64,000 nucleotides of DNA from contig JACRCZ010000074.1 of assembly GCA_016218765.1 (NCBI GenBank), positions 5,827 to 69,826 of the forward strand. Reading direction: 5' to 3'. Both the position numbers and the translations under genes were made by a program. Source of the stretch: Deltaproteobacteria bacterium (GTDB taxonomy: Bacteria > Myxococcota_A > Polyangia > DRWM01 > JAAZOP01). Of the stretch, positions 1-64,000 are shown one piece after another. The notes below the pieces were generated by a model, which saw only the letters and a program-made list of their open reading frames with translations, did not search any database and had not been told where the DNA came from. Positions within the stretch are counted from its first letter, which is position 1; the number at the start of each line of letters is the position of its first letter.

Positions 1-2
1 CC

Positions 3-491
3 GTCGAACCACCGCCGCCCGTCGAACCGCCACCGCCCGTCGAACCACCGCCGCCCGTCGAGCCACCGCTCGTCGTCGAGGACGAGGACGACGGCATCTC
101 GCCGGCGTGGTGGAAGACGCTGGCCAACGTCGCGGGCGCGCTCGCCGTGGGCGGCGCCATCACCGGCGGCCTCGAGCTGTGGAAGGAGTCGCAGTTCGAG
201 ACGGCGGTCGACGACTGCCGGCGCGGCATTCCGTCGGCCTGCTCCGAAGGCTACGACATCGCTTCGGACGGCGAGGCTCTTGGGGCCACGACGACGGCGC
301 TGCTGATCGTGGCGGGCGTGACGGCCGCGGTCGCCGTGACGCTGGTGTTCTTCACGGATTTCGATGACGACGAGGAAGAGGCCGCGGACGCGCCGGCGCC
401 GCCCGCGGTATCGGTGGGCTTCGGCCCGGCGCTCGATCCCGTGTCCGGCAGCGCCTCCGGCGGCTTCTTCGAGACGACGATTCGCTTCTGA
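3..491 (+). CDS. 3' part of a Pro-rich membrane/secreted protein (5' end outside window)
   Basis: Frame is open from base 3: (VEPPPP)x3-4 linker, two hydrophobic segments (LANVAGALAVGGAITGG, ALLIVAGVTAAVAVTLVFF), and a terminal ...TTIRF. This resembles tails of myxobacterial PEGA/TPR proteins. Confidence 0.7.
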   Translation, partial: VEPPPPVEPPPPVEPPPPVEPPLVVEDEDDGISPAWWKTLANVAGALAVGGAITGGLELWKESQFETAVDDCRRGIPSACSEGYDIASDGEALGATTTALLIVAGVTAAVAVTLVFFTDFDDDEEEAADAPAPPAVSVGFGPALDPVSGSASGGFFETTIRF

Positions 492-503
492 CGGGTGACG
501 ACG

Positions 504-785
504 ATGGCACAGCGGCTGTTGCGACTGGTTCTGGGAGTCCTGGCGGGCGCCGCCGTGGCGGGGTGCTTCCCCGAATTCGACCGCGGGTTGCTGACCGACG
601 CGCTTCTTTGCGAACCACCCTGCCCGTCCGGGATGGTCTGTCTGGGCGACGCCGAGTGCGCGCTCCCGGGCGCGGACGCCGACGCCGACACGGAGGCGGA
701 CGCCGACGCGGACGCCGACGCGGACGTGGACTCGACGTACGGAGAGGTTGACGCGGCGCCCGAGGATTCGGCGGGGGGGTCTTGA
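504..785 (+). CDS. Small Cys-containing lipoprotein with (DA)n acidic tail
   Basis: Signal MAQRLLRLVLGVLAGAAVAG-C with lipobox, a CEPPCPSGMVCLGDAEC module and ADADAD repeats. Confidence 0.6.
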   Translation: MAQRLLRLVLGVLAGAAVAGCFPEFDRGLLTDALLCEPPCPSGMVCLGDAECALPGADADADTEADADADADADVDSTYGEVDAAPEDSAGGS

Positions 786-898
786 ACGCTCCGCGGACTC
801 GTCGCCGACCGGCGCCTGGAGGCGCCGGCTGCACCACCAGGCCTGCTGCGCAAGCTCCAGCCTCGCTTTCGGTGTCAGCCCGCGAAGCATGCTTCCTC

Positions 899-3800
899 AT
901 GCAACCCGTTGCTTCAGCCCCGGGACGGGTGCTCCCCGCACTCCCCGCACTTTCCGCACTCCCCGCACTCCCCGCACTCCCCGCACTCCCCGCACTCCCC
1001 GCACTCCCCGCTCTCCCCGCTCTCGCCGCACTTTCCGCACTCCTCCTCGCCTCTTCCGCCGCGGCCCAGCCGTGGCCCATGGCGCGCCATGACGCCGCGC
1101 GCTCCGCGCGCTCCGAGCCCGTCGCTCCGCTCTCGGCCCCCGGCGAAGCGTTCGCGCTCGCCGTCGGCGGGGTACTCGGCGCGGACGAGCTGCGCGTGGC
1201 GGACGTGGACCTCGACGGCCTGCCGGAGACGCTCTTCCCCGCCGGCCGGCGCGTCCGCGCGCGGCGCGCCGGCGGCGACCTGCTCTGGGCCTCGGAGGAC
1301 GCCGGCGCGTGGTGGATGCTCGGCACCGCGGACTTCGACGGCGACGGGCGGCCCGAGGTCGCCGTCGCGACCGTCGCACCAGGCGTCGCGTTCCTCGACG
1401 GCCTCCGCGGCCGAACGGTCTTCGCGAGCGCCGCCGGCGACGTCTCCACGCTCGGCACCATCCTTCCCCTCGACGTCGAGGGCGACGGCGCGGTCGAGCT
1501 GTACGTCGCCGACGACGGCTGCTCCCACGACGGGCGAGGCTCGGGCCGGATCTACGGCCTGGCCGGCGGCGTCGCGACCCGCACCGTCCTGCGCACGGAG
1601 ACCCACGACTTCTGGTGCGGCCGCGACCACGTCGTCGCCGACCTGGACGGCGACGGGCGACCGGAGGTCGTCGCGCCCGACGAGGACCGGGTGTGGGCGT
1701 ACGACCCGGCGAGCGGCTTCTCCACACATGCCTCCCGCACGCTCGATTCGTTCCCCGTCGGCCTGGTCCACACCGCCGTCGCCGACCTCGATCGGGACGG
1801 CGACGACGAGCTGATCCTGGCGAGCGACAATCCGTGGCGGTGGTACGCCGCGGCCCGCAGGCTCCAGGTCCTCGACGCCGACGGCGACGAGCTGGCGTCG
1901 AGCTGGATCGTCCGCGTCAGCCCCGAAGCGGGCGGACATCGGTACCTCGACGCACCCGCGGCCGACGTCCTGGCCTCCTCCGCGGGTCTGGAGGTCGTCT
2001 CCTCCATCGCGGATTCCGCGTCGTCCGGGTGGGAGGTGCGCGTCTTCCGCGGTCTCTCGGACGACGGGGAGGAGAGCGTCCTCGCCGCGATCCCCGACGT
2101 GGTCGCGCTCGGCCTGGCCGACGTCGACGGCGACGGTCTCTCGGAAATCCTGGCCCGGCCCGCGCCCGACTTCGTCCTGGATTCCGGACCGTCGGCCATC
2201 GCCGCGTTCCATGTGCGCGAGGACGGCACCGCGGAGGAGCTGTGGAGCGTCCCGGCAAGCCGTCTCCCGCTGCTGCCGGACCCGGAGAGCACGGACTCCG
2301 CTCTCCCCGCGGCAGGAGGCGACGGCTGGGGCGGCCCGGCACGCCCCGTCGTCCGCGAGGGGCCCGCGGGGCTGCCGGCGGTATTGGTGGAATCGGACGG
2401 CGACGGCGACGGCGTCTCCGACCGCCTGACGCTGCTCGACGGCCCGACCGGAGCGGAGCTGGCGCGCTGGAACGACCCCGATTCGGCGCTCGGTCCCGGC
2501 GGCATCGTCGCCGTCGCTCGCGCCTCGGGCGCGGACGTCTGGCTCGCGGCGGCGACGGAGAGCGCCCGCGTCGCGCACTTCCATGCCGGGCTCGTGCTGT
2601 CCAACGACGCCGACGGCGGGGACGTTCCCGACGTCGTCGCCGCGAACCGCGCGGCGACTCCGCCGATCGTGCCGTCCGGCACCACCATCGTCGCCGCCGA
2701 AGCCGGGGGCCGCGTCTCGTTCCTCGGCGAATCCTGCGCTGCGGTGGTCTGCGGACCGGCGCAGCGCTCATCTGCGCGACTCCTGTCGAGCGAACCCCGG
2801 GTCGCGGGCGCCGCGTGCGACTGCGCGGCTGACCCGTTCCTCGTCGGCGCGTCCCGCACGCGCGAAGGTCATGCCGCGGTGGCGCTCGTCCCCCCCACGG
2901 ACGGCACCCCGTTGATGATCGATCTCGGTCGCGCGGTCGAGCCGGTGGCCGACGCGCTGCCGGTCGGACCGCTGGATCCCGAGTTCCCGGAGTGGGACGC
3001 CGTGGCCCTGGCGCTCTACGATCCGTCTTCGAACCGGTCGTCGCTGGCGCTGGTCTCGACCGGCGGCGCGCGCACACGGTGGCTCGGACTCGACGCCGAC
3101 GGCACGGTGCGCGGCCCACTGGCCGTCGCCGACCTCGACGGGGACGGAGCCGACGAGCTGCTCGCCGTCCGCGACGGCTTCCTTCAAGTCGTCTCGTCGA
3201 GCGGGGATGAGATCCTGCGGCGGGAAGCGTGGGGCGGAGGGTCCGTCCTGGCGTGGGACGTCGGCGAAGGACGACCCGCGATCTTCCGCACGGGGGCCGA
3301 TTCCTTCGCGGTGGAGCGGCTGGACGTCGAACTCGAGCGCGTCTGGATCGCGGGAGAGGGGACGTCGCACCGGGGCCGGTACGCGGCGATGGCGGGTGGC
3401 GGGGACGGTACGTTCCGCCTGGGTGTGGTGGCGGAGGCGTCGGCGGAGCTGGCGGCCTACGCCGCGTCGGACGGCACGATCCTGTGGCGCACCGCCCTGG
3501 CCGGGGGCAGCGCCTACCCCGACGTCGCCGCGGCGTACGCCGCCGGCGCCCGGCCGGGCGTCCTGTCGAGCCCGGCGACGGCTTCCTCGCTCGAGCCGGG
3601 CCTAGCCGACACGCTGGTCGTGGGCTCGAGCGACGGCTTCCTCTACGGCGTTTCGGCGGCCGACGGCAGTCTGGCGTGGTCGGTCGCGCTGCACGCGGCA
3701 GTCGGCGAGCCCGTGGTCGTGCCGTTCGACGATCCGCGGGGCGCTCCCGAGCCGTGGACCGCCGTGCTGGCGCCCGCCGCCGACGGGCAGGTGCACGTGA

Positions 3801-5872
3801 TCGGCGAGGCGACACTTGCGGCGCCGGCGGAAGTCTGGGACGGGGACGGCGTGGCCGATCCGGCATCGGAGTCGGACGATATCGACGAGTCGCACGACGG
3901 GGCCGTCGCGGCCGCGGCCTGGCCGGCCTCGCCGGAGGCGACGGCGTACCTCGTGCAGCTCGTGACGGGCGACGACGTCGTCGTGCGCCCCTGGTTCCGG
4001 ACGGAGGAGCCCCGCTTCGCGGTGCGGGACCTGGCGTTGCGACCGCACGAGACGTACCGCGTCGCGGTGCGGGCCGTGTCTTCCGGTTCGTTCTCCCCCG
4101 AGACGTCTTCCGACGGCTTCACCGTCGTCGACGCGGACGCCCCGTGGGTCGAGGTGACCGCGCGGCCGGGGCGGATCCTGCCGGATGTCGATGGTGTGGA
4201 CGATGACAGCGCGATCGGGGCCGTGCTGTCGGACGCGATCCTGCTGGTGCGGTGGCGGGCGGAGGTGCAGGATGCCGCCGGCGAGGTGGTGAGGACGCTC
4301 GGTCGCGGCGAGACGGGGCGGCGGCGTCTGGACGTTTCCTCGCTCTGGGACGGTCGGGATGACGGGGGGCGTGTGGTGGCCGGGGGGCCGTGGCGGGTGG
4401 TGGTCGTGGCGGAGGATTCGGCCGGACGAGAGGGTCGGGGCGAGACGACGGTGTGGGTGTGCGCGGGGTCCGCGCTCTCGGAGCCGGTTTGCGCCGCGGG
4501 CGGCGCGGACGCGGGAGCCGGGGACGGCGGTCCCGACGGCGCGCCGGACGCGGCGGACGGTGCGGGTGGCGACGCCGGGGTCGTCCCCGTCGCCGGCGGT
4601 GGCTGCGCGTGCCGGGCCGGGACGCAGACGGGGCCGGGAGGGGCGATCGCGCTGCTGGCGGGCGCGATCCTGATCCTGCGGCGCCGGGCCGTAGCGAGGC
4701 TTCGCCCGCACGGCCGCAACAGGCAGCCGGCCACAGGCAACCGGCAGCCGGCAATGATCATCGCCCGTTGCCGGTTGCCGGTCGCCTGTTGCCTGTTTCC
4801 CGCCCGCACACGCCTCGGAACCACTCCGGTCAAATGGATAGCCCGGTCTCCCGCATCCCCCCGCGCCGCCGCGTCGTGGTTCGGTCTCGCGGCCCTGTTG
4901 GCCGCGCTCCTCTCCTGCTCCGCGCCGCCGCCGCCGGGAACGATCGCGCCGGTGGATCCGCTCGGGCCGAGGCGCGACGCCGCGGCGCAGGCGCCGGCGG
5001 ATGCCGGAGCGACGGTCGAGACCGACACGGAGGAGCCGGCGGAAGAAGACGCCGCCGGCACGACCATGCCGGCCGGCGATGCCGGTACGGCGGCGACGCC
5101 GGAAACGACGGGCGGGCCGGAAGCGGCCGCGCCCGCGGATGCGGGGGGAACGCCCGAGGCCGGAGCGGAAGCAATCGCCGGCGGCGACGTCGCGGCGTCC
5201 GGGGATTCCGCCGGATCGCGCCCGCCCGTTCCGCCGCCTTCGGACGATCTTTCGGCCGTCGTACTGCGGCTCGGTTGCAGCGTGATCACCGAGGGCCAGC
5301 TCCAGCGCTCGGTGCGGCTGGTCCGCGTCTTCGCCGGGCTCGCCGGCCGCGAGACGACCGCCGAGGATGACGCGCGGCTCCGGGAGATCGCGCTGGAACG
5401 GCTCGGCCTGGAGCTGATCGTGCGGCGCGAGGCGGCGGCGCGGGAGCTGACGGCGACCCCGGCGGAGGTCCAGGCGGCGGCCGCGATGGTGGCGCAGGGC
5501 AACGGCGTCGAGGTCTCGGCGTTGTTCCTGGCCGTGGAGGACCAGGGCCTGTCGAACGCGGAGTACGAGGCGGATCTCGAGTTCCAGATCCTGGAGATGA
5601 AGGTGATCCAGGCCTACGCCGGCGAGGTCCCGGTCGTGGTGACCGACGCGGAGATCGAGGCCGAGTACCTGGCCCGCACGGCGGGGCTGGACGCCTCGAC
5701 GATCCGCCCGCTGGCGGACGTGCGCGACGTCCTGCGCGAGGACCTCGCGGCGGACAAGGTCGAAATCCAGGGCCGCGAGTGGCTGATGCGGCGGCGCGAC
5801 GAGCTGGAACGCACCCGCGCCGTGCGCGGCTCGGGCGGCGGCTGCGTGGAGCAGCCGGGGGAATCCCCGTAG
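899..5872 (+). CDS. Large surface protein (FG-GAP/VCBS repeats, PQQ-like propeller, FN3-like and FlgD-Ig-like domains, MYXO-CTERM) reading in frame into a SurA-N-domain lipoprotein
   Basis: Repeated DxDGDGxxE motifs; WPMARHDAARS; VVGSSDGFLYGVSAADG; WDGRDDGGRVVAGG; GGGCACRAG...ALLAGAILILRRR at about 4596-4690; then LLAALLS-C and a SurA-N-like region (VITEGQL...VTDAEIEAEY). Start uncertain (782 TTG or 899 ATG). May be two genes. Confidence 0.75.
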   Translation: MQPVASAPGRVLPALPALSALPALPALPALPALPALPALPALAALSALLLASSAAAQPWPMARHDAARSARSEPVAPLSAPGEAFALAVGGVLGADELRVADVDLDGLPETLFPAGRRVRARRAGGDLLWASEDAGAWWMLGTADFDGDGRPEVAVATVAPGVAFLDGLRGRTVFASAAGDVSTLGTILPLDVEGDGAVELYVADDGCSHDGRGSGRIYGLAGGVATRTVLRTETHDFWCGRDHVVADLDGDGRPEVVAPDEDRVWAYDPASGFSTHASRTLDSFPVGLVHTAVADLDRDGDDELILASDNPWRWYAAARRLQVLDADGDELASSWIVRVSPEAGGHRYLDAPAADVLASSAGLEVVSSIADSASSGWEVRVFRGLSDDGEESVLAAIPDVVALGLADVDGDGLSEILARPAPDFVLDSGPSAIAAFHVREDGTAEELWSVPASRLPLLPDPESTDSALPAAGGDGWGGPARPVVREGPAGLPAVLVESDGDGDGVSDRLTLLDGPTGAELARWNDPDSALGPGGIVAVARASGADVWLAAATESARVAHFHAGLVLSNDADGGDVPDVVAANRAATPPIVPSGTTIVAAEAGGRVSFLGESCAAVVCGPAQRSSARLLSSEPRVAGAACDCAADPFLVGASRTREGHAAVALVPPTDGTPLMIDLGRAVEPVADALPVGPLDPEFPEWDAVALALYDPSSNRSSLALVSTGGARTRWLGLDADGTVRGPLAVADLDGDGADELLAVRDGFLQVVSSSGDEILRREAWGGGSVLAWDVGEGRPAIFRTGADSFAVERLDVELERVWIAGEGTSHRGRYAAMAGGGDGTFRLGVVAEASAELAAYAASDGTILWRTALAGGSAYPDVAAAYAAGARPGVLSSPATASSLEPGLADTLVVGSSDGFLYGVSAADGSLAWSVALHAAVGEPVVVPFDDPRGAPEPWTAVLAPAADGQVHVIGEATLAAPAEVWDGDGVADPASESDDIDESHDGAVAAAAWPASPEATAYLVQLVTGDDVVVRPWFRTEEPRFAVRDLALRPHETYRVAVRAVSSGSFSPETSSDGFTVVDADAPWVEVTARPGRILPDVDGVDDDSAIGAVLSDAILLVRWRAEVQDAAGEVVRTLGRGETGRRRLDVSSLWDGRDDGGRVVAGGPWRVVVVAEDSAGREGRGETTVWVCAGSALSEPVCAAGGADAGAGDGGPDGAPDAADGAGGDAGVVPVAGGGCACRAGTQTGPGGAIALLAGAILILRRRAVARLRPHGRNRQPATGNRQPAMIIARCRLPVACCLFPARTRLGTTPVKWIARSPASPRAAASWFGLAALLAALLSCSAPPPPGTIAPVDPLGPRRDAAAQAPADAGATVETDTEEPAEEDAAGTTMPAGDAGTAATPETTGGPEAAAPADAGGTPEAGAEAIAGGDVAASGDSAGSRPPVPPPSDDLSAVVLRLGCSVITEGQLQRSVRLVRVFAGLAGRETTAEDDARLREIALERLGLELIVRREAAARELTATPAEVQAAAAMVAQGNGVEVSALFLAVEDQGLSNAEYEADLEFQILEMKVIQAYAGEVPVVVTDAEIEAEYLARTAGLDASTIRPLADVRDVLREDLAADKVEIQGREWLMRRRDELERTRAVRGSGGGCVEQPGESP
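932..1039 (+). repeat. In-frame 9-bp tandem repeat (CTCCCCGCA x12, encoding LPA)
   Basis: 12 units read directly, several of them degenerate. Confidence 0.95.
4716..4797. repeat. Imperfect inverted repeat built from 7-bp tandem units
   Basis: Left arm AGGCAGC/CGGCCAC/AGGCAAC/CGGCAGC/CGGCAAT; right arm GTTGCCG/GTTGCCG/GTCGCCT/GTTGCCT. Confidence 0.8.
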
Positions 5873-5908
5873 CGTCCGGGGATGCCGCGACGGAAGGAGG
5901 GTGAAGCG

Positions 5909-6877
5909 ATGGCCGAGAACAACGGGGAAGAGAAGAAGGACCTCGATCTGTTCGAGCTGTGCAGCGCGACGCTGCTCGGACTGGCCGCCGTCGGCGGCGC
6001 GTGGTCCGCGTACCAGGGCGACCTGTGGGGCGGCCAGTCCGTCGAGGCGTACGGCGAGGCGGCGACGATGACGACGCAGGCCGCGGGCGAGGCGACGACG
6101 AAGGCGACGTCGGTCGCCGCCGAGGCGACGAAGAAGATGACCGAGGTCTCGGGCACGGTCGCCACGCAGACCACCGGGATCTCGGGCGAAGCCGCGGTTG
6201 CGACGACGCAGGCGTCGACCGAGTTCGGCCTGCAGATCACGGTCATGGCCCGCGACTCCGCGCTGGACATCGACGCCAAGAAGCTCCTGTTCGAGGCGGC
6301 GACGACGCGCGACCGGACGACGGCCGAGCGCCAGTTCACGATCGCCAAGTACCTCTACACCCAGCAGCTCAGCGACGAGGCGTACCAGTCGCTCGGACTG
6401 TCGCCGGAGTTCCGCACCGAGGACCAGGAGAAGGCCTTCGAGATTCCGGTCGAGGCGTTGGCGGAGGCGGCGGACAAGGAGGTGGCGACCGAGGCGTACG
6501 TCGAGTCGATGCTGGGACCGGCGGTGGAGAAGTTCGACGCCGCGGAGACGGGCCTGGCGGAGGGCTTCGCCGCGGCGACCAAGACGCTCACGGACGGGTT
6601 CGGACAGGCGGCGCAGGGCCTGACCGATGGCTTCGCGGCGGCCAATACGATGCTGACGGACGGGTTCGCCAAGGCGGGCAAGCGGTTCGACGAGGGACGC
6701 GACGCGAACAACACCGGCGACAAGTTCGGCCTCGATTCGATTTTCTTCACCGTCTGCCTCTTCCTGGCCGGCATCGCGCTGGTCTTCAAGACCAAGGTCC
6801 GCTGGGCCTTCTTCGCGATCGGGGTGGCGAGCTTCGTGGGCGCCACCGCCTACCTCTTCACCATACCGTGGGCCTGA
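5909..6877 (+). CDS. Membrane protein (DUF4337-like; 1+2 TM) with an 11-residue-repeat helical ectodomain
   Basis: AAGGAGG RBS before ATG 5909; N-terminal TM ending AWSAYQ; two C-terminal TMs; hendecad repeats. Confidence 0.8.
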   Translation: MAENNGEEKKDLDLFELCSATLLGLAAVGGAWSAYQGDLWGGQSVEAYGEAATMTTQAAGEATTKATSVAAEATKKMTEVSGTVATQTTGISGEAAVATTQASTEFGLQITVMARDSALDIDAKKLLFEAATTRDRTTAERQFTIAKYLYTQQLSDEAYQSLGLSPEFRTEDQEKAFEIPVEALAEAADKEVATEAYVESMLGPAVEKFDAAETGLAEGFAAATKTLTDGFGQAAQGLTDGFAAANTMLTDGFAKAGKRFDEGRDANNTGDKFGLDSIFFTVCLFLAGIALVFKTKVRWAFFAIGVASFVGATAYLFTIPWA

Positions 6878-6937
6878 ACTTCGAATCCCGCGGTCCGTGA
6901 CCGTACGTCGGCCTTCCCGGACCGGCAGCCCCGCCGG

Positions 6938-6954
6938 GTTGCGGACGCCGCAAC
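6938..6954. terminator. Possible hairpin terminator between convergent genes
   Basis: GTTGCGG-ACG-CCGCAAC stem-loop with only a weak U-tract. Confidence 0.3.
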
Positions 6955-6971
6955 TCTTGGGCCGCCCTCCC

Positions 6972-7196
6972 CTACTGGTTGGCGTAGCTGTTGGAGGCCC
7001 CGCAGTCCGGGCACGTCCACGTCACGAAGTTGCAGGTCATCCCCCAGGCGTTCTCGTCCATGCACTCCTGGCAGATGCTGAACCCGCACGTGCAGCTCCA
7101 GCAGAACGCGACCTGACGGCGACAGCAACAGCACTCGTACTCGCGCTTCCGCCGCCGGGGCCGCGGACCTTCGGATGGATTCGGCTCGTCCGCCAT
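6972..7196 (-). CDS. 74-aa Cys-rich (12 Cys) putative metal-binding protein
   Basis: GAGGAGG RBS upstream of ATG 7196; motifs CCCC, CWSCTC, CQEC and CPDC. Confidence 0.75.
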   Translation of the reverse strand: MADEPNPSEGPRPRRRKREYECCCCRRQVAFCWSCTCGFSICQECMDENAWGMTCNFVTWTCPDCGASNSYANQ

Positions 7197-7260
7197 CGCT
7201 GCTCCGGCCTCCTCGCCGGGCGCCGACCGATACCACGCAGGCCTCCGCCGCACCACCCCC

Positions 7261-7375
7261 CGCTTCCCCCGCACTTCCCGCACTTCCCCCGCACTTCCCC
7301 CGCACTTCCCGCACTTCCCCCGCACTTCCCGCACTTCCCCCGCACTTCCCCCGCACTTCCCCCGCACTTCCCCCT
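7261..7375. repeat. Intergenic tandem array of GCACTT x10 separated by C3 or C5 tracts
   Basis: Read directly; C-tract lengths 5,3,5,5,3,5,3,5,5,5,5. Confidence 0.95.
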
Positions 7376-7465
7376 CTCCTTCCACTTTCTCCCCTTTCGC
7401 GCGAACTCATGCGACGCCCGGGCCATGGGGTCCGCGTCCGAACCTCGCGGACGGGAGGTGGAGAC

Positions 7466-8479
7466 ATGACGATCCGCATGCTCTTCGTGATCGGCGCGCC
7501 GCGCTCGGGAACGACGATGCTCGAGCGCATGCTGTCGGCGCATTCGCAGATCCAGGGCGGGCCGGAGCCGCACCTGCTGACGCCGCTGGCGCACCTGGGC
7601 GTCTGGGCCAAGGTCGACAAGGCGCCGTACGACCACATCCTGGCGGCCGAGTCCCAGAAGCTGTTCGTGGACCAGCTCCCGCGCAAGGAGCAGGACTACT
7701 GGGACGCGTGCCGTGCGTACTGCGACGTGATCTACGGGCGGTACCTCCAGCCGGGCGGCAAGTCGATCTGCCTGGACAAGACGCCGGCGTACGGCCTGAT
7801 CCTGCCGTTCATGGCCAAGGTGTTCCCGGACGGGAAGTACGTGGTGCTGACCCGGCATCCCGCGGCGATCTTCTCGTCGTTCGCGAACTCGTTCTTCGAC
7901 GGCGACTACGCGGAGGCGCACAAGTTCAACCCGATCCTCGAGCGCTACATCCCCGCGATGGCGGCGTTCCTGCGACAGAGGGAAGTCCCGTTCTTCCACG
8001 TGAAGTACGAGGAGCTGGTGAGCGCGCCGGAGACGTGGTTCGAGCGCATCTGCGGGTACGTCGGGGTTCCGTTCGAGGCGCAGGCGATTGAGTACGGCAA
8101 GGAGGGCGGCGAGGCGCCGCGCCCGCAGGGACTCGGCGATCCGATCGGGGTCGGGCAGCACAAGCGGCCGTCGAAGGCGTCGCTCGACAAGTGGCCGAAG
8201 GAATTCGCGCAGGACCCGGCGAAGCTGGAGCTGGTGCGCAAGATGGTGGAGCGGATCGACCCCGACGACCTGCGGACGTTCGGTTACGAGCCGGGCGACC
8301 TTTGGAAGCCGATGGAGTCGGTGAAGGCCGGCAAGCCGCCCAAGCCGCCCAAGCTCACCCGCTACCGCTTGGAGCGCAAGATGATCATCCACCTGCGCAA
8401 CCACGCACAGCAAGGCGGCCCCTTCCGCCGGCTGCTGGAAAAGGCCCGCCTGGCCTGCGACGTGCTGCTGCGGGAGTAA
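7466..8479 (+). CDS. PAPS-dependent sulfotransferase family protein
   Basis: 5'-PSB loop FVIGAPRSGTTML, DKTP, 3'-PB motif LTRHPAAIFSS, VKYEELV; GGAGG RBS. Confidence 0.9.
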   Translation: MTIRMLFVIGAPRSGTTMLERMLSAHSQIQGGPEPHLLTPLAHLGVWAKVDKAPYDHILAAESQKLFVDQLPRKEQDYWDACRAYCDVIYGRYLQPGGKSICLDKTPAYGLILPFMAKVFPDGKYVVLTRHPAAIFSSFANSFFDGDYAEAHKFNPILERYIPAMAAFLRQREVPFFHVKYEELVSAPETWFERICGYVGVPFEAQAIEYGKEGGEAPRPQGLGDPIGVGQHKRPSKASLDKWPKEFAQDPAKLELVRKMVERIDPDDLRTFGYEPGDLWKPMESVKAGKPPKPPKLTRYRLERKMIIHLRNHAQQGGPFRRLLEKARLACDVLLRE

Positions 8480-8482
8480 CGA

Positions 8483-9568
8483 CTACCGTATCCGCTTCTC
8501 GGCCCGGCTCCACCCCGGCGCCGCCTCGCGCAACACTTCCTCGCACGTGCGCGCGAATGGCGTGTCGGCCGGGTAGTCCTTCATCTCGGGGCCCAGCTCC
8601 GAGACGGGGAGCGGCAGCGGCGGTTGCTCGTCATCGCCGTGCCAGATCCAGAAACTGCGGCCGTTGAGCGCCTCCTCGAGGTTCCGCGCGAATCCGGTGG
8701 CGTCGTCCGCCAGCTCGGGATTCTCCGCGGCATCCGTCAGGCACAAGTACGCCAGCGCGTGGAAGAACGGCGCGCGAAGCTCGGCAGGGCCGCGACGCGG
8801 CCACCACCACCGGGACGCCGCCAGCAGCGCCAGGTTGAAATGCGCCTCGGGACGACCGGGATCGCGACGCACGAGGCGCCGATACAACCCCGCCGCGCGG
8901 TTCCCCTCGCCCTGCCCCGCCATCGCCGCCGCCCGCAACAGATCGCCCTCATACGATCCCGTCAGCGGCTCGGCCAACTCGAGCACGCCTGCCCAATCAC
9001 CCGCCGCGAGACAGATCGCGGCCAGGTTCGTGCGCGCCGTGTCGTCCGCCTCGTCGAACCCGTCGCGCAGCTCGTCGAACAGCCGCGCCCCGCCGTCCGC
9101 ATCGGCCTCGAGCCACTCCGCCGGAGCCTCGGACGCCAGGAGACGCAACGGCTTCGCCCCCTGCTCCACGCACGCCCGCGCCTCATCGCCCGAGGCGTGC
9201 GTCCGCGCCACCACGGCCGCACAATCCCGCCACGCGGCGTCTTTCCAATCACTCCACCCCGCCAAGCCCTGCCCCGTCGCCGCCCGGAAACTCTCCTCAT
9301 CGTCGCTCGAAGGCACGTCACAGATCGAATACGAGTCGCGAACCTCCTCCGCGAGCCCCACGATGCGGCGGTACGCCGCGATACGCTGCCCCGGGGGCGC
9401 TTCCTCGTCGGCCGCGTCGGCGTCCGCATCCTGAAGCTCGGCGCTCAGCCGGTCGACCGTTTCCGCCGGCAGCGTCGCCGGATTGTATCCCCCGCACGGC
9501 TGCGCCGATGCTGCACGCGGGAGGATGAACGCCACAAGCGCCAAGAAGCACGAAGCAACCCGAAGCAT
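8483..9568 (-). CDS. Secreted TPR-containing protein
   Basis: Signal peptide ending AASA-Q; TPR-like YRRLVRRDPGRPEAHFNLALL. Alternative start 9604. Confidence 0.65.
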   Translation of the reverse strand: MLRVASCFLALVAFILPRAASAQPCGGYNPATLPAETVDRLSAELQDADADAADEEAPPGQRIAAYRRIVGLAEEVRDSYSICDVPSSDDEESFRAATGQGLAGWSDWKDAAWRDCAAVVARTHASGDEARACVEQGAKPLRLLASEAPAEWLEADADGGARLFDELRDGFDEADDTARTNLAAICLAAGDWAGVLELAEPLTGSYEGDLLRAAAMAGQGEGNRAAGLYRRLVRRDPGRPEAHFNLALLAASRWWWPRRGPAELRAPFFHALAYLCLTDAAENPELADDATGFARNLEEALNGRSFWIWHGDDEQPPLPLPVSELGPEMKDYPADTPFARTCEEVLREAAPGWSRAEKRIR

Positions 9569-9627
9569 GCCGGCGTTGACGAGGCGGCGGTGTGGGGGAT
9601 TCATGGAGGTTCCATACCGTCAACCCG

Positions 9628-9730
9628 AACCGAACCGCGCCCTTCAGGGCGCGGCCGCGTCGGCCGTGCCCGTCGCGGGCTGGCCCCGAAGCGACCCGGC
9701 GGCTCTGCCGCCGAGCAGCCCGCGGTTCGG
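9628..9730. repeat. REP/MITE-like palindromic element
   Basis: Perfect 10-bp terminal inverted repeat CCGAACCGCG...CGCGGTTCGG with two internal hairpins; parts recur at 58024 and 52207. Confidence 0.8.
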
Positions 9731-9764
9731 ATCCCGATACCCACCGCTCCACCGCTCCACCGCG

Positions 9765-10826
9765 CTACCGCTCCTCCGGAAAGTACCGCGGCGGCGTGTG
9801 GATGTCCGGAACAACGGGGCGCGCTTCCTTGCCCGAGGCGAGCCAGTCGGCCAAAGCTTCGATGCCCAGCCGATGGGCGGCGGTGATCTCGTCGACGGTC
9901 ATGCCAACGTCCGGCACAGGCGGGACGTGGATGAAACCGTACGCCGCCGGAACCTCGGTCGCGCCCGCACAGTAGTCGAGCAGCCGGTACATGACGTAGT
10001 TGCACAGGAAGTCGCCCGCGTCGGCCGAGACGAGCGTCGGGAAGCCTCCCGCGGTCATCGCCGCGTCCATCTCATCGATCGGGTAGTCGGGACGCAGGCG
10101 ACTGATGCCCCCCGGCACGATCGGCTCGCCCGTCATCGTGACCCCCGCGTTGTCGGTGCCGCGCATCGAGTTCACCGCCCCGGTCTCGAACCGCATCCCC
10201 TCCGGCCCCGCCTGCCCGGTCGAAATCACGGCGTCGGGGTGCAGCCGCTCGATCTCGCCTTCCAGTTCGTCCCAGGACGTCCCCCACTCCACCGCCAGCT
10301 CGACGACCCGGACATCGAGACCCCCGATCATCATCTCGTCGAACGACTCGATCGCCTCGTACGACGAGTTGATCGCATACCCCCCGAACGGTTCGAACCC
10401 ACTCATCAACAGGACCTTGGGAACGGCGATGGACAGCAGATCGACATCGGATGCCGTAGCGTCGTGCACCGTGACCTCGAAATCGTACGTCCCCGAACGC
10501 TCGGGCAAGCCGGATATTGCGCCTTCGGCGTCGAGCGCCAGTCCAGGCGGAAGCACGCCGCTCGTGACTTCCCAGGTCACCGTCCCCGCCGCGCCCGACG
10601 CCTCGAGCTGCGCCGCGTAGGCCACCTGCACGCGTCCCCCCGGCAGCGACCCGGTCGTGATCGCGAGCGCCGGCACCTCCTCCGCGACGTCACCATCGCC
10701 TCCCGTCCCGTCCGACTCGCCAACCGCATCGGTGGCATCGGCGTCGTCATCCGACCCTTCGTCGCAAGCCGGCGCGCCCAGGACCACCAAGCCGAGCCAC
10801 AACCAACGGAAGCGGATCCTCAACAT
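9765..10826 (-). CDS. Lipoprotein with putative Ig (He_PIG-like) domain and pyroglutamyl-peptidase I (C15) domain
   Basis: Signal/lipobox LGAPA-C; ITTGSLP...LPPGLAL Ig motif; SGFEPFGG, RFETGAVN (Glu), DAGDFLCN (Cys), GFIHVP (His). Confidence 0.88.
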   Translation of the reverse strand: MLRIRFRWLWLGLVVLGAPACDEGSDDDADATDAVGESDGTGGDGDVAEEVPALAITTGSLPGGRVQVAYAAQLEASGAAGTVTWEVTSGVLPPGLALDAEGAISGLPERSGTYDFEVTVHDATASDVDLLSIAVPKVLLMSGFEPFGGYAINSSYEAIESFDEMMIGGLDVRVVELAVEWGTSWDELEGEIERLHPDAVISTGQAGPEGMRFETGAVNSMRGTDNAGVTMTGEPIVPGGISRLRPDYPIDEMDAAMTAGGFPTLVSADAGDFLCNYVMYRLLDYCAGATEVPAAYGFIHVPPVPDVGMTVDEITAAHRLGIEALADWLASGKEARPVVPDIHTPPRYFPEER

Positions 10827-10894
10827 GACGCCAAGCTACCATCGGCGGCCCGGAGCGGCAACGTGGGTCGTGAACCCCTGATCCCCCTTTCCCC

Positions 10895-10937
10895 CTTTGC
10901 GTCCTTTGCGGCCCCTTGCGTCCTTTGCGCGAAATTC
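10895..10937 (+). repeat. CTTTGCG x4 element (9/10/9 spacing), copy 1
   Basis: Units at 10895, 10904, 10914 and 10923, followed by CGAAATTC. Confidence 0.85.
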
Positions 10938-10979
10938 CGGAACCGGGTCGCCCGGGACGACGATCGCTGGCAACGCCAA

Positions 10980-13900
10980 TCACCACTCGGTGCGGAACTG
11001 GAGGTGGATGCCGCCCGACTGCGCGTCGCCGAAATTCCCTTCCAGGGAGAGGTTGCGCAGGATGAGCCACTCCACGCGGCCCTCGTTCGAGTTCTGCACC
11101 TGGTCGGCGTCGAGCTGGTACGAGTACTCGACGTAGAGGTTGGACAGGACGTTCATCCCGGCCCGCAGCCGGGCGTCGCTGAAGCCGGAGCTGCCGGGAT
11201 CCACGCGCAGCACGGTCAGCGGCGAGATGCGCGACGCCACCTCGGACTGGAAGAACGCAAGGCCGACGGCATCGACGACGTTCCCGGCGATCTGCCCCGC
11301 CTGGTCGCGCAGGGCCAGCTCTTCCGCGGAGGTCACGTCGGTGCGTCCGAGGAAGAGCAGCGCGAGGATCTCGCTCTGGTCGCGCGGCGGATCGCTGGTG
11401 AGCTGCACGGAGGGATGGCGCAACGTGCCGGTGACGTCGACGTACACGGGCCCCTCGGCCGTCTGGGCCGCGAGCCGCACGTCGATTCCGCCATCGACCG
11501 GATGATGGCCGGTGAAGTCGACGGTGCCGAATTCGAGATCGAAGCGCCGGCCGAACATGTCCGCCCACCCGCGCCGGACCTCGACGCTGCCGGCCACCGA
11601 GGACCCCTCGTCCCGCACCGGGCTGCTGCGGAAGACCAGCGTCCCGGTCGCCGTCATCTGCATGTCCTCGCGGCGCACGGACAGCTCCCCTTCGGCGTCG
11701 AGCGTCACGGTCACGTCCCACGGGGCCAGGCTCTCCGCGCTTTCCGCCGGGCGGGGCGTCTCGCGGCCGGCCACGACGAAATCGGGATGGTCGCCCATTC
11801 CCATCACGGCCCGGCTCCGCTGCCGCGGCAGCACCAGCGTGCACCGTCCGACCTCGACGCCGGCATCGACCCGGCGGGCGCCGGTCGAGGGATCGATCTC
11901 CGTCACGACCGTCCCCGTGACGCCGGCCGCGCAGCTCAGCCGGCCGAGGGTCGTCCCCTCCCCGGACAACGGAAAGTCGCTCGTGTCCACCTCGAGATCG
12001 AGTCCGAATCCTCCGGGCACCGCCGTGTCGATGGTGCCGGAGAGGCTGGCCCGCCCCCCGCCGCTCTCGGCCGCGACGCGTTCCAGGGTGATCCGGTCCC
12101 GTTCGGCCGCGCCCGTCAGCTCGACGCCGGAGAACCGCTGGGCCGTGGCCAGGAGCACGAACCCGCCTTCGACGACGTGGAACGTGCCCGTGACTTCCGG
12201 GGACCCCAGCGGGCCGCGGACCGCCAGGTCCAGGTCCGCCAGGCCGGACAGGCGCGAGATCGCCGGCGGCGCTGGCACGCCGCCGAGGTCCAGCCGCCGG
12301 GCGAAGATCGTCGCGTCGATGACCGCCGCGGTCGCGTCGAGCCGTCCGAAGGACGCCAGATCGGGGAACGCGTCGCCCTCCGCTTCCGGCGGAATCGGCT
12401 CCCGCGCCCCGGCACCCGTGACCAGCGCCTCGTCCGGGACCTCCTGCGCCGTGCCGCGCCGCGGCTCCGCAGCCGGCTCGCGCGAGCCCGGGCGCCGCTT
12501 CCCGTCGCGGTTGTCGGGCAGGAGCAGGTCCCCGCGGAGCTGCAGCGCCACGCCCTCGTCGTTGCGTACCGTCGCCCGCAGCACCGCTCGCCGCCCCTCC
12601 CCGTCGAGCGCCAGGGCGACGGCGCGCGCCGGGACGTCGCCCAGGTACGGGCTGTCCCCGGACACGGACAGCGACCAGACCGAAACGCCGCCGGGGGGCG
12701 GCGGCGACCAGCGGGTCCGCAGGCCCACGCGCTCCGCCGGCGCGTGCACGAACCGGCCGGGGAACGCCGCCACGAGCAGCTCGCCCCCGACGGTGCCGGC
12801 CAGCCGCACGTCGGGCCTCGCGGCGGCGTCGCGGTCGCGCAGCAGGGCCAGAGGATCCGACGCCCACTCCACGACCGCCTCGGCCGTGCCGCCCGTCGGG
12901 TCGCCCAGGCGCACCGCCACCCGCACGCCCGCGGCGTCGGCGTCCGCGGTGGCGCGCCCGTCGAGAAGCGGCAGCTCCGGGCGCCCGGTCCAGGCCAGCC
13001 CGGTGGCCGCCACTTCGGCGCGACCCCGCGGGCTTCCCGGGCTGCCGGTGAGCACCGCGGACCCCGTCAGCGCCCCGCTGGGAACCTCGGGCCCCGCCGG
13101 ACCGAGCTGCGACGGGTCCACCTCGACGAACGCGACGTGCTGCAGCCAGTCGCCGTCGCGCAGCCCCTGCCACGCGCGCGCCGGCTCCGCGGTCGGATCG
13201 CGGAGCAGGGCGATCCGGCCGTCGCCCTCGGCCACGCCGTCCCCGGGCAGGTCGAGCCGGAAGCGGTCGCCGCAATCGCGGCCGCGGCAGTCGAGGCCGA
13301 TCCACCCGTCGATCGGCGGCAAGTCGCCCATGGCGAAACCCACGACGCCCACCTGCACCTCGATCGCGTGCTCGTCGGCGACGAACAGGACGCTGCCCTC
13401 CGACAGCGTTCCTGCCACCTCCGGCATGTCCGGACGCGCCGTGCGCAGCAGGGAGAGCGGGACCTCCACCGCCCGTACGAAGACCGTCAGGCCGGAGCCG
13501 GGAAGCTGCGTCAGATCGGCGACCACCGCCCCGCCGGAGGCGAGCGTGGCCTCGGCCGAAACGCGAAGGTCGCTCCCTTCCAGCCGGCCGTCCGCCGTCA
13601 CCCGCGTCTCCCGCACGCCGCCCATCGCCAGCCCGTCCACGCTCGCCCCGAACTCGACCACCGGCCGCCGCATCGTGCCGCTCGCGGCCACGTGCCCGGA
13701 GATCCGCCCCGCCTCGACGCCATCGCGCAGGGACGGCGGGGCCAACCCGAAGTCGAAGAGGACCCCGAGCGGCAGGCCGGTCAGCTCCGCCGCGAGCTGC
13801 AGCCGGCGCCAGCCGCGAATCGAGCCCGCGGCGTGGCCCGAGGCGCCGGAGCCTTCCAGCACGAACGAGGGGATCTCGAGGCCGGAAGAACCGGCGCGCA

Positions 13901-16160
13901 CGCTGCCGTGGAAACGCAGGGCGGAGTCCCGGGAGCGCAGCAGGCCGCCCTCGAGCGAGGCCTCGACGATGCCGGTACCGGCCGAGCGGCGGAGCCGGAT
14001 CGACGACGAGGCCGTGCTCCGCCCGCTCGCCAGACGCACCGTCCCGCCTCCCGCCGCCGTGTCCCCCACCAGCTCGACCGCGACGGTGCCGATCCGCGTG
14101 CGGCCGCTGCGCAGTCCGGCGACCTGCGCGCTCAGCCGCGAGTCGTCGCCCGCGGCCGGCTCCAGCTCCGCGCGGACCGCGCCGGTACGCACCGTGCCGT
14201 GGCGCGCCCCGGCCGCCTCGGCCGAGGCGCGGACGAGTCGCCATTCGCCGCCCGACGCCGTCGCCTCCGCACTTGCCACGAACGGGCCGGAGACGGAGTC
14301 CGAGCGGCCGAGCACCAGCGAGCCTTCGCTGCGGATCGAGGCGGCGGCCTGGATATCGCCGCTACCGTCGCGTTCGAACGACAGGCCGGCGACAACGGGC
14401 GCCGTCGTCCCCGCCCCGCGCGCACGATCCTCGGCCGCCGCCACGCGGGCCCCCTCGAGTCGCAGCACGAGCCGCCCGTCCGGACCGACCTCGAGGTGGA
14501 CCGGCACGCCGCGCGGCTCGCCGAACGCCGCACCCTCGCGCTCGACCGGCCCGGAGACGACCGCGTCACCGGCATGCAAGGCGGCGCCGGCCTCGCCCAG
14601 CAGCCAGCCGTCCGCCGTCCAGGCGCCTGCTCCGGCGGGGAGCGCGTCGAGGTGCGTGCTCCACGGCCCGAGGAGCGCGGCGGCCGCGCCGTCGGCGCGA
14701 AGCTCGCCGCGGGAGGACACGGTGACCGAGCCGCCCTGAACGTCGGCACCGTTGCCTGCCGCCTCGGCGCGGATGTCGATCGGCCCGACGGCGGCGAGCC
14801 AGGGCGTCTCGAGTCGCGCGTCCTGCGCGAGACGCACCTCGCCCTGGCCGCGCCAGTCCTCCGGCGCGGCCTGCCCCAGCTCGACCGCGGCGGCGACGGC
14901 GATCGTGCCGTCGAGCGCCAGGAGGCTCACGGACCCGCCGCCGCGGTCGCCGCGGGCGGTTCCGCTCCAGGGGCCGGCGGGGACGTCGGCACCCGCGATC
15001 TCGACGCCCGTGAGATCGGCCTCGACCGAGGGCCCCGACAGGTCGGCGCGCAGCGCCGCGTCGAGCGACACGGCGAGGTCGGGGGGTGCATCGGCGGCGC
15101 CCAGCCGCACGGGTCGGGCGTCGTCCAGGTGGACCTGCGCCGTGAGGTCGCGCCGCCCGGCGGCGGATTCCAGGCGGCCGTCGACCCGGGCGGCGCCGGC
15201 GTCGGTGCGGGTCGAGACGTGGACGGCGAGCGCGTCGGCGGGGCCGTCGGCGGTGACGTCGAGGTCCCGGGCGCGGCCAGGCCGGACTCCCGGCATGCCG
15301 GCGGGAAGGTAGCGCCCGAGGTCGATCCCCCGCTCGTCGCCGCGCAGCGCCACGTGCAGCCCGGCGTCGTCCACCGCGAAGTGCAGGTCGAGGGCGTCGC
15401 CCTCCTGCTCCAGGCGCGCCCGAGCGTCCACCGGACGACCGCCGTGCGACTCGGCGCGGCCGTCGAACGCGACGCGGTCGGAGCGCGCGGCGTTTCCCGC
15501 TCGTCGCAGCTCGACCTCGCCGTGCGCGTCGGCCTGGATGCGGTGGGACCCGCGGCCGGCGACGAGGGCGACGTCGAGCTCCGGGATGCGGACCGTCAGG
15601 GCGGTGGGGGGGAGGTCGACGCCGACGCGCACGCCGGCCATCCGGATGTCGGGCAGCTCGAACTGCCACGTCCCGGGCGGGCGCTTCTCGCGCCCGCCCG
15701 CGGGCACAGGCTCCTGGAAGGCCCGCACGATGCCCAGCCACTTCTTCCGCTGCCGCACCGTGACCTCGACGCCGCCGAGCCGCACCTCGCTGAAGCGGGC
15801 GACGGAGTCGAGGAGTCGCCAGAGGTCGATGCGCGCGGACGCCTCGGCCACGCGGACGACCTCGTAGCCCGCCGGGTCGCGAACCACGACGTTGCGCACG
15901 CGGACATCCCCGAGCAGCGTTCCGCCGGCGTACTCCAGCTCGATCGAGCCGGGGATCCCCTCGTCGATCGACTGCACGACGCGGCGCACCGCCCACTCGC
16001 TCCCGGTCTCGGTGTACAGGACGAAGGCGAGGGCCGCGGCGGCGAGCAGGACGAGGCCGAGCACGACGAGCGCGCCGCGGAGGACCCAGCGCAGCACACG
16101 CCGCCGCAGCATGCGGTGGGCCGGCGCCGGGAGCGCCGAACGTCGGGCCCTCCGCCGCAT
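10980..16160 (-). CDS. tamB: Translocation and assembly module TamB-like protein
   Basis: N-terminal TM followed by LYTETGSEW; long beta-rich body; C-terminal DUF490-like region (VTGTLRHPSVQLTSDPPRDQSEILALLFLG...FRTEW); TGATG coupling to the upstream tamA-like gene. Confidence 0.85.
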   Translation of the reverse strand: MRRRARRSALPAPAHRMLRRRVLRWVLRGALVVLGLVLLAAAALAFVLYTETGSEWAVRRVVQSIDEGIPGSIELEYAGGTLLGDVRVRNVVVRDPAGYEVVRVAEASARIDLWRLLDSVARFSEVRLGGVEVTVRQRKKWLGIVRAFQEPVPAGGREKRPPGTWQFELPDIRMAGVRVGVDLPPTALTVRIPELDVALVAGRGSHRIQADAHGEVELRRAGNAARSDRVAFDGRAESHGGRPVDARARLEQEGDALDLHFAVDDAGLHVALRGDERGIDLGRYLPAGMPGVRPGRARDLDVTADGPADALAVHVSTRTDAGAARVDGRLESAAGRRDLTAQVHLDDARPVRLGAADAPPDLAVSLDAALRADLSGPSVEADLTGVEIAGADVPAGPWSGTARGDRGGGSVSLLALDGTIAVAAAVELGQAAPEDWRGQGEVRLAQDARLETPWLAAVGPIDIRAEAAGNGADVQGGSVTVSSRGELRADGAAAALLGPWSTHLDALPAGAGAWTADGWLLGEAGAALHAGDAVVSGPVEREGAAFGEPRGVPVHLEVGPDGRLVLRLEGARVAAAEDRARGAGTTAPVVAGLSFERDGSGDIQAAASIRSEGSLVLGRSDSVSGPFVASAEATASGGEWRLVRASAEAAGARHGTVRTGAVRAELEPAAGDDSRLSAQVAGLRSGRTRIGTVAVELVGDTAAGGGTVRLASGRSTASSSIRLRRSAGTGIVEASLEGGLLRSRDSALRFHGSVRAGSSGLEIPSFVLEGSGASGHAAGSIRGWRRLQLAAELTGLPLGVLFDFGLAPPSLRDGVEAGRISGHVAASGTMRRPVVEFGASVDGLAMGGVRETRVTADGRLEGSDLRVSAEATLASGGAVVADLTQLPGSGLTVFVRAVEVPLSLLRTARPDMPEVAGTLSEGSVLFVADEHAIEVQVGVVGFAMGDLPPIDGWIGLDCRGRDCGDRFRLDLPGDGVAEGDGRIALLRDPTAEPARAWQGLRDGDWLQHVAFVEVDPSQLGPAGPEVPSGALTGSAVLTGSPGSPRGRAEVAATGLAWTGRPELPLLDGRATADADAAGVRVAVRLGDPTGGTAEAVVEWASDPLALLRDRDAAARPDVRLAGTVGGELLVAAFPGRFVHAPAERVGLRTRWSPPPPGGVSVWSLSVSGDSPYLGDVPARAVALALDGEGRRAVLRATVRNDEGVALQLRGDLLLPDNRDGKRRPGSREPAAEPRRGTAQEVPDEALVTGAGAREPIPPEAEGDAFPDLASFGRLDATAAVIDATIFARRLDLGGVPAPPAISRLSGLADLDLAVRGPLGSPEVTGTFHVVEGGFVLLATAQRFSGVELTGAAERDRITLERVAAESGGGRASLSGTIDTAVPGGFGLDLEVDTSDFPLSGEGTTLGRLSCAAGVTGTVVTEIDPSTGARRVDAGVEVGRCTLVLPRQRSRAVMGMGDHPDFVVAGRETPRPAESAESLAPWDVTVTLDAEGELSVRREDMQMTATGTLVFRSSPVRDEGSSVAGSVEVRRGWADMFGRRFDLEFGTVDFTGHHPVDGGIDVRLAAQTAEGPVYVDVTGTLRHPSVQLTSDPPRDQSEILALLFLGRTDVTSAEELALRDQAGQIAGNVVDAVGLAFFQSEVASRISPLTVLRVDPGSSGFSDARLRAGMNVLSNLYVEYSYQLDADQVQNSNEGRVEWLILRNLSLEGNFGDAQSGGIHLQFRTEW

Positions 16161-18208
16161 CAGTAGGCCTCCCCAAGGGTGAGCTGGAACGCGACGGGCG
16201 GGAGGTCGGCGAGCCGCACGTCGGTCTGCAGCGGCACGCCGACGTCGAAACGCACGGGGCCGACGGGCGTGAGGTAGCGCAGGCCGGCGCCGACCGTCGG
16301 GTGGAACAGCCGGGTGGTCGAGGCGGGATAGACGCTGGAGAAGAAGCCGTCGACGACGTTGCCGGCGTCGAAGAACACCGCGGCCGAGAGGTCGCCCCAA
16401 ACCCGGACGCGCAGCTCCGCGGACATCTCCCACTGCGTGTTGCCGCCGAGCGGCGGCTGGACGCACGCCGGATCGGGCGGATCCTCGGGGCACCCGCGCC
16501 ACGCGCCGACGGCGTTGTAGGGCAGGCCGCGCACGCTGTTCGCGCCGCCGGAGAAGAAACGCTCGTCAGGCGGGGCGAGCGCGGCGCCGCCGAACGGCAC
16601 GATGATCCCGGCAGCCACGCGCAGCACCAGCGTCACCCGCTCGTGCAGGCCGTAGTACCCGCGCAGGTCGCCCTGGAGCAGGAAGTAGCGGTAGAAGTCG
16701 CGCGCGTCGTCGCCGTCCTGGTACTCGCCGCCCGTGGGGTCGATGCCGAGGCGCAGGAGCGCGGAGACGTAGTGGCCGTCGTGCGGAGCGAGCGGATCGT
16801 CGCGCAGGTCGAGGGTGGTGGTGAAGTCCAGCAGGTACAGCAGGTACGGCACGTCGGCGACGCTGGCCCCCGCCTGGACGTTCCAAAGGTCGACCCAGCG
16901 CAGCCCGTTGAACAAACCCATCGAAAGCGTGCGGTCGCGGAACGTCCGCTCCGCGCCCACCCGCGCCTGGATCGCCTGCGTCGAGTAGTCGCTCGCCGTC
17001 GGCTCGGCCTCGTACTTGAGCGACGCGAGGACCGCGAGCCGGAGGTCGGACTCGTCCGGCTGCCGGAAGTTGAGGACCGTGGAGCCGAACGGTCCGAGGT
17101 CCACGCGGCCGCCCGCGGTATCGATCGCGCCCAGGTCGAAGGCCCAGCCGAAACGGTTCTTCCACTGCAGCCGGCGCAGCCCGCCGAACAGGTTGCGGTG
17201 CTCGTAGGTGCCCGTCACCTCCGCCTGCTGCCGCCCCTGCTCCGTGGCGAAGCCGACGCCGACCTTGAGGCGCTGCATGTCGCCCTCGGCCAGCTCCACT
17301 CCGATGTCGACCGCCGGCAGCGCCGCCGACTCCCCCGGAACCCCGCCGGCCCCGCTCCCGGCGCCGGCCGACGGCGGCTCCGCGGACTCGAGCGGGACCT
17401 CGGTGACCTCGATCGAGGAGAAGATGCCGGCGTTGACCAGCGCGGCACGGGCGTCGTCCAGCCGCGCGGCCGAGAACGTCTCGCCGGGCTCGATGCCGAT
17501 CTCGCCGCGGATCGGAGGCTCCGGAACGCTCTCCAGCCCCGAGATGCGCACCTCGCCGAAGTCGGCGAGCGGTCCGGCGTCGATGACCAGCTCGGCCGCG
17601 GCCGTGTCGGCATCGTCGTCGATGCGCACCGTGCCCGCCACGGTCGGACTGGGGAACCCGTTGTTGCGCAACGCGCGGCGGACTCCCTCCTTCGTCGCGT
17701 CCCAGTCGTCCTCGGCGATCACCTCGCCCTCGGCCACCCGGATCGCGTCCTGCGCCTCGCGACGAGCGACCGGCGGGAGCCGGTCCAGCCCCGTGACGGT
17801 CAGCGTCTCCAGCACCGCCGGCGCCCCTTCCGTCACGTGGAAGGTAAGCACGACACCGCTTCCGTCCGGCGTCCAGCGGAGCCCGACGGCATCGAGCCGC
17901 GCGTGGTAGTACCCGAACGCGCGGTAGATCCGCGCGACCCGGGGCGCGTCGCGCTCGAAAAGAACCTCGTCGAGATACCGCTCGTCCGACCAAGCGTACC
18001 CGTCCTCCGCCACCAGCGCCAGACGGTCGAGGATCTCCCGGTCCGAAACGCCCTCGTTCCCCTCGACCTCCATCCCTCGCAGCCGCAGGCGCCCGTCGAC
18101 GGTGGCGCAGGAAACCGCGGCGAGCGAAACGCAGGTAGCGGCCAGCAGGGCCCGGGCGCGAACGCGCGATCCGGACGGATCCGAGCGATGGCGCCGCGCG
18201 GCGGACAA
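16160..18208 (-). CDS. tamA: Omp85-family (TamA/BamA-like) outer membrane protein with POTRA domains
   Basis: POTRA motifs (GNEGVSD, YRAFGYY, NNGF), RFFSGGANSVRG, GAGLRYLTPVGPVRFDVG. TTG start inferred from a GGAGG RBS. Confidence 0.88.
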   Translation of the reverse strand: MSAARRHRSDPSGSRVRARALLAATCVSLAAVSCATVDGRLRLRGMEVEGNEGVSDREILDRLALVAEDGYAWSDERYLDEVLFERDAPRVARIYRAFGYYHARLDAVGLRWTPDGSGVVLTFHVTEGAPAVLETLTVTGLDRLPPVARREAQDAIRVAEGEVIAEDDWDATKEGVRRALRNNGFPSPTVAGTVRIDDDADTAAAELVIDAGPLADFGEVRISGLESVPEPPIRGEIGIEPGETFSAARLDDARAALVNAGIFSSIEVTEVPLESAEPPSAGAGSGAGGVPGESAALPAVDIGVELAEGDMQRLKVGVGFATEQGRQQAEVTGTYEHRNLFGGLRRLQWKNRFGWAFDLGAIDTAGGRVDLGPFGSTVLNFRQPDESDLRLAVLASLKYEAEPTASDYSTQAIQARVGAERTFRDRTLSMGLFNGLRWVDLWNVQAGASVADVPYLLYLLDFTTTLDLRDDPLAPHDGHYVSALLRLGIDPTGGEYQDGDDARDFYRYFLLQGDLRGYYGLHERVTLVLRVAAGIIVPFGGAALAPPDERFFSGGANSVRGLPYNAVGAWRGCPEDPPDPACVQPPLGGNTQWEMSAELRVRVWGDLSAAVFFDAGNVVDGFFSSVYPASTTRLFHPTVGAGLRYLTPVGPVRFDVGVPLQTDVRLADLPPVAFQLTLGEAY

Positions 18209-18313
18209 GCGGCACCCTCCCTTCACGGAAGGTGCTCGGCGCACACTTCGGCCCACGGACCTCATCCTGATCACGAATCATGCCGGTAACGGGCGTAAGT
18301 AGAAAGAAATCGG

Positions 18314-19804
18314 CTAGCTAACGGCGGATTCGCGCAGGAGCGCCCAGCAGTCGCGCACGTGACGCTCCGTGGCGCGGAGATTGCCGAGGGTCACGCGAAG
18401 CGTGAAACGGTCGCGGAGCTTCGTGTGCGAAAGGAAGAAGCGCCCGGACGCGTTGACCCGAGCGAGCAACTCCTCGTTGCGCCGGTCCAGCTCCGCCCGG
18501 ACCTCCGGCTCGTCCTCGCGTGCGGCGAGCGTCGCGGGACGATGGCGGAAGCAGACGGTGGAGAACGGGACCGGGGCCAGCCGCTGCCAGTCGGGCTCCG
18601 CGTCGATCCAGCCGGCGAGCTGCCGCGCCAGCCGGACATGCTCGCGGATCCGCGCCGCCATGCCGTCCGTGCCGAAATACCGGAGCTGGAACCACAGCTT
18701 CAGCGCACGGAAGCGGCGGCCGAGCTGGATCCCGTACTCGTGGAAGTCGTGGGCCTCCCCTTCCCGGCGCACGCGCAGGTACTCGGGCACCACGCTCAGC
18801 GCCGCGCGGAACGCCTCCGGACGGCGGAACAGGAGCAGCGAGGCGTCGAACGGCGTCGACATCCACTTGTGCGGGTTGACCACGATCGAGTCGGCGCGCT
18901 CCCAGCCCCGCAGCAGGGGACGCAGCTCCGACGCCAGCGCCGCGGTGCCGCCGTACGCGGCGTCGACGTGCAGCCACAGCCCCTCGCGGACGCAGACGTC
19001 GGCGATCGCATCGACCGGGTCGACGCTCGTCGAGGAGGTCGTGCCCGTGGTGGCGACGACGGCGAAAGGCAGTCGGCCCTCGCGCCGGTCCTCCCCGATC
19101 GCCGCCGCCAGCAGCTCGGGTCGCATGCGGTACTCGTCGTCGGCGGGAATGCGCCGCAGCCCGCTCCGCCCGGCGCCGATGACGATGGCCGCCTTCTCGA
19201 TCGAGGAATGCGCCTCGGTCGACGCGTACAGCCGCAGCCGGCCGATCCCCGGCCGACCCGCCAAACCCTCGTCGCGGGCCTCGAGGCCGGGAACGACGTG
19301 GCGCGCGGCGACGAGGGACGTGAGGGACGAGATCGATGCGGTGTCGGTGAACATCCCGTCGAACTCGTCGGGCAATCCGAATGCCCGGCGGAGCCACGCG
19401 ACGACGGTCTCTTCCAGCTCGGTCGAAGCGGGCGCATTGCGCCACAGCATGACGTTGGAGTTGAGGCCGGCGGCGAGCCACTCGCCCAGGATCCCGGGAC
19501 CGCACGCGATGGACGTGAAGTAGGCCATGAACCCCGGGTGCTGCCAGTGCGTGATGTTGGGCTCGATCAGCCGCAGGTAGTCGGACAAGACCGAGTCCAG
19601 CGGCTCGGGAGCGGCGGGGGCGGCGGCGGGGAGCCGCGCGCGCACGTCGCCCGGGACGACCCCGGGCAGCACGCGGTACGTCTCCAGCCGTTCGAGGTAG
19701 TCGGCGACGAGATCGGCGACGCGGTGGGCGGCGCGCCGGAAGTCGGCGGGCGCCATGTCGCCCAGGCCGCGCTGCGCGGGATCGAGCCGGGCTTCGTCGG
19801 TCAT
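18314..19804 (-). CDS. PLP-dependent group II (aromatic L-amino-acid-type) decarboxylase
   Basis: THWQHPGFMAYF, AHSSIEKA, WLHVDAAYGG, NPHKW (PLP Lys), LGRRFRALKLW. Confidence 0.95.
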   Translation of the reverse strand: MTDEARLDPAQRGLGDMAPADFRRAAHRVADLVADYLERLETYRVLPGVVPGDVRARLPAAAPAAPEPLDSVLSDYLRLIEPNITHWQHPGFMAYFTSIACGPGILGEWLAAGLNSNVMLWRNAPASTELEETVVAWLRRAFGLPDEFDGMFTDTASISSLTSLVAARHVVPGLEARDEGLAGRPGIGRLRLYASTEAHSSIEKAAIVIGAGRSGLRRIPADDEYRMRPELLAAAIGEDRREGRLPFAVVATTGTTSSTSVDPVDAIADVCVREGLWLHVDAAYGGTAALASELRPLLRGWERADSIVVNPHKWMSTPFDASLLLFRRPEAFRAALSVVPEYLRVRREGEAHDFHEYGIQLGRRFRALKLWFQLRYFGTDGMAARIREHVRLARQLAGWIDAEPDWQRLAPVPFSTVCFRHRPATLAAREDEPEVRAELDRRNEELLARVNASGRFFLSHTKLRDRFTLRVTLGNLRATERHVRDCWALLRESAVS

Positions 19805-20718
19805 CAGGGCACGGCCGCCGTCCCCGCCCCGACCGTCACGTCGAGCTCCTCGGAACGCAGCCCGGCGGAGCCGGGCACCCGCGGCAGGTCGCCCTCGAGA
19901 CGCACGCGGACGACGGGGAGCTCGGTCGTGAAGTCGAAGAGGGGGAAGACCAGCTCCTGCGTGGTCTCGCCCACCGCCAGCTCGACCGGGACACCGTCCG
20001 ACGAGTACGGCGACTGGTGATGGATGTAGGCCTGTCGCTTCAGCTCGGCGCCGTCGGGGCCCGACAGCACGACGCTCACGCCGTCGAAGACCGAGGCGAA
20101 GTTCGTCCGGACGGTGATCGGTCCGGACGCCAGGCTGCGGAGGGTGGCCTGGCAGCGGACCTGCAAGCCGTGCTCCTCCGGGACGATCTCGATCCGGGCG
20201 ACCTCCAGCGCGACGGGGACGGGCGCGGCGTTCTCCGGACAGCTCGTGTCCTGCGGGCAGCCCCCGAAGCCGGAGGGGGAAACACCCCGGGCGTTCCCGG
20301 GCATCTGCGCGCAAGCCGTGCTGCAGTAGCCGTCGAAACAGCGCGCCTTGGACTGGCACGGCAGCGGCGGCGCCGGCGGCGGGCCGAGCGGGCACTCCAC
20401 GTCGCGACATGCCTCGGACTCCAGATGCCGCCGCAGCCACTCCTGGTAAACCCGCGTCTGGGGGGCCGGCCAGATGCTGGGCTGGCAGCAGCCGTCCTCG
20501 GCGACGAGCATCGCGCAGGTGCAGTCGGCCTCCGTGGCGCAGGCCAGCGGATCGGGCGAGTCGGGGGCCAGAAGGTAGCCGTCCTCCCACCGCGTCCCGG
20601 ACGCCGGAGACTCCGCCGTCGCCCGGTCCGCCGTGCCGCCGGGGGGCCGTGGACCACCGCGTCCGGAGCAGGCCGCAAGCTGCACGAAGACCACCATGAT
20701 CCACGCGATCTTCCACAT
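19804..20718 (-). CDS. Hypothetical lipoprotein with Cys-rich N-domain and Ig-like C-domain
   Basis: MWKIAWIMVVFVQLAA-C lipobox; stop overlaps the decarboxylase ATG (TGATG). Confidence 0.75.
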   Translation of the reverse strand: MWKIAWIMVVFVQLAACSGRGGPRPPGGTADRATAESPASGTRWEDGYLLAPDSPDPLACATEADCTCAMLVAEDGCCQPSIWPAPQTRVYQEWLRRHLESEACRDVECPLGPPPAPPLPCQSKARCFDGYCSTACAQMPGNARGVSPSGFGGCPQDTSCPENAAPVPVALEVARIEIVPEEHGLQVRCQATLRSLASGPITVRTNFASVFDGVSVVLSGPDGAELKRQAYIHHQSPYSSDGVPVELAVGETTQELVFPLFDFTTELPVVRVRLEGDLPRVPGSAGLRSEELDVTVGAGTAAVP

Positions 20719-20832
20719 GGACACGAACCTACCACATTCGCGCGCGAGCCGCCGCCTTGCGGGTGCGGGATCCGCGTGCTACCTACAAGGAGCTTCGACG
20801 GAGCCGAGTCCGATGCAACGAGGAGGGATGCC

Positions 20833-23502
20833 ATGACGTCGCGTGTTCGAACGGTGTGCTGGACGGGCGCCCTTGCGCTGGCCGTGGCGGCGTGGGGCTG
20901 CGGGTCGACCGGTGGGGACTCGGCGGAGGACGCCGGCGACGACGTGCTCGACGTCGTGGGCGACGAGCCGGACGGTCCCGGCGACGGCGAGGCGACGCGG
21001 GAAGACGCGGAGACCGGGGAGGGATCGGACGACGGCCGCGACGAGTCGGCCGACGACGGGACGGACGGCGAGGTCCCGTGCCTCTGCGCCGCGGACACCG
21101 ACTGCGACGACGGGCACTCCTGCAACGGCGAGGAGCGCTGCGTCGATTGCGCCTGCCTCCCCGGGACCGCGGCGGTCGACGGGACGGCGTGCGACGACGG
21201 CGATCCGTGCACGGAAGGCGAAGCGTGCGCGAGCGGCGATTGCGCCGGGGGTGCGGCCATCTGCGCCTGCGAGACGGACGACGACTGCACGGCGCACGAC
21301 GACGGCGACCTGTGCAACGGATGGCTCGTCTGCGTCGGCCGCCGCTGCCTGCTCGATCCCGGCACGGTCGTCTTCTGCGATCCGTCGGGCGACACCGAGT
21401 GCCTGGTCAACACCTGCGCGCCGGGCACCGGCGACTGCGCGCCGCAGCCGGTGCGCGAGGGCCTGTCGTGCGACGACGGCAACGAGTGCACGGCCGGGGA
21501 CGCGTGCGCGGACGGCGCCTGCGCCGGCGGGGCCTCGACCTGCGAGTGCACGAGCGACGCCGATTGCGCCGCGTACGAGGACGGCGACGCGTGCAACGGC
21601 ACGCTCCACTGCGAGGCGAACGCGTGCGTCATCGATCCGGCGACGATCGTGACGTGCGACCCGGGCGGCGACACGGACTGCCGCGTGAGCCTGTGCGACC
21701 CGGCCGACGGGACGTGCTCGCTGGTCCCGCGTGCGGACGGCACGACGTGCGACGACGGCAGCGCCTGCACGCTCGCCGAAGCCTGCGCCGCGGGCGTCTG
21801 CACCGGACCGGCCCGGTCCTGTGACGACGCGGACGTCTGCACCGACGACTCGTGCGTCCCGGCGACCGGATGCACCTTCACGAACAACACCGCCGCCTGC
21901 GACGACGGCAGCGCCTGCACCGCCGGCGACGTCTGCAGCGGCGGCGCCTGCGCCGGGACGGCCATCGTGTGCAACGACGGCGACGTCTGCACCGACGACG
22001 CGTGCGACCCGGCCACGGGCTGCACCTTCACCGACAACTCCGCCGCCTGCGACGACGGCGACGCCTGCAGCGGCGGCGACATGTGCGCGGGCGGCGAGTG
22101 CTTCGGCGAGCTGATCTTCTGCGGCGACGCCAACCCGTGCACCGACGACGGCTGCAATCCCGCCACCGGCTGCACGTTCACCAACAACACCGCCGCCTGC
22201 GACGACGGCAACCCCTGCACCGCCCCGGACGCCTGCGCGGGAGGAAGCTGCGCCGGCACGCCCCTGGGCGGGACGGTCTGCGGCTTGGAATGCGTGGACA
22301 CGCAGACGGACGAACGGCACTGCGGAGGCTGCGTGCGGCCGTGCGTGTGGGACGAGGAGTGCGCGGCCGGCGCCTGCCGCCCCCGCCCGTGGGAGCGCGT
22401 GGGCGCCGCCGTGAACCCCCTGCTCCCGGCGCTGGCCCACGCACTGGGCACGAACGGGGCGACGCCGTACGTCGCCTGGGTCGCCGACGAGACGCAGGAC
22501 AACGTGTACGTGCACTCGTACGCCGCCGCGACCGGCTGGACGCAGCTCGGCGCGCGCCTGACCACGGGAATGGTCTCGGCGCAATCCTACGTCGATATCC
22601 AGTTCGCCGCCGGAGCGCCCTACGTCGTGTACTACGAGCCGCCGTCGATGCCGCCCGGGAACCCGTACCACGTGAAGAGCTGGGACGGGACCGGCTGGGT
22701 CGAGGTCGGGACGCCGGGCTACCGCTCGCCCTGCGTGATGCACTGGGCGGTGTCGCTGGCCATGGAGGGGACGAACCCGCACCTCACGGACATCGGCGCG
22801 GGGGGCTGCGGGATCGGCGTCGGCTACGCGCGGTGGACCGGCGCCGCGTGGTGGGAAACCCCGTCGCCGCCGGGCCCGATGCTCGGGCTGCTCACGATGA
22901 GCGGCGGAGGATGCTCGGACGTCGTGTGGAACGGGCCGGCCTCCCGGTCCCTGGTGGCACTGATCGACAGCAACCAGCGGCGCGTGCGAACCTGGATCGC
23001 CGCCCCCGCCCCCGGCGCCTGGACCGACCTCGGCGGCAGCCTGAACATGGGCGCGGCACCGATCTCCGGCCCCGGCGGAGACTTCCTGTCGATCGCGGTC
23101 GACGCGGCCGGCGTGCCGTACGTCGCGTTCTCCGAGGTCGAGGGCGCCGGCGGCGGATCGCGGGGGGTGTTCGTCAAGCGCTACGATCCGGCCGGCACCG
23201 GATGGACGCGGGTCGGCGCGGGCCGGATCAGCACCGCCGGCAACGCCGCGGACTTCCCCTCGATCGCCTTCGTCGACGGCCGGCCGCACGTCGCATTCGT
23301 CGAAACCACGGCGGGCGTGGGCCTGGTCCTGGTCCGCCGCTGGAACGGCACGGCCTGGGAACGGGTCGGCGCGCCCCTGAACGAGAGCAACCTGACCAGC
23401 GCCGCGATGCCGTACCTCGTCGCGATCGGGACCGTGCCGGCCGTGGCCTTCCGCGAGCCGGCGGCCGGCACCTCGCGCGTCTACGTCAAGCGCTTCCCCT
23501 GA
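20833..23502 (+). CDS. Cys-rich repeat surface lipoprotein with C-terminal beta-propeller-like domain
   Basis: AGGAGG RBS; LAVAAWG-C; many CDDG(N/D)xCTxxDxC repeats; CVDTQTDERHCGGC; repeated PYVAF/W...W blades. Confidence 0.85.
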   Translation: MTSRVRTVCWTGALALAVAAWGCGSTGGDSAEDAGDDVLDVVGDEPDGPGDGEATREDAETGEGSDDGRDESADDGTDGEVPCLCAADTDCDDGHSCNGEERCVDCACLPGTAAVDGTACDDGDPCTEGEACASGDCAGGAAICACETDDDCTAHDDGDLCNGWLVCVGRRCLLDPGTVVFCDPSGDTECLVNTCAPGTGDCAPQPVREGLSCDDGNECTAGDACADGACAGGASTCECTSDADCAAYEDGDACNGTLHCEANACVIDPATIVTCDPGGDTDCRVSLCDPADGTCSLVPRADGTTCDDGSACTLAEACAAGVCTGPARSCDDADVCTDDSCVPATGCTFTNNTAACDDGSACTAGDVCSGGACAGTAIVCNDGDVCTDDACDPATGCTFTDNSAACDDGDACSGGDMCAGGECFGELIFCGDANPCTDDGCNPATGCTFTNNTAACDDGNPCTAPDACAGGSCAGTPLGGTVCGLECVDTQTDERHCGGCVRPCVWDEECAAGACRPRPWERVGAAVNPLLPALAHALGTNGATPYVAWVADETQDNVYVHSYAAATGWTQLGARLTTGMVSAQSYVDIQFAAGAPYVVYYEPPSMPPGNPYHVKSWDGTGWVEVGTPGYRSPCVMHWAVSLAMEGTNPHLTDIGAGGCGIGVGYARWTGAAWWETPSPPGPMLGLLTMSGGGCSDVVWNGPASRSLVALIDSNQRRVRTWIAAPAPGAWTDLGGSLNMGAAPISGPGGDFLSIAVDAAGVPYVAFSEVEGAGGGSRGVFVKRYDPAGTGWTRVGAGRISTAGNAADFPSIAFVDGRPHVAFVETTAGVGLVLVRRWNGTAWERVGAPLNESNLTSAAMPYLVAIGTVPAVAFREPAAGTSRVYVKRFP

Positions 23503-23602
23503 GAACGCCGACCTTGCCCCAGGGTCCGGCCGCGCGATACATTGCACGTCGCACGCCGGGGGTGGGGGGTCCGGTCCGTCCGCGTCGGTCCGGGGGATGG
23601 CG

Positions 23603-25594
<1,992 letters not shown>

Positions 25595-25820
25595 ACCGTG
25601 GGACGGTGGCGGTCGAGCGACCGGCGACCGGCAGCTCCTGCTGCGGATCCGTCGTCGCTCGTGTGGGCATGCCCGGCCCGGCGGCTCATGGAAGCCGGCG
25701 AGCGCGAAGCTGCGCCTTCCCGACCCGCCGCCGCCGTAGTAGGGTACGGCCCCCATGATGATCCTTCGCAGCTTCCGCGGGACCTCCCCCCAGGACTTGT
25801 CGACTCCTTCCGCGGCCGGG

Positions 25821-26492
25821 GTGCGGCGTCTGCCGCGCCCGATCCTCGCGCTGGTCGCAGCCGGCGGGATGGCGGCGGCGGGGTGTCTGGCGTTCTCGCA
25901 GTCCGGACCGTACGCCCCGTCCGGGCCGCTCGAGGCATTCCACGACCAGTACCGCGTCGCCTTCCAGGCGATGTCGAACGACCCGCAGCTGGCGGGTCTG
26001 CTGGAGTCGGCGGCGGCAGGCGGGACCGTCGGCCCGGCGGACCTGGCGGCCGTACCGTCCTTCCGCGCGGGCCTGGACGTGGTCCGGAGCGATCCGGCGT
26101 CGGCCACGGCGATGCCGGAGGACATGCGGGCGTACTGCAATGGACTGTGGACCCAGGCGGAGGACGCCTACAACAGTCCCGGGACGTACAACGAGTTCTT
26201 CCGCGCGCAGCTCTTCCGGAACTGGGGCGACTGCGCTTTCGAGCACGGGGTGTTCGTCCTGCAGCGCGCACTCGTTGCCGCGCCGGCGGGATCCGTCGTG
26301 CATCCCGACGCCTGCCTCGACCACCTCGAGGCGTTGACGCGGTACGACGACGCGGAGGAAGCCGCCTTGAGGGTGGAGCTGGCGCAGGACAACCTGCCCG
26401 AGGGCCTGATCGAGCTGGCGGGCGCGCTCAACCAGCAGGTCGGCCGTTGCCGCGCCCTGCGGATCCTGGGCGTCGACGTCGGCGCTCCCTGA
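25821..26492 (+). CDS. Hypothetical helical lipoprotein
   Basis: GTG start giving MRRLPRPILALVAAGGMAAAG-C; coding-like codon pattern. Confidence 0.65.
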   Translation: MRRLPRPILALVAAGGMAAAGCLAFSQSGPYAPSGPLEAFHDQYRVAFQAMSNDPQLAGLLESAAAGGTVGPADLAAVPSFRAGLDVVRSDPASATAMPEDMRAYCNGLWTQAEDAYNSPGTYNEFFRAQLFRNWGDCAFEHGVFVLQRALVAAPAGSVVHPDACLDHLEALTRYDDAEEAALRVELAQDNLPEGLIELAGALNQQVGRCRALRILGVDVGAP

Positions 26493-26849
26493 GCCCGGGG
26501 CCGCATCGCCTGCGATAGCGCCGGCGCTCCGGAACCTCAACCGCAATCCTGCCCGAAGGCCGGCGCCGGGGCGCCCGCGAACTCGTCCTCCCGAAGGGGC
26601 CTCCGCGCCCTGCGATTGAATTCCTCGGTCCGAAGTCCGGATCGGCGTCGTGCACTTGCACGAGGCAGGCGATTTCCGCTATCCGTCGGCCCGTCGGGGG
26701 GGAAACTGATGACAGAACGAGGAGGCACCCCATGGCGAACGGCCCGAGAATTCCGCGGCCTACGGCTCGCGTGTCGTCGGCGTCACTCCCCGCAAGCCGG
26801 GGAGAGGCCGACCCAGGACCCAGGGTCCCGCCAAAGTCGGTCCTGCGGC

Positions 26850-26880
26850 CTCTGCGACTCTGCGACTCTGCGCGAAATTC
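26850..26880 (+). repeat. CTCTGCG x3 (8-bp period) variant of the CTTTGCG element
   Basis: Ends in the same TGCGCGAAATTC as the copy at 10926-10937. Confidence 0.65.
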
Positions 26881-27022
26881 GGGGCGCGGAACCTCGCGGT
26901 GCCCGCGCGACACCCCGCCGCGGCGAGAATGGCGAAGCCCTGACCCAGGACCTTCGAGCCTTGACGCGCGGTCCGCGGACCGCACACGGTCCCTGCGGCC
27001 CTGCGCCAAGCGCGCCGAGGCG

Positions 27023-28630
27023 TTGCGGATCGCCGGATCGCCGGTCGTCGCGGCCGTTTTCGGGCTCGCGCTGTTCGCGGCGTGTCCCCCCACGCCTCCG
27101 CCGGGCGTTCCGGCGCCCGGCGGACAGGACGGAGACGCGGAGGGCGCGTCGCTTGCGCACGCATGCGACGGCGGCGATGCCGCCTCCTGTCTGAGCCACG
27201 CGGCGGCGATGCGGGAGGAAGGGCGATTCGACGAGATGGACGTCGCACTCTCACGAGGCTGTGCGCTGGGTGACCCCTTGGCCTGCTGCCGCTTCGACCT
27301 CTCCACGGCGGATCCGGATCTTCCGGCTGCCGACATGACGTATGCCTCGTGCAGCCAGGCCTGCTCCGCCGGGTCGTTCGAAGGCTGCGCGAATTACGCG
27401 GGGCTGCTCATGGAGAGAGGCGAGTGCCAGGAGGCCGCCGCAATCCTCGCACCGCGGTGCCGCGCCGGCGACGATCGCGGCTGCGCGGATCTCGCCGAGG
27501 CAATGTTCGAGATCTGTCCCGGTGATGCCGTGGAGCCGACGCTGGTCGCGGCGTGCGATGCCGGCGCCCAGGCCGGGTGCCATGCCCTCGGCCGCGTCTA
27601 CTCGTTCCTCGACCGCGGCGAAGACGCGGCGCCGCTGCTCGACCGCGCCTGCCTGGCGGGATTGACCGGAGCGTGCGACGAGCTGGCGAGTTGCCTTGCG
27701 GACCTGGGGCGCGAGGAGGAGGCCGAAGCGGCACTGCGCCGCGGCTGCGACGCCGGAGAACTCCGGGTCTGCCGGAAACTTACGGTGCGGCTGCGGGACG
27801 AGGGACGGGCCACGGACGCCGAGGCCGTGGCACGACCGGCCTGCGACCGGGACGACGCCGACGGCTGCGCGCTGCTGGGTGAGCTGCTCGCCGAAGACGG
27901 CCGCATCGCCGACGCGGCCGTCGCCTTCGGCCGCGCCTGCGACCTCGCGCCGTATGCCAACTGCCGGGACCTCGCGGAGTTCCTCGACGCGAACCCCGGT
28001 CAGGCCCAGGAGGCGACGGAGCTGTCCGCGGCCTGTCAGGCCGGCGACGTCCACCGCTGCGCCATGCTCTACGGGCTGCTCTCCGCCAACGACCCCGGCG
28101 ACGGGCCGCTCGAGGCGCTGGTCATGGCCTGTGAGTTGGGAGATGAGTCGGCCTGTGATCTCATCCTGAGAGGCTTCTTCCCCACGGGGGACGAGCCGGC
28201 CCGCCGCGCCGCCCGGGCGGTCTTCTCCGCCGCGTGCGAGGGCGACACGCGGGCCGCGTGCGGCTTCCGAGTCGCGGCCGCCCTGGCCGGAGATTTTCCG
28301 GCGGAACTGCTGCGGGATGCGGCTGCGCAGGCGTGCGCGCGGGGCGTGCTCGAAGGATGTGCCGTCGCCGGTGTCGCCGAGTACCGGGACGTCGGCCCCA
28401 CCGACGAGGCCGAGGCGAACCTGCGCCGCGCCTGCGACGGCGGACTTGGTTTCGCCTGCAAGACGCTGGCCGATGTCCTCGACGATGTCGGGCGACAGGA
28501 GGAAGGCACCGCCGTCCGCCGCCACGCGTGCGAGCTGGGCGATCGCGCCGCCTGCATCGTCGAGGTGGAAGGCGAGCCGTACGGCGACTACGGCGGCTAC
28601 GGCGGCTACGGGGGGGACGGCGGCGGCTAG
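27023..28630 (+). CDS. Sel1-like (Cys-rich, Hcp-type) repeat lipoprotein
   Basis: LALFAA-C lipobox; many (R/A)ACDxGxxxGCxxL repeats. Start uncertain because the frame is open from ATG 26732. Confidence 0.8.
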   Translation: MRIAGSPVVAAVFGLALFAACPPTPPPGVPAPGGQDGDAEGASLAHACDGGDAASCLSHAAAMREEGRFDEMDVALSRGCALGDPLACCRFDLSTADPDLPAADMTYASCSQACSAGSFEGCANYAGLLMERGECQEAAAILAPRCRAGDDRGCADLAEAMFEICPGDAVEPTLVAACDAGAQAGCHALGRVYSFLDRGEDAAPLLDRACLAGLTGACDELASCLADLGREEEAEAALRRGCDAGELRVCRKLTVRLRDEGRATDAEAVARPACDRDDADGCALLGELLAEDGRIADAAVAFGRACDLAPYANCRDLAEFLDANPGQAQEATELSAACQAGDVHRCAMLYGLLSANDPGDGPLEALVMACELGDESACDLILRGFFPTGDEPARRAARAVFSAACEGDTRAACGFRVAAALAGDFPAELLRDAAAQACARGVLEGCAVAGVAEYRDVGPTDEAEANLRRACDGGLGFACKTLADVLDDVGRQEEGTAVRRHACELGDRAACIVEVEGEPYGDYGGYGGYGGDGGG

Positions 28631-28670
28631 GGCTACGACCAATACCGCTCACCTTGCAGCGGCATTGCGG

Positions 28671-29570
28671 CTAGCGTGCGGGTTCCGACCGATCCGCGAG
28701 GGATGCCGTGCAGGAGGCTTCGTCGAGCCACAGTGCCGGGCCGTGCCCGTCGCCCGCCCGATACAGCGTGCGGCCCCGGACGATCCGGTCCAGCGGCTCC
28801 ACGAGCGGCGACGCCTCGTCGCGAGGGCACGGACCGCAGTCGACGGGCTCCGTACCACCCACCATTCCGCCGCCGCCGGCGGTGCCGCTGGACGGCACCG
28901 AGATCGCTCGGAGCACGCACGATTCGCACACCTGCTCCGTGCCGTCGGTGCACAGCCGCCGCGAGTGGAAGGGCAGGCACGTCACGGCCAGCCAGTCGAC
29001 GCTCAGGTCGAAGCGCAGTACGTCAGCCGTCTGTTCGCTCAACGCGCCGAGGATCTGCGGTTCGCTCCCGACCGCCCCGACCACGACAACCTCGCCGTTC
29101 TCGTCGCGCTCGGTCACCTCGTATGATGCGCCATGAATCAGCTCGCCGTCGCGGATCTCGACCCTCGTCGAGCCCGCCTCGAGCCCCGCATCGCCCCCGG
29201 CGCCGTCCTCCCGCAGGTACGTGAACAACACGTTCCCTTCACGCCCGAACACCAGCGGACGACACGCCGGCGGCGTCGCGGAAGAACCGAGCTCCGCGGT
29301 CCAGAGCGTGACGGTGCCGTCTGCGGCCGGCGGTATCGCGTCGAGCCGCAAGGTCTCCGGGGCCGTCCGGTACGTCGCCAGGTCGGCCAGATGCGAGACC
29401 GCCCATGCCCATTGCTCGTCGGCCGACATGCCGGCCGTGGGATCGGCGGGCGGTGCTTCCTCCGCCGTCCGGGGCGCGACGGGACACCCCCCGAACGCCG
29501 TGGCGACGAGTCCGAGCAGCGCCGGGACCGGCGGAAGCAATCTGCGGGGGAGCCGACGTGGTTCGGTCAT
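28671..29570 (-). CDS. Hypothetical lipoprotein
   Basis: GAAGGAG RBS; signal ending ATAFGG-C; Cys pairs near the C-terminus. Confidence 0.7.
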   Translation of the reverse strand: MTEPRRLPRRLLPPVPALLGLVATAFGGCPVAPRTAEEAPPADPTAGMSADEQWAWAVSHLADLATYRTAPETLRLDAIPPAADGTVTLWTAELGSSATPPACRPLVFGREGNVLFTYLREDGAGGDAGLEAGSTRVEIRDGELIHGASYEVTERDENGEVVVVGAVGSEPQILGALSEQTADVLRFDLSVDWLAVTCLPFHSRRLCTDGTEQVCESCVLRAISVPSSGTAGGGGMVGGTEPVDCGPCPRDEASPLVEPLDRIVRGRTLYRAGDGHGPALWLDEASCTASLADRSEPAR

Positions 29571-29880
29571 GGACGGTTCTCCTTCGCCAGGCGGCGGGCA
29601 AGCCGTCCGTGACGGCGCCGCCGATTCGGGAACCGCGAGTATGCCGACGGCCCGACCGGCAATGCAACGCCCCCGGGTCGGCGGGCGCGGCGCCGGGCCA
29701 CGGGGCATCCCCCGCCGGAGCGCACGCCGGAGCGATGCCGGAGCCTTGCGTCGAGCCTCTCGCTTCCGGTATCCATCGTTCTGCCGGGGGGACGCCGGCC
29801 TTCGCCGGCGGCAGGGGATTCCGCGGCCCGACCCGATTCCTGCGAGGCGGTCATGGACGATGGCAAGGAGGGAAGGACTC

Positions 29881-30999
29881 GTGCGTGCATCGATCTGGTT
29901 CTCGCTCGGACTCGTGCCGTGCCTCCTGGTCGCCTGCCAGAAGCGCGATGCCGCCGCACCGCCGCCCGAGGCTTCGCCGAATCCCGCGAGCGCGCGGGCG
30001 CCGAGCGTACCGGAACGGCCGCCGACCGCTCCGTCGGCGGCGGATTCCGACGCCCGAGCGCCTTCTCCCGAGTCTCCCGCGGCGCCCCCGGCGCCCGAAC
30101 CGGCGACTCCGCCGCGGTCCGAACCCCCCGCGGCGCCTCCGACGCCCGCGGCGCCGGCGTCCCGGGCGGCCCAGCTGGCGAACCTCGTTCGAACGGCGGC
30201 TTCGGGAGCGGACGAGATCCGCGACGTCGCGGCATTTCTCAAGGAGCACGTACCGGCCGTCTTCGACGACGGTCTGGAGCGTACCTTCCCCGCACGAGCC
30301 CGGATCCGCGCGATGACGCTCGAAAACGAGGGGGCCGTCGTCGGCGTGCTGCTCCGGCTGGCCCCGCCCGAGTACTTCGCGTGCGACAATACCGCCGTCC
30401 CGTCGATCTTCGGATTGCTCCTGGCGCGGGATCCGGAGACCGGCGAGGAGTTCCTCGTCGCCGGCCCGGACCAGCAGACCCGTGTCTTCGACGGAGTCGA
30501 CGTGAAGCTGGAGTTCCCCGCCGACTTCGCGACTGCCCGGTCGTTCGGGGTCGCCTACCGGTACGACGGCAACAAGGACTGCCCGAACTTGAGCGCGCCG
30601 TCCGGGCTGTACATGGATCTCTTCACGGTGAGCCTCGACTCGCTGGAGGTGCTCGACACCGTCGAGCTGGACCGCGAGCGGGATGATCGGGGCAGGTTGA
30701 TCGTCGACCGCGCGAAGGTGGACTGGCTCGCCGGCTCCTCCGGCCCGCTCCTCGCCGTCCGACAGTTCCGCTCCGAGACGCTTTCCGAGGAGGCGGGGGG
30801 GGCGCCCGGCGGGTCCCTCTCCTGTCGGCTGATGATCGTCGTGTATGTCCTCCATGCCGAGGGGCAGTGGGAGGGGATGGAGGGAGACGACCTGGCCGGC
30901 CTGCGGTCCGACGAGCCCACCCTGCGGCACCTGCCGGAGTCCGCAGAAGGCGACGCTCCGCAAGAGTGCGACGCGCTGCGGCGGAAGCTCGACGGATGA
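29881..30999 (+). CDS. Hypothetical lipoprotein with Pro/Ala-rich linker
   Basis: Purine-rich RBS before GTG; LVPCLLVA-C lipobox. Confidence 0.7.
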   Translation: MRASIWFSLGLVPCLLVACQKRDAAAPPPEASPNPASARAPSVPERPPTAPSAADSDARAPSPESPAAPPAPEPATPPRSEPPAAPPTPAAPASRAAQLANLVRTAASGADEIRDVAAFLKEHVPAVFDDGLERTFPARARIRAMTLENEGAVVGVLLRLAPPEYFACDNTAVPSIFGLLLARDPETGEEFLVAGPDQQTRVFDGVDVKLEFPADFATARSFGVAYRYDGNKDCPNLSAPSGLYMDLFTVSLDSLEVLDTVELDRERDDRGRLIVDRAKVDWLAGSSGPLLAVRQFRSETLSEEAGGAPGGSLSCRLMIVVYVLHAEGQWEGMEGDDLAGLRSDEPTLRHLPESAEGDAPQECDALRRKLDG

Positions 31000-31084
31000 C
31001 GTGAGCAAGAACCGGCCTGCCGGGCAGTGGAAGTGAACCGCGAGCTTCGGCCTGGGCGACTTCGGCACGACAGCCAGGCCTGCC

Positions 31085-31552
31085 TCACGACGACGGTTCC
31101 AGCGCCGCGAAAGGTACCAGGACTTCGGGCGAGAACCGGATCGCGGCACCCTCGAACACCGGACGCACGACCCCCTCCAGCGACTCGGTCCCGGGAAGAT
31201 CCTCCAGCGCCAGCCACCTCTCGACGACCTCGCCGTCGCGCCACGACAGGACCAGGACGATCGACCAGTCCCTGTGCGCGGTGGCGGGCGCCAGGATCGA
31301 GACCAGACTGCCCCGGTCCGTGACCGCCAGCCGCTCGGTCTGGCTACAGCCCCGCGTCTCGGCCCACCGCCGCTCCTTGGGCCGGCAGTCCGGCCCGGCG
31401 AACACCTCGACGTCCGAGAAGCACCCGCCGCCCGATAGAGCGCTCAGGCGCACGTCGAAGGAGTACTCGCCGCCCGCCGAGGCGCGGCACTCCGCCCGGG
31501 CCGGGGACGCCCAGGCCGGAACGATCAGGAAGACGATGATGGCGGTTCGCAT
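31085..31552 (-). CDS. Small secreted hypothetical protein
   Basis: Signal peptide MRTAIIVFLIVPAWASPARA; four Cys. Confidence 0.65.
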   Translation of the reverse strand: MRTAIIVFLIVPAWASPARAECRASAGGEYSFDVRLSALSGGGCFSDVEVFAGPDCRPKERRWAETRGCSQTERLAVTDRGSLVSILAPATAHRDWSIVLVLSWRDGEVVERWLALEDLPGTESLEGVVRPVFEGAAIRFSPEVLVPFAALEPSS

Positions 31553-31886
31553 GTCCCTTCGTGGCCTCCGCGGCGGATTCCGTGACGCCGCACGCCCGGC
31601 GGGTATTCTGACAGGACCCGGCGTTCGGCGGCGGGTCAGGCGAACGGCCCGGCCGTCGCCGCGACTGCGTCGACGACGCTATCGGGCATCGCGGTCCTGT
31701 CGCAGCAACGCCCGGACCTCCGTGGAACTCCGCAGGCCGCTGGAGCGGACCGCAGCCGGGACCCCCCGCACCGATCTCGCCGCTTCGGCGTCACGGTCTC
31801 CCCTGCTGTCGGGTGCTGTCGAGTGCTTGACGTCCCGGACGCGCGGATCCAACTTGGCGGAGTGGGGTACGCTTCGGGAGGAGCCG

Positions 31887-32288
31887 ATGGGACCTTTCGA
31901 GCGGTCGCTGGACGAGTGCGGTCCGTGGATGTACGTGCTGCTCGGCGTCGCGGTGGTCGCGGCCGACGCGATCGTCGAGCGGTGGATCGCGCTCTTCTTC
32001 CGCCACCGCATCCGCGCGCCGCTGCTGCTCGACCAGCTCGAAAAGCTGATCCGCGCGGGCAATCTCGACCGCGCCCGCAAGCTGTCCCACGCGATCGGCC
32101 GCGACGTCCCGCTGGACCGGGTCGTCGCGGCGGGATTCGACCACGCGGACGACGGACCCGCCGCGGCCGAGGGGGCGATGACGGCGGCGGCCGAATCCGT
32201 GCGGCCGCTGATCCGCCCGGGGCTCGGCGCCCTGCCCCGTCTCGGCAACCTCGGGTCGCCGCCCGGCGGGGGACACGTCGAATCGTGA
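31887..32288 (+). pseudogene. Truncated MotA/TolQ/ExbB-family proton channel gene
   Basis: GAGGAG RBS; GPWMYVLL...IVERW TM1 and cytoplasmic loop; breaks off at LPRLGNLG before TM2/TM3. Confidence 0.7.
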
Positions 32289-32302
32289 TCGGGAGCGTGC
32301 GC

Positions 32303-32731
32303 ATGCGGATGGACAACGTCGGCATCGTGGTAGAATCCCTCGAAGACGCCATCTCTTTTTTCGCCGAGCTTGGCCTCGAGCTCGAAGGGCGAGCCACGAT
32401 CGAAGGAGACTGGGCCGAGCGTGTCACCGGACTGCGCCCCATGCGCGTCGAGATCGCCATGATGCGCACCCCCGACGGCCACAGCCGGCTCGAGATCTCG
32501 CGATTCCTGACCCCGCCTGCGGTCGCCGATCATCGGAACGCCCCGGTGAACGCTCTCGGCTACCTGCGCATCATGTTCGCCGTGGACGACATCGACGAGA
32601 CGCTCGCCAGGCTTCGCAAGCGCGGCGCGCAACTCGTCGGCGAAGTGGCCGAGTACGAGGACATGTATCGGCTCTGCTACATCCGCGGCCCCGAAGGACT
32701 TCTCATCGGTCTCGCCCAGAAACTCGGCTGA
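32303..32731 (+). CDS. VOC (glyoxalase/bleomycin resistance) family protein
   Basis: MDNVGIVVESLEDAISFF...LRIMFAVDDIDE...LCYIRGPEG. Confidence 0.92.
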   Translation: MRMDNVGIVVESLEDAISFFAELGLELEGRATIEGDWAERVTGLRPMRVEIAMMRTPDGHSRLEISRFLTPPAVADHRNAPVNALGYLRIMFAVDDIDETLARLRKRGAQLVGEVAEYEDMYRLCYIRGPEGLLIGLAQKLG

Positions 32732-33092
32732 CGCCCGTGTCAGGCGAATTTCGCACAGGGGGATCCCGTCGCCACGCCGGGTGACGCGTCCCAGGCGCCG
32801 ATCGACGTCTCCACGAGCCCCAGGCCCGCCTGGGAGGGGACTTGGACCCAGGGCTACGGACAACTTCGCCATCCTCAACAACACGGCGCTCGCGTCGCAG
32901 GCCCTGGCGGGGCTTGTCGGCATCGCGAAGGCCGAGAGGCGGGGGGAATCCAGTGGGGCACAAGGCGGCACGGGGTACGAGGGCGGGATCGGGCGGGCGG
33001 GGCGGATGCGGGGCCGGATTCCCGTGGGGGCGCCGGACGGGCTTTCCCGCCAGGAACTTGCCGGGCGAGCCGGGCCTGCGTAGGTTCCGGGC

Positions 33093-33338
33093 ATGGCCGA
33101 ACGGATGACATTCGAGGAAATCGAGCGGTCGTTCCCTGGCGAATGGGTCGTGGTAAGGGACTTCGTTCCGGACGACTCCAAGATGATCCGGGACGGCGTG
33201 CTCGTGGGGCACACGTCGGACCGCGCGGAAGCTCATCGCCTGTTGGGAACGTTCGAGGGCGGCTTCGCCATCTGGTGGACCGGGCCCTTCTCCCACGATT
33301 TCTGCGGGCACCTGCACTTGTACACGAAGCATGGGTAG
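33093..33338 (+). CDS. Small hypothetical protein (DUF5678-like)
   Basis: MTFEEIERSFPGEWVVV...GVLVGHTSDR pattern; overlaps the next gene. Confidence 0.7.
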   Translation: MAERMTFEEIERSFPGEWVVVRDFVPDDSKMIRDGVLVGHTSDRAEAHRLLGTFEGGFAIWWTGPFSHDFCGHLHLYTKHG

Positions 33339-33747
33339 CCTCCCGTTCACGTCGGACGACGGCCTGGTCCGTGTTCCCGTCCTGGTCTGGGGCTGCGGAA
33401 GGGAGCTGAGCAGTCTGAGCTTCGTGGTCGATACCGGAACCCCGCGTACGCTACTCGACGTCGGGGCCGCGGCGAACCTCGGTTTCAACTCCGAACGCGC
33501 GGTCCGTCGTTCTCGTGTCCGCACTGCCGTCGGTTCGGAGGAGGGGTACATCGTGGTTGTGTCTCGCCTTCGGAGTTTGGGTTGGGAGCGGGGCACCTTC
33601 GAAATCGCGTGCCACCAACTCGCGGCAACCGCCCAGGTCGATGGTCTGCTGGGCGCCGATTTCTTCGCGGGCCTCGTGCTCACCGTCAACTACGCCGCCG
33701 GTACCGTGGACCTGGCCGAGCCGGCTCCGGCCGCGAGTCCGGGCTGA
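33331..33747 (+). CDS. Retropepsin-like (clan AA) aspartic protease
   Basis: FVVDTGT catalytic motif and GLLGADFF; no signal peptide. Confidence 0.88.
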   Translation: MGSLPFTSDDGLVRVPVLVWGCGRELSSLSFVVDTGTPRTLLDVGAAANLGFNSERAVRRSRVRTAVGSEEGYIVVVSRLRSLGWERGTFEIACHQLAATAQVDGLLGADFFAGLVLTVNYAAGTVDLAEPAPAASPG

Positions 33748-33980
33748 TCCGCCAGACGCGCAGCCGGCAGGGCGCCCGGCTCGTCTCCTGCTTCACGATG
33801 CCCCGTAGGATGTCGAGCCGGTCGGCGGGCGCCTCGGCAGACAGGAAGTCGGGGATGGTCGTCTGCCGTCTCGTTGAAGAGGGCGCGCGCCGGCCGCCCT
33901 CGGTCGAATGGCGGGGCGGCGCGGGAGTTGACCTGTGAGAGCGACTGCGCGAGGCTCGGGGCGCGGCGCGGAGGCCGATC

Positions 33981-34811
33981 ATGACGAACACGATGGCACG
34001 AGCGGCGGGGGGATGGGTGGCGCTGTTCGGCGCCGTTTGCGGCGCCTGCGGACCGTCGACCGCGGCGAGCGTCCCCCCGCCGGCGACGTCCACGAACCGG
34101 GGGCCGGCGGCGGAGCCGTGCGAGGCGTTCCCGACCCCTGTCGCCGTCCGCGACGCGCAAACGGCGATTCGGTGCTCGTACGCGTCCCTGCTCGCCCGCG
34201 GGCTGGAAGACGGCTTCACCTACGACGGCGCCGAGCACCTCGCGGTGCGGTTTCCCTCGGGCGACGAAGGCGCGGTCGTCGCCATCGGTTTCTCGGGAAT
34301 CGTTCGCGGGTACCTCTTCCTCTACCGCATCCACGGCGATGCCGCCGAGCTGGTCGCGCTCGACACCGAAGGACAGGACTGGGGCATTCGCTCGTTGCAG
34401 GACCTGGATGCCGAGGCGCCGCTGGAGATCGTGGACCTGTTTCCTGCCGACCGACGCCACGTCGTCGTCAAGGTGACGGGGGCGGTGCATCCCGGTACGG
34501 GCCTGTGGGCCGACGGGTACTTCGAGCTTCGCGAGGTGACCGACGGCGGGCTTCCCCTGCTCTTCAGCGGGGCGGAGACGTCGGGCAACTACAACTTCGA
34601 CGGCTTCGCCCTGCACCGCACCTTCGCCTTCGAGGACCTCGACGGCGACGGAACGAGGGAGATCGTCGAACAGGGCACGGACTGCGACGCCGTGCAGGAC
34701 GAAGCCGGCGACTGGCGGGAGGTCGACTGCGCGCCGGTCCGCACGGAACACCGCTGGAACGGCGCGCGCTTCGAGCCGCCGGGCCCCGGCAACGTCCTGC
34801 TCGCGCCCTGA
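33981..34811 (+). CDS. Hypothetical lipoprotein
   Basis: LFGAVCGA-C; EDLDGDGTREIV Ca-binding-like motif; ...HRWNGARF end. Confidence 0.7.
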   Translation: MTNTMARAAGGWVALFGAVCGACGPSTAASVPPPATSTNRGPAAEPCEAFPTPVAVRDAQTAIRCSYASLLARGLEDGFTYDGAEHLAVRFPSGDEGAVVAIGFSGIVRGYLFLYRIHGDAAELVALDTEGQDWGIRSLQDLDAEAPLEIVDLFPADRRHVVVKVTGAVHPGTGLWADGYFELREVTDGGLPLLFSGAETSGNYNFDGFALHRTFAFEDLDGDGTREIVEQGTDCDAVQDEAGDWREVDCAPVRTEHRWNGARFEPPGPGNVLLAP

Positions 34812-35094
34812 GCTCGCGCCGCAGACTCGGCTCGGGACGCGCCGCGGCGGCGGCCTGGACGGCCGGCGAGATGTCGCTGCGGTTCATGTGGAAACGCTCG
34901 CCTGGAAGCGCGGGCTTCGGTCGCGTGGCGCGCGAGCCTCTCCCCGTTCCGCGGCCTGGGAGTGTCGCGGGACGACACGAGTACCGTGAACCGAACCGCG
35001 GCACTCGCGGCGTCCCAAGCCCGCGCTTCTCCGCGGTTGCCTCCACTCGGGCTGCCCGAGGACACGCCGCAAGGGCCGCCGCCCCCCGACAGGG

Positions 35095-38000
35095 CTAGCG
35101 CGGTGCCCCCGCAGGAGGAACGACCCCCAGGCTCTCCAGCCAGGCGTCAACGGCGGCCAGCCCGTCGCGGCCGCGCACGCGCAGCGCAACGAACTCCTCG
35201 CGGGCCCTGTTCGCGGCTTCAAGCGCGCGGTCGCGGTCCGCTCCGGCGGCGATGAGAGCCTGCGCCAGGCCGAAGCGGGCACGGGCCAGCTCGAGGGCAT
35301 CGATTCCGCCCTCCTCGAACAGGGAGATGGCGCGATCGAACGAGGCGGCGGCCGCGGCGTGCCGGCCGAGCGCGAGCTGCGCTTCGCCAACGCCGGCGTG
35401 GGTGTAGCCCATCATCGGGTGATCCGGTCCGAGGCTGGCCTTCCCGATCTCGACGGTCCGCTCCTGGGCCGCGAGGGCCTCGTCCAGCCGTCCCAGGGCG
35501 CCGAGCGCGCGGCCGAGGTAGAAGCTCATGGTGGCGGCCATCACGTGGTCCGGACCCAGCTCGCGAACGGCAAGGTCGTAGCCTTCCTGCTGGATCTCGA
35601 CGGCCCGAGCGGCATCCCCCTTGAGCCGGCAAGCGTCGCCCTTGCCGAAGTAGAGGGCGAGGCGGTGCTGGACGTCCTGTTCCGCGGTCGAGGCGGAGAC
35701 ACGGAGGCCCCGGTCGAAGGCGGCGACGGCATCGTCGTACCTCCCGGCGCCCGTCAGGATCTGGCCGTACTCGCCGAGGATGACGGACAGCGCCGACTGC
35801 TCGGTGCCCATCGCGCGCTCGGCAACCGCCAGCGCGCGCTCGAAGAGCGGCAACGCCTCGTCGGCCCGACCCAGCATGCCGAGCGTCCAGGCATACTCCG
35901 ACAGGGCGAAGGCGACCTCGGGGTGTTCGGGGCCGAGCGCGCGCTCGGCCATCGCGGCGGCCCGTTTCACGTACGGGAGCGACTCGACGTGGCTGCCGAG
36001 GTCCTGGTAGACGACGCCGATTCCCTTCACAACCTCGGCCGCGTCCCGCGATTCGCCCCGGCCGGAGCGTTCCAGGCGGTCGAGCGCCGCGCGAAGGTGT
36101 TCGATCGCGGGATCGTGACGTCCCAACCCGAACTCGAGCCAGCCGAGGTTGGCATCCAGGCGCCAGCGGGAGGCGGACGCGGACCCGGAGCGCTCGATGA
36201 TCGCCTCGGCGCAACGCGCCCAGAGCCGGGCGGGCTCGACCTGGTTCAGCCGATAGCCCGCGACGTAGACCATGCGGACGGCGGCGTCGGCGGCGTCCGC
36301 ATCGTCCCCCGCCGACAGCAACGCCCAGGCGGCGTCGGCCAGCTCCGTCGCGGCTTCCCCGAACTTCGACCCGGCCTGATGCGCCGCCCCGAGCAGGAGC
36401 CGGGCCTCGGCCTCGACCGGCCGGAACCGGCTGGCGCCGGCTTCCCGGAGCAAGCCGGCGGCGAGCGCGACGGCGGCGTCCGAGCGGTACAAATCGATGA
36501 GCGCCCAGCCGCGTGCCGCGCGCGCGCGGATGCTTCGCACCTTCTCGCGCACCGTGGAATCGGCCGGGAGGGACGCCCCCCCACCGGCGAGGCGAGCGGG
36601 GTCGGCGCAGTCGGCGACGGCAGCCAGCCCCTGGGTGGCGTCGACCGCGTGTTCGACGGTGGACGAGTCCGCCTCGGCGAACAGGCCGGTGAGGGCGCGA
36701 AACTGGTCGAGGCGCTGGACCAGGCACTCGTCGCGGCGCTGGGCGCCGTCCGGGCCGGGGTCGGCGCCGGCGCGCGCCGCCTCGCACGCGGCGCGTCGCG
36801 ACCTCGTCCACTCCTGCGCGTAGCCGTCGAGGGATGCCGCGACCCGCTCGAACGTCTGTTCCGCGAACGGCGCCCGGGTGGCGAGGAACGCCGTGCGCAT
36901 GCGGGTCCGGACTCCCGCATCCCACACGCCGGCCGGGAGCGCTCCGGCCGCGGAGCAGGCTTCCTCCTGCGTTTGGCGCCAGGCGAGCCAGGACCAGGCC
37001 GCCGCCAGTGCGACCAGCAACGCCGCACCGACCGCGGCCAGGCGTCGCCAACGGGCGCCGCGATCCCTGGTCAGCTCGGCGACCAGTGCCTCCATCGAAT
37101 CGAACCGCGCATCCGGCGCCGCCGACAGTCCCCGCACCACGAGGGTGCGGAGCCACGCGGGAACGGAGGACCCGGCCGGCGGGGGCCGCAGGCGGCCCTT
37201 GCGCGCCGAGGCCAGGATTTCGCCGAGGGTGTCGCCGGGATACGGCAGATCCCCGTAGAGAGCCTCGTACAGCGCCGCGCAGAAGCTGAACTGGTCGCTC
37301 CGCGCGTCCACCTCGCCCCCGACGAGCTGCTCGGGCGGCATGTAGGCGGGCGTCCCGAGGATCGCGCCGTGCTGGGTCAGGTTCGATTCCAGCACGGGGC
37401 CCGCGCCCGAGAGCCGGGAGGGCGCCGGCCGGTCCGGCTCGACTCCGGTCAGGGTCGGGGATGACGACCGCCGCTGCGAGCGAGCGAGGCCGAAGTCGGC
37501 GACGCGCACGCGCCCGTCCGCACCGAGGAGGACGTTGCTGGGCTTGAAGTCGCGGTGCACCAGCCCGGCGCGGTGGGCGGCCGCGAGCCCCCGCCCGGCC
37601 GCCGCGAACAGGTCCAGAATCTCGCGTCGCGGCGGGCGGCTCCCCGCGAGACGCTCGGCCAGGGTTCCTCCCTCGACCATCTCCATGGCCACGAATACCG
37701 CATCCCCGAACGCGCCCACGTCGTGCACGGCGAGGACGTTCGGATGGGACAGGCGCGCCATCGCCTGGGCTTCGCGCAGCATGCGGAGCCGAGCGCCCTC
37801 CGGGCCTTCCTCGGCGCCGACCTCGGGACGCATCAGCTTGAGCGCCACCTTGCGGTCCAGCTCGGGGTCGTAGGCCGCGTAGACCACGGCCATGCCGCCC
37901 TCGCCGAGCCGGTCGAGCACGACGTACCGGCCGATGCTCGCGCCCCGCCGGAGGTCGAGCGGCGCGCCGGGCCATGTCGGACGCGGGGCGCCGGCCGACA

Positions 38001-38145
38001 CCTCCACCGTCGGCGCGTCGGGCGCGGCATCGGGACGCGCGCGCACGGCTCGCGTCTCCGCCGCGCCCGGGTCCGGCGGCAGCGTATCCGCGAGGTCGGC
38101 CCCGTTCTTCGGCGGAAGCGGTGTCGGTGCATCCATCCGGGACAT
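35095..38145 (-). CDS. Membrane Ser/Thr protein kinase with C-terminal TPR repeats
   Basis: LGEGGMAVVY, VALK, HRDFKPSN, DFG, GTPAYMPPE; one TM; LGPEHP/LGPDHP TPR repeats. Confidence 0.95.
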   Translation of the reverse strand: MSRMDAPTPLPPKNGADLADTLPPDPGAAETRAVRARPDAAPDAPTVEVSAGAPRPTWPGAPLDLRRGASIGRYVVLDRLGEGGMAVVYAAYDPELDRKVALKLMRPEVGAEEGPEGARLRMLREAQAMARLSHPNVLAVHDVGAFGDAVFVAMEMVEGGTLAERLAGSRPPRREILDLFAAAGRGLAAAHRAGLVHRDFKPSNVLLGADGRVRVADFGLARSQRRSSSPTLTGVEPDRPAPSRLSGAGPVLESNLTQHGAILGTPAYMPPEQLVGGEVDARSDQFSFCAALYEALYGDLPYPGDTLGEILASARKGRLRPPPAGSSVPAWLRTLVVRGLSAAPDARFDSMEALVAELTRDRGARWRRLAAVGAALLVALAAAWSWLAWRQTQEEACSAAGALPAGVWDAGVRTRMRTAFLATRAPFAEQTFERVAASLDGYAQEWTRSRRAACEAARAGADPGPDGAQRRDECLVQRLDQFRALTGLFAEADSSTVEHAVDATQGLAAVADCADPARLAGGGASLPADSTVREKVRSIRARAARGWALIDLYRSDAAVALAAGLLREAGASRFRPVEAEARLLLGAAHQAGSKFGEAATELADAAWALLSAGDDADAADAAVRMVYVAGYRLNQVEPARLWARCAEAIIERSGSASASRWRLDANLGWLEFGLGRHDPAIEHLRAALDRLERSGRGESRDAAEVVKGIGVVYQDLGSHVESLPYVKRAAAMAERALGPEHPEVAFALSEYAWTLGMLGRADEALPLFERALAVAERAMGTEQSALSVILGEYGQILTGAGRYDDAVAAFDRGLRVSASTAEQDVQHRLALYFGKGDACRLKGDAARAVEIQQEGYDLAVRELGPDHVMAATMSFYLGRALGALGRLDEALAAQERTVEIGKASLGPDHPMMGYTHAGVGEAQLALGRHAAAAASFDRAISLFEEGGIDALELARARFGLAQALIAAGADRDRALEAANRAREEFVALRVRGRDGLAAVDAWLESLGVVPPAGAPR

Positions 38146-38261
38146 GCCCCATTCACGGTAGGCCGGAGACGTTGAGGCGATGCGCGCCGGTGGCCGCCCG
38201 GCGGAAGGCCGTACCCGACACGGCCGCTTCGCACATCCTCGCGCCGCAACGCCGGCGAAGC

Positions 38262-39185
38262 CTACGACACCGGCCGCGGCAGCAGCCCGGCACGCTCGGC
38301 GATCTCCGGTACGCGGTGCTCCCACTCGATCGCCATGAGGTGCACGCCGGAGACGCCTTTCATCGCCCGCAGCTCCGCGATCTGCTCGCACGCGATGCGA
38401 ATGCCCTCGTCCGCGACCTGCTTCTTCGGCACCCCGCCCAGCCGCCGGAGCAGCGCCTCCGGCACGTCCATCCCCGGCACCTTCTGCTGCATGTACGTCG
38501 CCATCGCGACGCTCTTGAGCGGCGTGATGCCGGCCAGGAGGAACACGCGGTCCAGCACGCCCAGCTCGCCGGCCTGGTCCACGAACTCGGCGAAGCGCTT
38601 CATGTTGAAGACGCACTGCGTCTGCACGAAGTCCGCCCCGGCCCGCACCTTCTTCGCCAGCCGCCGCGCCCGGAACTGCGGCAGATCCGCGAAGGGGTTG
38701 GCCGCGGCCCCCAGAAAAATCCGCGGCGGCGTCTCCACCGGCCGGCCGGAGAGGAACTTCCCGTCGTCCCGCATCCCGCGCACCGCCTGCAGGAGCTGCA
38801 ACGAATCGATGTCGTAGACGCTCTTCGCCTCGGGATGGTCGCCGAACTCCTGCAGGTCGCCCGAGAGGCAGAGCAGGTTGCGAATGCCGTTGGCGGACGC
38901 GCCGAGCACGTCGGCCTGCATCGCCAGCCGGTTCCGGTCGCGGCAGACCATCTGGTACACCGGCTCCAGGCCCTCCTGAAGCGCGATCAGCGACGCGCCC
39001 CAGCTCGACATGCGCACCACCGCGGTCTGGTTGTCCGTGACGTTGACGGCATCGACCCGCCCGCGCAGGAACGCCGCCTTGCGCCGCAACGCCTCGACGT
39101 CGGCCCCGCGCGGCGGCCCCAGCTCCGCGGTGAAGGCGAAGTGCCCCGCCCGCAGGACGCGCTCCAGGTTGCTCCCGGCCTTCAT
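38262..39185 (-). CDS. metF: Methylenetetrahydrofolate reductase, MetF subunit (anaerobe type)
   Basis: TAELGPPRG, NVTDNQTA, CRDRNRLA, LSGD, KKVRAGADFVQTQ, GVHLM. Confidence 0.95.
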   Translation of the reverse strand: MKAGSNLERVLRAGHFAFTAELGPPRGADVEALRRKAAFLRGRVDAVNVTDNQTAVVRMSSWGASLIALQEGLEPVYQMVCRDRNRLAMQADVLGASANGIRNLLCLSGDLQEFGDHPEAKSVYDIDSLQLLQAVRGMRDDGKFLSGRPVETPPRIFLGAAANPFADLPQFRARRLAKKVRAGADFVQTQCVFNMKRFAEFVDQAGELGVLDRVFLLAGITPLKSVAMATYMQQKVPGMDVPEALLRRLGGVPKKQVADEGIRIACEQIAELRAMKGVSGVHLMAIEWEHRVPEIAERAGLLPRPVS

Positions 39186-39472
39186 CCGCCGCCCACCAGC
39201 ATCGTGATCGCCAGCACGTCGCCCTCGCCCAGCGGCCGGTCGAGCTGATCGCGACGCAGCCAATCCCGGTTGTTGTGCACGATCTGGAACGACAGGTCGA
39301 GCCTCCCCTGGTCGTCGAGCAGGAAGCGGCGGAGCCCGTCGCCGCCGCGCGCCGCGAGCGCACGGACGGCGTCGGCCACCGTGCCGCCGTCGACGTCGAG
39401 CGGCAGCGACCTTCCGCCCGCGAGCTTCGCGGCATTGGGCAGCCCGAGGAACTCGACCGTCACGCGGATCAT
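39182..39472 (-). CDS. MoaD/ThiS-family ubiquitin-like protein
   Basis: 96 aa beta-grasp pattern, LGEGDVLAI, C-terminal VGGG; overlaps both neighbours. Confidence 0.9.
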   Translation of the reverse strand: MIRVTVEFLGLPNAAKLAGGRSLPLDVDGGTVADAVRALAARGGDGLRRFLLDDQGRLDLSFQIVHNNRDWLRRDQLDRPLGEGDVLAITMLVGGG

Positions 39473-39969
39473 CGCCCCGCCAGCAGCTCCGCGCCGGAGC
39501 GATCGGCCTCGAGCAGCCGGCGCGCGGCGACGCGGCCCTTCCCGATGCCGACGTCGCCCGGCTCGGCGTACGTCACCGCGTGGACCTCGCAGAACCTCGC
39601 GCACTGCGGCTCGCCCTCGCACAGGTCGCACTTGATCACCTTGCGCTCCGAGGGGACGAAGTGCATCGCCCCGAACGGGCAGACGGAGACGCAGGTGCGG
39701 CAGCCGATGCACTTGTCGTAGTCGACGGCCACCGCGCCCAGCGCCTCGTCCCGGGCGATGGCCTTGGAGGGGCAGGCCTTCTGGCACGGCGCGTCCTGGC
39801 ACTGCTGGCAGGCCATCGGGACGTAGACGCCCTCGCCCTCCCACTTGATGACGCGGATGCGGCTCTTGGTCGGGTTGGAGACCCCGTGGTGCCGCACCGC
39901 GCACACCAGCTCGCAGAGGCGGCAGCCCGTGCACTTCTCGTGGTCGATCTGCAGCAGCTTGTGGCTCAT
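39469..39969 (-). CDS. 4x[4Fe-4S] electron-transfer subunit (DmsB/HydN/AorA-like)
   Basis: CTGCRLCELVC, CQQCQDAPCQKACP, CIGCRTCVSVCP, KCDLCEGEPQCARFC. Confidence 0.93.
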   Translation of the reverse strand: MSHKLLQIDHEKCTGCRLCELVCAVRHHGVSNPTKSRIRVIKWEGEGVYVPMACQQCQDAPCQKACPSKAIARDEALGAVAVDYDKCIGCRTCVSVCPFGAMHFVPSERKVIKCDLCEGEPQCARFCEVHAVTYAEPGDVGIGKGRVAARRLLEADRSGAELLAGR

Positions 39970-39980
39970 GGCGCGCCTCC

Positions 39981-41921
39981 TCACATCACCCGCGAAGGCT
40001 CGCGGTCCAGGCCCAGCCGCGCGAGCGTCTCGGGCTTGGGCACGCCGTCGGCGTCGAGGCCCTTGTGCACGTAGAACTCGTCGACCATCTTGTCGAAGCG
40101 CTCGCGGTCGATCTTCAGGCCGACGACGCCGGGGGCGCCCCGGCGGCACGGCTCGTCGAAGTAGCGGTGGTTCAGCATGTCGCCCTTGCGCGTGTCGCGC
40201 CGGGTCAGTCCCTCGCGGAGGTTGAACAGCCGCTCCATCATGTTGGCGCGCTCGGCGACGTCCCAGATCTCCCGCGGCGTGAACTCGAGGCCGGTGTTGA
40301 GCCGGATGACCGCCGGCCAGTCCTCGAAGTTGGGGTGCGTCGCGCCGAGGAACACCGTGTGGTACTTGCAGATGCCCAGGCAATCGACGGCCATGTAGCA
40401 GTTCTCCTGCCAGAAGACCTGCCAGGGCTTGCCGATGTACTCGGTGTGCTCCGAGCTGAGCGGCCCGTCGTAGGGCACCGGGCTCCCGTAGATCTTGCGC
40501 AGCACGGGCTCGGGCAGGTGGTAGAGATCGATGGCGGGACGGCTGCGCAGGTGGTCGGAGCCGCGCGAGGCGGTGGCGATGTTGAGCGCCAGGCCCGGCG
40601 TCGCACGCTCGTCGGAATGCAGGTTGCTCATCCCCTTGACCTGGATCAGGTAGTCGAACGAGTTCTTCCCAATGGCCTCGCTGGCGGCGAGGCCGCCGTC
40701 GGCCAGCGCGTTGGCCAGCCACCCGTCGCGGCGGCAGATGCGGTGGATCATCTCGAGGAGGGCCTCGTCGTTGCCGAACCGCAGCTCAAGGCCGCCGGTC
40801 TGCTCGCGGTCGATGATGCCCAGCTCGTACAGCTCCATGGCCCACGAGATGAGGCTTCCGATCTCCAGGTTGTCCACGCCGTACTGGTCGACGAGGTGGT
40901 TGCCGACCAGGACGGTCTCCGCGCTGCGGCAGTCGGGCTCGCCGGCGAACGCGCCCTGCGAGGTGTACTCGGGACCCTCGTCGTACTTCCCCTTGTAGGG
41001 GCCGGAGGGGATCTTGTACTGCGCGCGGCAGTGGACCTGGCAGGCGTAGCAGCCGGTCATGTGGTACGGACCCATCGTCTCGGTCGCGATCTCGTCGATG
41101 CGCTCAGGCTCGACGTCGTCGGCGTACTCGAGCTGGTTGTACTGGAAGTTGCGGGTGCGCACGCCGCCCCAGGAGTTGGTGGCGCCCCAGATGAAGGGGG
41201 TGCCAAGCGTGCCCTGGGTCTGGTTGACCTTGGAAGAGGTGATCTGCTCGATGAAGCGCTTGTTGTGCTCCAGGGCCTCGACGGGATGCGCGATGCGGAT
41301 GTCCATCGTGCCGCGGGCGGCGACGGCCTTGAGGTTCTTGGAGCCCATGATGCAGCCCATGCCGGTGCGGCCGGCCGCGTTCTTGATCCCGGTCATGACG
41401 TTGGCGAAGCGGACGAGCCTCTCGCCGGCGGGACCGCAGACCAGGCTCTTGACCTCGTCGTCGCCCAGCTCCTCGCGGATCGCCGCCTGCGCCTCCGTGG
41501 TCGTCTTGCCCCAGACGCGCGCGGCATCGCGGATCTCGATCCTGCCGTCGTGGACGTAGAGGTAGACCGGCTTGGGAGACCTGCCCTTGATGACCAGGTG
41601 GTGGAACCCGGCCCAGGCCAGCTCGGGCGCGAAGAAGCCGCCCATGTTGGCGGAGCCGACGAGGCCGGTGAGCGCGGATTTCGCCATGACGTGCGTGCGC
41701 GCGGTGGCCGAGGCGCAGGTGGCGGTGAGCAGGCCGCCGGAGATGAGCAGCACGTTGTCGGGGCCGAGCGGGTCGGCGCCCGCAGGCACGTGGTTGTAGA
41801 GCAGGTAGGCGTCCAGGCCGCGGCCGCCGAGGAACCGGCGGCGCATCTCGAGCGGGATGGGCTGGACGCTGATCTCGCCCGTGGTGAGGTTGACGTATCC
41901 GATCTTCCGGGAAAGAGGCAT
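39981..41921 (-). CDS. Aldehyde:ferredoxin oxidoreductase-family (tungstopterin, WOR) catalytic subunit
   Basis: LGGRGL, KSALTG, GPAGERLVRFA, GRTGMGCIMGSKNLKA, CYACQVHC, DQYGVD, RGSDH, GICK. Confidence 0.95.
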   Translation of the reverse strand: MPLSRKIGYVNLTTGEISVQPIPLEMRRRFLGGRGLDAYLLYNHVPAGADPLGPDNVLLISGGLLTATCASATARTHVMAKSALTGLVGSANMGGFFAPELAWAGFHHLVIKGRSPKPVYLYVHDGRIEIRDAARVWGKTTTEAQAAIREELGDDEVKSLVCGPAGERLVRFANVMTGIKNAAGRTGMGCIMGSKNLKAVAARGTMDIRIAHPVEALEHNKRFIEQITSSKVNQTQGTLGTPFIWGATNSWGGVRTRNFQYNQLEYADDVEPERIDEIATETMGPYHMTGCYACQVHCRAQYKIPSGPYKGKYDEGPEYTSQGAFAGEPDCRSAETVLVGNHLVDQYGVDNLEIGSLISWAMELYELGIIDREQTGGLELRFGNDEALLEMIHRICRRDGWLANALADGGLAASEAIGKNSFDYLIQVKGMSNLHSDERATPGLALNIATASRGSDHLRSRPAIDLYHLPEPVLRKIYGSPVPYDGPLSSEHTEYIGKPWQVFWQENCYMAVDCLGICKYHTVFLGATHPNFEDWPAVIRLNTGLEFTPREIWDVAERANMMERLFNLREGLTRRDTRKGDMLNHRYFDEPCRRGAPGVVGLKIDRERFDKMVDEFYVHKGLDADGVPKPETLARLGLDREPSRVM

Positions 41922-41922
41922 G

Positions 41923-42186
41923 TCAGCGGCCCTCCGTCTTGCGGCGCAACGCCTCCTCGGCGAGCTTGCGGTTCACGTCCCAGACCGGGCCGCGGATGCG
42001 CGGGAAGTCGGCGCGGATCCAGTGGACGCGGAACTCCATCCCGCACTCGGGGCACTTCACCTGCGCCTCCCCCGCCCGCGGCTGCAGCCGTCCCATGCAG
42101 CTCGGGTTGTGGCAGCGGAACTTGCCGTAGGTCCGCGTCTCGCGCAGCGCCTCGGCCGTGGATCGCTTTCCGTTCTCTTCGGCCAT
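41923..42186 (-). CDS. Small zinc-ribbon protein, first gene of the WOR operon
   Basis: GAGGAG RBS; CHNPSC...CPECG; stop lies 1 nt before the WOR ATG. Confidence 0.8.
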   Translation of the reverse strand: MAEENGKRSTAEALRETRTYGKFRCHNPSCMGRLQPRAGEAQVKCPECGMEFRVHWIRADFPRIRGPVWDVNRKLAEEALRRKTEGR

Positions 42187-42199
42187 GGTCAACTCCTCA

Positions 42200-42372
42200 A
42201 GTCACCGGAATGAACGAGCCTCGGAGGCCATCGGACAACAAGCCCTGGCGTCTTGTCAACACGTTTCTTCAACATCGACTGGTACCATCTGATATCAGAT
42301 GCAATCTGGCTTGACTTCAATCCGGATTGGTCTATCGTCCGCTTGGCGGTGCATGTTCACCGGGCTGAACGA
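42200..42372. promoter_or_regulatory. Divergent promoter region with operator-like palindromes
   Basis: AT-richer than flanks; perfect palindrome CATCTGATATCAGATG (42286-42301); GTTCA-N6-TGAAC (42355-42370) and a related box at about 42201-42216; TTGACT at 42311 (+) and TTGACA at 42254-42259 (-). Confidence 0.65.
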
Positions 42373-43130
42373 TGGGCAAGAGCTACCAGGCACCGGTCGT
42401 GGGAAAGGCGTTCGCGATCCTCGAGGTTCTCTCGCGGCGCGACGGGGGTCTGACGGTGAGCGAGCTGGCTGCCGCGGCGGGGCTCGGCAAGAGCACCGCG
42501 CTCGGCATCCTTTCGGCGCTCGAAGGGGTCCGGGCGGTCGAGCGCGATCCGGCCACGCGTCGGTACGTCCTGGGGTTGGGGCTGTTCGAGCTGGGCCGCG
42601 CGGTCGACGCGCGGCTCGACCTCAAGGACGTCGCCCGCCCGATCCTCGGGCGGCTCATGGATCAGAGCCGCCAGTCGGTGTTCCTGGGCGTGCGCGCGGG
42701 CGAGCACGTGACGGTGGTGGACGTCGTCGTGTCGCGCGCGGACCGGGAGGTGGCGGCCCCGGTCGGGACCCGCCTGCCGCTCCTGGCCGGGGCGACGGGG
42801 AAGGCCCTCCTGGCCTGCCTGCCGGAGGCCGAAGCCCTGGCGCTGGTGCGCAAGAAGGGGCTGCGGCGGTTCACGACGCGCTCGATCACGGAGCCCGAGC
42901 GCTACATGGAGGCGTTGGCCGAGGTGCGGCGCAACGGCTTCGCCTTGGACGACGAGGAGTACCTGCAGGGCGTGCGCGCGGTCGCGGCCCCGATCCTCGC
43001 CGGCGGCGGCCGGGCCGCGGCGATCTGGGTCGTGGGGTTCACCTCGAGCATGGACGGCGACCGGTTCGCGACCGTCGCGCGCGAGACGAGGCTGGCGGCG
43101 GAGGCGGTCGGGGCGAAGCTCAGGCCGTAG
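42372..43130 (+). CDS. IclR-family transcriptional regulator
   Basis: VGKAFAILE...LGKSTALGIL HTH; GATGKALLA; NGFALDDEEYLQGVRAVAAPI. Confidence 0.95.
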   Translation: MGKSYQAPVVGKAFAILEVLSRRDGGLTVSELAAAAGLGKSTALGILSALEGVRAVERDPATRRYVLGLGLFELGRAVDARLDLKDVARPILGRLMDQSRQSVFLGVRAGEHVTVVDVVVSRADREVAAPVGTRLPLLAGATGKALLACLPEAEALALVRKKGLRRFTTRSITEPERYMEALAEVRRNGFALDDEEYLQGVRAVAAPILAGGGRAAAIWVVGFTSSMDGDRFATVARETRLAAEAVGAKLRP

Positions 43131-43140
43131 GAGCATCACG

Positions 43141-43524
43141 ATGTCGTATTTCCGGGTGAGCGAGACGTGCAACGGGTGCCTGGCCTGCGTGCAGAACTGT
43201 CCCGCGCGGGCTCTCGACGCGCGCGACGAGGGCGACCGCCGCATCCTCCTGCACAACATGGCGCGTTGCGCGCGCTGCGGGACCTGCTGGCGCGTATGCC
43301 CGCAGCACGCCGTCGAGTTCCAGCACATCCTGGTCAGCTCGTGGGACGAGGTCGTCGTCCTGCCGCTGCTTCGCTGCGAGATCTGCGGCGAGGCCGTGCA
43401 CACGGCGAGGCTGCCTGCGGGGCTCGAGCCGCGACTGTCCGAGCTGGCGCCGCCGCTGTGCGATCGGCACCGGGCGGCGCGACGGGCGGCGCAGCTCCGG
43501 GTGCCGGCGGGAGGGGCGTCATGA
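43141..43524 (+). CDS. 2x[4Fe-4S] ferredoxin-like protein with extra C-terminal CxxC...CxxH site
   Basis: CNGCLACVQNCP, CARCGTCWRVCP, CEICG...LCDRH. Confidence 0.88.
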   Translation: MSYFRVSETCNGCLACVQNCPARALDARDEGDRRILLHNMARCARCGTCWRVCPQHAVEFQHILVSSWDEVVVLPLLRCEICGEAVHTARLPAGLEPRLSELAPPLCDRHRAARRAAQLRVPAGGAS

Positions 43525-44195
43525 TCGTCGGCGACCTGAAGACCTTCGACGAGATCGCCGGGTCGCTCGCCGGCTTCGAACGGGTCCTGGTGCTCGGCTG
43601 CGGCGGCTGCGTGACGGTCTGCCGCGCGGGCGGGGACGCCGAGGCGCACGACGTGGCGCGCGAGCTGTCGCACCCCCGCTGGTTCTCGCGGTCGGCGCCG
43701 CCGCTCTTCGAGGTGCGGACGATCGAGCGGCAGTGCGAGCACGACCTGCTGCGCGCGTTCCTGCCGCTGCCCGAGGGCACGCAGGCGATCCTCTCGCTGG
43801 CCTGCGGCGTCGGCGTGCAGATCGTCGCCGACGTTTTCGAGCCGTTGCCCGTGCTTCCGGCGTTGTCCACGACCTTCCTGGGCGGCTCCGACGAGCCCGG
43901 CGTGTGGCGGGAGAAGTGCAAAGGCTGCGGCGACTGCCTGCTCGCCACCACGGGCGGGGTCTGCCCCATCGCGCTGTGCGCGAAGAGCCTGCTCAACGGC
44001 CCGTGTGGCGGCTCGCACGACGGCCACTGCGAGCTCGGCCCCGACATCCCGTGTGCCTGGGTCCGCGTCTACCGGCGTCTCGAGGCCCAGGGCCGTCTTG
44101 ACCTGCTCGACGAGGTTCGCGGGACCCGCGACTGGCGCAAGGCGGGGTATCGGGGACCGAGAAGGCGATCACGCACGGGCGTAGCGCTGAGGTGA
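43521..44195 (+). CDS. metV: Methylenetetrahydrofolate reductase Fe-S/Zn subunit MetV
   Basis: GCGGCVTVC, RQCE, SLACGVGVQ, CKGCGDC...GGVCPIALCAKSLLNGPCGGS...CAW; ATGA overlap with the upstream gene. Confidence 0.92.
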   Translation: MIVGDLKTFDEIAGSLAGFERVLVLGCGGCVTVCRAGGDAEAHDVARELSHPRWFSRSAPPLFEVRTIERQCEHDLLRAFLPLPEGTQAILSLACGVGVQIVADVFEPLPVLPALSTTFLGGSDEPGVWREKCKGCGDCLLATTGGVCPIALCAKSLLNGPCGGSHDGHCELGPDIPCAWVRVYRRLEAQGRLDLLDEVRGTRDWRKAGYRGPRRRSRTGVALR

Positions 44196-44220
44196 GGGGC
44201 GGCGCCGGGCGGACCGGGGC

Positions 44221-44258
44221 TCGCGCAAAGCACGCAAAGGAACGCAAAGGGCGCAAAG
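44221..44258 (-). repeat. CTTTGCG x4 element (9/10/9 spacing), copy 2
   Basis: CGCAAAG at 44224, 44233, 44243 and 44252, between convergent genes. Confidence 0.85.
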
Positions 44259-44269
44259 GGAGAAGCGAT

Positions 44270-45319
44270 TCAGCGCTTCAGCGCATGACCCAGGATCCCC
44301 AGTCCCTCGCGCAGGCACGATTCCTCCGCCGACCATGAAATCCGCATCGTGCCGGGGACGCCGAAGAAGTGGCCGGGGGCGAAGAGCAGGCCGTGGCTGG
44401 CCAGGAGGCGCTCGGCCAACGCCAGCAGGTCGGGCGGGTCGGCGACGCGGATCAGGCCGAAGATGCCGGCCGAAGGCTCGACCCACGACAAGCGCGGGTG
44501 CGCCGCGACCCAGCGCGCCACGACCGCCCGCTTCTCCGCCGACGCCATCCGTCGCGCCCGCTCGGCCAGCGCCGGGAGCGTCAGAGCACGCCTCGCCCAG
44601 GCCGCGCTCGACGGCGCCAGCACCGACAGAGTCACCTGCGCGTCGCGCGCCCGGCGCACGACGTCGGCCGGACCCGCGAGCCACCCACCGCGCGCCCAGC
44701 CGAGACCCTCGAACTTCGTCACGCTGTCCGCGACCAGGATCCCGCGGTCGGCCCGACGGCACGACGGCGCGCCGTGGAAGCGGTGATAGACCTCGTTGAC
44801 CAGCAGCCGGGCGCCGGCCTCGCGCGCGACGGCCGCCACGGCGGCGATCGTCTCGGGCGCCGAGAACGTCCCGGTCGGGTTGTTGGGCTCCGTGACGATC
44901 ACGAGCCTCGTGCCCGGGCGGAGCGCGGCGCGAACGACGTCGGGCTCGAGCTTCCAGTCCGCCTGCTCACGCCGGTCGAGGCGATCGACCGCGGCGCCGA
45001 AGGCGGCCGGGATGTGCTCGAGCGGCTCGTAGGCGGGGCGTTCGACGAGCGCCCGGTCGCCGGGCGAGAGCAGGGCGGCGCAGGCCAGGGTCATGGCGCC
45101 CGTCGCGCCCGACGCCGCGGTCACCTCGTCGGCGCCCCACCCTTCCCTCTCGGCGACAAACTTCGAGAGTGCTTCCCACGTGCAGAAGTCGTCGACGACC
45201 TCGGGCGCGCCGACCTCGGCGGCGCCGATCCTCGGCGTGCCGCTCGTGGCCAGATCGCAGCGCAGGTCGTGGTACTTGGAAATGGCCCAGTTGAGGTACC
45301 CGGTGGCGGTGACGGTCAT
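44270..45319 (-). CDS. PLP-dependent aminotransferase class I/II-fold enzyme
   Basis: VERPAYEPL, PNNPTG, VNEVY, SVTKFEGLGWARGGW, APGHFF, MRIS. Confidence 0.9.
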   Translation of the reverse strand: MTVTATGYLNWAISKYHDLRCDLATSGTPRIGAAEVGAPEVVDDFCTWEALSKFVAEREGWGADEVTAASGATGAMTLACAALLSPGDRALVERPAYEPLEHIPAAFGAAVDRLDRREQADWKLEPDVVRAALRPGTRLVIVTEPNNPTGTFSAPETIAAVAAVAREAGARLLVNEVYHRFHGAPSCRRADRGILVADSVTKFEGLGWARGGWLAGPADVVRRARDAQVTLSVLAPSSAAWARRALTLPALAERARRMASAEKRAVVARWVAAHPRLSWVEPSAGIFGLIRVADPPDLLALAERLLASHGLLFAPGHFFGVPGTMRISWSAEESCLREGLGILGHALKR

Positions 45320-45527
45320 GGGGCGGAGGAAACGTCCGCCAGGGACGAATGTCAACGGCGAGGCGACCTGGGCCGCGGGAAGGCCGTCCGTTGCCGGCCC
45401 GCCGATTCGGCTTGCGCGGCACGTTTCGGCGTGCTACCCAGCCGGCGCCACGTCCGGGATCCGGAATGTCATGCGCTCGGACGGTCGGCAATCATGTCTC
45501 GGAGGGGGCGGGGGGGATGGAGGCGCC

Positions 45528-48695
<3,168 letters not shown>

Positions 48696-48701
48696 CCGCA
48701 G

Positions 48702-48776
48702 ACTCCGCCGATCGCCCCACTCCTCCGTTCGATCGACTCCTCCGATCGCCCCACTCCTCCGATCGCCCCACTCCTC
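48702..48776 (+). repeat. Intergenic 17-bp tandem repeat ACTCCTCCGATCGCCCC (about 4.4 copies)
   Basis: Units at 48702, 48719 (degenerate), 48736 and 48753, plus a partial unit at 48770. Confidence 0.85.
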
Positions 48777-48850
48777 ACCCCTTCTCTGCCCGACGTTGGT
48801 CCCCGGCCTCCCGGGATGCTACAGTCTCACGCGGCGAGGGAGGACCGGAC

Positions 48851-50575
48851 GTGAGCAAGGCGGGACGGGGAGGTGAGCGGCGGTGGTACCCGGCGGCGGC
48901 GCTCGTCACGCTGGTCCTGCCGTTCGCGGTCTCCATCGGCTGCTCCCACGACTGGAGCGCGTCCGAGCGTGATTCCGCGGACGATGACGGCGCCGGCGGC
49001 GACGGCATGGCCGACGCGGACCCCGAGACCCCCGACGCGCCCGACGCGGACATCGGTGAGCTGCCGCCGGCCGACGACGGGGGTTCCGAGGACGGTCCGA
49101 CGGCCGAGGACGCCGGCGAGGAGGACGCGGATCTCGACGACACGCCTCCGCCGGAAGACGCCGGCGACGCAGGCGGCGAGGACGGCCTCGCGGACGACGC
49201 GGCGGACGACGGCCCGCCCCCGCCCGTGTGCGGGAACGACGTGCTGGAGCCCGGCGAGGAGTGCGAGCCGCCGGGCAGCACGCAGCCCTGCACGTTCGGC
49301 GGATGCACCGGGTCCTCGCTCTGCCGCGACGACTGCTTCCAGGCCGCGTGCGACTACGGTCCCGCCCCCGCGGGGGACGCCTGCGGCTCGGGCAGCACTC
49401 CCCCGCCGCCGCTCCCCCCGGTCGGCTCGACCACCGTCCGGGGAACGACGTGCGGCGCTTCCGACGACGGGGTGGACTCCGCGTGCGGGACCGTGGACGC
49501 TCCCGACGTCCTGTACCGGCTCGACCTCTCCGACCCCGCCGTCGTGACCCTCGACACGGCCGGCAGCGAGTTCGACGCGGTGCTGCGCCTCGCCGACGCG
49601 TCGACGTGCCCGGGCTCCGAGCTGGCGTGCGACGACGACTCCTCGGCCGTCGCGGCCGGACAGGCCGAGCTGGTCGCGGCCCTCGAAGCGGGCTCGTACT
49701 GGGTGATCGTCGACGGCAAGAACGCCGATTCGACGGGCCGCTACGTCCTGAACGCGCGCTTCGAGGTCGTCGGCCCGGCGCCGCCCAACGACGCCTGCAC
49801 CGGGGCGACGACGCTCAACCTCGGCACCTCGCCCCGCTCGATCGGCGGGACGACGATCGGCGCCGGCAACCATCCCCGGGGCTGTCTGCTCGGCGGCGGC
49901 CCCGACGTCTGGTACACGTTCACCCTCGCGGAGCGTACGCTCGTCTACCTCGACCTGCTCGACGGCGGCGCGTGGAACGCGGTGCTCGACGTCCGGACCG
50001 GCTCCTGCCTCGCCGCGACCACGTCGCTGGCCTGCGAGGACGACGCGTGCGGCACGAGCCGTCCCCGCTACCTGGGCTGGCTCGATCCCGACACGTACTA
50101 CGTTTTGGTCGATGGCCGGTCCATCGTCGACTCCGGGATGTTCACGCTGCGGTACCAGGGGCTTCCGGCGACGCTGGGATGCGTGGCCGACGCGCTGCCC
50201 CTGGCCGCCGACGGCCGATACCTCGGCTCGACGACCCGCGGCACGAACCACGTCAACTCGTCCTGCGCCTCGATGTTCGGCGCGCCGGACGTCGTGTACT
50301 ACTTCGCGCAGTGTCCGGGAACCACCGTCTCGGCGACCACCTGCGACGTGGCAACCGACTTCGACACGGCGCTGTCGGTGTGGCGGCGCGGGTGCTCGAC
50401 GTCGGTCGACTGCAACGACGACGCCGCGATCGATTGCCGCTTCGGCGTCGGTTCCGCGGCCTCGGATCTGTCGATCGGGTCGCCGGCGTCCGGCCAGATC
50501 CAGCTCCTGGCCGTCGACGGCTCCGGCCGGATCGGATCCTCCGGCTCGTACGGCCTGAACGTCTCCGGGCTCTAG
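48851..50575 (+). CDS. Lipoprotein with acidic linker and three PPC-like beta-sandwich repeats
   Basis: GGAGG RBS; AVSIG-C; CGNDVLEPGEECE; three repeats of (A/G)PDVxY...FD...C(D/N)DD...VDG. Confidence 0.85.
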   Translation: MSKAGRGGERRWYPAAALVTLVLPFAVSIGCSHDWSASERDSADDDGAGGDGMADADPETPDAPDADIGELPPADDGGSEDGPTAEDAGEEDADLDDTPPPEDAGDAGGEDGLADDAADDGPPPPVCGNDVLEPGEECEPPGSTQPCTFGGCTGSSLCRDDCFQAACDYGPAPAGDACGSGSTPPPPLPPVGSTTVRGTTCGASDDGVDSACGTVDAPDVLYRLDLSDPAVVTLDTAGSEFDAVLRLADASTCPGSELACDDDSSAVAAGQAELVAALEAGSYWVIVDGKNADSTGRYVLNARFEVVGPAPPNDACTGATTLNLGTSPRSIGGTTIGAGNHPRGCLLGGGPDVWYTFTLAERTLVYLDLLDGGAWNAVLDVRTGSCLAATTSLACEDDACGTSRPRYLGWLDPDTYYVLVDGRSIVDSGMFTLRYQGLPATLGCVADALPLAADGRYLGSTTRGTNHVNSSCASMFGAPDVVYYFAQCPGTTVSATTCDVATDFDTALSVWRRGCSTSVDCNDDAAIDCRFGVGSAASDLSIGSPASGQIQLLAVDGSGRIGSSGSYGLNVSGL

Positions 50576-50587
50576 ACGGGACCACGC

Positions 50588-53251
50588 GTGAACCCGCTGC
50601 CGATCGATCCGGCCCTGCCCGACCTCGTCCGGAGGATGCGCGACGAGGGACGCCTCGTGCTGGTCGCCGAACCCGGGGCCGGGAAGACGACGCGCGTGCC
50701 CCGCGCGCTGCTCGACGCCGGCCTCGCCGGCGACGGCGAGATCGTGGTGCTCGAGCCGCGGCGCCTGGCGGCCCGCATGGCCGCGCGACGGGTGGCCGAG
50801 GAGCTGGGCGAGCCGGTCGGCGAGCGCGTGGGATGGCAAGTGCGGTTCGAGGACGTCAGCTCGCCGCGAACGCGGGTGCGTTTCGTGACCGAGGGCATCC
50901 TCGGCCGCCGCCTGCATGACGACCCGTGTCTGCGCGGGATCTCCTGCGTGCTGCTGGACGAGTTCCACGAGCGCCACCTGCACGGCGACCTCGCGTTGGC
51001 CCTTCTGCGGCGGCTGCGGCGCACGGCGCGACCGGACCTGCTGCTCGCGGTGATGAGCGCGACCCTCGAGGCCGACGCGGTCGCGCGTTTCCTGGGCGTC
51101 GACGTCGCCTCCGTCCCGGGCCGGATGTTCCCGGTCGATGTGCGGCACGCCGAGCGCGGCTCCGTCTCGCCCGAGCATCGCCCGCCGGAGGTGGCTTCGC
51201 GCGTCGCCCAGGCGCTGCGCGGGCTCCTGGACGAAGGGCCGCTCGACGGCGACGTCCTCGTCTTCCTCGCGGGCGCGGCGGAGATCCGGGCGGCGCTCGA
51301 GGCCTGCGCGCCGCTCCGCGCACGGCACGACCTGCTCCTCGTCCCGCTCCACGGCGACCTCCCCGCTGCGGAGCAGGACCGCGCCGTACGTTCCGCGCTG
51401 CGGCGCAAGGTCATCCTGTCGACCAACGTCGCCGAGACCTCCGTGACCATCGACGGCGTCACGACCGTGATCGACACCGGCCTCGCCCGCGTCGTCCGGC
51501 ACTCGCCGTGGTCCGGGCTCCCGTCGCGGCGCACGGCGCGGATCAGCCGGGCCTCCGCGACGCAGCGGGCCGGACGCGCCGGACGCACGCGGCCGGGACG
51601 CTGCCTGCGCCTGTTCACGAAGACCGATCACGATGCACGGCCGGACCACGACCCGCCGGAGATCGCCCGCGCGGATCTCGCCGAGACGGTGCTGGCGCTC
51701 CGCGCCTCGGACGGTGCCGCCGGCGATCTGGAGTGGCTCGAGCCGCCGCCCCCCGCCGCGGTGGACGCCGCCGTCGAGCTGCTCCGCCGCCTCGGGGCGC
51801 TCGGTCCCGCCGGCGACGTCACGCCGCTCGGACGCCGCATGCTCGCCCTGCCCCTCCACCCGCGCCTGGCGCGGCTGGCGCTCGAAGCCGACGCGCTCGG
51901 CAAGCGCGACGACGGCTGCCTGCTCGCCGCGCTCCTCGCCGAGCGCGACGTGCGCACCGCGGAACGCTCGTCGTTCGGCGGACGTGCACCGACCCGCCGG
52001 GTCGTCGCCGGCTCGTCCGATCTCCTCGACCGGCTGGACGCCGTGCGCGCCGTGGAACGCCGCGCATCGGACACCGCGACGCTCGGCGTCGACCCCGGCG
52101 CCCTGCACGCCGTCCTGCGCGCCCGCGACCAGATCGCCGCCGCCCTCCGTCGTCTGGCTGGACCCGATTCGCGAGCCGCGGCGAGCGGACGATCAGGCCG
52201 CAGGCCGGCCCCGAAGGGACTCGGCGGCCGTGCCGCCGAGGAGGCCGCGATTCGGAGACCGCAAGGGCCGGACTCCGGACCCGAGCCGGCACGGGGCGAG
52301 GAGGCCGCGCTCCGCGCGGTGCTCGCGGCCTTCCCGGACCGCGTGGCCCGGCGGCGCTCGCCGCGATCGGAGGAGCTGCTGCTGTGCGGCGGGGGGGCCG
52401 CGCGACTGTCGGACGAGAGCACGGTGCGCGACGCCGAGCTGCTGGTCGCCGTCGATGTCGAGGAACGGCCGGAACGCATGAGCTCGGAGCGCTCGCTGCC
52501 GCTGGTCCGGGCCGCGAGCGCGGTGGAGCCCGAGTGGTTGCTCGAGATGTTCTCCGACCGCATGAGCGAGAGCGAGGAGGTGCGGTTCGTGGCGAAGGCC
52601 GAGCGCGTCGAGTCGTCGCGGCGGCTGCTCTACGAACGCCTCGTGCTGCACGAGACCCGCGGCCCGGCGAGCGGGCCGGAGGCGGGGCGGGTGCTGGCCC
52701 AGGCGGCGCTGGCGGCGGGTCCGGACGCGTTCGGCGACGCGGACGAGCTGGCGGCTTGGCGTGCGCGGCTGGAATTCGCCGCGGGACTCGATCCGTCGCT
52801 GCCGCGCGCGGCGGACGACGACGTGGCGGAGGCGCTGCGGTCGCTGGCCGCCGGACGCCGCTCGTTCGCCGAGATGCGCGACGCCGGAAGCGGCGGGTTG
52901 TTGGGGGCGTTGCGCGACAGGTTGACTCCCGCGCAACGGTCGCGCCTGGAGCGGTTGGCGCCGGAGCGGGTGGAGCTGGCGGGCGGGCGACGCCTGCGGG
53001 TGCACTACGAGGCCGGCCGGACGCCGTGGGTGGAGTCGCGGCTCCAGGACTTCTTCGGGCTGGCGACCGGACCGCGGGCAGGGGACGGGCGCGTGCCGCT
53101 GGTGCTGCATCTGTTGGCGCCGAGCCGGCGCCCGGTGCAGATCACGACCGACCTGGCCGGGTTCTGGGAGCGCCACTATCCGGCGATCCGGCGCGAGCTG
53201 ATGCGCCGCTACCCGAAACACGCGTGGCCGGAGAACCCGCGGCGGGGCTAG
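50588..53251 (+). CDS. hrpB: ATP-dependent helicase HrpB
   Basis: AEPGAGKTT, DEFHER, MSAT, TNVAETSVTI, QRAGRAGR, C-terminal LLAP..RPVQITTDLAGFW...YPKHAWP. Confidence 0.96.
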   Translation: MNPLPIDPALPDLVRRMRDEGRLVLVAEPGAGKTTRVPRALLDAGLAGDGEIVVLEPRRLAARMAARRVAEELGEPVGERVGWQVRFEDVSSPRTRVRFVTEGILGRRLHDDPCLRGISCVLLDEFHERHLHGDLALALLRRLRRTARPDLLLAVMSATLEADAVARFLGVDVASVPGRMFPVDVRHAERGSVSPEHRPPEVASRVAQALRGLLDEGPLDGDVLVFLAGAAEIRAALEACAPLRARHDLLLVPLHGDLPAAEQDRAVRSALRRKVILSTNVAETSVTIDGVTTVIDTGLARVVRHSPWSGLPSRRTARISRASATQRAGRAGRTRPGRCLRLFTKTDHDARPDHDPPEIARADLAETVLALRASDGAAGDLEWLEPPPPAAVDAAVELLRRLGALGPAGDVTPLGRRMLALPLHPRLARLALEADALGKRDDGCLLAALLAERDVRTAERSSFGGRAPTRRVVAGSSDLLDRLDAVRAVERRASDTATLGVDPGALHAVLRARDQIAAALRRLAGPDSRAAASGRSGRRPAPKGLGGRAAEEAAIRRPQGPDSGPEPARGEEAALRAVLAAFPDRVARRRSPRSEELLLCGGGAARLSDESTVRDAELLVAVDVEERPERMSSERSLPLVRAASAVEPEWLLEMFSDRMSESEEVRFVAKAERVESSRRLLYERLVLHETRGPASGPEAGRVLAQAALAAGPDAFGDADELAAWRARLEFAAGLDPSLPRAADDDVAEALRSLAAGRRSFAEMRDAGSGGLLGALRDRLTPAQRSRLERLAPERVELAGGRRLRVHYEAGRTPWVESRLQDFFGLATGPRAGDGRVPLVLHLLAPSRRPVQITTDLAGFWERHYPAIRRELMRRYPKHAWPENPRRG
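52164..52255. repeat. Copy of the REP/MITE-like element inside hrpB (in frame)
   Basis: 52207-52256 matches 9682-9731 at 43/50 nt; termini CCGATTCGCG...CGCGATTCGG. Confidence 0.75.
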
Positions 53252-53252
53252 A

Positions 53253-55409
53253 CTACTCGGACAGCTCTGCCAGGATCTCCGCCGCGCGCTCGCGCGCCGC
53301 GGCCGCGCGCTTCCGAAGGTCGTCAATCTCCACGGTGAGCGCGTCCAGACGCCGCCCGGCCTCGATCATGCGCTCGGCCACCTCGGTCGCCACGTCCTCG
53401 TCCGCGCCGGAACCGGCCAGCGCGGCGAGGTCCGCGCGGTGGCGCGCGAGCTCGTTGGAAACCGTCGTCATCGCGTTCTGCCGCTCCGACGCGTCCCCGG
53501 CCAGGACGTCCGACTCGTGCAGCGCTTCCCCCGCGCGCCGCAGGATCTCGCGCACCCCCGGCGGCAGCCGGTCGTCCTCGGCCAGGGCGGCGACGGTGCT
53601 GACGCCCAGCGTGCTCGCCGGCCAGTTGCGCTGGAGCCCCTCCTCCGTCGCGACGACCTGGGTCAGCTCCTCGCCCGCCGGCAGCTCCACGCAGACGTGG
53701 TAGTACTCGAAGCCGTCCTCGGCGGTGAGCAGCTCGACGGAGCCCCCCGACGTGACGCGCCCGTTGACGAGCGCCGGGGCCCGGAGGCAGACGTTGCGCT
53801 CGCTCGCCGCGTGGCTCGTGAGGACGTAGCTGCGCCGCACGACGTGCACGTAGTGTTCCTCCAGGCGCGGCTCCGCTCCACTCCAGTCGGTCGCCGGCGG
53901 GTGGAACCAGCGCACGATGCGCGGCTGCTCCTCGTCCTCCCAATCGCCCTGCTCGACGACAACGTCCAGGTCGGCGCCGTGAGGCAGGACGCGAGCGTCC
54001 TCGACGTACATCCGCGGCAGCCACGACTGCCCGGAGAAGCCGCCGTCGAACACCGCCAGCGGCCCCTCGCGCAGGGCGAACCCCGTGTCGTTGCGGATCT
54101 TGATCGCGGCCAGGACGTTGAGCGCGTCGTCGACCAGGCTGATTCGCTCGGCCGAGACCCCGGCATCGATCACCGGCACCAGCGCCGACTCGTGCGCCCG
54201 CAGCGAGAGCGGCTCGGTCGCGTGGTACGACAGCAGCTCCCGGCGCTGCTCGGGCGACGCCTGCGCCTCGGCGGCCAGCTCGCCGATCGCCAGGAGCTGG
54301 CTGGCGGAGACGCCGCCTCCTCCGCCATAGCCGGTGCCGATCATTCCCATGCCGGCGCTGCCGTAGGCGCTGCCGTACCCGCCTCCGCTGCCGTAGCCGT
54401 ACCCGTAGCCGTAGAGCCCGGCGTCCGCGAGCTGGTCGGCGTTGGTGCCGGCGAGCTGCGGGGCCGTGTCCATGCCGTCCTCCGCGGGAACGACCTCGCG
54501 GTGCCGGAAGCGCGGCGTGACGAAGGGGAAGAGGTACGAGTTCGGCTGGCCCTCGACCAGCTCCACGGCGACGTTCTGCCAGTCCTCGTCGGTGTCGTTG
54601 TGCACGAGCGCCCAGCCCTGCACCCGAGCGCGCGCGTCCTGGAAGACGAGACGGTAGCTCACCCGCCAGACCGGGGCCTCGGCGAGGTAGCCGATCGCCA
54701 GGTCGCCGCCCTCGCGCACGGATACGCCGACGGTCTCCTGCTCCTCGCCGCGGCGCTGGGCCAGCGCCGCGACGGCGCGGTCCAGGGCCGTCTGCGCGGG
54801 CTCGTCGGCGGGGCCGACCGATTCGATCTCGTCGAGCTTGAACCAGCGCAGGGCGCCGTCGCCGGCGAGGAAGACGACGACGGGGAGCTGGACGGTGGCG
54901 GCGTCCGGAACGGGGTTGCCCGAGGCGTCGGTGCCGTCCGAGCCGGCGGCGGCCGGCTCCTCGACGCGGGCCACGCCGATCACGCGCCCTTCCAGCGTCT
55001 CGCCGTCCCTCGTGACCAGCTTCGCCTGGAGCCCCGCCATGGCGCCGAGCAGCGGGAGAATGGAGCCCTCGGCCGCGAAGGCATCGAACGGCGCGGGCGA
55101 CTCGGCCAGGGCGGCCTCGGGCGCCAGGACGCTGGGGAACGTCATCGCGCCGACCCGTGCGCCGTCGGATGTGAGCACGACGAGCGTCATGAGGGCGTCG
55201 TCGAGGTGGTTCTGGGGCACGAGCAACGCGAGGGGTCCGTGCCGCTGCACGGGTCCGCGTCGCTCGAAGTAGCCGACGCCCGACTCGTACAGGACGACGC
55301 TCCGGAGCGGCAGGACTGCCGGGGCGGTCTCGCGCGCGGCGTGCGCGGCCGGGGCGAGCAGGCCCGTGGTCGCGAGCGCAAGGCACACCGCTCCCTTTCG
55401 ATTGCCCAT
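53253..55409 (-). CDS. Secreted DUF4139-like protein with C-terminal coiled coil
   Basis: Signal ending AHA-A; VVLYESGVGYFER; YLAEAPVWRVSYRL; QGWALVHNDTDEDWQNV. Confidence 0.85.
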   Translation of the reverse strand: MGNRKGAVCLALATTGLLAPAAHAARETAPAVLPLRSVVLYESGVGYFERRGPVQRHGPLALLVPQNHLDDALMTLVVLTSDGARVGAMTFPSVLAPEAALAESPAPFDAFAAEGSILPLLGAMAGLQAKLVTRDGETLEGRVIGVARVEEPAAAGSDGTDASGNPVPDAATVQLPVVVFLAGDGALRWFKLDEIESVGPADEPAQTALDRAVAALAQRRGEEQETVGVSVREGGDLAIGYLAEAPVWRVSYRLVFQDARARVQGWALVHNDTDEDWQNVAVELVEGQPNSYLFPFVTPRFRHREVVPAEDGMDTAPQLAGTNADQLADAGLYGYGYGYGSGGGYGSAYGSAGMGMIGTGYGGGGGVSASQLLAIGELAAEAQASPEQRRELLSYHATEPLSLRAHESALVPVIDAGVSAERISLVDDALNVLAAIKIRNDTGFALREGPLAVFDGGFSGQSWLPRMYVEDARVLPHGADLDVVVEQGDWEDEEQPRIVRWFHPPATDWSGAEPRLEEHYVHVVRRSYVLTSHAASERNVCLRAPALVNGRVTSGGSVELLTAEDGFEYYHVCVELPAGEELTQVVATEEGLQRNWPASTLGVSTVAALAEDDRLPPGVREILRRAGEALHESDVLAGDASERQNAMTTVSNELARHRADLAALAGSGADEDVATEVAERMIEAGRRLDALTVEIDDLRKRAAAARERAAEILAELSE

Positions 55410-55500
55410 GTTGCCCTCCCTTCCGAGCGTCCCCTCGCGGCGCGGGCCGCGGGGCGCTTCGTGGGCCGGCGGAGGGCGGAAGTTCCCGGGGGAACCGCGT

Positions 55501-57144
55501 TTACGTTTCCCCGGGCGCCTCGACAGGAGTTCCCTCGCTTGGCGGTTCATCGCCCGGGAGCTCGTCCTGGACCCAGCGCGACCGGGGATGATGGCGGCGG
55601 GGGGCGCAACGGACGGCGGCGGGGCGGTCGTCGGGGTCCGTCCAGGTGGCGTAGTGCAGCTCCTGGATGTGGCCGTTGCGGTGGCGCACTCCCGGGCGGA
55701 AAAGGACCTCGGGGTCGCAGTTCTTCCCCTTGTAGATGAACTCGAAGTGCACGTGCGGGCCGCGGCTGATCCCCGTGCTGCCCAGCTCGGCGATGATGCC
55801 GCCCGCGGGAACGCGCTGCCCGGCGACGACGAAATTGGCCGAGTTGTGGGCGTACATCGTGACCCACCCGCCGGGATGGATGAGGATGACCATGTTGCCG
55901 TAGCCGCGGACCTCGTTGCCGCTGTAGCCGACGATGCCGGCGGCGGAGGCGCGGACGTTCCAGCCCATCTCGCCCATGACGTCGGTCGCCAGGTGGTAGC
56001 CGCCCTCGCCCGAGCCCCAGCCGCGGACGTACCAGCCGTTGCTCACGGGCCAGCGCAGCGTCCCGGGGAGCTCGTCCCCTCCGGCCGCCTCGATCCACGA
56101 CTCCTTCACGCGGCCGGCCAGCAGCGCGATGGCCGCGTCGTGGGTGCCGAGACCCAGGCGGCGGGCAAGGGACGTCGCCCCGCGCGCGCTCGCGCCCCCT
56201 TCGCGGCGGACCCGCCCGTTGCGGGCCTCGCTCACCCCCGGGCTCCACAGCTCGGTCCCCTCGCGCAGCGCCTTGGCGTCGTCGGCGCTCAGGCGGTTGG
56301 CGGCCATGATCTGCCCGACGCCCACCTGGAAGGCACTGGCCAGGTCCCAGATCGTCTCCCCGGACGCCAGGATGTGGCGGATGCCCGTCGGCTCCACGGC
56401 GTCGGCGGTCTGGATCTGGTCGTCCGTGATGCCGGGAATGATCACCGGCGTGCCGACGGAGAGGGCTCGGATTTCGTCGTCGGTGAAGCCGTTGCGCTCG
56501 GACAGCTCATCGACGGTCTTGCCGTAGGTGCGGGCGATCTCCCACAGGGTCTCGCCCGAGCCGACGAAGTGGTAGGCCCCGTCTTCCAGCGGAGGGAGCG
56601 CCGCGCGAGCCGCCCGCTGGGCCTCGGCCCGCGCGGCGGCATCGAGGACGGCGACGGGCGCGGAGACGCCGGGGATCCGCAGGACGCGGCCCTTGGAGAG
56701 CCGGCGCACGCGGTCGGCGCGCAGGTGGTTGGCGCGCAGGATGGCGTCGACGCTCACGCCGTACGACATCGCGATGTCCCACAGCGTCTCGCCCTCCTGG
56801 ACGACGTGCTCGACGAACGGCTCCTCGGCGTCGACCTCCGACGCCTCTCCGGCGTCGGGGCCCGCGTCGAGCGCCCCATCGGCATCGGCCGCGTCGCCGG
56901 CGCGCACGTCGTCGTCGTCCGGCGAACCCTCCGCCTCACCTTCGTCGGCGGACGGCGACACGTCCGCCCCCTCCGGCCCGGCGTCGCCGCTGCCCGGACG
57001 CGTGCTGGGGGAGCTGCCGCAGTAGCTTCCGGCGACCAGGTCTGCGAGAACGAGCATCCCCGGCAGGAAACGCGCGGTGGCGGCCCGGAGTCGCGATCGA
57101 TTCGTCGTCGAGTTCCTTGCGGCGCGCTGCACTCCGGCCAGCAT
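55501..57144 (-). CDS. LysM (x3) plus M23 peptidoglycan metallopeptidase
   Basis: Three GET(L/I)W(D/E)(I/L)A LysM repeats; HLATD, GYGN, YAHN, GPHVHFE. Start uncertain. Confidence 0.9.
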   Translation of the reverse strand: MLAGVQRAARNSTTNRSRLRAATARFLPGMLVLADLVAGSYCGSSPSTRPGSGDAGPEGADVSPSADEGEAEGSPDDDDVRAGDAADADGALDAGPDAGEASEVDAEEPFVEHVVQEGETLWDIAMSYGVSVDAILRANHLRADRVRRLSKGRVLRIPGVSAPVAVLDAAARAEAQRAARAALPPLEDGAYHFVGSGETLWEIARTYGKTVDELSERNGFTDDEIRALSVGTPVIIPGITDDQIQTADAVEPTGIRHILASGETIWDLASAFQVGVGQIMAANRLSADDAKALREGTELWSPGVSEARNGRVRREGGASARGATSLARRLGLGTHDAAIALLAGRVKESWIEAAGGDELPGTLRWPVSNGWYVRGWGSGEGGYHLATDVMGEMGWNVRASAAGIVGYSGNEVRGYGNMVILIHPGGWVTMYAHNSANFVVAGQRVPAGGIIAELGSTGISRGPHVHFEFIYKGKNCDPEVLFRPGVRHRNGHIQELHYATWTDPDDRPAAVRCAPRRHHPRSRWVQDELPGDEPPSEGTPVEAPGET

Positions 57145-57284
57145 TCCCTTCGCCCCCCGTCCCCGGGGGACAGAGTACGCGGGAGGTCGCGGGCGAGGCA
57201 ACCCGTCACCCGCCGTCGCGGTTGGACGAATCCCGCCGAGGTGCGCTACGATCCCGCTGCCGTCCTCGGCACCCGGAGGCAAGG

Positions 57285-57887
57285 ATGAAACGCCCCGAAC
57301 ACGATCCGCAGGAGTCGACCGATACGCCCGCGGCGCCGTCGCCGCGCACGACCATCGTCGGCGGCCGGCCGCCGGAGAAGGCGGACGCGGCGCAGACGGT
57401 CCCGACCGGGCTGCAGCGCCTGTTGCGGCTCGCGTCGTTCGACGGCGCGTTCCGCGAGGAGCTGATCCGGCGCCGGGGGGCCGCCGCCAAGGCGGCGGGG
57501 GTGCCGCTGACGGCGAGCGAGTCGGCGGTGCTGGCGGCGATCCCGGCCGAGCAGCTGGCGCAGATGGCGGGCAACCTGCCGCCGCCGGCGCCGGGACGAC
57601 GCGAGTTCCTGCGCCAGACGGCCGCGACCGCGGTCGTGCTGCTCGGCGGCGCGGCCTTGGGCTCGACCCAGGTCGGATGCCCGCTCGCCGCCGGAGGCGC
57701 GCGCCCCGACATGCCGCCACCGCCCGAGGACCGGGACGCGGGCGCGGAAGCCGAGGCGCAGCCCGAGCAGGACCACCCCGTGACGCGGGGCATCTCCGTC
57801 GACATCCCGCCCGAGCGACCCGACCAGTCGGAGATGATGACGGGCGGCGGCGCCGCGCCGGACATGCCGCCGGAGCCGGAGCGCTGA
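57285..57887 (+). CDS. Protein with NHLP-clan-like leader domain, internal Tat/lipoprotein signal and repeated GxxxD(M/I)PP motifs
   Basis: GGAGG RBS; LLRLASFDGAFREELI...GVPLTASESAVL; RREFL + hydrophobic stretch + VG-C. Confidence 0.75.
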   Translation: MKRPEHDPQESTDTPAAPSPRTTIVGGRPPEKADAAQTVPTGLQRLLRLASFDGAFREELIRRRGAAAKAAGVPLTASESAVLAAIPAEQLAQMAGNLPPPAPGRREFLRQTAATAVVLLGGAALGSTQVGCPLAAGGARPDMPPPPEDRDAGAEAEAQPEQDHPVTRGISVDIPPERPDQSEMMTGGGAAPDMPPEPER

Positions 57888-58023
57888 GCCACCGCCTCGC
57901 CGCCCGATGAGATGAACGCCTGACGAGGTGGGTGCGACACCGCGTCACACCCGGTGGGACACGGGGCGGCAGGCACGAGCAGCCGCGGGCTGAAGCGACG
58001 GCGTGCGGCCGGATCCTGGCGGC

Positions 58024-58165
58024 AACCGAACCGCGCCCTTCAGGGCGCGGCTGCCTTGCGGAGGCTGCCGCGGGCGGAAGTCCGGTTTGGATCGGCTAGC
58101 CCTCTTGGCGTCCTTTGCGGTCCTTTGCGTCCCTTGCGCGCTCGCCCTGAGCGGAGTCGACGGGA
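58024..58165. repeat. Composite of dispersed repeats (REP hairpin, CTTTGCG x4 copy 3, CCCTGAGCGGAGTCGA motif)
   Basis: 58024-58051 is identical (28/28) to 9628-9655; CTTTGCG-type units at 58104, 58113, 58123 and 58132. Confidence 0.8.
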
Positions 58166-58288
58166 ACCTCCGGCCGCCGATCTTCGAAGGCAAGCCCTTC
58201 ACCCGTCATTGGAACGAAGCTCGCATCAGCGGCCGCTGCGTCGGGATTCCGGCGGGATCGCCGGAGGGTGGTCGGAGGGAGACAGGCG

Positions 58289-59347
58289 ATGGCGGTTCGG
58301 TCGGTGGTGCTGATCGCGGGGTTGATCACGGCGGGCGGCTCCACGGCGCTCGCGCAAGAGAGCGAGAGAGAGGGCGGGGGAGCGGCGAGCCTTGAGCTGA
58401 CCGACGAGGTCGACCTGTCGGCGGCGCCGGAGGACGACGAGGAGCAAGCGGCGCCCTGGCGCGGGTCGGAGTTCGTCTGGCGCAACGTCATGAGCGCCGC
58501 GAGCCTCGACCCGTCCTACGAGCTGACCTGGAACCCGTACTACGCGATGGCGTTCACCTTCCGGGCCCGGTGGTGGTTCGACGACATCTTCAACGTCGGC
58601 GCGCGGCTGGACGTGACGCGCGAGTTGACGCAGGCGGACGACACGACGTTCATCGACGAGGCGCTCCTGGAGGACCTGGTGATTTCGGCGGGGGCGTCCA
58701 AGTTCTACACGATCCCGGTCGCGGGCATCGATCTCTCGGCCGACCTGCTGCTCACGACGCCGACGAGCAAGATCTCGCAGGCGCGGACGCTGGTGCTGGG
58801 GATCGGGCCGGGGGTGAGCGTGGGGCGGACGTTCGACGCGATCGGGCCGCTGCGGCTTTCGTATCACGTGCGGACGACGGGGCTCTTGCACCGCTACACG
58901 ACGGCGGAGCGCGAGACGCCGCTGATTCAGGGGTGCGGCGCGACGGAGGGGGGCTGCGACTCCTTCCTCAACACGGGGCTGCGCAACGTGCGGTTCCGCG
59001 TGGCGCACGGCGTGGACGTCTCGTGGGACCCGCTGGAGTGGTTCGGGGTGTCGGTGGGCTTCGAGCACATCGTCGACTGGCTGCACCCGATCGACGGGAG
59101 CGACCCGCGGGTAACGTTCGAGACGGAGCCGAACACCGACGAGCGGCAGCGGTCGGCGTTCGGGGTCGAGCTGACGTTCACGCCGATTTCCTCCTGGCAG
59201 ATCGGTTTGGGCTACGAGACGGTGAGCCCGCAGCTCAAGCTCGACTCGACGTACGAGAACCCGTTCTACAACCGGTATTCGACGGTGTACCTGGATTTGC
59301 GCCTGGAGTTCGACGGGCTGGTCGCTGAGCTCACGGGCGAGGGGTAG
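58289..59347 (+). CDS. Probable outer-membrane beta-barrel protein
   Basis: Signal ending ALA-Q; alternating amphipathic strands rich in aromatic residues; GGAGG RBS. Confidence 0.7.
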   Translation: MAVRSVVLIAGLITAGGSTALAQESEREGGGAASLELTDEVDLSAAPEDDEEQAAPWRGSEFVWRNVMSAASLDPSYELTWNPYYAMAFTFRARWWFDDIFNVGARLDVTRELTQADDTTFIDEALLEDLVISAGASKFYTIPVAGIDLSADLLLTTPTSKISQARTLVLGIGPGVSVGRTFDAIGPLRLSYHVRTTGLLHRYTTAERETPLIQGCGATEGGCDSFLNTGLRNVRFRVAHGVDVSWDPLEWFGVSVGFEHIVDWLHPIDGSDPRVTFETEPNTDERQRSAFGVELTFTPISSWQIGLGYETVSPQLKLDSTYENPFYNRYSTVYLDLRLEFDGLVAELTGEG

Positions 59348-59358
59348 GAGTGCGGAAC

Positions 59359-62300
59359 ATGACGAGGAAGACGTGGTGGTTGGCGTTCGGGACGCTCGCG
59401 GCCTGCGCCGCGCCGTTGGCCGGCTGCATGGACGAGCGGCCGGCGATCGATCGGGTGCAGCCGCTGGCGTTGCGCAAGGCGTACTTCGTGGGCGAGGACC
59501 TGCAGGGCGCGGCGGACGATCCCGTGTTCTGGACGCAGGGCACGCTGATCGACGTCGGGTACGGCGCCGCGCAGGACGGACTGTTCACGTCGACCTACGC
59601 CCAGCCGGTGTCGCGGCTGCGGTGGCAGATCACGGAGGACCTGCTGATCGGGCGGCTGGCCTACGAGCGGGTCGAGGGGACCGACGGGAAGGGAGCCGGC
59701 CACGCGACGGAGGACGGGGTCGTCGTCGTCGCCTATCCGATCGAGAGCCACTTCGACATCATCTACGCCTACAACCCGACGACGGGGGAGCGGCTCAACA
59801 TCAAGGAGGAGAACACGACGGATCGGCCGTGGTACCAGCGGGAGTACTTCCGCGTCGACTGGTCGAAGAACCTCAACGCGGACAGCTACGACTTCGACAC
59901 GCTCTCGCTGCTCGGCGTCTACGGCGGCATCACCTACCAGCCGCTGGCCTACGACGTCACGGACCCGCAGGACCCGAACGCGCCGGTGTTCGACCTGGAG
60001 CACGGGTACTTCGACGTGACGAACAAGGCCTTCGCGCAGCCCAACGTCATCGACCTCAGCCAGCTCGGCTGGGGCATCGACTCCTTCCCCGCCTGCTTCC
60101 TGGACGCGGACTTCTCCGGCGGCACCTACCCCTCCGGCTCGTGCAACCCGGTCGAGCTGACGATCCGGCAGTCGTTCCGGCGGGTGGAGAACAGCGACTT
60201 CGAGCCCAAGGACTGGGACGGAATCCGCTTCCAGGCGTACGGCGGGTTCTACACCGACCGCTACGGCTACGCGCGCAACTACGGGATGAGCGACGACCTG
60301 TGGCGCCGCTTCCTGAACCACCACCAGATCTGGGAGCGCACGCACTTCTACGCCGACCCGCAGACCATGGAGGGACCGATCGAGTGCTACACGCCGTCCA
60401 CGACGCCGTTCGGCAAGGAGCCGGACCGTGACGAGCTGGGGGCGGACGGGAGCGCGGGGGCGAACGGGACGGAGGACGAGTGCGAGGCGGCGGGGGCGGG
60501 CTCGCGCTGCGACACCTTCACCCAGCGCTGCACCCTGCCCTACGCGCAGCGCACGACGCGCACGCTGCCCTGGTACTTCACGCACGACAGCGATCAGGAG
60601 TTCTTCCTGCCGACGAAGTGGGCCGCGCACCAGTGGGACATCGCGCTGCGCATGGCCGTGCGGGCCTCGCAGTACGCCGAGTGCCAGGCGACGGGCGGGG
60701 CGGACTGCGCGTCGCGCTTCCCGGTGCTCACGGGTCAGCAGGAGGAGTACGAGGACGCGATCGCGCTGGCGGCGGAGGTCGACGACTGCCGCGACGCCGG
60801 ACGGGCGGACTGCGACGGGCTGGCGGACGAGCTGGCGGCGGCGCGCGGCTACGGCCCCGCGATCGTCTCCCTCTCGCGCATGCCCGACATGGTCGTCTTG
60901 TGCCACAGCCCGGTCGAGGCCTCCGACCCGGTCGGATGCGGCGGCCCGCGGCTGCCGGAGGGAACGACGGCCGAGCGGTGCGAGGCGGCGTACGACGACG
61001 GGCTGGCCGATCCCGTGCTGCTCGAGACCTGCCGCGCGGCGCTCAACGTGCGGCGCGGCGACCTGCGCTACCACCAGGTGAACGTGATGCCGGAGCCGCA
61101 GTCGCCGTCGCCGTGGGGCATCATGGTCGACTCGATCGACCCGCTCACGGGCGAATCGATCGCCGCGAGCATCAACGTCTGGGCGTTCGTCAACGACATC
61201 TGGAGCCAGGACGTGGTGGACAAGCTGCGCTACCTGCGCGGCGAGTACTCGACAGCGGACGTGACGAACGGCACGTACGTGCGCAACTGGACGATGGCCG
61301 CCCAGGCCGCGTCCGGCGGCGGCGCGCTGCCGATGATGACGCGCGAGGAGCGCGACCGGCGGCTGGCCGACTTCGCCGGCGGGCCGGTCGTCGACGCGGC
61401 CGAGGTGCCCGCGGAGCTGGCGGGCCAGATCCGGTCGCTGGACCGCGAGCTGCGCGAGGTGCGCTCGAGCCTCGGGACGGCGTCGTCGAACGCGGCGATC
61501 TACGAGGCGCGGCGGCGGCAGGCGCGGGGGACGGAGTTCGAGGCGGAGCTGATGACGCCGATGGTGCAGGAGCTGCACGGCGTCAACGGACTGCCGCTGA
61601 ACGACGCGCTGCTCGATGCGGCCTCGCCGCTGCGCGGCGGGCATCCGGAGTTCCGGCTGGAGATCGCGCGGCTGAAGGAAGAGGCGCTCGCGAAGCGCGG
61701 GGCCTGCATCCTGCACCCGGACGAGGCGGAGGCGCCGTTTTCGCTGACGGGGCTGGCGTCCGTGCTCGAGGCCAAGTTCGGCGCGTTCAACCCCGCCGAC
61801 GACCCGGCGGTCCAGCAGGAGCGTGCCGAGCGCATGCGCCGCTACGTCGCCCTGCGGGCGCACTTCGCGGTCATCGGCCACGAGATGGGGCACTCGATCG
61901 GCCTGCGGCACAACTTCATCAGCTCTTCCGACGCCTGGCAGTACCGCCCGCAGTACTGGCAGCTCCGCACGCGCAACGGCGACGTGACGACGGAGTGCGC
62001 CGAGCTGGCCGCGGACGGCGCGACGTGCGTCGGGCCGCGCTACTTCGATCCGGTCACCACCGAGGAGCGCGACAACCTGATCTGGATGTGGATGCAGTCG
62101 TCGATCATGGACTACGCGGGCGAGGCGACGCAGGACCTGATCGGCCTGGGGATCTACGACTTCGCCGCCACGCGCATGCTCTACGGCGAGACGGTCGCCG
62201 TGAACGCCGAGGAGCGCTTCCGCGACGGAACGGTGCTCGGCAACGCCCTGCTCGACCTGGAAGACACCTTCGGCGGCATCCTCGGCCTGGGCTTCGTGCT

Positions 62301-64000
62301 GGGCGACGAGGACATCCACTACTCGCAGCTCCAGCGGGAGTACGGGATGATCGGCGACTGCGTCGACGTGCCCGACCCGCAGGTGTTCAAGCCGCGCGAC
62401 TGGGACGAGGAGCTGCTGGGGGCGTGGAACCCGCTCCTGGACGGCCTGATGGTCCAGGTCGATGGGCAGTGGAGCCGCTGCAAGCAGCAGCGGGTCGACT
62501 ACGTGCCCTGGACCTCGCTGCAGCCGGCGACCCCGTCCGCGAGCAGCCCGGCGGTCGACCCGCAGGGCCGCATCCGCATGCCGTACGGCTTCGCGACCGA
62601 CCGCTGGGCCGATCTGGGGAACCTCTCGGTCTACCGCCACGACAACGGCGCCGACCCCTACGAGATCTTCAACTTCATGATCACCTCGCAGGAGATGTGG
62701 CAGATCTTCGACTCCTACCGCCGCCACCGCCAGACCTTCTCCGTGCGCAACGCCTCCGACCGCGTGCTCAACCGCTACAACGCGAAGATCCGCGACGGCG
62801 CCAAGGGCCTGGGGCTCATGCGCAACGTGTACAAGGACTTCGCCCTGCACCAGGGCTACGACTTCGACACCTTCTGGTCCATCGTCGCCGGCTTCTACCC
62901 CGACAACATCCTCGCCTCCGGCCTGGCGTTCGACCACTTCGCCCGCACGATGGCCCGCCCCGAGATCGGCGCGCATTTCCGCTACGACTGGGAGGACGTC
63001 CTGCGTTCGTCGATGGACGCGCCCGGCACCCCGGGCACGACCCTGGTCCTCGTGCCCAACGGCGCCAGCGGCTACTACGGCACGATCGGCATGGGCGGGA
63101 AGCTCGTGGAGAACCAGCTCTGCGGAAGCTGCGGCGAGTTCGACTCGGACTACACGATGAACGCGGGCTCGTACTACGACAAGATGAACGCGGCGATGCT
63201 CATGACCGAGTCGGTCGACAACTTCATCAGCGCCTCGCGCACCGACTTCACGGACCCCCGCTACCGCGCCGTCTCCCTGGCCGACCTCTTCCCGGACGGC
63301 TACCGCCGCTGGCTGGCCAACAACCTGACCGGTGACGACCTGCTCAAGGGCCCGCGCGTCGCGTCCAACGCGCGCGGCGTCCCGCTCAAGGACGACGACG
63401 GCTACCCCTCCGAGCCGATCGGCTGGACGACGTGGTGGAGCGAGACCCCGACGGCCTGCTTCCCGGCCGAGGGCACGACGATCTGCTCCAGCTACCACAT
63501 GCCGACCGCCGACCCGTTCGACCCGCGCGCGCCCGATCACGTCGCCGTGCTCGACCCGCAGGTCGGCTGGGAGCAGCAGAAGTTCCTCATCGCCTGGACG
63601 ATGCTCTACCTCATGGAGAACGAGGAGATGCGCTGGCTCGACCTGATGCGCCTGTGGGAGCTGGGCTCGGACGCCGATCCGGCGTTCGCCGAGCGCATCG
63701 AGTTCCACTCGCCCAACGGCGAGGTCTACGTCGCGCGCACCTTCGGCAAGGAGGAGATCTTCGGCGTGACCGTCCAGAAGGGCGTCGCCGCCCGCGTGCT
63801 CGAGTACGCCGACGGCCTCCTGGCGGCCGCGTACGAGACCACCGACGGTCCCGACCTCGACGGCGACGCCATCCCCGAATGGCATGTCGCCGTGACCAGC
63901 CCCGACACCGGCATGCCGGTGGTGCGCTGGGATCCGACGGTCGCGCAGATCGATGAGGACGGCTTCATCCGGCCCGACGGCATCCCGGGCTGCAACGCGA
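59359..64000 (+). CDS. Very large Zn-dependent metalloprotease (metzincin-type) lipoprotein, 3' end outside window
   Basis: AGGAG RBS and ATG 59359; APLAG-C lipobox; HEMGHSIGLRHNF at 61879 and Met-turn SSIMDY at about 62098, both in the same frame; >1540 codons. Absent from the ORF track, consistent with having no stop in the window. Confidence 0.9.
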   Translation, partial: MTRKTWWLAFGTLAACAAPLAGCMDERPAIDRVQPLALRKAYFVGEDLQGAADDPVFWTQGTLIDVGYGAAQDGLFTSTYAQPVSRLRWQITEDLLIGRLAYERVEGTDGKGAGHATEDGVVVVAYPIESHFDIIYAYNPTTGERLNIKEENTTDRPWYQREYFRVDWSKNLNADSYDFDTLSLLGVYGGITYQPLAYDVTDPQDPNAPVFDLEHGYFDVTNKAFAQPNVIDLSQLGWGIDSFPACFLDADFSGGTYPSGSCNPVELTIRQSFRRVENSDFEPKDWDGIRFQAYGGFYTDRYGYARNYGMSDDLWRRFLNHHQIWERTHFYADPQTMEGPIECYTPSTTPFGKEPDRDELGADGSAGANGTEDECEAAGAGSRCDTFTQRCTLPYAQRTTRTLPWYFTHDSDQEFFLPTKWAAHQWDIALRMAVRASQYAECQATGGADCASRFPVLTGQQEEYEDAIALAAEVDDCRDAGRADCDGLADELAAARGYGPAIVSLSRMPDMVVLCHSPVEASDPVGCGGPRLPEGTTAERCEAAYDDGLADPVLLETCRAALNVRRGDLRYHQVNVMPEPQSPSPWGIMVDSIDPLTGESIAASINVWAFVNDIWSQDVVDKLRYLRGEYSTADVTNGTYVRNWTMAAQAASGGGALPMMTREERDRRLADFAGGPVVDAAEVPAELAGQIRSLDRELREVRSSLGTASSNAAIYEARRRQARGTEFEAELMTPMVQELHGVNGLPLNDALLDAASPLRGGHPEFRLEIARLKEEALAKRGACILHPDEAEAPFSLTGLASVLEAKFGAFNPADDPAVQQERAERMRRYVALRAHFAVIGHEMGHSIGLRHNFISSSDAWQYRPQYWQLRTRNGDVTTECAELAADGATCVGPRYFDPVTTEERDNLIWMWMQSSIMDYAGEATQDLIGLGIYDFAATRMLYGETVAVNAEERFRDGTVLGNALLDLEDTFGGILGLGFVLGDEDIHYSQLQREYGMIGDCVDVPDPQVFKPRDWDEELLGAWNPLLDGLMVQVDGQWSRCKQQRVDYVPWTSLQPATPSASSPAVDPQGRIRMPYGFATDRWADLGNLSVYRHDNGADPYEIFNFMITSQEMWQIFDSYRRHRQTFSVRNASDRVLNRYNAKIRDGAKGLGLMRNVYKDFALHQGYDFDTFWSIVAGFYPDNILASGLAFDHFARTMARPEIGAHFRYDWEDVLRSSMDAPGTPGTTLVLVPNGASGYYGTIGMGGKLVENQLCGSCGEFDSDYTMNAGSYYDKMNAAMLMTESVDNFISASRTDFTDPRYRAVSLADLFPDGYRRWLANNLTGDDLLKGPRVASNARGVPLKDDDGYPSEPIGWTTWWSETPTACFPAEGTTICSSYHMPTADPFDPRAPDHVAVLDPQVGWEQQKFLIAWTMLYLMENEEMRWLDLMRLWELGSDADPAFAERIEFHSPNGEVYVARTFGKEEIFGVTVQKGVAARVLEYADGLLAAAYETTDGPDLDGDAIPEWHVAVTSPDTGMPVVRWDPTVAQIDEDGFIRPDGIPGCNA

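Follow-up and report, generated by a model that had tools for sequence, protein, structure and literature searches.

A divergent gene cluster combining a tungsten-type oxidoreductase with a dedicated MetV and with MetF, encoding a putative modular redox enzyme

Gene content of the two divergent operons

The window, by which we mean the whole stretch of 64,000 nucleotides that was analysed, carries two divergent, tightly packed operons at 38262-44195. All eight genes were found at the coordinates listed in Table 1, and a third-position GC content of 0.90-0.96 marks their coding frames. The minus-strand operon runs from a Zn-ribbon protein through an AOR/WOR enzyme (hereafter WOR), a polyferredoxin and a MoaD-like protein to MetF, and the plus-strand operon encodes an IclR regulator, a ferredoxin-like protein (Fdx) and MetV, in that order. 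According to the coordinates, start and stop codons overlap at the polyferredoxin/MoaD, MoaD/MetF and Fdx/MetV junctions and the remaining intergenic gaps inside both operons measure 1 to 11 nt, so that the tight coupling of genes described in an earlier note on this DNA stands. The gene content given there was confirmed for all eight genes, and a domain search of the cluster and its flanks agreed that Hdr, Mvh and Rnf domains are absent from both. The metV and metF genes of the window are separated by about 4.3 kb and are encoded on opposite strands.

Table 1. Features of the cluster and their coordinates in the window
Feature	Position	Strand	Evidence
Zn-ribbon protein, 89 aa, first gene of the WOR operon	41923-42192	-	conserved Cys; no family match above cut-off
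AOR/WOR-family catalytic subunit, 646 aa	39981-41921	-	AFOR_N (PF02730) 1.3e-71; AFOR_C (PF01314) 1.5e-96
Polyferredoxin small subunit, 4x[4Fe-4S], AorA-like, 166 aa	39469-39969	-	16 invariant Cys
MoaD/ThiS-like protein, 96 aa, C-terminal GG	39182-39472	-	ThiS 1.1e-3, SAMP1 1.7e-7; weak, both below cut-off
MetF, methylene-THF reductase catalytic subunit, 307 aa, last gene of the WOR operon	38262-39185	-	PF02219 9.6e-37
Divergent intergenic region with palindrome CATCTGATATCAGATG and sigma-70-like site	42193-42371	.	
IclR-family regulator, 252 aa	42372-43130	+	effector domain PF01614 5.8e-37; HTH_IclR (PF09339) 1.1e-12
Ferredoxin-like protein (Fdx), 127 aa, 2x[4Fe-4S] and C-terminal Cys3-His	43141-43524	+	
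MetV of a WOR-specific subfamily, 224 aa	43521-44195	+	PF12225 1.5e-34

Both AFOR domains of the catalytic subunit are matched at full length and far above the cut-offs. Its best solved relatives, as judged by an ortholog profile, are P. furiosus AOR (1aor, 1.3e-106), 9mqx_D (1.5e-102) and AorB (8c0z_A, 7.2e-89). We assume tungsten as the metal from family membership; the tungstate transport component WtpA (TIGR03730) was not found in the 79.6%-complete genome. The ligands of the proximal [4Fe-4S] cluster, C291, C294 and C298, are invariant in 79/79 orthologs, and candidates for the fourth ligand are C508 and C518, both invariant, and C514, which is present in 77 of the 79. Among second-shell residues Thr241 and His457 are kept; two of the four that are conserved in aldehyde-oxidising AORs are missing, since the residue aligned with Glu313 is Thr320 and that aligned with Tyr427 is Ser436 in all 79 orthologs. 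Alignments against 1aor, 9mqx_D and 8c0z_A agree on both replacements, and the alignment against 1b25 agrees at Glu313. The AOR paralogs of the same genome, on contigs C94 and C50, retain Glu and Tyr. Since equivalents of Glu313 and Tyr427 are absent from WOR, an aldehyde substrate is not assured, and the oxidation of an IclR-sensed substrate that was proposed earlier can be kept only with this qualification as to its type.

The best NCBIfam match of the regulator is BhcR (8.1e-46, below the cut-off). A perfect 16-nt palindrome, CATCTGATATCAGATG, lies at 42286-42301 in the divergent intergenic region, which also holds one sigma-70-like site at 42311-42338 on the plus strand. Orthologous loci do not conserve this putative operator, and some carry GTTCATTATAATGAAC in its place. 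IclR probably governs both divergent operons.

The Zn-ribbon protein matched no Pfam or NCBIfam family above the cut-off, and its Atlas matches are clusters of hypothetical proteins only, mostly from Thermodesulfobacteriota. C27, C32, C47 and C50 and a PRIRGPVW motif are invariant in 30/30 aligned orthologs; translation probably begins at the Met in position 3. In the polyferredoxin sixteen Cys are invariant in 39/39 orthologs and four [4Fe-4S] clusters are therefore possible; the best solved relatives are AorA (8c0z_C, 1e-39) and 9mqx_E (6.5e-36). The MoaD-like gene, whose role is probably cofactor maturation, parallels AorD/AorE of AorABCDE, which their authors regard as putative W-cofactor maturation factors (PMC6365974).

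In Fdx, eight cysteines (C10, C13, C16, C20, C43, C46, C49 and C53) and the C-terminal Cys3-His set (C79, C82, C107 and H110) are invariant in 29/29 sequences. The TIM-barrel profile covers MetF at positions 2-287 of 287, and the protein is approximately 70% identical to many annotated MTHFRs and 54-67% identical to Hdr-linked MetFs. E21, D110 and Q190 are invariant in 14/14 WOR-linked MetFs, and in an alignment with Thermus MTHFR (1v93) they fall on its FEFFPP, LRGD and ITQ motifs. They correspond to the catalytic and folate-site Glu, Asp and Gln, which are Glu28, Asp120 and Gln183 in the E. coli enzyme.

Distribution and phylogeny of the cluster

The WOR of the window has 519 relatives in genome contigs, and synteny was counted for the best 80 of these 519 loci, with neighbours within 7 kb. 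The Zn-ribbon/WOR/polyferredoxin core is kept in 75-77 of the 80 (by gene, 75-76, 80 and 77-79, respectively). An IclR gene was present in 47-49, a MoaD-like gene of either the window type or the L017 type in 37, Fdx-MetV in 25-26 and MetF in 9-10 of the same 80. Alternative modules occur at some of these loci, EutA-like in 29/80 and GltD-like in 5/80, and at one orthologous locus (L072) NuoE/NuoF/MvhD-like genes lie upstream. Twenty-four loci have flanks of 6.5 kb or more on each side; MetV was found at 11 of them and MetF at four, plus one partial MetF (L031). Fdx-MetV is missing from the other 13, some of which have an EutA-like, GltD-like or NuoEF/MvhD-like module in its place. Most MetV-bearing WOR loci have no MetF within 7 kb, and MetF is therefore an optional module. 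The presence of MetV on the WOR tree is patchy, with about seven changes needed.

A reverse search from MetV returned 28 metagenome loci. IclR-Fdx-MetV is divergent from the Zn-ribbon/WOR/polyferredoxin genes in all eight metagenome contigs with at least 4 kb upstream, and in these eight the WOR-type MetV and Fdx were found solely beside a WOR core; MetF follows MoaD in five. Two of the eight contigs (L115 and L116) look like copies of each other. A co-directional metF-fdx-metV-znr-WOR-polyFd operon is present at four loci (L017, L024, L026 and L055), and the co-occurrence of the WOR core with MetV/MetF recurs across phyla in several gene orders. An arrangement recurring in many genomes and metagenome contigs is not unique to this contig, and chance adjacency is therefore not the explanation. 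The cluster is widespread among anaerobic bacteria and uncharacterised.

A MetV tree was built from 27 WOR-linked and 14 other MetVs, most of the others lying beside Hdr/Mvh genes. The WOR-linked proteins form one clade (27/27 rows, SH-aLRT 100), and none of 500 shuffles of the group labels was as tightly clustered as observed. Identity of the window MetV is 51-95% to WOR-linked MetVs versus 33-47% to the other MetVs fetched. Thirteen Cys positions are common to WOR-linked MetVs (26-28/28 per position) and the others (14-15/15). Fdx, itself a narrow family with 10 representative clusters at E<=1e-30, is encoded immediately before each WOR-linked MetV wherever the contig extends that far and was absent beside the Hdr-linked and other MetVs fetched, apart from one weak 52-residue match at L106. 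Judged by sequence, the window MetV belongs to a separate WOR-specific subfamily with its own ferredoxin. It is not one half of a split canonical MetVF pair, as had been supposed. On contig C152 the same genome has a further cluster, of the ordinary HdrA-MvhD-MetV-MetF kind.

WOR-linked MetFs fall into two separate clades (support 98/97, which includes the window protein, and 100/98), each sister to Hdr-linked MetFs, and MetF was therefore recruited twice independently. Again, 0/500 label shuffles clustered as tightly as observed. Genomes lacking MetF in the cluster mostly carry several MetF paralogs elsewhere; in one genome with MetV and no nearby MetF in the cluster (G004), the sole MetF is part of a single fused MetF-MetV encoded elsewhere. 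The versions from the window and from L010 are sister to those of Acidobacteriota for WOR (support 98), MetF (98/97) and MetV (96), on which basis the cluster may plausibly have been transferred whole, in line with the horizontal acquisition considered in the earlier note. As to the tentative myxobacterium-like host of that note, the NCBI label 'Deltaproteobacteria bacterium' is filed under Myxococcota in the taxonomy. Formyl-THF synthetase and acetyl-CoA synthase were not found in the 79.6%-complete genome, a result that does not bear out the description of the locus as an anaerobic C1 module; acetyl-CoA synthase is present in only two of the five genomes sharing the window layout.

A possible electron route to MetF

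Three results back a functional coupling of the WOR core to MetV/MetF: the WOR-linked MetVs form a clade of their own, MetF was recruited twice and co-directional operons exist. We give an even chance to the reading that the cluster specifies a modular tungsten enzyme in which electrons reach MetF via ferredoxin and MetV, a variant of the MetVF and AorAB-type complexes. The conserved core of this modular, soluble redox enzyme would consist of the Zn-ribbon protein, the tungsten-type AOR/WOR, whose active site is altered, and the 4x[4Fe-4S] polyferredoxin, the last two making up a pair of the AorB/AorA type. Its iron-sulfur chain would be lengthened by the dedicated 2x[4Fe-4S] Fdx and the WOR-specific MetV, and, in the window and both lineages with a recruited MetF, would terminate on the MetF flavin. 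The WOR core would then stand in place of RnfC2 or HdrABC-MvhD of known MetVF reductases, and MetF in place of the flavoprotein AorC of AorABC. We infer the physical complex, electron-flow direction, substrate and metal of the cluster enzyme, and likewise direct electron wiring from WOR to MetV/MetF. The dedicated MetV suggests a new route for electrons into one-carbon metabolism.

MetV is in general a physical partner of MetF, since of 47 longer proteins that contain MetV, 45 are fusions of MetF with MetV, and the purification of MetVF complexes is on record (PMC8760232). All 47 are fused to folate or NADH modules; fusions joining MetV or Fdx to AOR or polyferredoxin were absent among the MetV/Fdx family proteins searched. 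Fdx and the WOR-specific MetV may instead serve WOR as a general adaptor for electron entry or exit, a possible but rather unlikely alternative. They would form a longer iron-sulfur wire that leads to a soluble carrier or to partners that vary, with MetF outside the complex and the in-cluster metF merely co-regulated for metabolic coupling, for example to supply methyl-THF during use of the WOR substrate. The lack of MetF near most MetV-bearing loci, the patchy occurrence of MetV on the WOR tree and the EutA-like and GltD-like modules of other loci are consistent with such an adaptor, as is L106 (HdrB-HdrA-MvhD-MetV-FrhB-like), where MetV adjoins a flavoprotein other than MetF. However, there were two independent recruitments of MetF to the cluster, its gene is translationally coupled in the operon, the fusions tie MetV to folate or NADH modules and chiefly to MetF, and in most genomes without an in-cluster MetF the paralogs elsewhere could serve.

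It is improbable that the MetF paralog is not folate-active and acts as the flavin subunit of WOR, a stand-in for AorC with NAD(P)+ or some other compound as electron acceptor. The position of metF after the polyferredoxin and MoaD genes, in a cluster with no AorC-like FAD subunit, would fit this role, and in type I MetF enzymes the same flavin site does work with NAD(P)H (PMC8760232). Yet the close identity to ordinary MTHFRs and Hdr-linked MetFs and the invariant Glu, Asp and Gln motif residues argue for folate activity, and MetVF-type MetFs are reported to lack a predicted NADH site and to make no use of NAD(P)H (PMC8760232). Least probable of all is that a WOR operon ending in a housekeeping metF and a separate IclR-Fdx-MetV unit are unrelated neighbours, since the opposite strands of the two units and the other complete MetVF set of the genome, which would favour this, are set against comparative data that disfavour it: recurrence across phyla and gene orders, a MetV subfamily and Fdx confined to the vicinity of WOR in the eight long contigs, and the label shuffles on both trees.

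Comparison with known systems

Aromatoleum aromaticum has a tungsten aldehyde oxidoreductase, AorABC(DE) (PDB 8c0z; PMC6365974, PMC10413684). As in the cluster, a single operon encodes a W-type catalytic subunit together with a 4x[4Fe-4S] polyferredoxin and contains MoaD-like genes. Electrons exit AorABC via a flavoprotein (PMC6365974), whereas the domain search found no Pyr_redox/FAD-type subunit in the cluster, which has MetF, MetV and ferredoxin instead of an AorC-like FAD/NAD subunit and so lacks one of the three AorABC subunits. Gene order is B-A-D as against A-B-C-D-E, and the cluster differs further in its extra Zn-ribbon gene, the attached IclR gene and the replaced Glu313/Tyr427 equivalents.

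According to PMC8760232, MetVF reductases comprise type II (MetVF), type III (RnfC2-MetVF) and type IV (HdrCBA-MvhD-MetVF), in which the extra module is the electron supplier. The cluster shares their MetF motif residues and a MetV with the same 13 Cys, but its metV is not adjacent to metF as in types II-IV, and the encoded protein falls in another clade and is accompanied by a dedicated ferredoxin. WOR/polyferredoxin as the neighbouring module falls outside the four MTHFR types described there, and the accessible portions of the literature searched, including PMC7325909 and PMC11291895, held no paper linking MetVF with WOR/polyferredoxin.

Class II benzoyl-CoA reductase has an active-site module, BamBC (PDB 4z3w), that also combines a WOR-family subunit with a polyferredoxin and, like the cluster WOR, has lost second-shell residues that AORs otherwise conserve. 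BamB matches the ortholog profile less strongly than P. furiosus AOR does, and over part of its length (5.3e-75, profile positions 9-425, versus 1.3e-106 at full length); unlike BamBC, the cluster has no BamDEFGHI genes and keeps Thr241 and His457. The BamB/YdhV clades join second-shell loss to an extra Cys metal ligand. In the cluster WOR two of the four residues are lost, and the ortholog alignment, examined in the neighbourhood of position 320, showed no invariant extra Cys there.

WOR1 of Eubacterium and Acetomicrobium consists of Wor1LS and a HydABC-like Wor1ABC module (PMC12096430). It shares with the cluster an AOR-clade protomer of large and small subunits and an exchangeable electron module in the same operon (PMC12096430). 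Modular AOR large/small cores with exchangeable electron modules are thus known from AorABC (PMC6365974) and WOR1 (PMC12096430), and in the cluster the module would be Fdx-MetV(-MetF) rather than HydABC-like.

Gene content and layout of the divergent cluster

The GC content of the window is about 72%, as a result of which many spurious open reading frames arise, and the real coding frames were chosen by third-position GC. The earlier note had observed eight genes between 38262 and 44195 and read them as a redox module in which a tungsten oxidoreductase is wired to a split MetF/MetV reductase under IclR control. The gene content is borne out by the coordinates and by the Pfam/NCBIfam families, and among the eight genes only those for the MoaD-like and Zn-ribbon (Znr) proteins fell below the curated cut-offs. 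Start and stop codons overlap at three gene junctions and the remaining gaps, as judged from the coordinates, are 1–11 nt. The cluster is flanked by genes for a Ser/Thr kinase with TPR repeats and a class I/II aminotransferase, and by unrelated housekeeping genes (TamB, Omp85, HrpB). A domain search of the cluster and its flanks found no Hdr, Mvh or Rnf domains, in agreement with the earlier note. The GC content of the cluster (0.685–0.718) falls inside the window range of 0.685–0.778, so that nothing in the base composition points to recent transfer. The stretch was found in groundwater and sediment DNA runs only, with no RNA run listed for it.

Coordinates and assignment of features in the window
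Feature	Position	Strand	Assignment or remark
MetF, 307 aa	38262–39185	-	Pfam/NCBIfam
MoaD/ThiS-like protein, C-terminal GG	39182–39472	-	matches below curated cut-offs
Polyferredoxin, 166 aa	39469–39969	-	Pfam/NCBIfam
AOR/WOR-family enzyme (WOR), 646 aa	39981–41921	-	Pfam/NCBIfam
Zn-ribbon protein	41923–42192	-	no named family; below curated cut-offs
Perfect 16-nt palindrome CATCTGATATCAGATG	42286–42301		divergent promoter region, 10 nt upstream of a sigma-70-like -35 site
IclR	42372–43130	+	Pfam/NCBIfam
Ferredoxin-like protein (Fdx), 127 aa	43141–43524	+	Pfam/NCBIfam
MetV, 224 aa	43521–44195	+	Pfam/NCBIfam
Large ORF	45093–48695	+	no Pfam match even at E = 0.01; GC3 0.85–0.90
Large ORF	782–5872		no Pfam match at E<=1e-12; GC3 0.85–0.90
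Large ORF	20017–23502		no Pfam match at E<=1e-12
Large ORF	59266–63885		no Pfam match at E<=1e-12

The palindrome was rejected as a conserved IclR operator because it is not kept in 18 orthologous intergenic regions; some orthologous regions have GTTCATTATAATGAAC in its place. The large open reading frames in the table encode 1160–1700 aa.

Distribution and phylogeny of the linkage

A search with the WOR of genome contigs from one collection returned 519 relatives. Synteny was counted over the best 80 of these loci, which show 75–97% identity to the window WOR and are hosted by Thermodesulfobacteriota (Desulfobacterales, Syntrophales, Desulfatiglandales), Acidobacteriota, Aminicenantes and unclassified 'Deltaproteobacteria' MAGs. 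L029 bears the label of a Desulfococcaceae strain. A first count used local tblastn (E<=1e-5) and a second applied stricter identity and length thresholds, both to all 80 loci and to the 24 in which both flanks reach at least 6.5 kb. Since many contigs are short, the long-flank counts give a fairer picture.

Genes found at the best 80 of 519 WOR loci
Gene	tblastn E<=1e-5	Stricter, all loci	Stricter, long-flank loci
Polyferredoxin	79/80		
Zn-ribbon	76/80		
IclR	49/80	47/80	17/24
Fdx	41/80 (weak matches included)	26/80	11/24
MetV	26/80	25/80	11/24
MetF	10/80	9/80	4/24, plus partial copy in L031
MoaD, window type	6/80		
MoaD-like, either type		37/80	15/24
EutA-like		29/80	9/24
GltD-like		5/80	4/24

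The exact window layout is also present in L010, from a sister MAG (97% identical), and in the Acidobacteriota loci L012, L016, L049 and L064; an alternative, co-directional order, metF-fdx-metV-znr-WOR-polyferredoxin, was found in L017, L024, L026 and L055. When metagenome contigs were searched with MetV, 28 loci were recovered. All eight contigs that reach 4 kb or further upstream of MetV (L112, L115, L116, L118, L119, L120, L121 and L127, of which L115 and L116 resemble mutual copies) carry IclR-Fdx-MetV divergent from Znr-WOR-polyferredoxin, and in five of these eight a MoaD-like gene is followed by MetF. Among the 25 metagenome loci with a MetV identity of 51% or more, 20 have Fdx immediately before MetV, and the remaining five have insufficient upstream sequence or a partial match only. 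The sole locus at 41% MetV identity, L132, is an ordinary MetV–MetF pair adjoining a GltD-like gene. The synteny search suggested in the earlier note therefore reveals an arrangement that recurs, among both the best 80 of 519 loci and the eight metagenome contigs, and is not unique to the window.

The MetV tree (42 rows) groups the 27 WOR-linked sequences in a single clade (SH-aLRT 100), which a long branch separates from 14 other MetVs, mostly encoded beside Hdr/Mvh genes. The ten WOR-linked MetFs in the MetF tree (30 rows) split into two clades, one (98/97) made up of four Acidobacteriota sequences together with those of the window and L010, and the other (100/98) of L017, L024, L026 and L055. 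The sister of each is a different Hdr-linked MetF group, and the starred branches imply at least two origins of WOR-linked MetF. MetV-bearing and MetV-less loci are interleaved in the WOR tree, with about seven changes, at least two of them forced by starred branches. In the WOR, MetF and MetV trees alike, the Acidobacteriota versions are the sister group of the window plus L010, which fits a cluster that was inherited or transferred as a unit. The 'Myxococcota' labels in the trees reflect the NCBI placement of the catch-all species 'Deltaproteobacteria bacterium' and are no evidence for myxobacteria. Two loci binned as Anaerolineales and Bacteroidales (L073 and L074) have WORs that are near-identical to each other (tip branches 0.0067) and nest within a Desulfobacteraceae group; these assignments are likely to be binning errors.

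The genome of the window (79.6% complete, 154 contigs) gives exactly two MTHFR and two MetV matches. The second pair is on contig C152 (about 1–5620), where a gene for an HdrA-like giant fusion with an N-terminal 2Fe-2S/NuoG-like part, MvhD, MetV and MetF run in one direction, metV and metF being adjacent and directly after the MvhD gene. Such an Hdr/Mvh-linked arrangement is described as type IV (PMC8760232). The window proteins are 55% (MetF) and 43% (MetV) identical to those on C152. The window MetF and MetV represent a paralog set and not, as the 'split MetF/MetV' of the earlier note had it, a canonical pair that came apart; the ordinary pair is that on C152. For the genome of the window we rejected a Wood-Ljungdahl context: at 79.6% completeness, neither formyl-THF synthetase (PF01268) nor acetyl-CoA synthase (PF03598) was found in it; PF03598 is present in two of five genomes of the same layout.

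The main rival to electron transfer from the WOR to MetF is that Fdx-MetV serves this WOR as an electron adaptor of general use and that MetF is merely co-regulated, which we regard as less likely. Several observations bear on this choice by weakening the case for transfer to MetF. MetF is absent within 7 kb in most of the MetV-bearing loci among the best 80 of 519. Moreover, 13 of the 24 long-flank loci are without Fdx-MetV, and some WOR loci of this kind have EutA-like, GltD-like or NuoEF/MvhD-like genes instead. Five genomes hosting MetF-less WOR loci have 1–7 MTHFR and 2–7 MetV matches each, and the only MTHFR of one of them (G004) is a fusion to MetV elsewhere in the genome, which again weakens the case. 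So does L106, where HdrB-HdrA-MvhD-MetV is followed by an FrhB-like flavoprotein where MetF would stand. The lack of any fusion of MetV or Fdx to AOR or polyferredoxin points the same way: a Rosetta-stone search returned 47 longer MetV-containing proteins, in which MetV is fused to MetF (45), FolD domains (1) or an RnfC-like protein (1), with no AOR or polyferredoxin fusion among them, and the ten specific clusters matched by the Fdx profile at E<=1e-30 (83–194 aa) include no informative fusion. On the other side, a distinct MetV subfamily with its own Fdx adjoins one conserved WOR clade in Thermodesulfobacteriota, Acidobacteriota and related uncultured lineages, and the WOR core is a concrete candidate partner for MetVF (MetV plus MetF) in a cluster that gained MetF twice. 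We compared 18 paralog regions from four of the five genomes (G001–G003 and G005): most MetV–MetF pairs outside WOR loci adjoin MvhD and HdrA- or GltD-like giant fusions, and the 127-aa Fdx is absent beside the non-WOR pairs, bar one weak 52-residue match in L106. These four genomes, of Desulfobacterales type (L090–L106), have 4–7 MTHFR and 4–7 MetV matches each.

Further genes were observed at related loci. A EutA-like gene (PF06277), whose products are 63–92% identical to the L034 copy, is carried by L021, L024, L026, L028, L030, L034 and 23 more of the best 80 of 519 loci (for example L024:6589–8007 and L034:8087–9565), in several of them directly after the polyferredoxin gene; tblastn did not find it in the genome of the window. 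EutA is an ASKHA-type ATPase that reactivates ethanolamine ammonia-lyase, and the EutA-like protein may activate or repair the enzymes of this WOR clade. In L013 (2561–3619), L022, L044 and L045, WOR-linked MetV is directly followed by a gene for a homocysteine S-methyltransferase domain protein (PF02574), with no MetF nearby; this hints, as a second pointer, at a link to methyl-group chemistry. Between IclR and Fdx, L013 (4939–5418) and about ten further loci (L015, L020, L022, L029, L033, L034, L038, L044, L045 and L048) carry an additional AorA-like polyferredoxin gene; L020 additionally has a truncated AOR paralog there.

Active-site and cofactor motifs

With a profile of 18 orthologs, the solved structures that best matched the WOR were P. 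furiosus AOR (1.3e-106), 9mqx_D (1.5e-102), AorB of Aromatoleum (7.2e-89) and, partially and more weakly, BamB (5.3e-75). A BamB-like dearomatising reductase is disfavoured, since the first three match better and over the full length. Thr243, Glu313, Tyr427 and His448 are described as second-shell residues conserved in aldehyde-oxidising AORs, the last three being termed universally conserved in known AORs (2025 review, PMC12096430). The Thr (T241) and His (H457) are retained in this WOR clade, but the Glu313 position is Thr320 and the Tyr427 position Ser436 in 79/79 orthologs. Both replaced positions align consistently against 1aor, 9mqx_D and 8c0z_A, the Glu313 position also against 1b25. 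Invariant His435 and Asp456 adjoin the second-shell positions and may compensate for the replaced residues. The alignments suggest that the enzyme may catalyse a reaction other than ordinary aldehyde oxidation, and with these replacements an 'aldehyde' substrate is only the family default. The genome of the window has five AOR-family matches, of which two other paralogs (on contigs C94 and C50) retain Glu and Tyr. A further paralog (contig C7, 1999–4017, minus strand) shows 0/4 of the second-shell residues and may belong to a BamB/YdhV-like or other clade. Tungsten is assumed from family membership; as to tungstate transport, a check suggested in the earlier note, no WtpA was found in this 79.6% complete genome.

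The polyferredoxin, for which AorA is the closest solved relative (1e-39), has 16 Cys invariant in 39/39 orthologs, a number sufficient for four [4Fe-4S] clusters. Fdx has eight invariant Cys (two clusters) plus an invariant C79/C82/C107/H110 motif (29/29), and the Zn-ribbon protein four invariant Cys and a PRIRGPVW motif (30/30). In MetV, 13 Cys positions are the same as in MetVs of ordinary clusters. No solved MetV structure was found by sequence search, and Foldseek matched an AF2 model (mean pLDDT 76.2) to no PDB entry at E<=1e-3. MetF residues E21, D110 and Q190, which we take to be E. coli Glu28, Asp120 and Gln183, fall on the catalytic motifs of Thermus MTHFR when aligned and are retained in 14/14 WOR-linked copies.

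A candidate electron chain and known modular systems

From gene content, motifs and evolutionary linkage, which are shown here, we infer a complex, a direction of electron flow and a substrate. The WOR and polyferredoxin would form a core, from which the dedicated Fdx and WOR-specific MetV would lengthen the iron-sulfur chain as far as the flavin of MetF, with electrons predicted to pass from a low-potential tungsten couple to methylene-THF. By established redox potentials this direction is thermodynamically favoured, whereas methyl-THF oxidation coupled to acid reduction is strongly uphill. The chances that the core is wired in this way, through Fdx and MetV to the MetF flavin, seem to us about even. 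The methylene-/methyl-THF couple is treated as well above NADH (-320 mV) (PMC8760232).

A more specific proposal, possible but held tentatively, is that Znr, WOR, polyferredoxin, Fdx, MetV and MetF make up one soluble complex, a putative fifth type of methylene-THF reductase, in which a re-tooled tungsten centre (Thr for Glu313, Ser for Tyr427) would wire a very-low-potential couple to methylene-/methyl-THF. Such a complex could be the direct donor to MetF, and could balance low- and high-potential half-reactions independently of Hdr, for example by oxidising a C1 or other aldehyde-level compound and reducing methylene-THF. If true, a MetVF enzyme would thereby gain a named physiological partner for its electrons, a matter open in the literature: the donor of type II is described as debated, and the physiological donor of MetVF-type enzymes and, for the Hdr-linked type, the second acceptor are described as open questions (PMC8760232). 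A real coupling would provide a new module type for two families, AOR large/small-subunit cores and MetVF reductases, and would be relevant to the balance that anaerobes strike between low-potential electrons and folate-bound C1 units. If the coupling is not real, the cluster remains a well-defined target for the function of this WOR clade, a widespread one (519 relatives) flagged by the replacement of the Glu and Tyr that are catalytic in aldehyde oxidoreductases. Our literature searches, supplements aside, found no paper linking AOR/WOR with MetVF.

AorAB is described as stacking on the flavoprotein AorC and reducing NAD+, AorD and AorE being MoaD-like putative maturation factors (PMC6365974), and for WOR1 a HydABC-like module is the predicted partner of the large/small-subunit pair (PMC12096430). 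In MetVF reductases, MetV is reported to stimulate MetF and to bear iron-sulfur clusters, electrons coming from RnfC2 in type III and from HdrCBA-MvhD in type IV (PMC8760232). What would be new here is a MetVF reductase that has gained a new electron module, or an AOR large/small-subunit core that has gained a new partner, the two descriptions being equally apt. Modularity is shared by the known AOR-clade enzymes that have a polyferredoxin small subunit (AorABC, WOR1) and by the known MetVF reductases (types II–IV), and the window cluster unites both themes.

Follow-up and report, generated by a model that had tools for sequence, protein, structure and literature searches.

The window, by which we mean the whole 64-kb stretch of DNA that was analysed, contains on its forward strand an open reading frame at positions 57285..57887, the translation of which (P0001) has 200 aa followed by a stop codon. 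The gene carries the following features:

57275..57279, forward strand: Shine-Dalgarno-like GGAGG, read from the sequence, 5 nt 5' of the ATG
57285..57887, forward strand: whole gene of P0001, a putative orphan precursor (GC3, dN/dS against an orthologue, homologues)
57339..57374, forward strand: N-terminal motif SPRTTIVGGRPP, residues 19-30 (invariant residues in 25 sequences)
57408..57581, forward strand: NHLP-clan-like helical leader, residues 42-99 (NF038399 match, AF2 helices)
57597..57614, forward strand: twin-arginine motif RREFLR, residues 105-110 (R105, R106 and L109 invariant in 25 sequences)
57618..57662, forward strand: h-region TAATAVVLLGGAALG, residues 112-126 (best 15-residue Kyte-Doolittle window, 1.75)
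57669..57680, forward strand: lipobox-like Q-V-G-C, residues 129-132, with Cys132 as the putative lipidation and cleavage site
57693..57719, forward strand: core motif 1, GGARPDMPP, residues 137-145 (sequence, family logo)
57786..57812, forward strand: core motif 2, RGISVDIPP, residues 168-176, a 'TRGIxPD' variant with Val replacing Pro
57846..57872, forward strand: core motif 3, GGAAPDMPP, residues 188-196, with RPDQSEMM ahead of it as in the long repeat unit of the family

Coding status and start of P0001

The reading frame of P0001 has a GC content of 0.79, 0.60 and 0.94 at codon positions 1, 2 and 3, respectively. At the third position (GC3) the values are 0.63-0.73 immediately outside 57285 and 57887 and 0.87-1.0 from 57285 onward. 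An orthologue at another locus (L001) is 85% identical, with a dN/dS of 0.22 overall, 0.38 in the leader domain, 0.06 in residues 101-132 and 0.11 in the tail. Because of these sequence statistics and this conservation we regard it as shown that P0001 is a real gene and that the full 200-aa protein is translated. It could be objected that the DNA is 72.6% GC here and has long ORFs in all six frames, and that there is no gene at all, the signal being due to the overlapping minus-strand ORF 55501..57948 or to a high-GC artefact. This reading has practically no probability and is refuted by the GC3 pattern of the plus frame, its hundreds of homologues and the overall dN/dS against the orthologue; moreover, the LysM/M23 homology of the minus-strand ORF stops near 57057. 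A scan of 56900-58400 for a promoter and a terminator found neither.

Another objection concerns the start. Met94 (MAGNLPPPAPGRREFL...) does not vary among the 25 aligned sequences and is at least 90% conserved in a set of 141, and a start at this position would yield a textbook N-terminal Tat-lipoprotein signal, the upstream 93 codons being untranslated or part of a minor isoform. However, it is very improbable that P0001 is such an ordinary Tat lipoprotein. Met94 as the sole start was rejected since GC3 has its high values already from 57285, no Shine-Dalgarno-like box was found ahead of Met94, residues 19-30 and 40-91 hold many invariant positions, and the helices upstream would be needed by the predicted enzyme interface described below. 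Distant homologues have Ile or Leu at the position of Met94, as is expected of a buried helix residue. The preliminary description, which named a start just before RREFL as the alternative, had begun the protein at 57285, and this start holds in view of GC3, the GGAGG box, the invariant positions in residues 19-30 and 40-94, and a dN/dS of 0.38-0.64 across the first 104 residues compared with the L001 orthologue. An additional internal start at Met94, besides the one at 57285, is possible. For annotation there is a warning in this: the 'hypothetical proteins' of this family should not be taken for mis-started Tat lipoproteins.

Leader, internal signal and tail

Residues 42-99 align with profile positions 2-59 of 63 of the NCBIfam model NF038399 'Os1348 family NHLP clan protein' at 37.4 bits (E 2e-9), 2.6 bits short of the cut-off of 40. 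Among the relatives 21/25 match this model at E<=1e-3, and 18 of 141 family members do so at E<=3.3e-10 (our own conversion of the 40-bit cut-off), the best with 3.1e-14. The NHLP-like leader which had been proposed at residues ~40-98 from the letters of the DNA is thus supported, albeit at a score below the curated cut-off. TIGR04509 (14.5 bits, cut-off 34) and Pfam PF14407 Frankia_peptide (16 bits, cut-off 48) match P0001 weakly, and the canonical NHLP model TIGR03793 gives no match even at E<=10. In the AF2 model the leader consists of helices 42-52, 54-63, 65-70, 77-85 and 88-96 with a pLDDT of ~90. The match of the leader profile to the Os1348 structure (PDB 6lk7) is weak (E 0.072), and a Foldseek comparison of the AF2 model with PDB structures returned nothing at E<=0.001; Os1348 ranks 4-7 there with a non-significant E of 4.5-5.9, its best chain being superimposed over 54 columns at 2.5 A. 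All matches of an ESM Atlas search were below 0.9 and named 'hypothetical protein', and the structure rows had a TM below 0.35. In the SPRTTIVGGRPP motif ahead of the leader P20, R21, T23, I24, V25, G26, G27, P29 and P30 are invariant (25 sequences), and T[IV]VGG[RQK]PP is matched in 169/250 homologues; several tandem second copies lack the motif, and in P0001 the region is modelled with a pLDDT of 48-59.

The Tat consensus is S/T-R-R-x-F-L-K followed by a moderately hydrophobic h-region, and the G-R-R-E-F-L-R of P0001 with the subsequent TAATAVVLLGGAALG agrees with it. The TAT_signal model TIGR01409 matches residues 105-127 with 14.4 bits, below its cut-off of 16.7, and TIGR02811 matches the twin-arginine segment with 17.5 bits. 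This signal is not N-terminal, as the twin-arginine motif begins at residue 105. The preliminary description had stated that RREFL (105-109), an h-region (112-126) and V-G-C (130-132) appear only after about 105 residues; all of them are present at these positions and recur in the homologues. Among the 226 homologues with an h-region, this region starts at a median residue of 109 and at residue 60 or later in 225, RR stands at most 12 residues ahead of it in 204, and a Cys follows it in 213, at a fixed distance of 18-22 residues past RRxFL. No Cys follows the h-region in the remaining 13/226, and P0003 has none. The lipobox recognised by signal peptidase II (SPII) is [LVI][ASTVI][GAS]C after the h-region. 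Of the 213 homologues with a Cys, 98 have L and 36 have V at position -3; position -2 is A/S/T, and at position -1 there are 92 with G, 57 with A and 31 with S, whereas the Gln at -3 in the Q-V-G-C of P0001 is atypical and occurs in only 6 of the 213. Distant members, such as the copies at locus L040, have a single Arg instead of RR, therefore the use of Tat is not universal in the family. We found no precedent for a lipoprotein signal 105 residues from the N-terminus.

The tail is acidic and proline-rich, and AF2 predicts it to be disordered. The family core motif is of the type [GR]GxxPDxPP, in which Pro-Asp is near-invariant, and the core motifs are without Tyr. Three core-like repeats had been noticed in the tail of P0001, and their positions are confirmed. 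When the 68-residue tail was shuffled 200,000 times with its composition preserved, a pattern fitting two of the three motifs never gave two or more matches and gave one match in 0.15%, hence the repeats are beyond chance in this comparison; they are also conserved among the homologues. The motif is found in 36/46 family proteins, compared with 1/510 of the other predicted proteins of the same loci, and this lone protein sits between precursor and enzyme.

The family and its B12-binding radical SAM enzyme

Of 8000 candidates that were scored, 335 are homologous to P0001 at E<=1e-3, and the family comprises 1322 representatives at 50% identity. The layout of SPRTTIVGGRPP, NHLP-clan helices, RREFLR with h-region and Cys at roughly residues 105-132, and three motifs is kept in hundreds of proteins from metagenome-assembled genomes (MAGs), which are mostly labelled Myxococcota and include one Zixibacteriota MAG. 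In the listed records these proteins bear only the name 'hypothetical protein' or generic signal-domain names; the homologue P0063, for example, is named twin-arginine signal domain protein by NCBI. A search of an open-access literature collection found no paper describing the family to which P0001 belongs. Precursor copies stand in tandem in L002, L003, L008, L013, L023 and L030, while L040 holds 8 of them. Short forms without the membrane segment retain the leader and the motifs alone. The leader-and-signal tree was built from 41 rows (out of 46 family proteins, one shorter than 120 aa was dropped and 4 lacked the trimming anchor motif) and is poorly resolved, with 21/38 inner branches open. 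All that can be read from it is that orphans have arisen among the cassette copies on at least 4 occasions and that the window copy pairs with L001 (support 100/99). Altogether P0001 looks like a stand-alone member of a widespread, undescribed family of peptide precursors.

That homologues should be associated with modifying enzymes was anticipated in the preliminary description, and the association is indeed found. A gene for a B12-binding radical SAM enzyme adjoins the precursor in 30 of 45 loci, that is in 30/38 evaluable ones, since 7 loci end too soon to judge and 8 with at least 1.2 kb of flank lack the enzyme; the genes were called with a crude GC3-based caller of our own making. In 29 loci the enzyme gene immediately follows the precursor on the same strand, and in one (L015) it is situated immediately upstream. 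Its product has 491-499 aa and, with PF02310 B12-binding (44 bits) as the N-terminal domain and the PF04055 Radical_SAM core (56 bits), corresponds to a class B (B12-binding) radical SAM enzyme. The cysteines C202, C206 and C209 (CxxxCxxC) are invariant in 26 sequences, and the mean column identity is 77%. Its relatives in the PDB are 9ccb, AprD4, OxsB, CysS and TokK. The best curated match is the ApyD equivalog NF050148, which scores 160.5 and 158 bits against a cut-off of 750 and is matched only over profile positions 23-394 of 645. In the last 133 residues of the enzyme no Pfam match to an RRE or any other domain was obtained even at E<=10. Pfam searches on representatives of 38/58 recurring neighbour clusters revealed no further broadly recurring neighbour and no protease, ABC exporter, YcaO or second radical SAM; the scanned clusters gave unrelated functions (an ECF sigma factor, seryl-tRNA synthetase, kinases and others).

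The window copy itself is an orphan. A tblastn search with the family enzyme found no radical SAM gene in the 64-kb window, and NCBIfam models found no maturase among 35/39 predicted proteins of the window, in agreement with the earlier remark that no maturase is adjacent. P0001 and L001 share a different, stable neighbourhood, which consists of a LysM/M23 peptidase and two further proteins, one of 352 aa and one of more than 1550 aa. At the same time, 7/8 evaluable orphan loci are in MAGs that also hold a cassette, and L001 shares its MAG with the cassette L009. Because orphans and cassettes co-occur in MAGs, we infer that P0001 would be modified by an enzyme acting in trans.

An indication of how precursor and enzyme may meet came from complex prediction. 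The L003 enzyme together with its own 140-aa precursor scored 0.84, compared with 0.01 for the best of 3 controls; this score is the model's own confidence and no measurement. The mark used was reached by 116/157 solved complexes and by 2/215 mismatched pairs, counts which are rough as our own alignments were used. Three runs share at least 21% of contacts, with a partner pLDDT of at least 56, and the predicted interface is formed by the conserved leader helices, at residues 12-21 and 49-72 of the precursor. The enzyme-contact positions G42, L46, L47, E79, L83 and M94 are all kept in P0001. This suggests that the leader helices dock the radical SAM enzyme, as modelled for the cognate L003 pair and, by extension, in P0001.

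A proposed pathway and its relation to known systems

We consider it somewhat probable that P0001 is an orphan ribosomal substrate of a dedicated B12-binding radical SAM enzyme and carries an internal Tat-type lipoprotein signal. Judging from gene linkage in homologues and the complex prediction, the leader (42-99) would dock the enzyme in the cytoplasm, and the enzyme would modify the [GR]-G-x-x-[PV]-D-x-P-P motifs in the disordered tail; C-methylation at or near Pro-Asp is a first guess from the enzyme class. The enzyme for P0001 would be encoded elsewhere, and the co-occurrence in MAGs suggests that one enzyme may serve several dispersed precursors. Judged by sequence only, RREFLR with h-region and Cys would then act as a Tat-type lipoprotein signal through which the tail is exported after modification, and signal peptidase II would cut before Cys132 and shed leader and signal at once. 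What remains would be a lipid-anchored envelope peptide of ~69 residues. This agrees with the earlier inference of a precursor modified in the cytoplasm, Tat-exported and lipid-anchored, and none of the three refuting conditions named in the preliminary description was observed; for the surface display which it anticipated, the analysis gave no support. The absence of a protease and a transporter from the cassettes could be explained by this SPII cut, because it would remove leader and signal together.

It could also be that the RR and the hydrophobic segment form a signal-anchor of an uncleaved bitopic membrane protein (N-in/C-out), with the NHLP-like domain cytoplasmic and enzyme-bound, the tail periplasmic and no lipidated peptide released. 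The AF2 helix 103-126 runs on unbroken with the arginines, the lipobox of P0001 is poor with its Q at -3, and the homologues without a Cys point in the same direction. Furthermore, signals distant from the N-terminus are known to us only as Tat-inserted segments of dual Sec-Tat proteins, such as the actinobacterial Rieske proteins (PMC3471235, PMC5449189), which offer a precedent for a non-N-terminal twin-arginine signal. However, those proteins differ from P0001, as Sec-inserted helices precede the Tat segment, this segment stays as the anchor, and neither a lipobox nor a peptide modification is involved. The constant spacing between RRxFL and Cys and the canonical lipobox residues in most of the 213 Cys-bearing homologues are hard to square with a plain anchor, and cassettes without protease or transporter fit the reuse of the host signal peptidase. 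We therefore hold the bitopic arrangement to be unlikely.

Somewhat less likely still, P0001 stands outside the pathway, as an unmodified envelope lipoprotein or a disordered periplasmic protein whose leader is a relic or has another role (e.g. holding back export). Since no radical SAM gene was found in the 64-kb window, P0001 may never be modified; its stable neighbourhood, common to the L001 orthologue, differs from that of the cassettes, and its middle motif has Val for the near-invariant Pro. On the other hand, all the enzyme-contact positions are preserved, the dN/dS values of leader domain and tail (0.38 and 0.11) speak against such a loss, and a sister MAG has both the L001 orthologue and the L009 cassette. 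Returning to the reading of P0001 as a substrate in trans, the family as a whole might represent a new modification class, in which one B12-radical SAM enzyme serves many NHLP-leader precursors, G-x-x-P-D-x-P-P is modified, the lipoprotein signal is internal and of the Tat type, and SPII is the leader peptidase. This would be the first RiPP-type pathway that uses a Tat signal, and its lipoprotein signal would be the first known to work at a great distance from the N-terminus; we put it forward tentatively, with somewhat less than even confidence. No RiPP with a Tat signal was found in the search of the open-access collection.

If the proposed pathway holds, a leader may sit upstream of an export signal and a single host protease may remove both, and the family would offer a natural opportunity to see how Tat and signal peptidase II deal with signals ~100 residues from the N-terminus. 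The reaction of a B12-radical SAM enzyme on a Gly/Pro/Asp motif may be new chemistry, and a system of two genes allows an easy co-expression test.

An enzyme gene next to the precursor, the general mark of RiPPs, is found for the family and is missing at P0001. Proteusins are defined by a cluster that combines an NHLP leader with a radical SAM epimerase; in the polytheonamides, for example, a long helical leader of the NHLP type brings radical SAM enzymes, B12-dependent C-methyltransferases among them, to the C-terminal core. Our family stands outside this class: the B12-binding radical SAM is the single conserved neighbour, the canonical NHLP models give no match, and the cassettes are without a conserved radical SAM epimerase, protease or ABC exporter, export being proposed to proceed via the internal signal. 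In the prochlorosins one enzyme acts on many dispersed precursors with a shared leader. Similarly, orphans with a conserved leader are scattered in genomes with a single maturase cassette in our family, whereas the prochlorosins have a lanthipeptide synthetase, a leader of the Nif11/NHLP family and another export route.

The best profile match to the leader of P0001 is Os1348/NF038399. Os1348 of Pseudomonas sp. Os17 (PDB 6lk7; PMC7726476) is likewise small, helical and precursor-like, and its gene stands upstream of putative modification genes, but it has 85 aa, lacks both a signal and repeats, and is accompanied by other genes, among them one for a GNAT acetyltransferase. ApyD of the aminopyruvatide pathway is also a radical SAM enzyme that depends on cobalamin and has a RiPP precursor as its substrate; it carries an RRE and beta-methylates Tyr (bioRxiv 10.1101/2023.10.30.564719), whereas in our enzyme no RRE was detected and the motifs are without Tyr.

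The closest in concept to the proposed pathway are DAG-RiPPs, the RiPP-lipoprotein hybrids described in PNAS 2026 (PMC13056109). There a ribosomal precursor is modified in the cytoplasm, as we propose for P0001, and its SPII signal leads it into the host lipoprotein pathway, so that neither a dedicated protease nor a dedicated exporter is needed. DAG-RiPPs have MNIO enzymes, CPACGMG or EGKCG motifs and an N-terminal signal, compared with a B12-binding radical SAM, G-x-x-P-D-x-P, RRxFL[KR] and an NHLP-clan leader of ~105 residues before the signal in our family; the radical SAM enzyme and the internal signal place P0001 outside the DAG-RiPPs. Diacylglycerol and N-acyl groups shown on the Cys are part of what defines DAG-RiPPs (PMC13056109); in the P0001 family lipidation of the Cys is putative. 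The main text of PMC13056109 does not contain 'radical SAM', 'rSAM', 'twin-arginine', 'Tat' or 'NHLP'. Should the proposed pathway hold, a second enzyme class and a new architecture would be added to these hybrids, which were described only in 2026. In DAG-RiPPs the modified motif can belong to a small peptide or form the end of a large protein, and the L040 copies of our family resemble the latter.

Architecture and reality of the P0001 gene

As judged from sequence similarity, P0001, the 200-residue product of the ORF at 57285..57887 (+), belongs to a large family without a name. Of 8000 candidates scored in a word-indexed search, 335 proteins reached E<=1e-3; those with a named origin came from Myxococcota, Polyangia or 'Deltaproteobacteria' MAGs, and their annotation is 'hypothetical protein', apart from a single 'twin-arginine translocation signal domain-containing protein'. 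Searching the 50%-identity representatives exhaustively yielded 1322 proteins at E<=1e-3, of which 399 also pass E<=1e-10.

P0001 residues 105-109, + strand: RREFL, twin-arginine motif
P0001 residues 112-126, + strand: h-region, Gly/Ala/Thr-rich
P0001 residues 130-132, + strand: V-G-C, lipobox-like
P0001 residues 137-145, 168-176 and 188-196, + strand: three core-like motifs
5 nt 5' of the ATG at 57285, + strand: GGAGG, Shine-Dalgarno-like box
57564..57566, + strand: codon of Met94, internal Met

The NHLP-like leader proposed in the preliminary description is borne out by the match of residues 42-99 to NCBIfam NF038399 ('Os1348 family NHLP clan protein'; E 2e-9), though its 37.4 bits lie below the curated cut-off of 40; the leader also matches TIGR04509 (NHLP-related) and Pfam Frankia_peptide weakly. 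The twin-arginine motif, h-region and V-G-C indeed appear only after about 105 residues, and the three repeats of the tail were likewise confirmed, their units recurring across the family. The AF2 model (25 sequences) folds residues 42-96 into a five-helix domain with high confidence (pLDDT about 90) and residues 103-126 into a single long helix, the rest being disordered.

P0001 is encoded by a genuine gene whose start codon is at 57285. In the window, which has 72.6% GC and long ORFs in all frames, the GC3 of 57285..57887 (+) is 0.94 (0.87-1.0 across 90-nt steps) and falls to 0.63-0.73 directly 5' and 3'. On the minus strand, the overlapping ORF 55501..57948 encodes a peptidase with three LysM domains and an M23 domain, and its homology and coding signal stop near 57057. 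The nearest orthologue, of equal length and 85% identity, lies in L001, a locus of a groundwater MAG labelled Deltaproteobacteria; dN/dS between the two is 0.22 overall, and by segment 0.64 (residues 1-40), 0.38 (41-100), 0.06 (101-132) and 0.11 (133-200). Translation of the full-length protein is demonstrated at the level of sequence statistics. The 230 nt 5' of the gene (57055..57284), a divergent intergenic region common to the LysM/M23 gene, are 88% identical to L001, which equals the conservation of coding sequence (about 85%), and no sigma-70-like promoter was found in them.

Met94 might act as an additional internal start, yielding a second isoform; translation from it would place a Tat-lipoprotein signal of textbook type at the N-terminus. 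No Shine-Dalgarno box precedes this codon, and the residue, invariant among close homologues, is Ile or Leu in distant ones. In the family, a clear h-region is present in 226 of 250 proteins, starting at median residue 109 and never earlier than residue 40. It is preceded within 12 residues by RR in 204 of these 226 homologues and followed by a Cys in 213. The lipobox follows the canonical pattern (L in 98 or V in 36 at -3, A/S/T at -2, G/A/S at -1), with the Q-V-G-C of P0001 at its atypical margin.

The order of elements in the family alignments is constant: an N-terminal motif, SPRTTIVGGRPP, found in 169 of 250 listed homologues; VPTG.Q.LLRLA with the helical domain; MPPP..RR.FLRQTAATAVVLLGGAAL and then a Cys; and 1-6 units of the type RPD..EM...GGAAPD.PP or TRGI.PD.PP. 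Among 653 motif contexts anchored on [PAS]D.P, Gly occupies -3 in 83% and Pro occupies 0 in 86%. One of 141 aligned members also matches the acyl carrier protein model NF002148 (E 1.1e-10).

The linked radical SAM enzyme and its putative substrate

Forty-five loci were collected by scanning one genome per species, and their genes were called by a simple GC3-based caller, clustered and cross-checked by tblastn. A single neighbour recurs broadly: a protein of 491-499 residues in which Pfam recognises a B12-binding and a Radical_SAM domain and whose CxxxCxxC is invariant. When homologue neighbourhoods were checked for maturases, as had been suggested, this gene adjoined the precursor in 30 of 45 loci: in 29 it follows immediately on the same strand, and in L015 it sits immediately upstream. 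Eight loci whose downstream flank is 1.2 kb or longer lack it (L001, L013, L019, L021, L024, L029, L043, L044), and 7 of the 45 end too early for judgement. Comparison of the loci shows genetic linkage of the family to the enzyme. Pfam searches with one representative of each of 38 of the 58 recurring gene clusters turned up neither a protease nor an exporter, YcaO or further radical SAM gene as a conserved neighbour in the cassettes (precursor plus adjoining enzyme gene). In L006 (1446..2369, -) and L035 (538-residue product, upstream, - strand), a second and more distantly related paralogue of B12-binding radical SAM type is encoded close to the cassette.

The enzyme reaches the cut-off of no curated NCBIfam family; ApyD matches best (160 bits vs 750), with BchE and the RiPP C-methyltransferase TIGR03975 next. 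Among PDB entries it is related to class-B radical SAM enzymes (9ccb, AprD4, OxsB, CysS, TokK), and no RRE domain was detected in it.

The family behaves like an enzyme substrate. The core motif is present in 36 of its 46 members but in only 1 of 510 other predicted proteins of the loci, the gene of the latter lying between a precursor and the enzyme. Tandem precursor copies occur in six loci; L040 (5883..15069; Zixibacteriota MAG) has eight ahead of the radical SAM gene, most with a single Arg replacing RR and several with a folded domain (about 100 residues) that separates the signal from one C-terminal G-I-R-P-D-x-P motif. Three short paralogues without the RR, helix and Cys segment keep only the leader domain and the motifs:

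L002 10743..11162: short paralogue
L003 10663..11082: short paralogue
L030 3439..3801: short paralogue

They end in basic amphipathic tails (RLWRWLRGK, RLWRWLRRK and GKLFKK, respectively), which may be membrane-binding.

Complex prediction supports leader-enzyme binding. The L003 enzyme and its 140-residue precursor scored 0.84 (best of three controls 0.01), the runs sharing at least 21% of contacts with partner pLDDT of at least 56; 116 of 157 solved complexes pass the mark used, as do 2 of 215 mismatched pairs, counts that are rough since own alignments were used. On the precursor, the confident interface is made by the best-conserved leader helices, residues 12-21 and 49-72, equivalent to about 39-48 and 76-99 in P0001.

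We propose a pathway in which the leader would dock onto the enzyme, as the prediction supports, and the motifs would be modified in the cytoplasm; C-methylation near Pro-Asp is our guess from the enzyme class. The RR signal would direct export after translation, and processing at Cys132 (cleavage plus lipidation) would remove leader and signal together; cassettes lacking a protease or transporter are consistent with this last step.

Orphan precursors and known systems

By tblastn, no homologue of the enzyme lies within the 64-kb window, and NCBIfam searches with 35 of its 39 predicted proteins gave no maturase; the earlier remark that no maturase adjoins the P0001 gene holds. The neighbourhood of this orphan (a precursor without adjoining enzyme gene) is common to L001 only, with the order 711-residue protein, LysM/M23 peptidase, precursor, 352-residue protein and predicted lipoprotein of >1550 residues. 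Seven of 8 evaluable orphan loci come from MAGs that also gave a cassette locus, L019 being the exception.

Orphan loci and cassette loci of the same MAG
L001: L009
L013 and L044: L004
L021: L006
L024: L010
L029: L008
L043: L025

In the poorly resolved tree, orphans appear at least four times among cassette copies, and all predicted enzyme-contact positions of the leader are retained in P0001. The orphans of L029, L043 and L044 form a subtype with a single C-terminal A-I-G-G-x-x-A-D-x-P motif, always downstream of an unassigned protein of 1100-1324 residues (cluster 15). MAGs holding the family (L002-L004, L006, L008, L025 and others) are often titled 'uncultured Rickettsiales' or 'Enterobacterales', labels that are probably wrong because a GC of 66-74% and a myxobacterial-looking gene content speak against them; therefore no taxonomic conclusions were drawn from them.

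Neither this family nor any RiPP with a Tat signal was found in the open-access literature searched. The DAG-RiPPs, RiPP-lipoprotein hybrids reported in 2026, are described in the main text of PMC13056109 as having MNIO enzymes and N-terminal SPII signals, in contrast to the B12-binding radical SAM enzyme and internal signal found here; 'radical SAM', 'rSAM', 'twin-arginine', 'Tat' and 'NHLP' are absent from that main text. Os1348, founder of the best-matching profile, is an 85-residue helical precursor-like protein whose gene context is unlike that of the P0001 family (PMC7726476). Internal twin-arginine segments are reported from dual Sec-Tat membrane proteins.

Other genes of the window

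The 352-residue protein (58289..59347, +; signal-like N-terminus) and the 711-residue protein (53253..55388, -) flank the P0001 locus, are conserved and syntenic in L001, and have no Pfam or NCBIfam match. The predicted lipoprotein (59350..63999, +, continuing past the window end) has a signal ending in L-A-G-C and a metzincin-like HEMGHSIGLRHNF motif, with no Pfam match at 1e-5 (L001 orthologue as query) or NCBIfam match at 1e-6; its adjacency to the orphan precursor is kept in L001. Genes at 38265..41921 (-) and 43141..43521 (+), comprising an aldehyde ferredoxin oxidoreductase-like gene, genes for a 4Fe-4S protein and a SAMP1/MoaD-like small protein, and a methylenetetrahydrofolate reductase-like gene, form a cluster for anaerobic-type metabolism, here on a contig that is Myxococcota-like.
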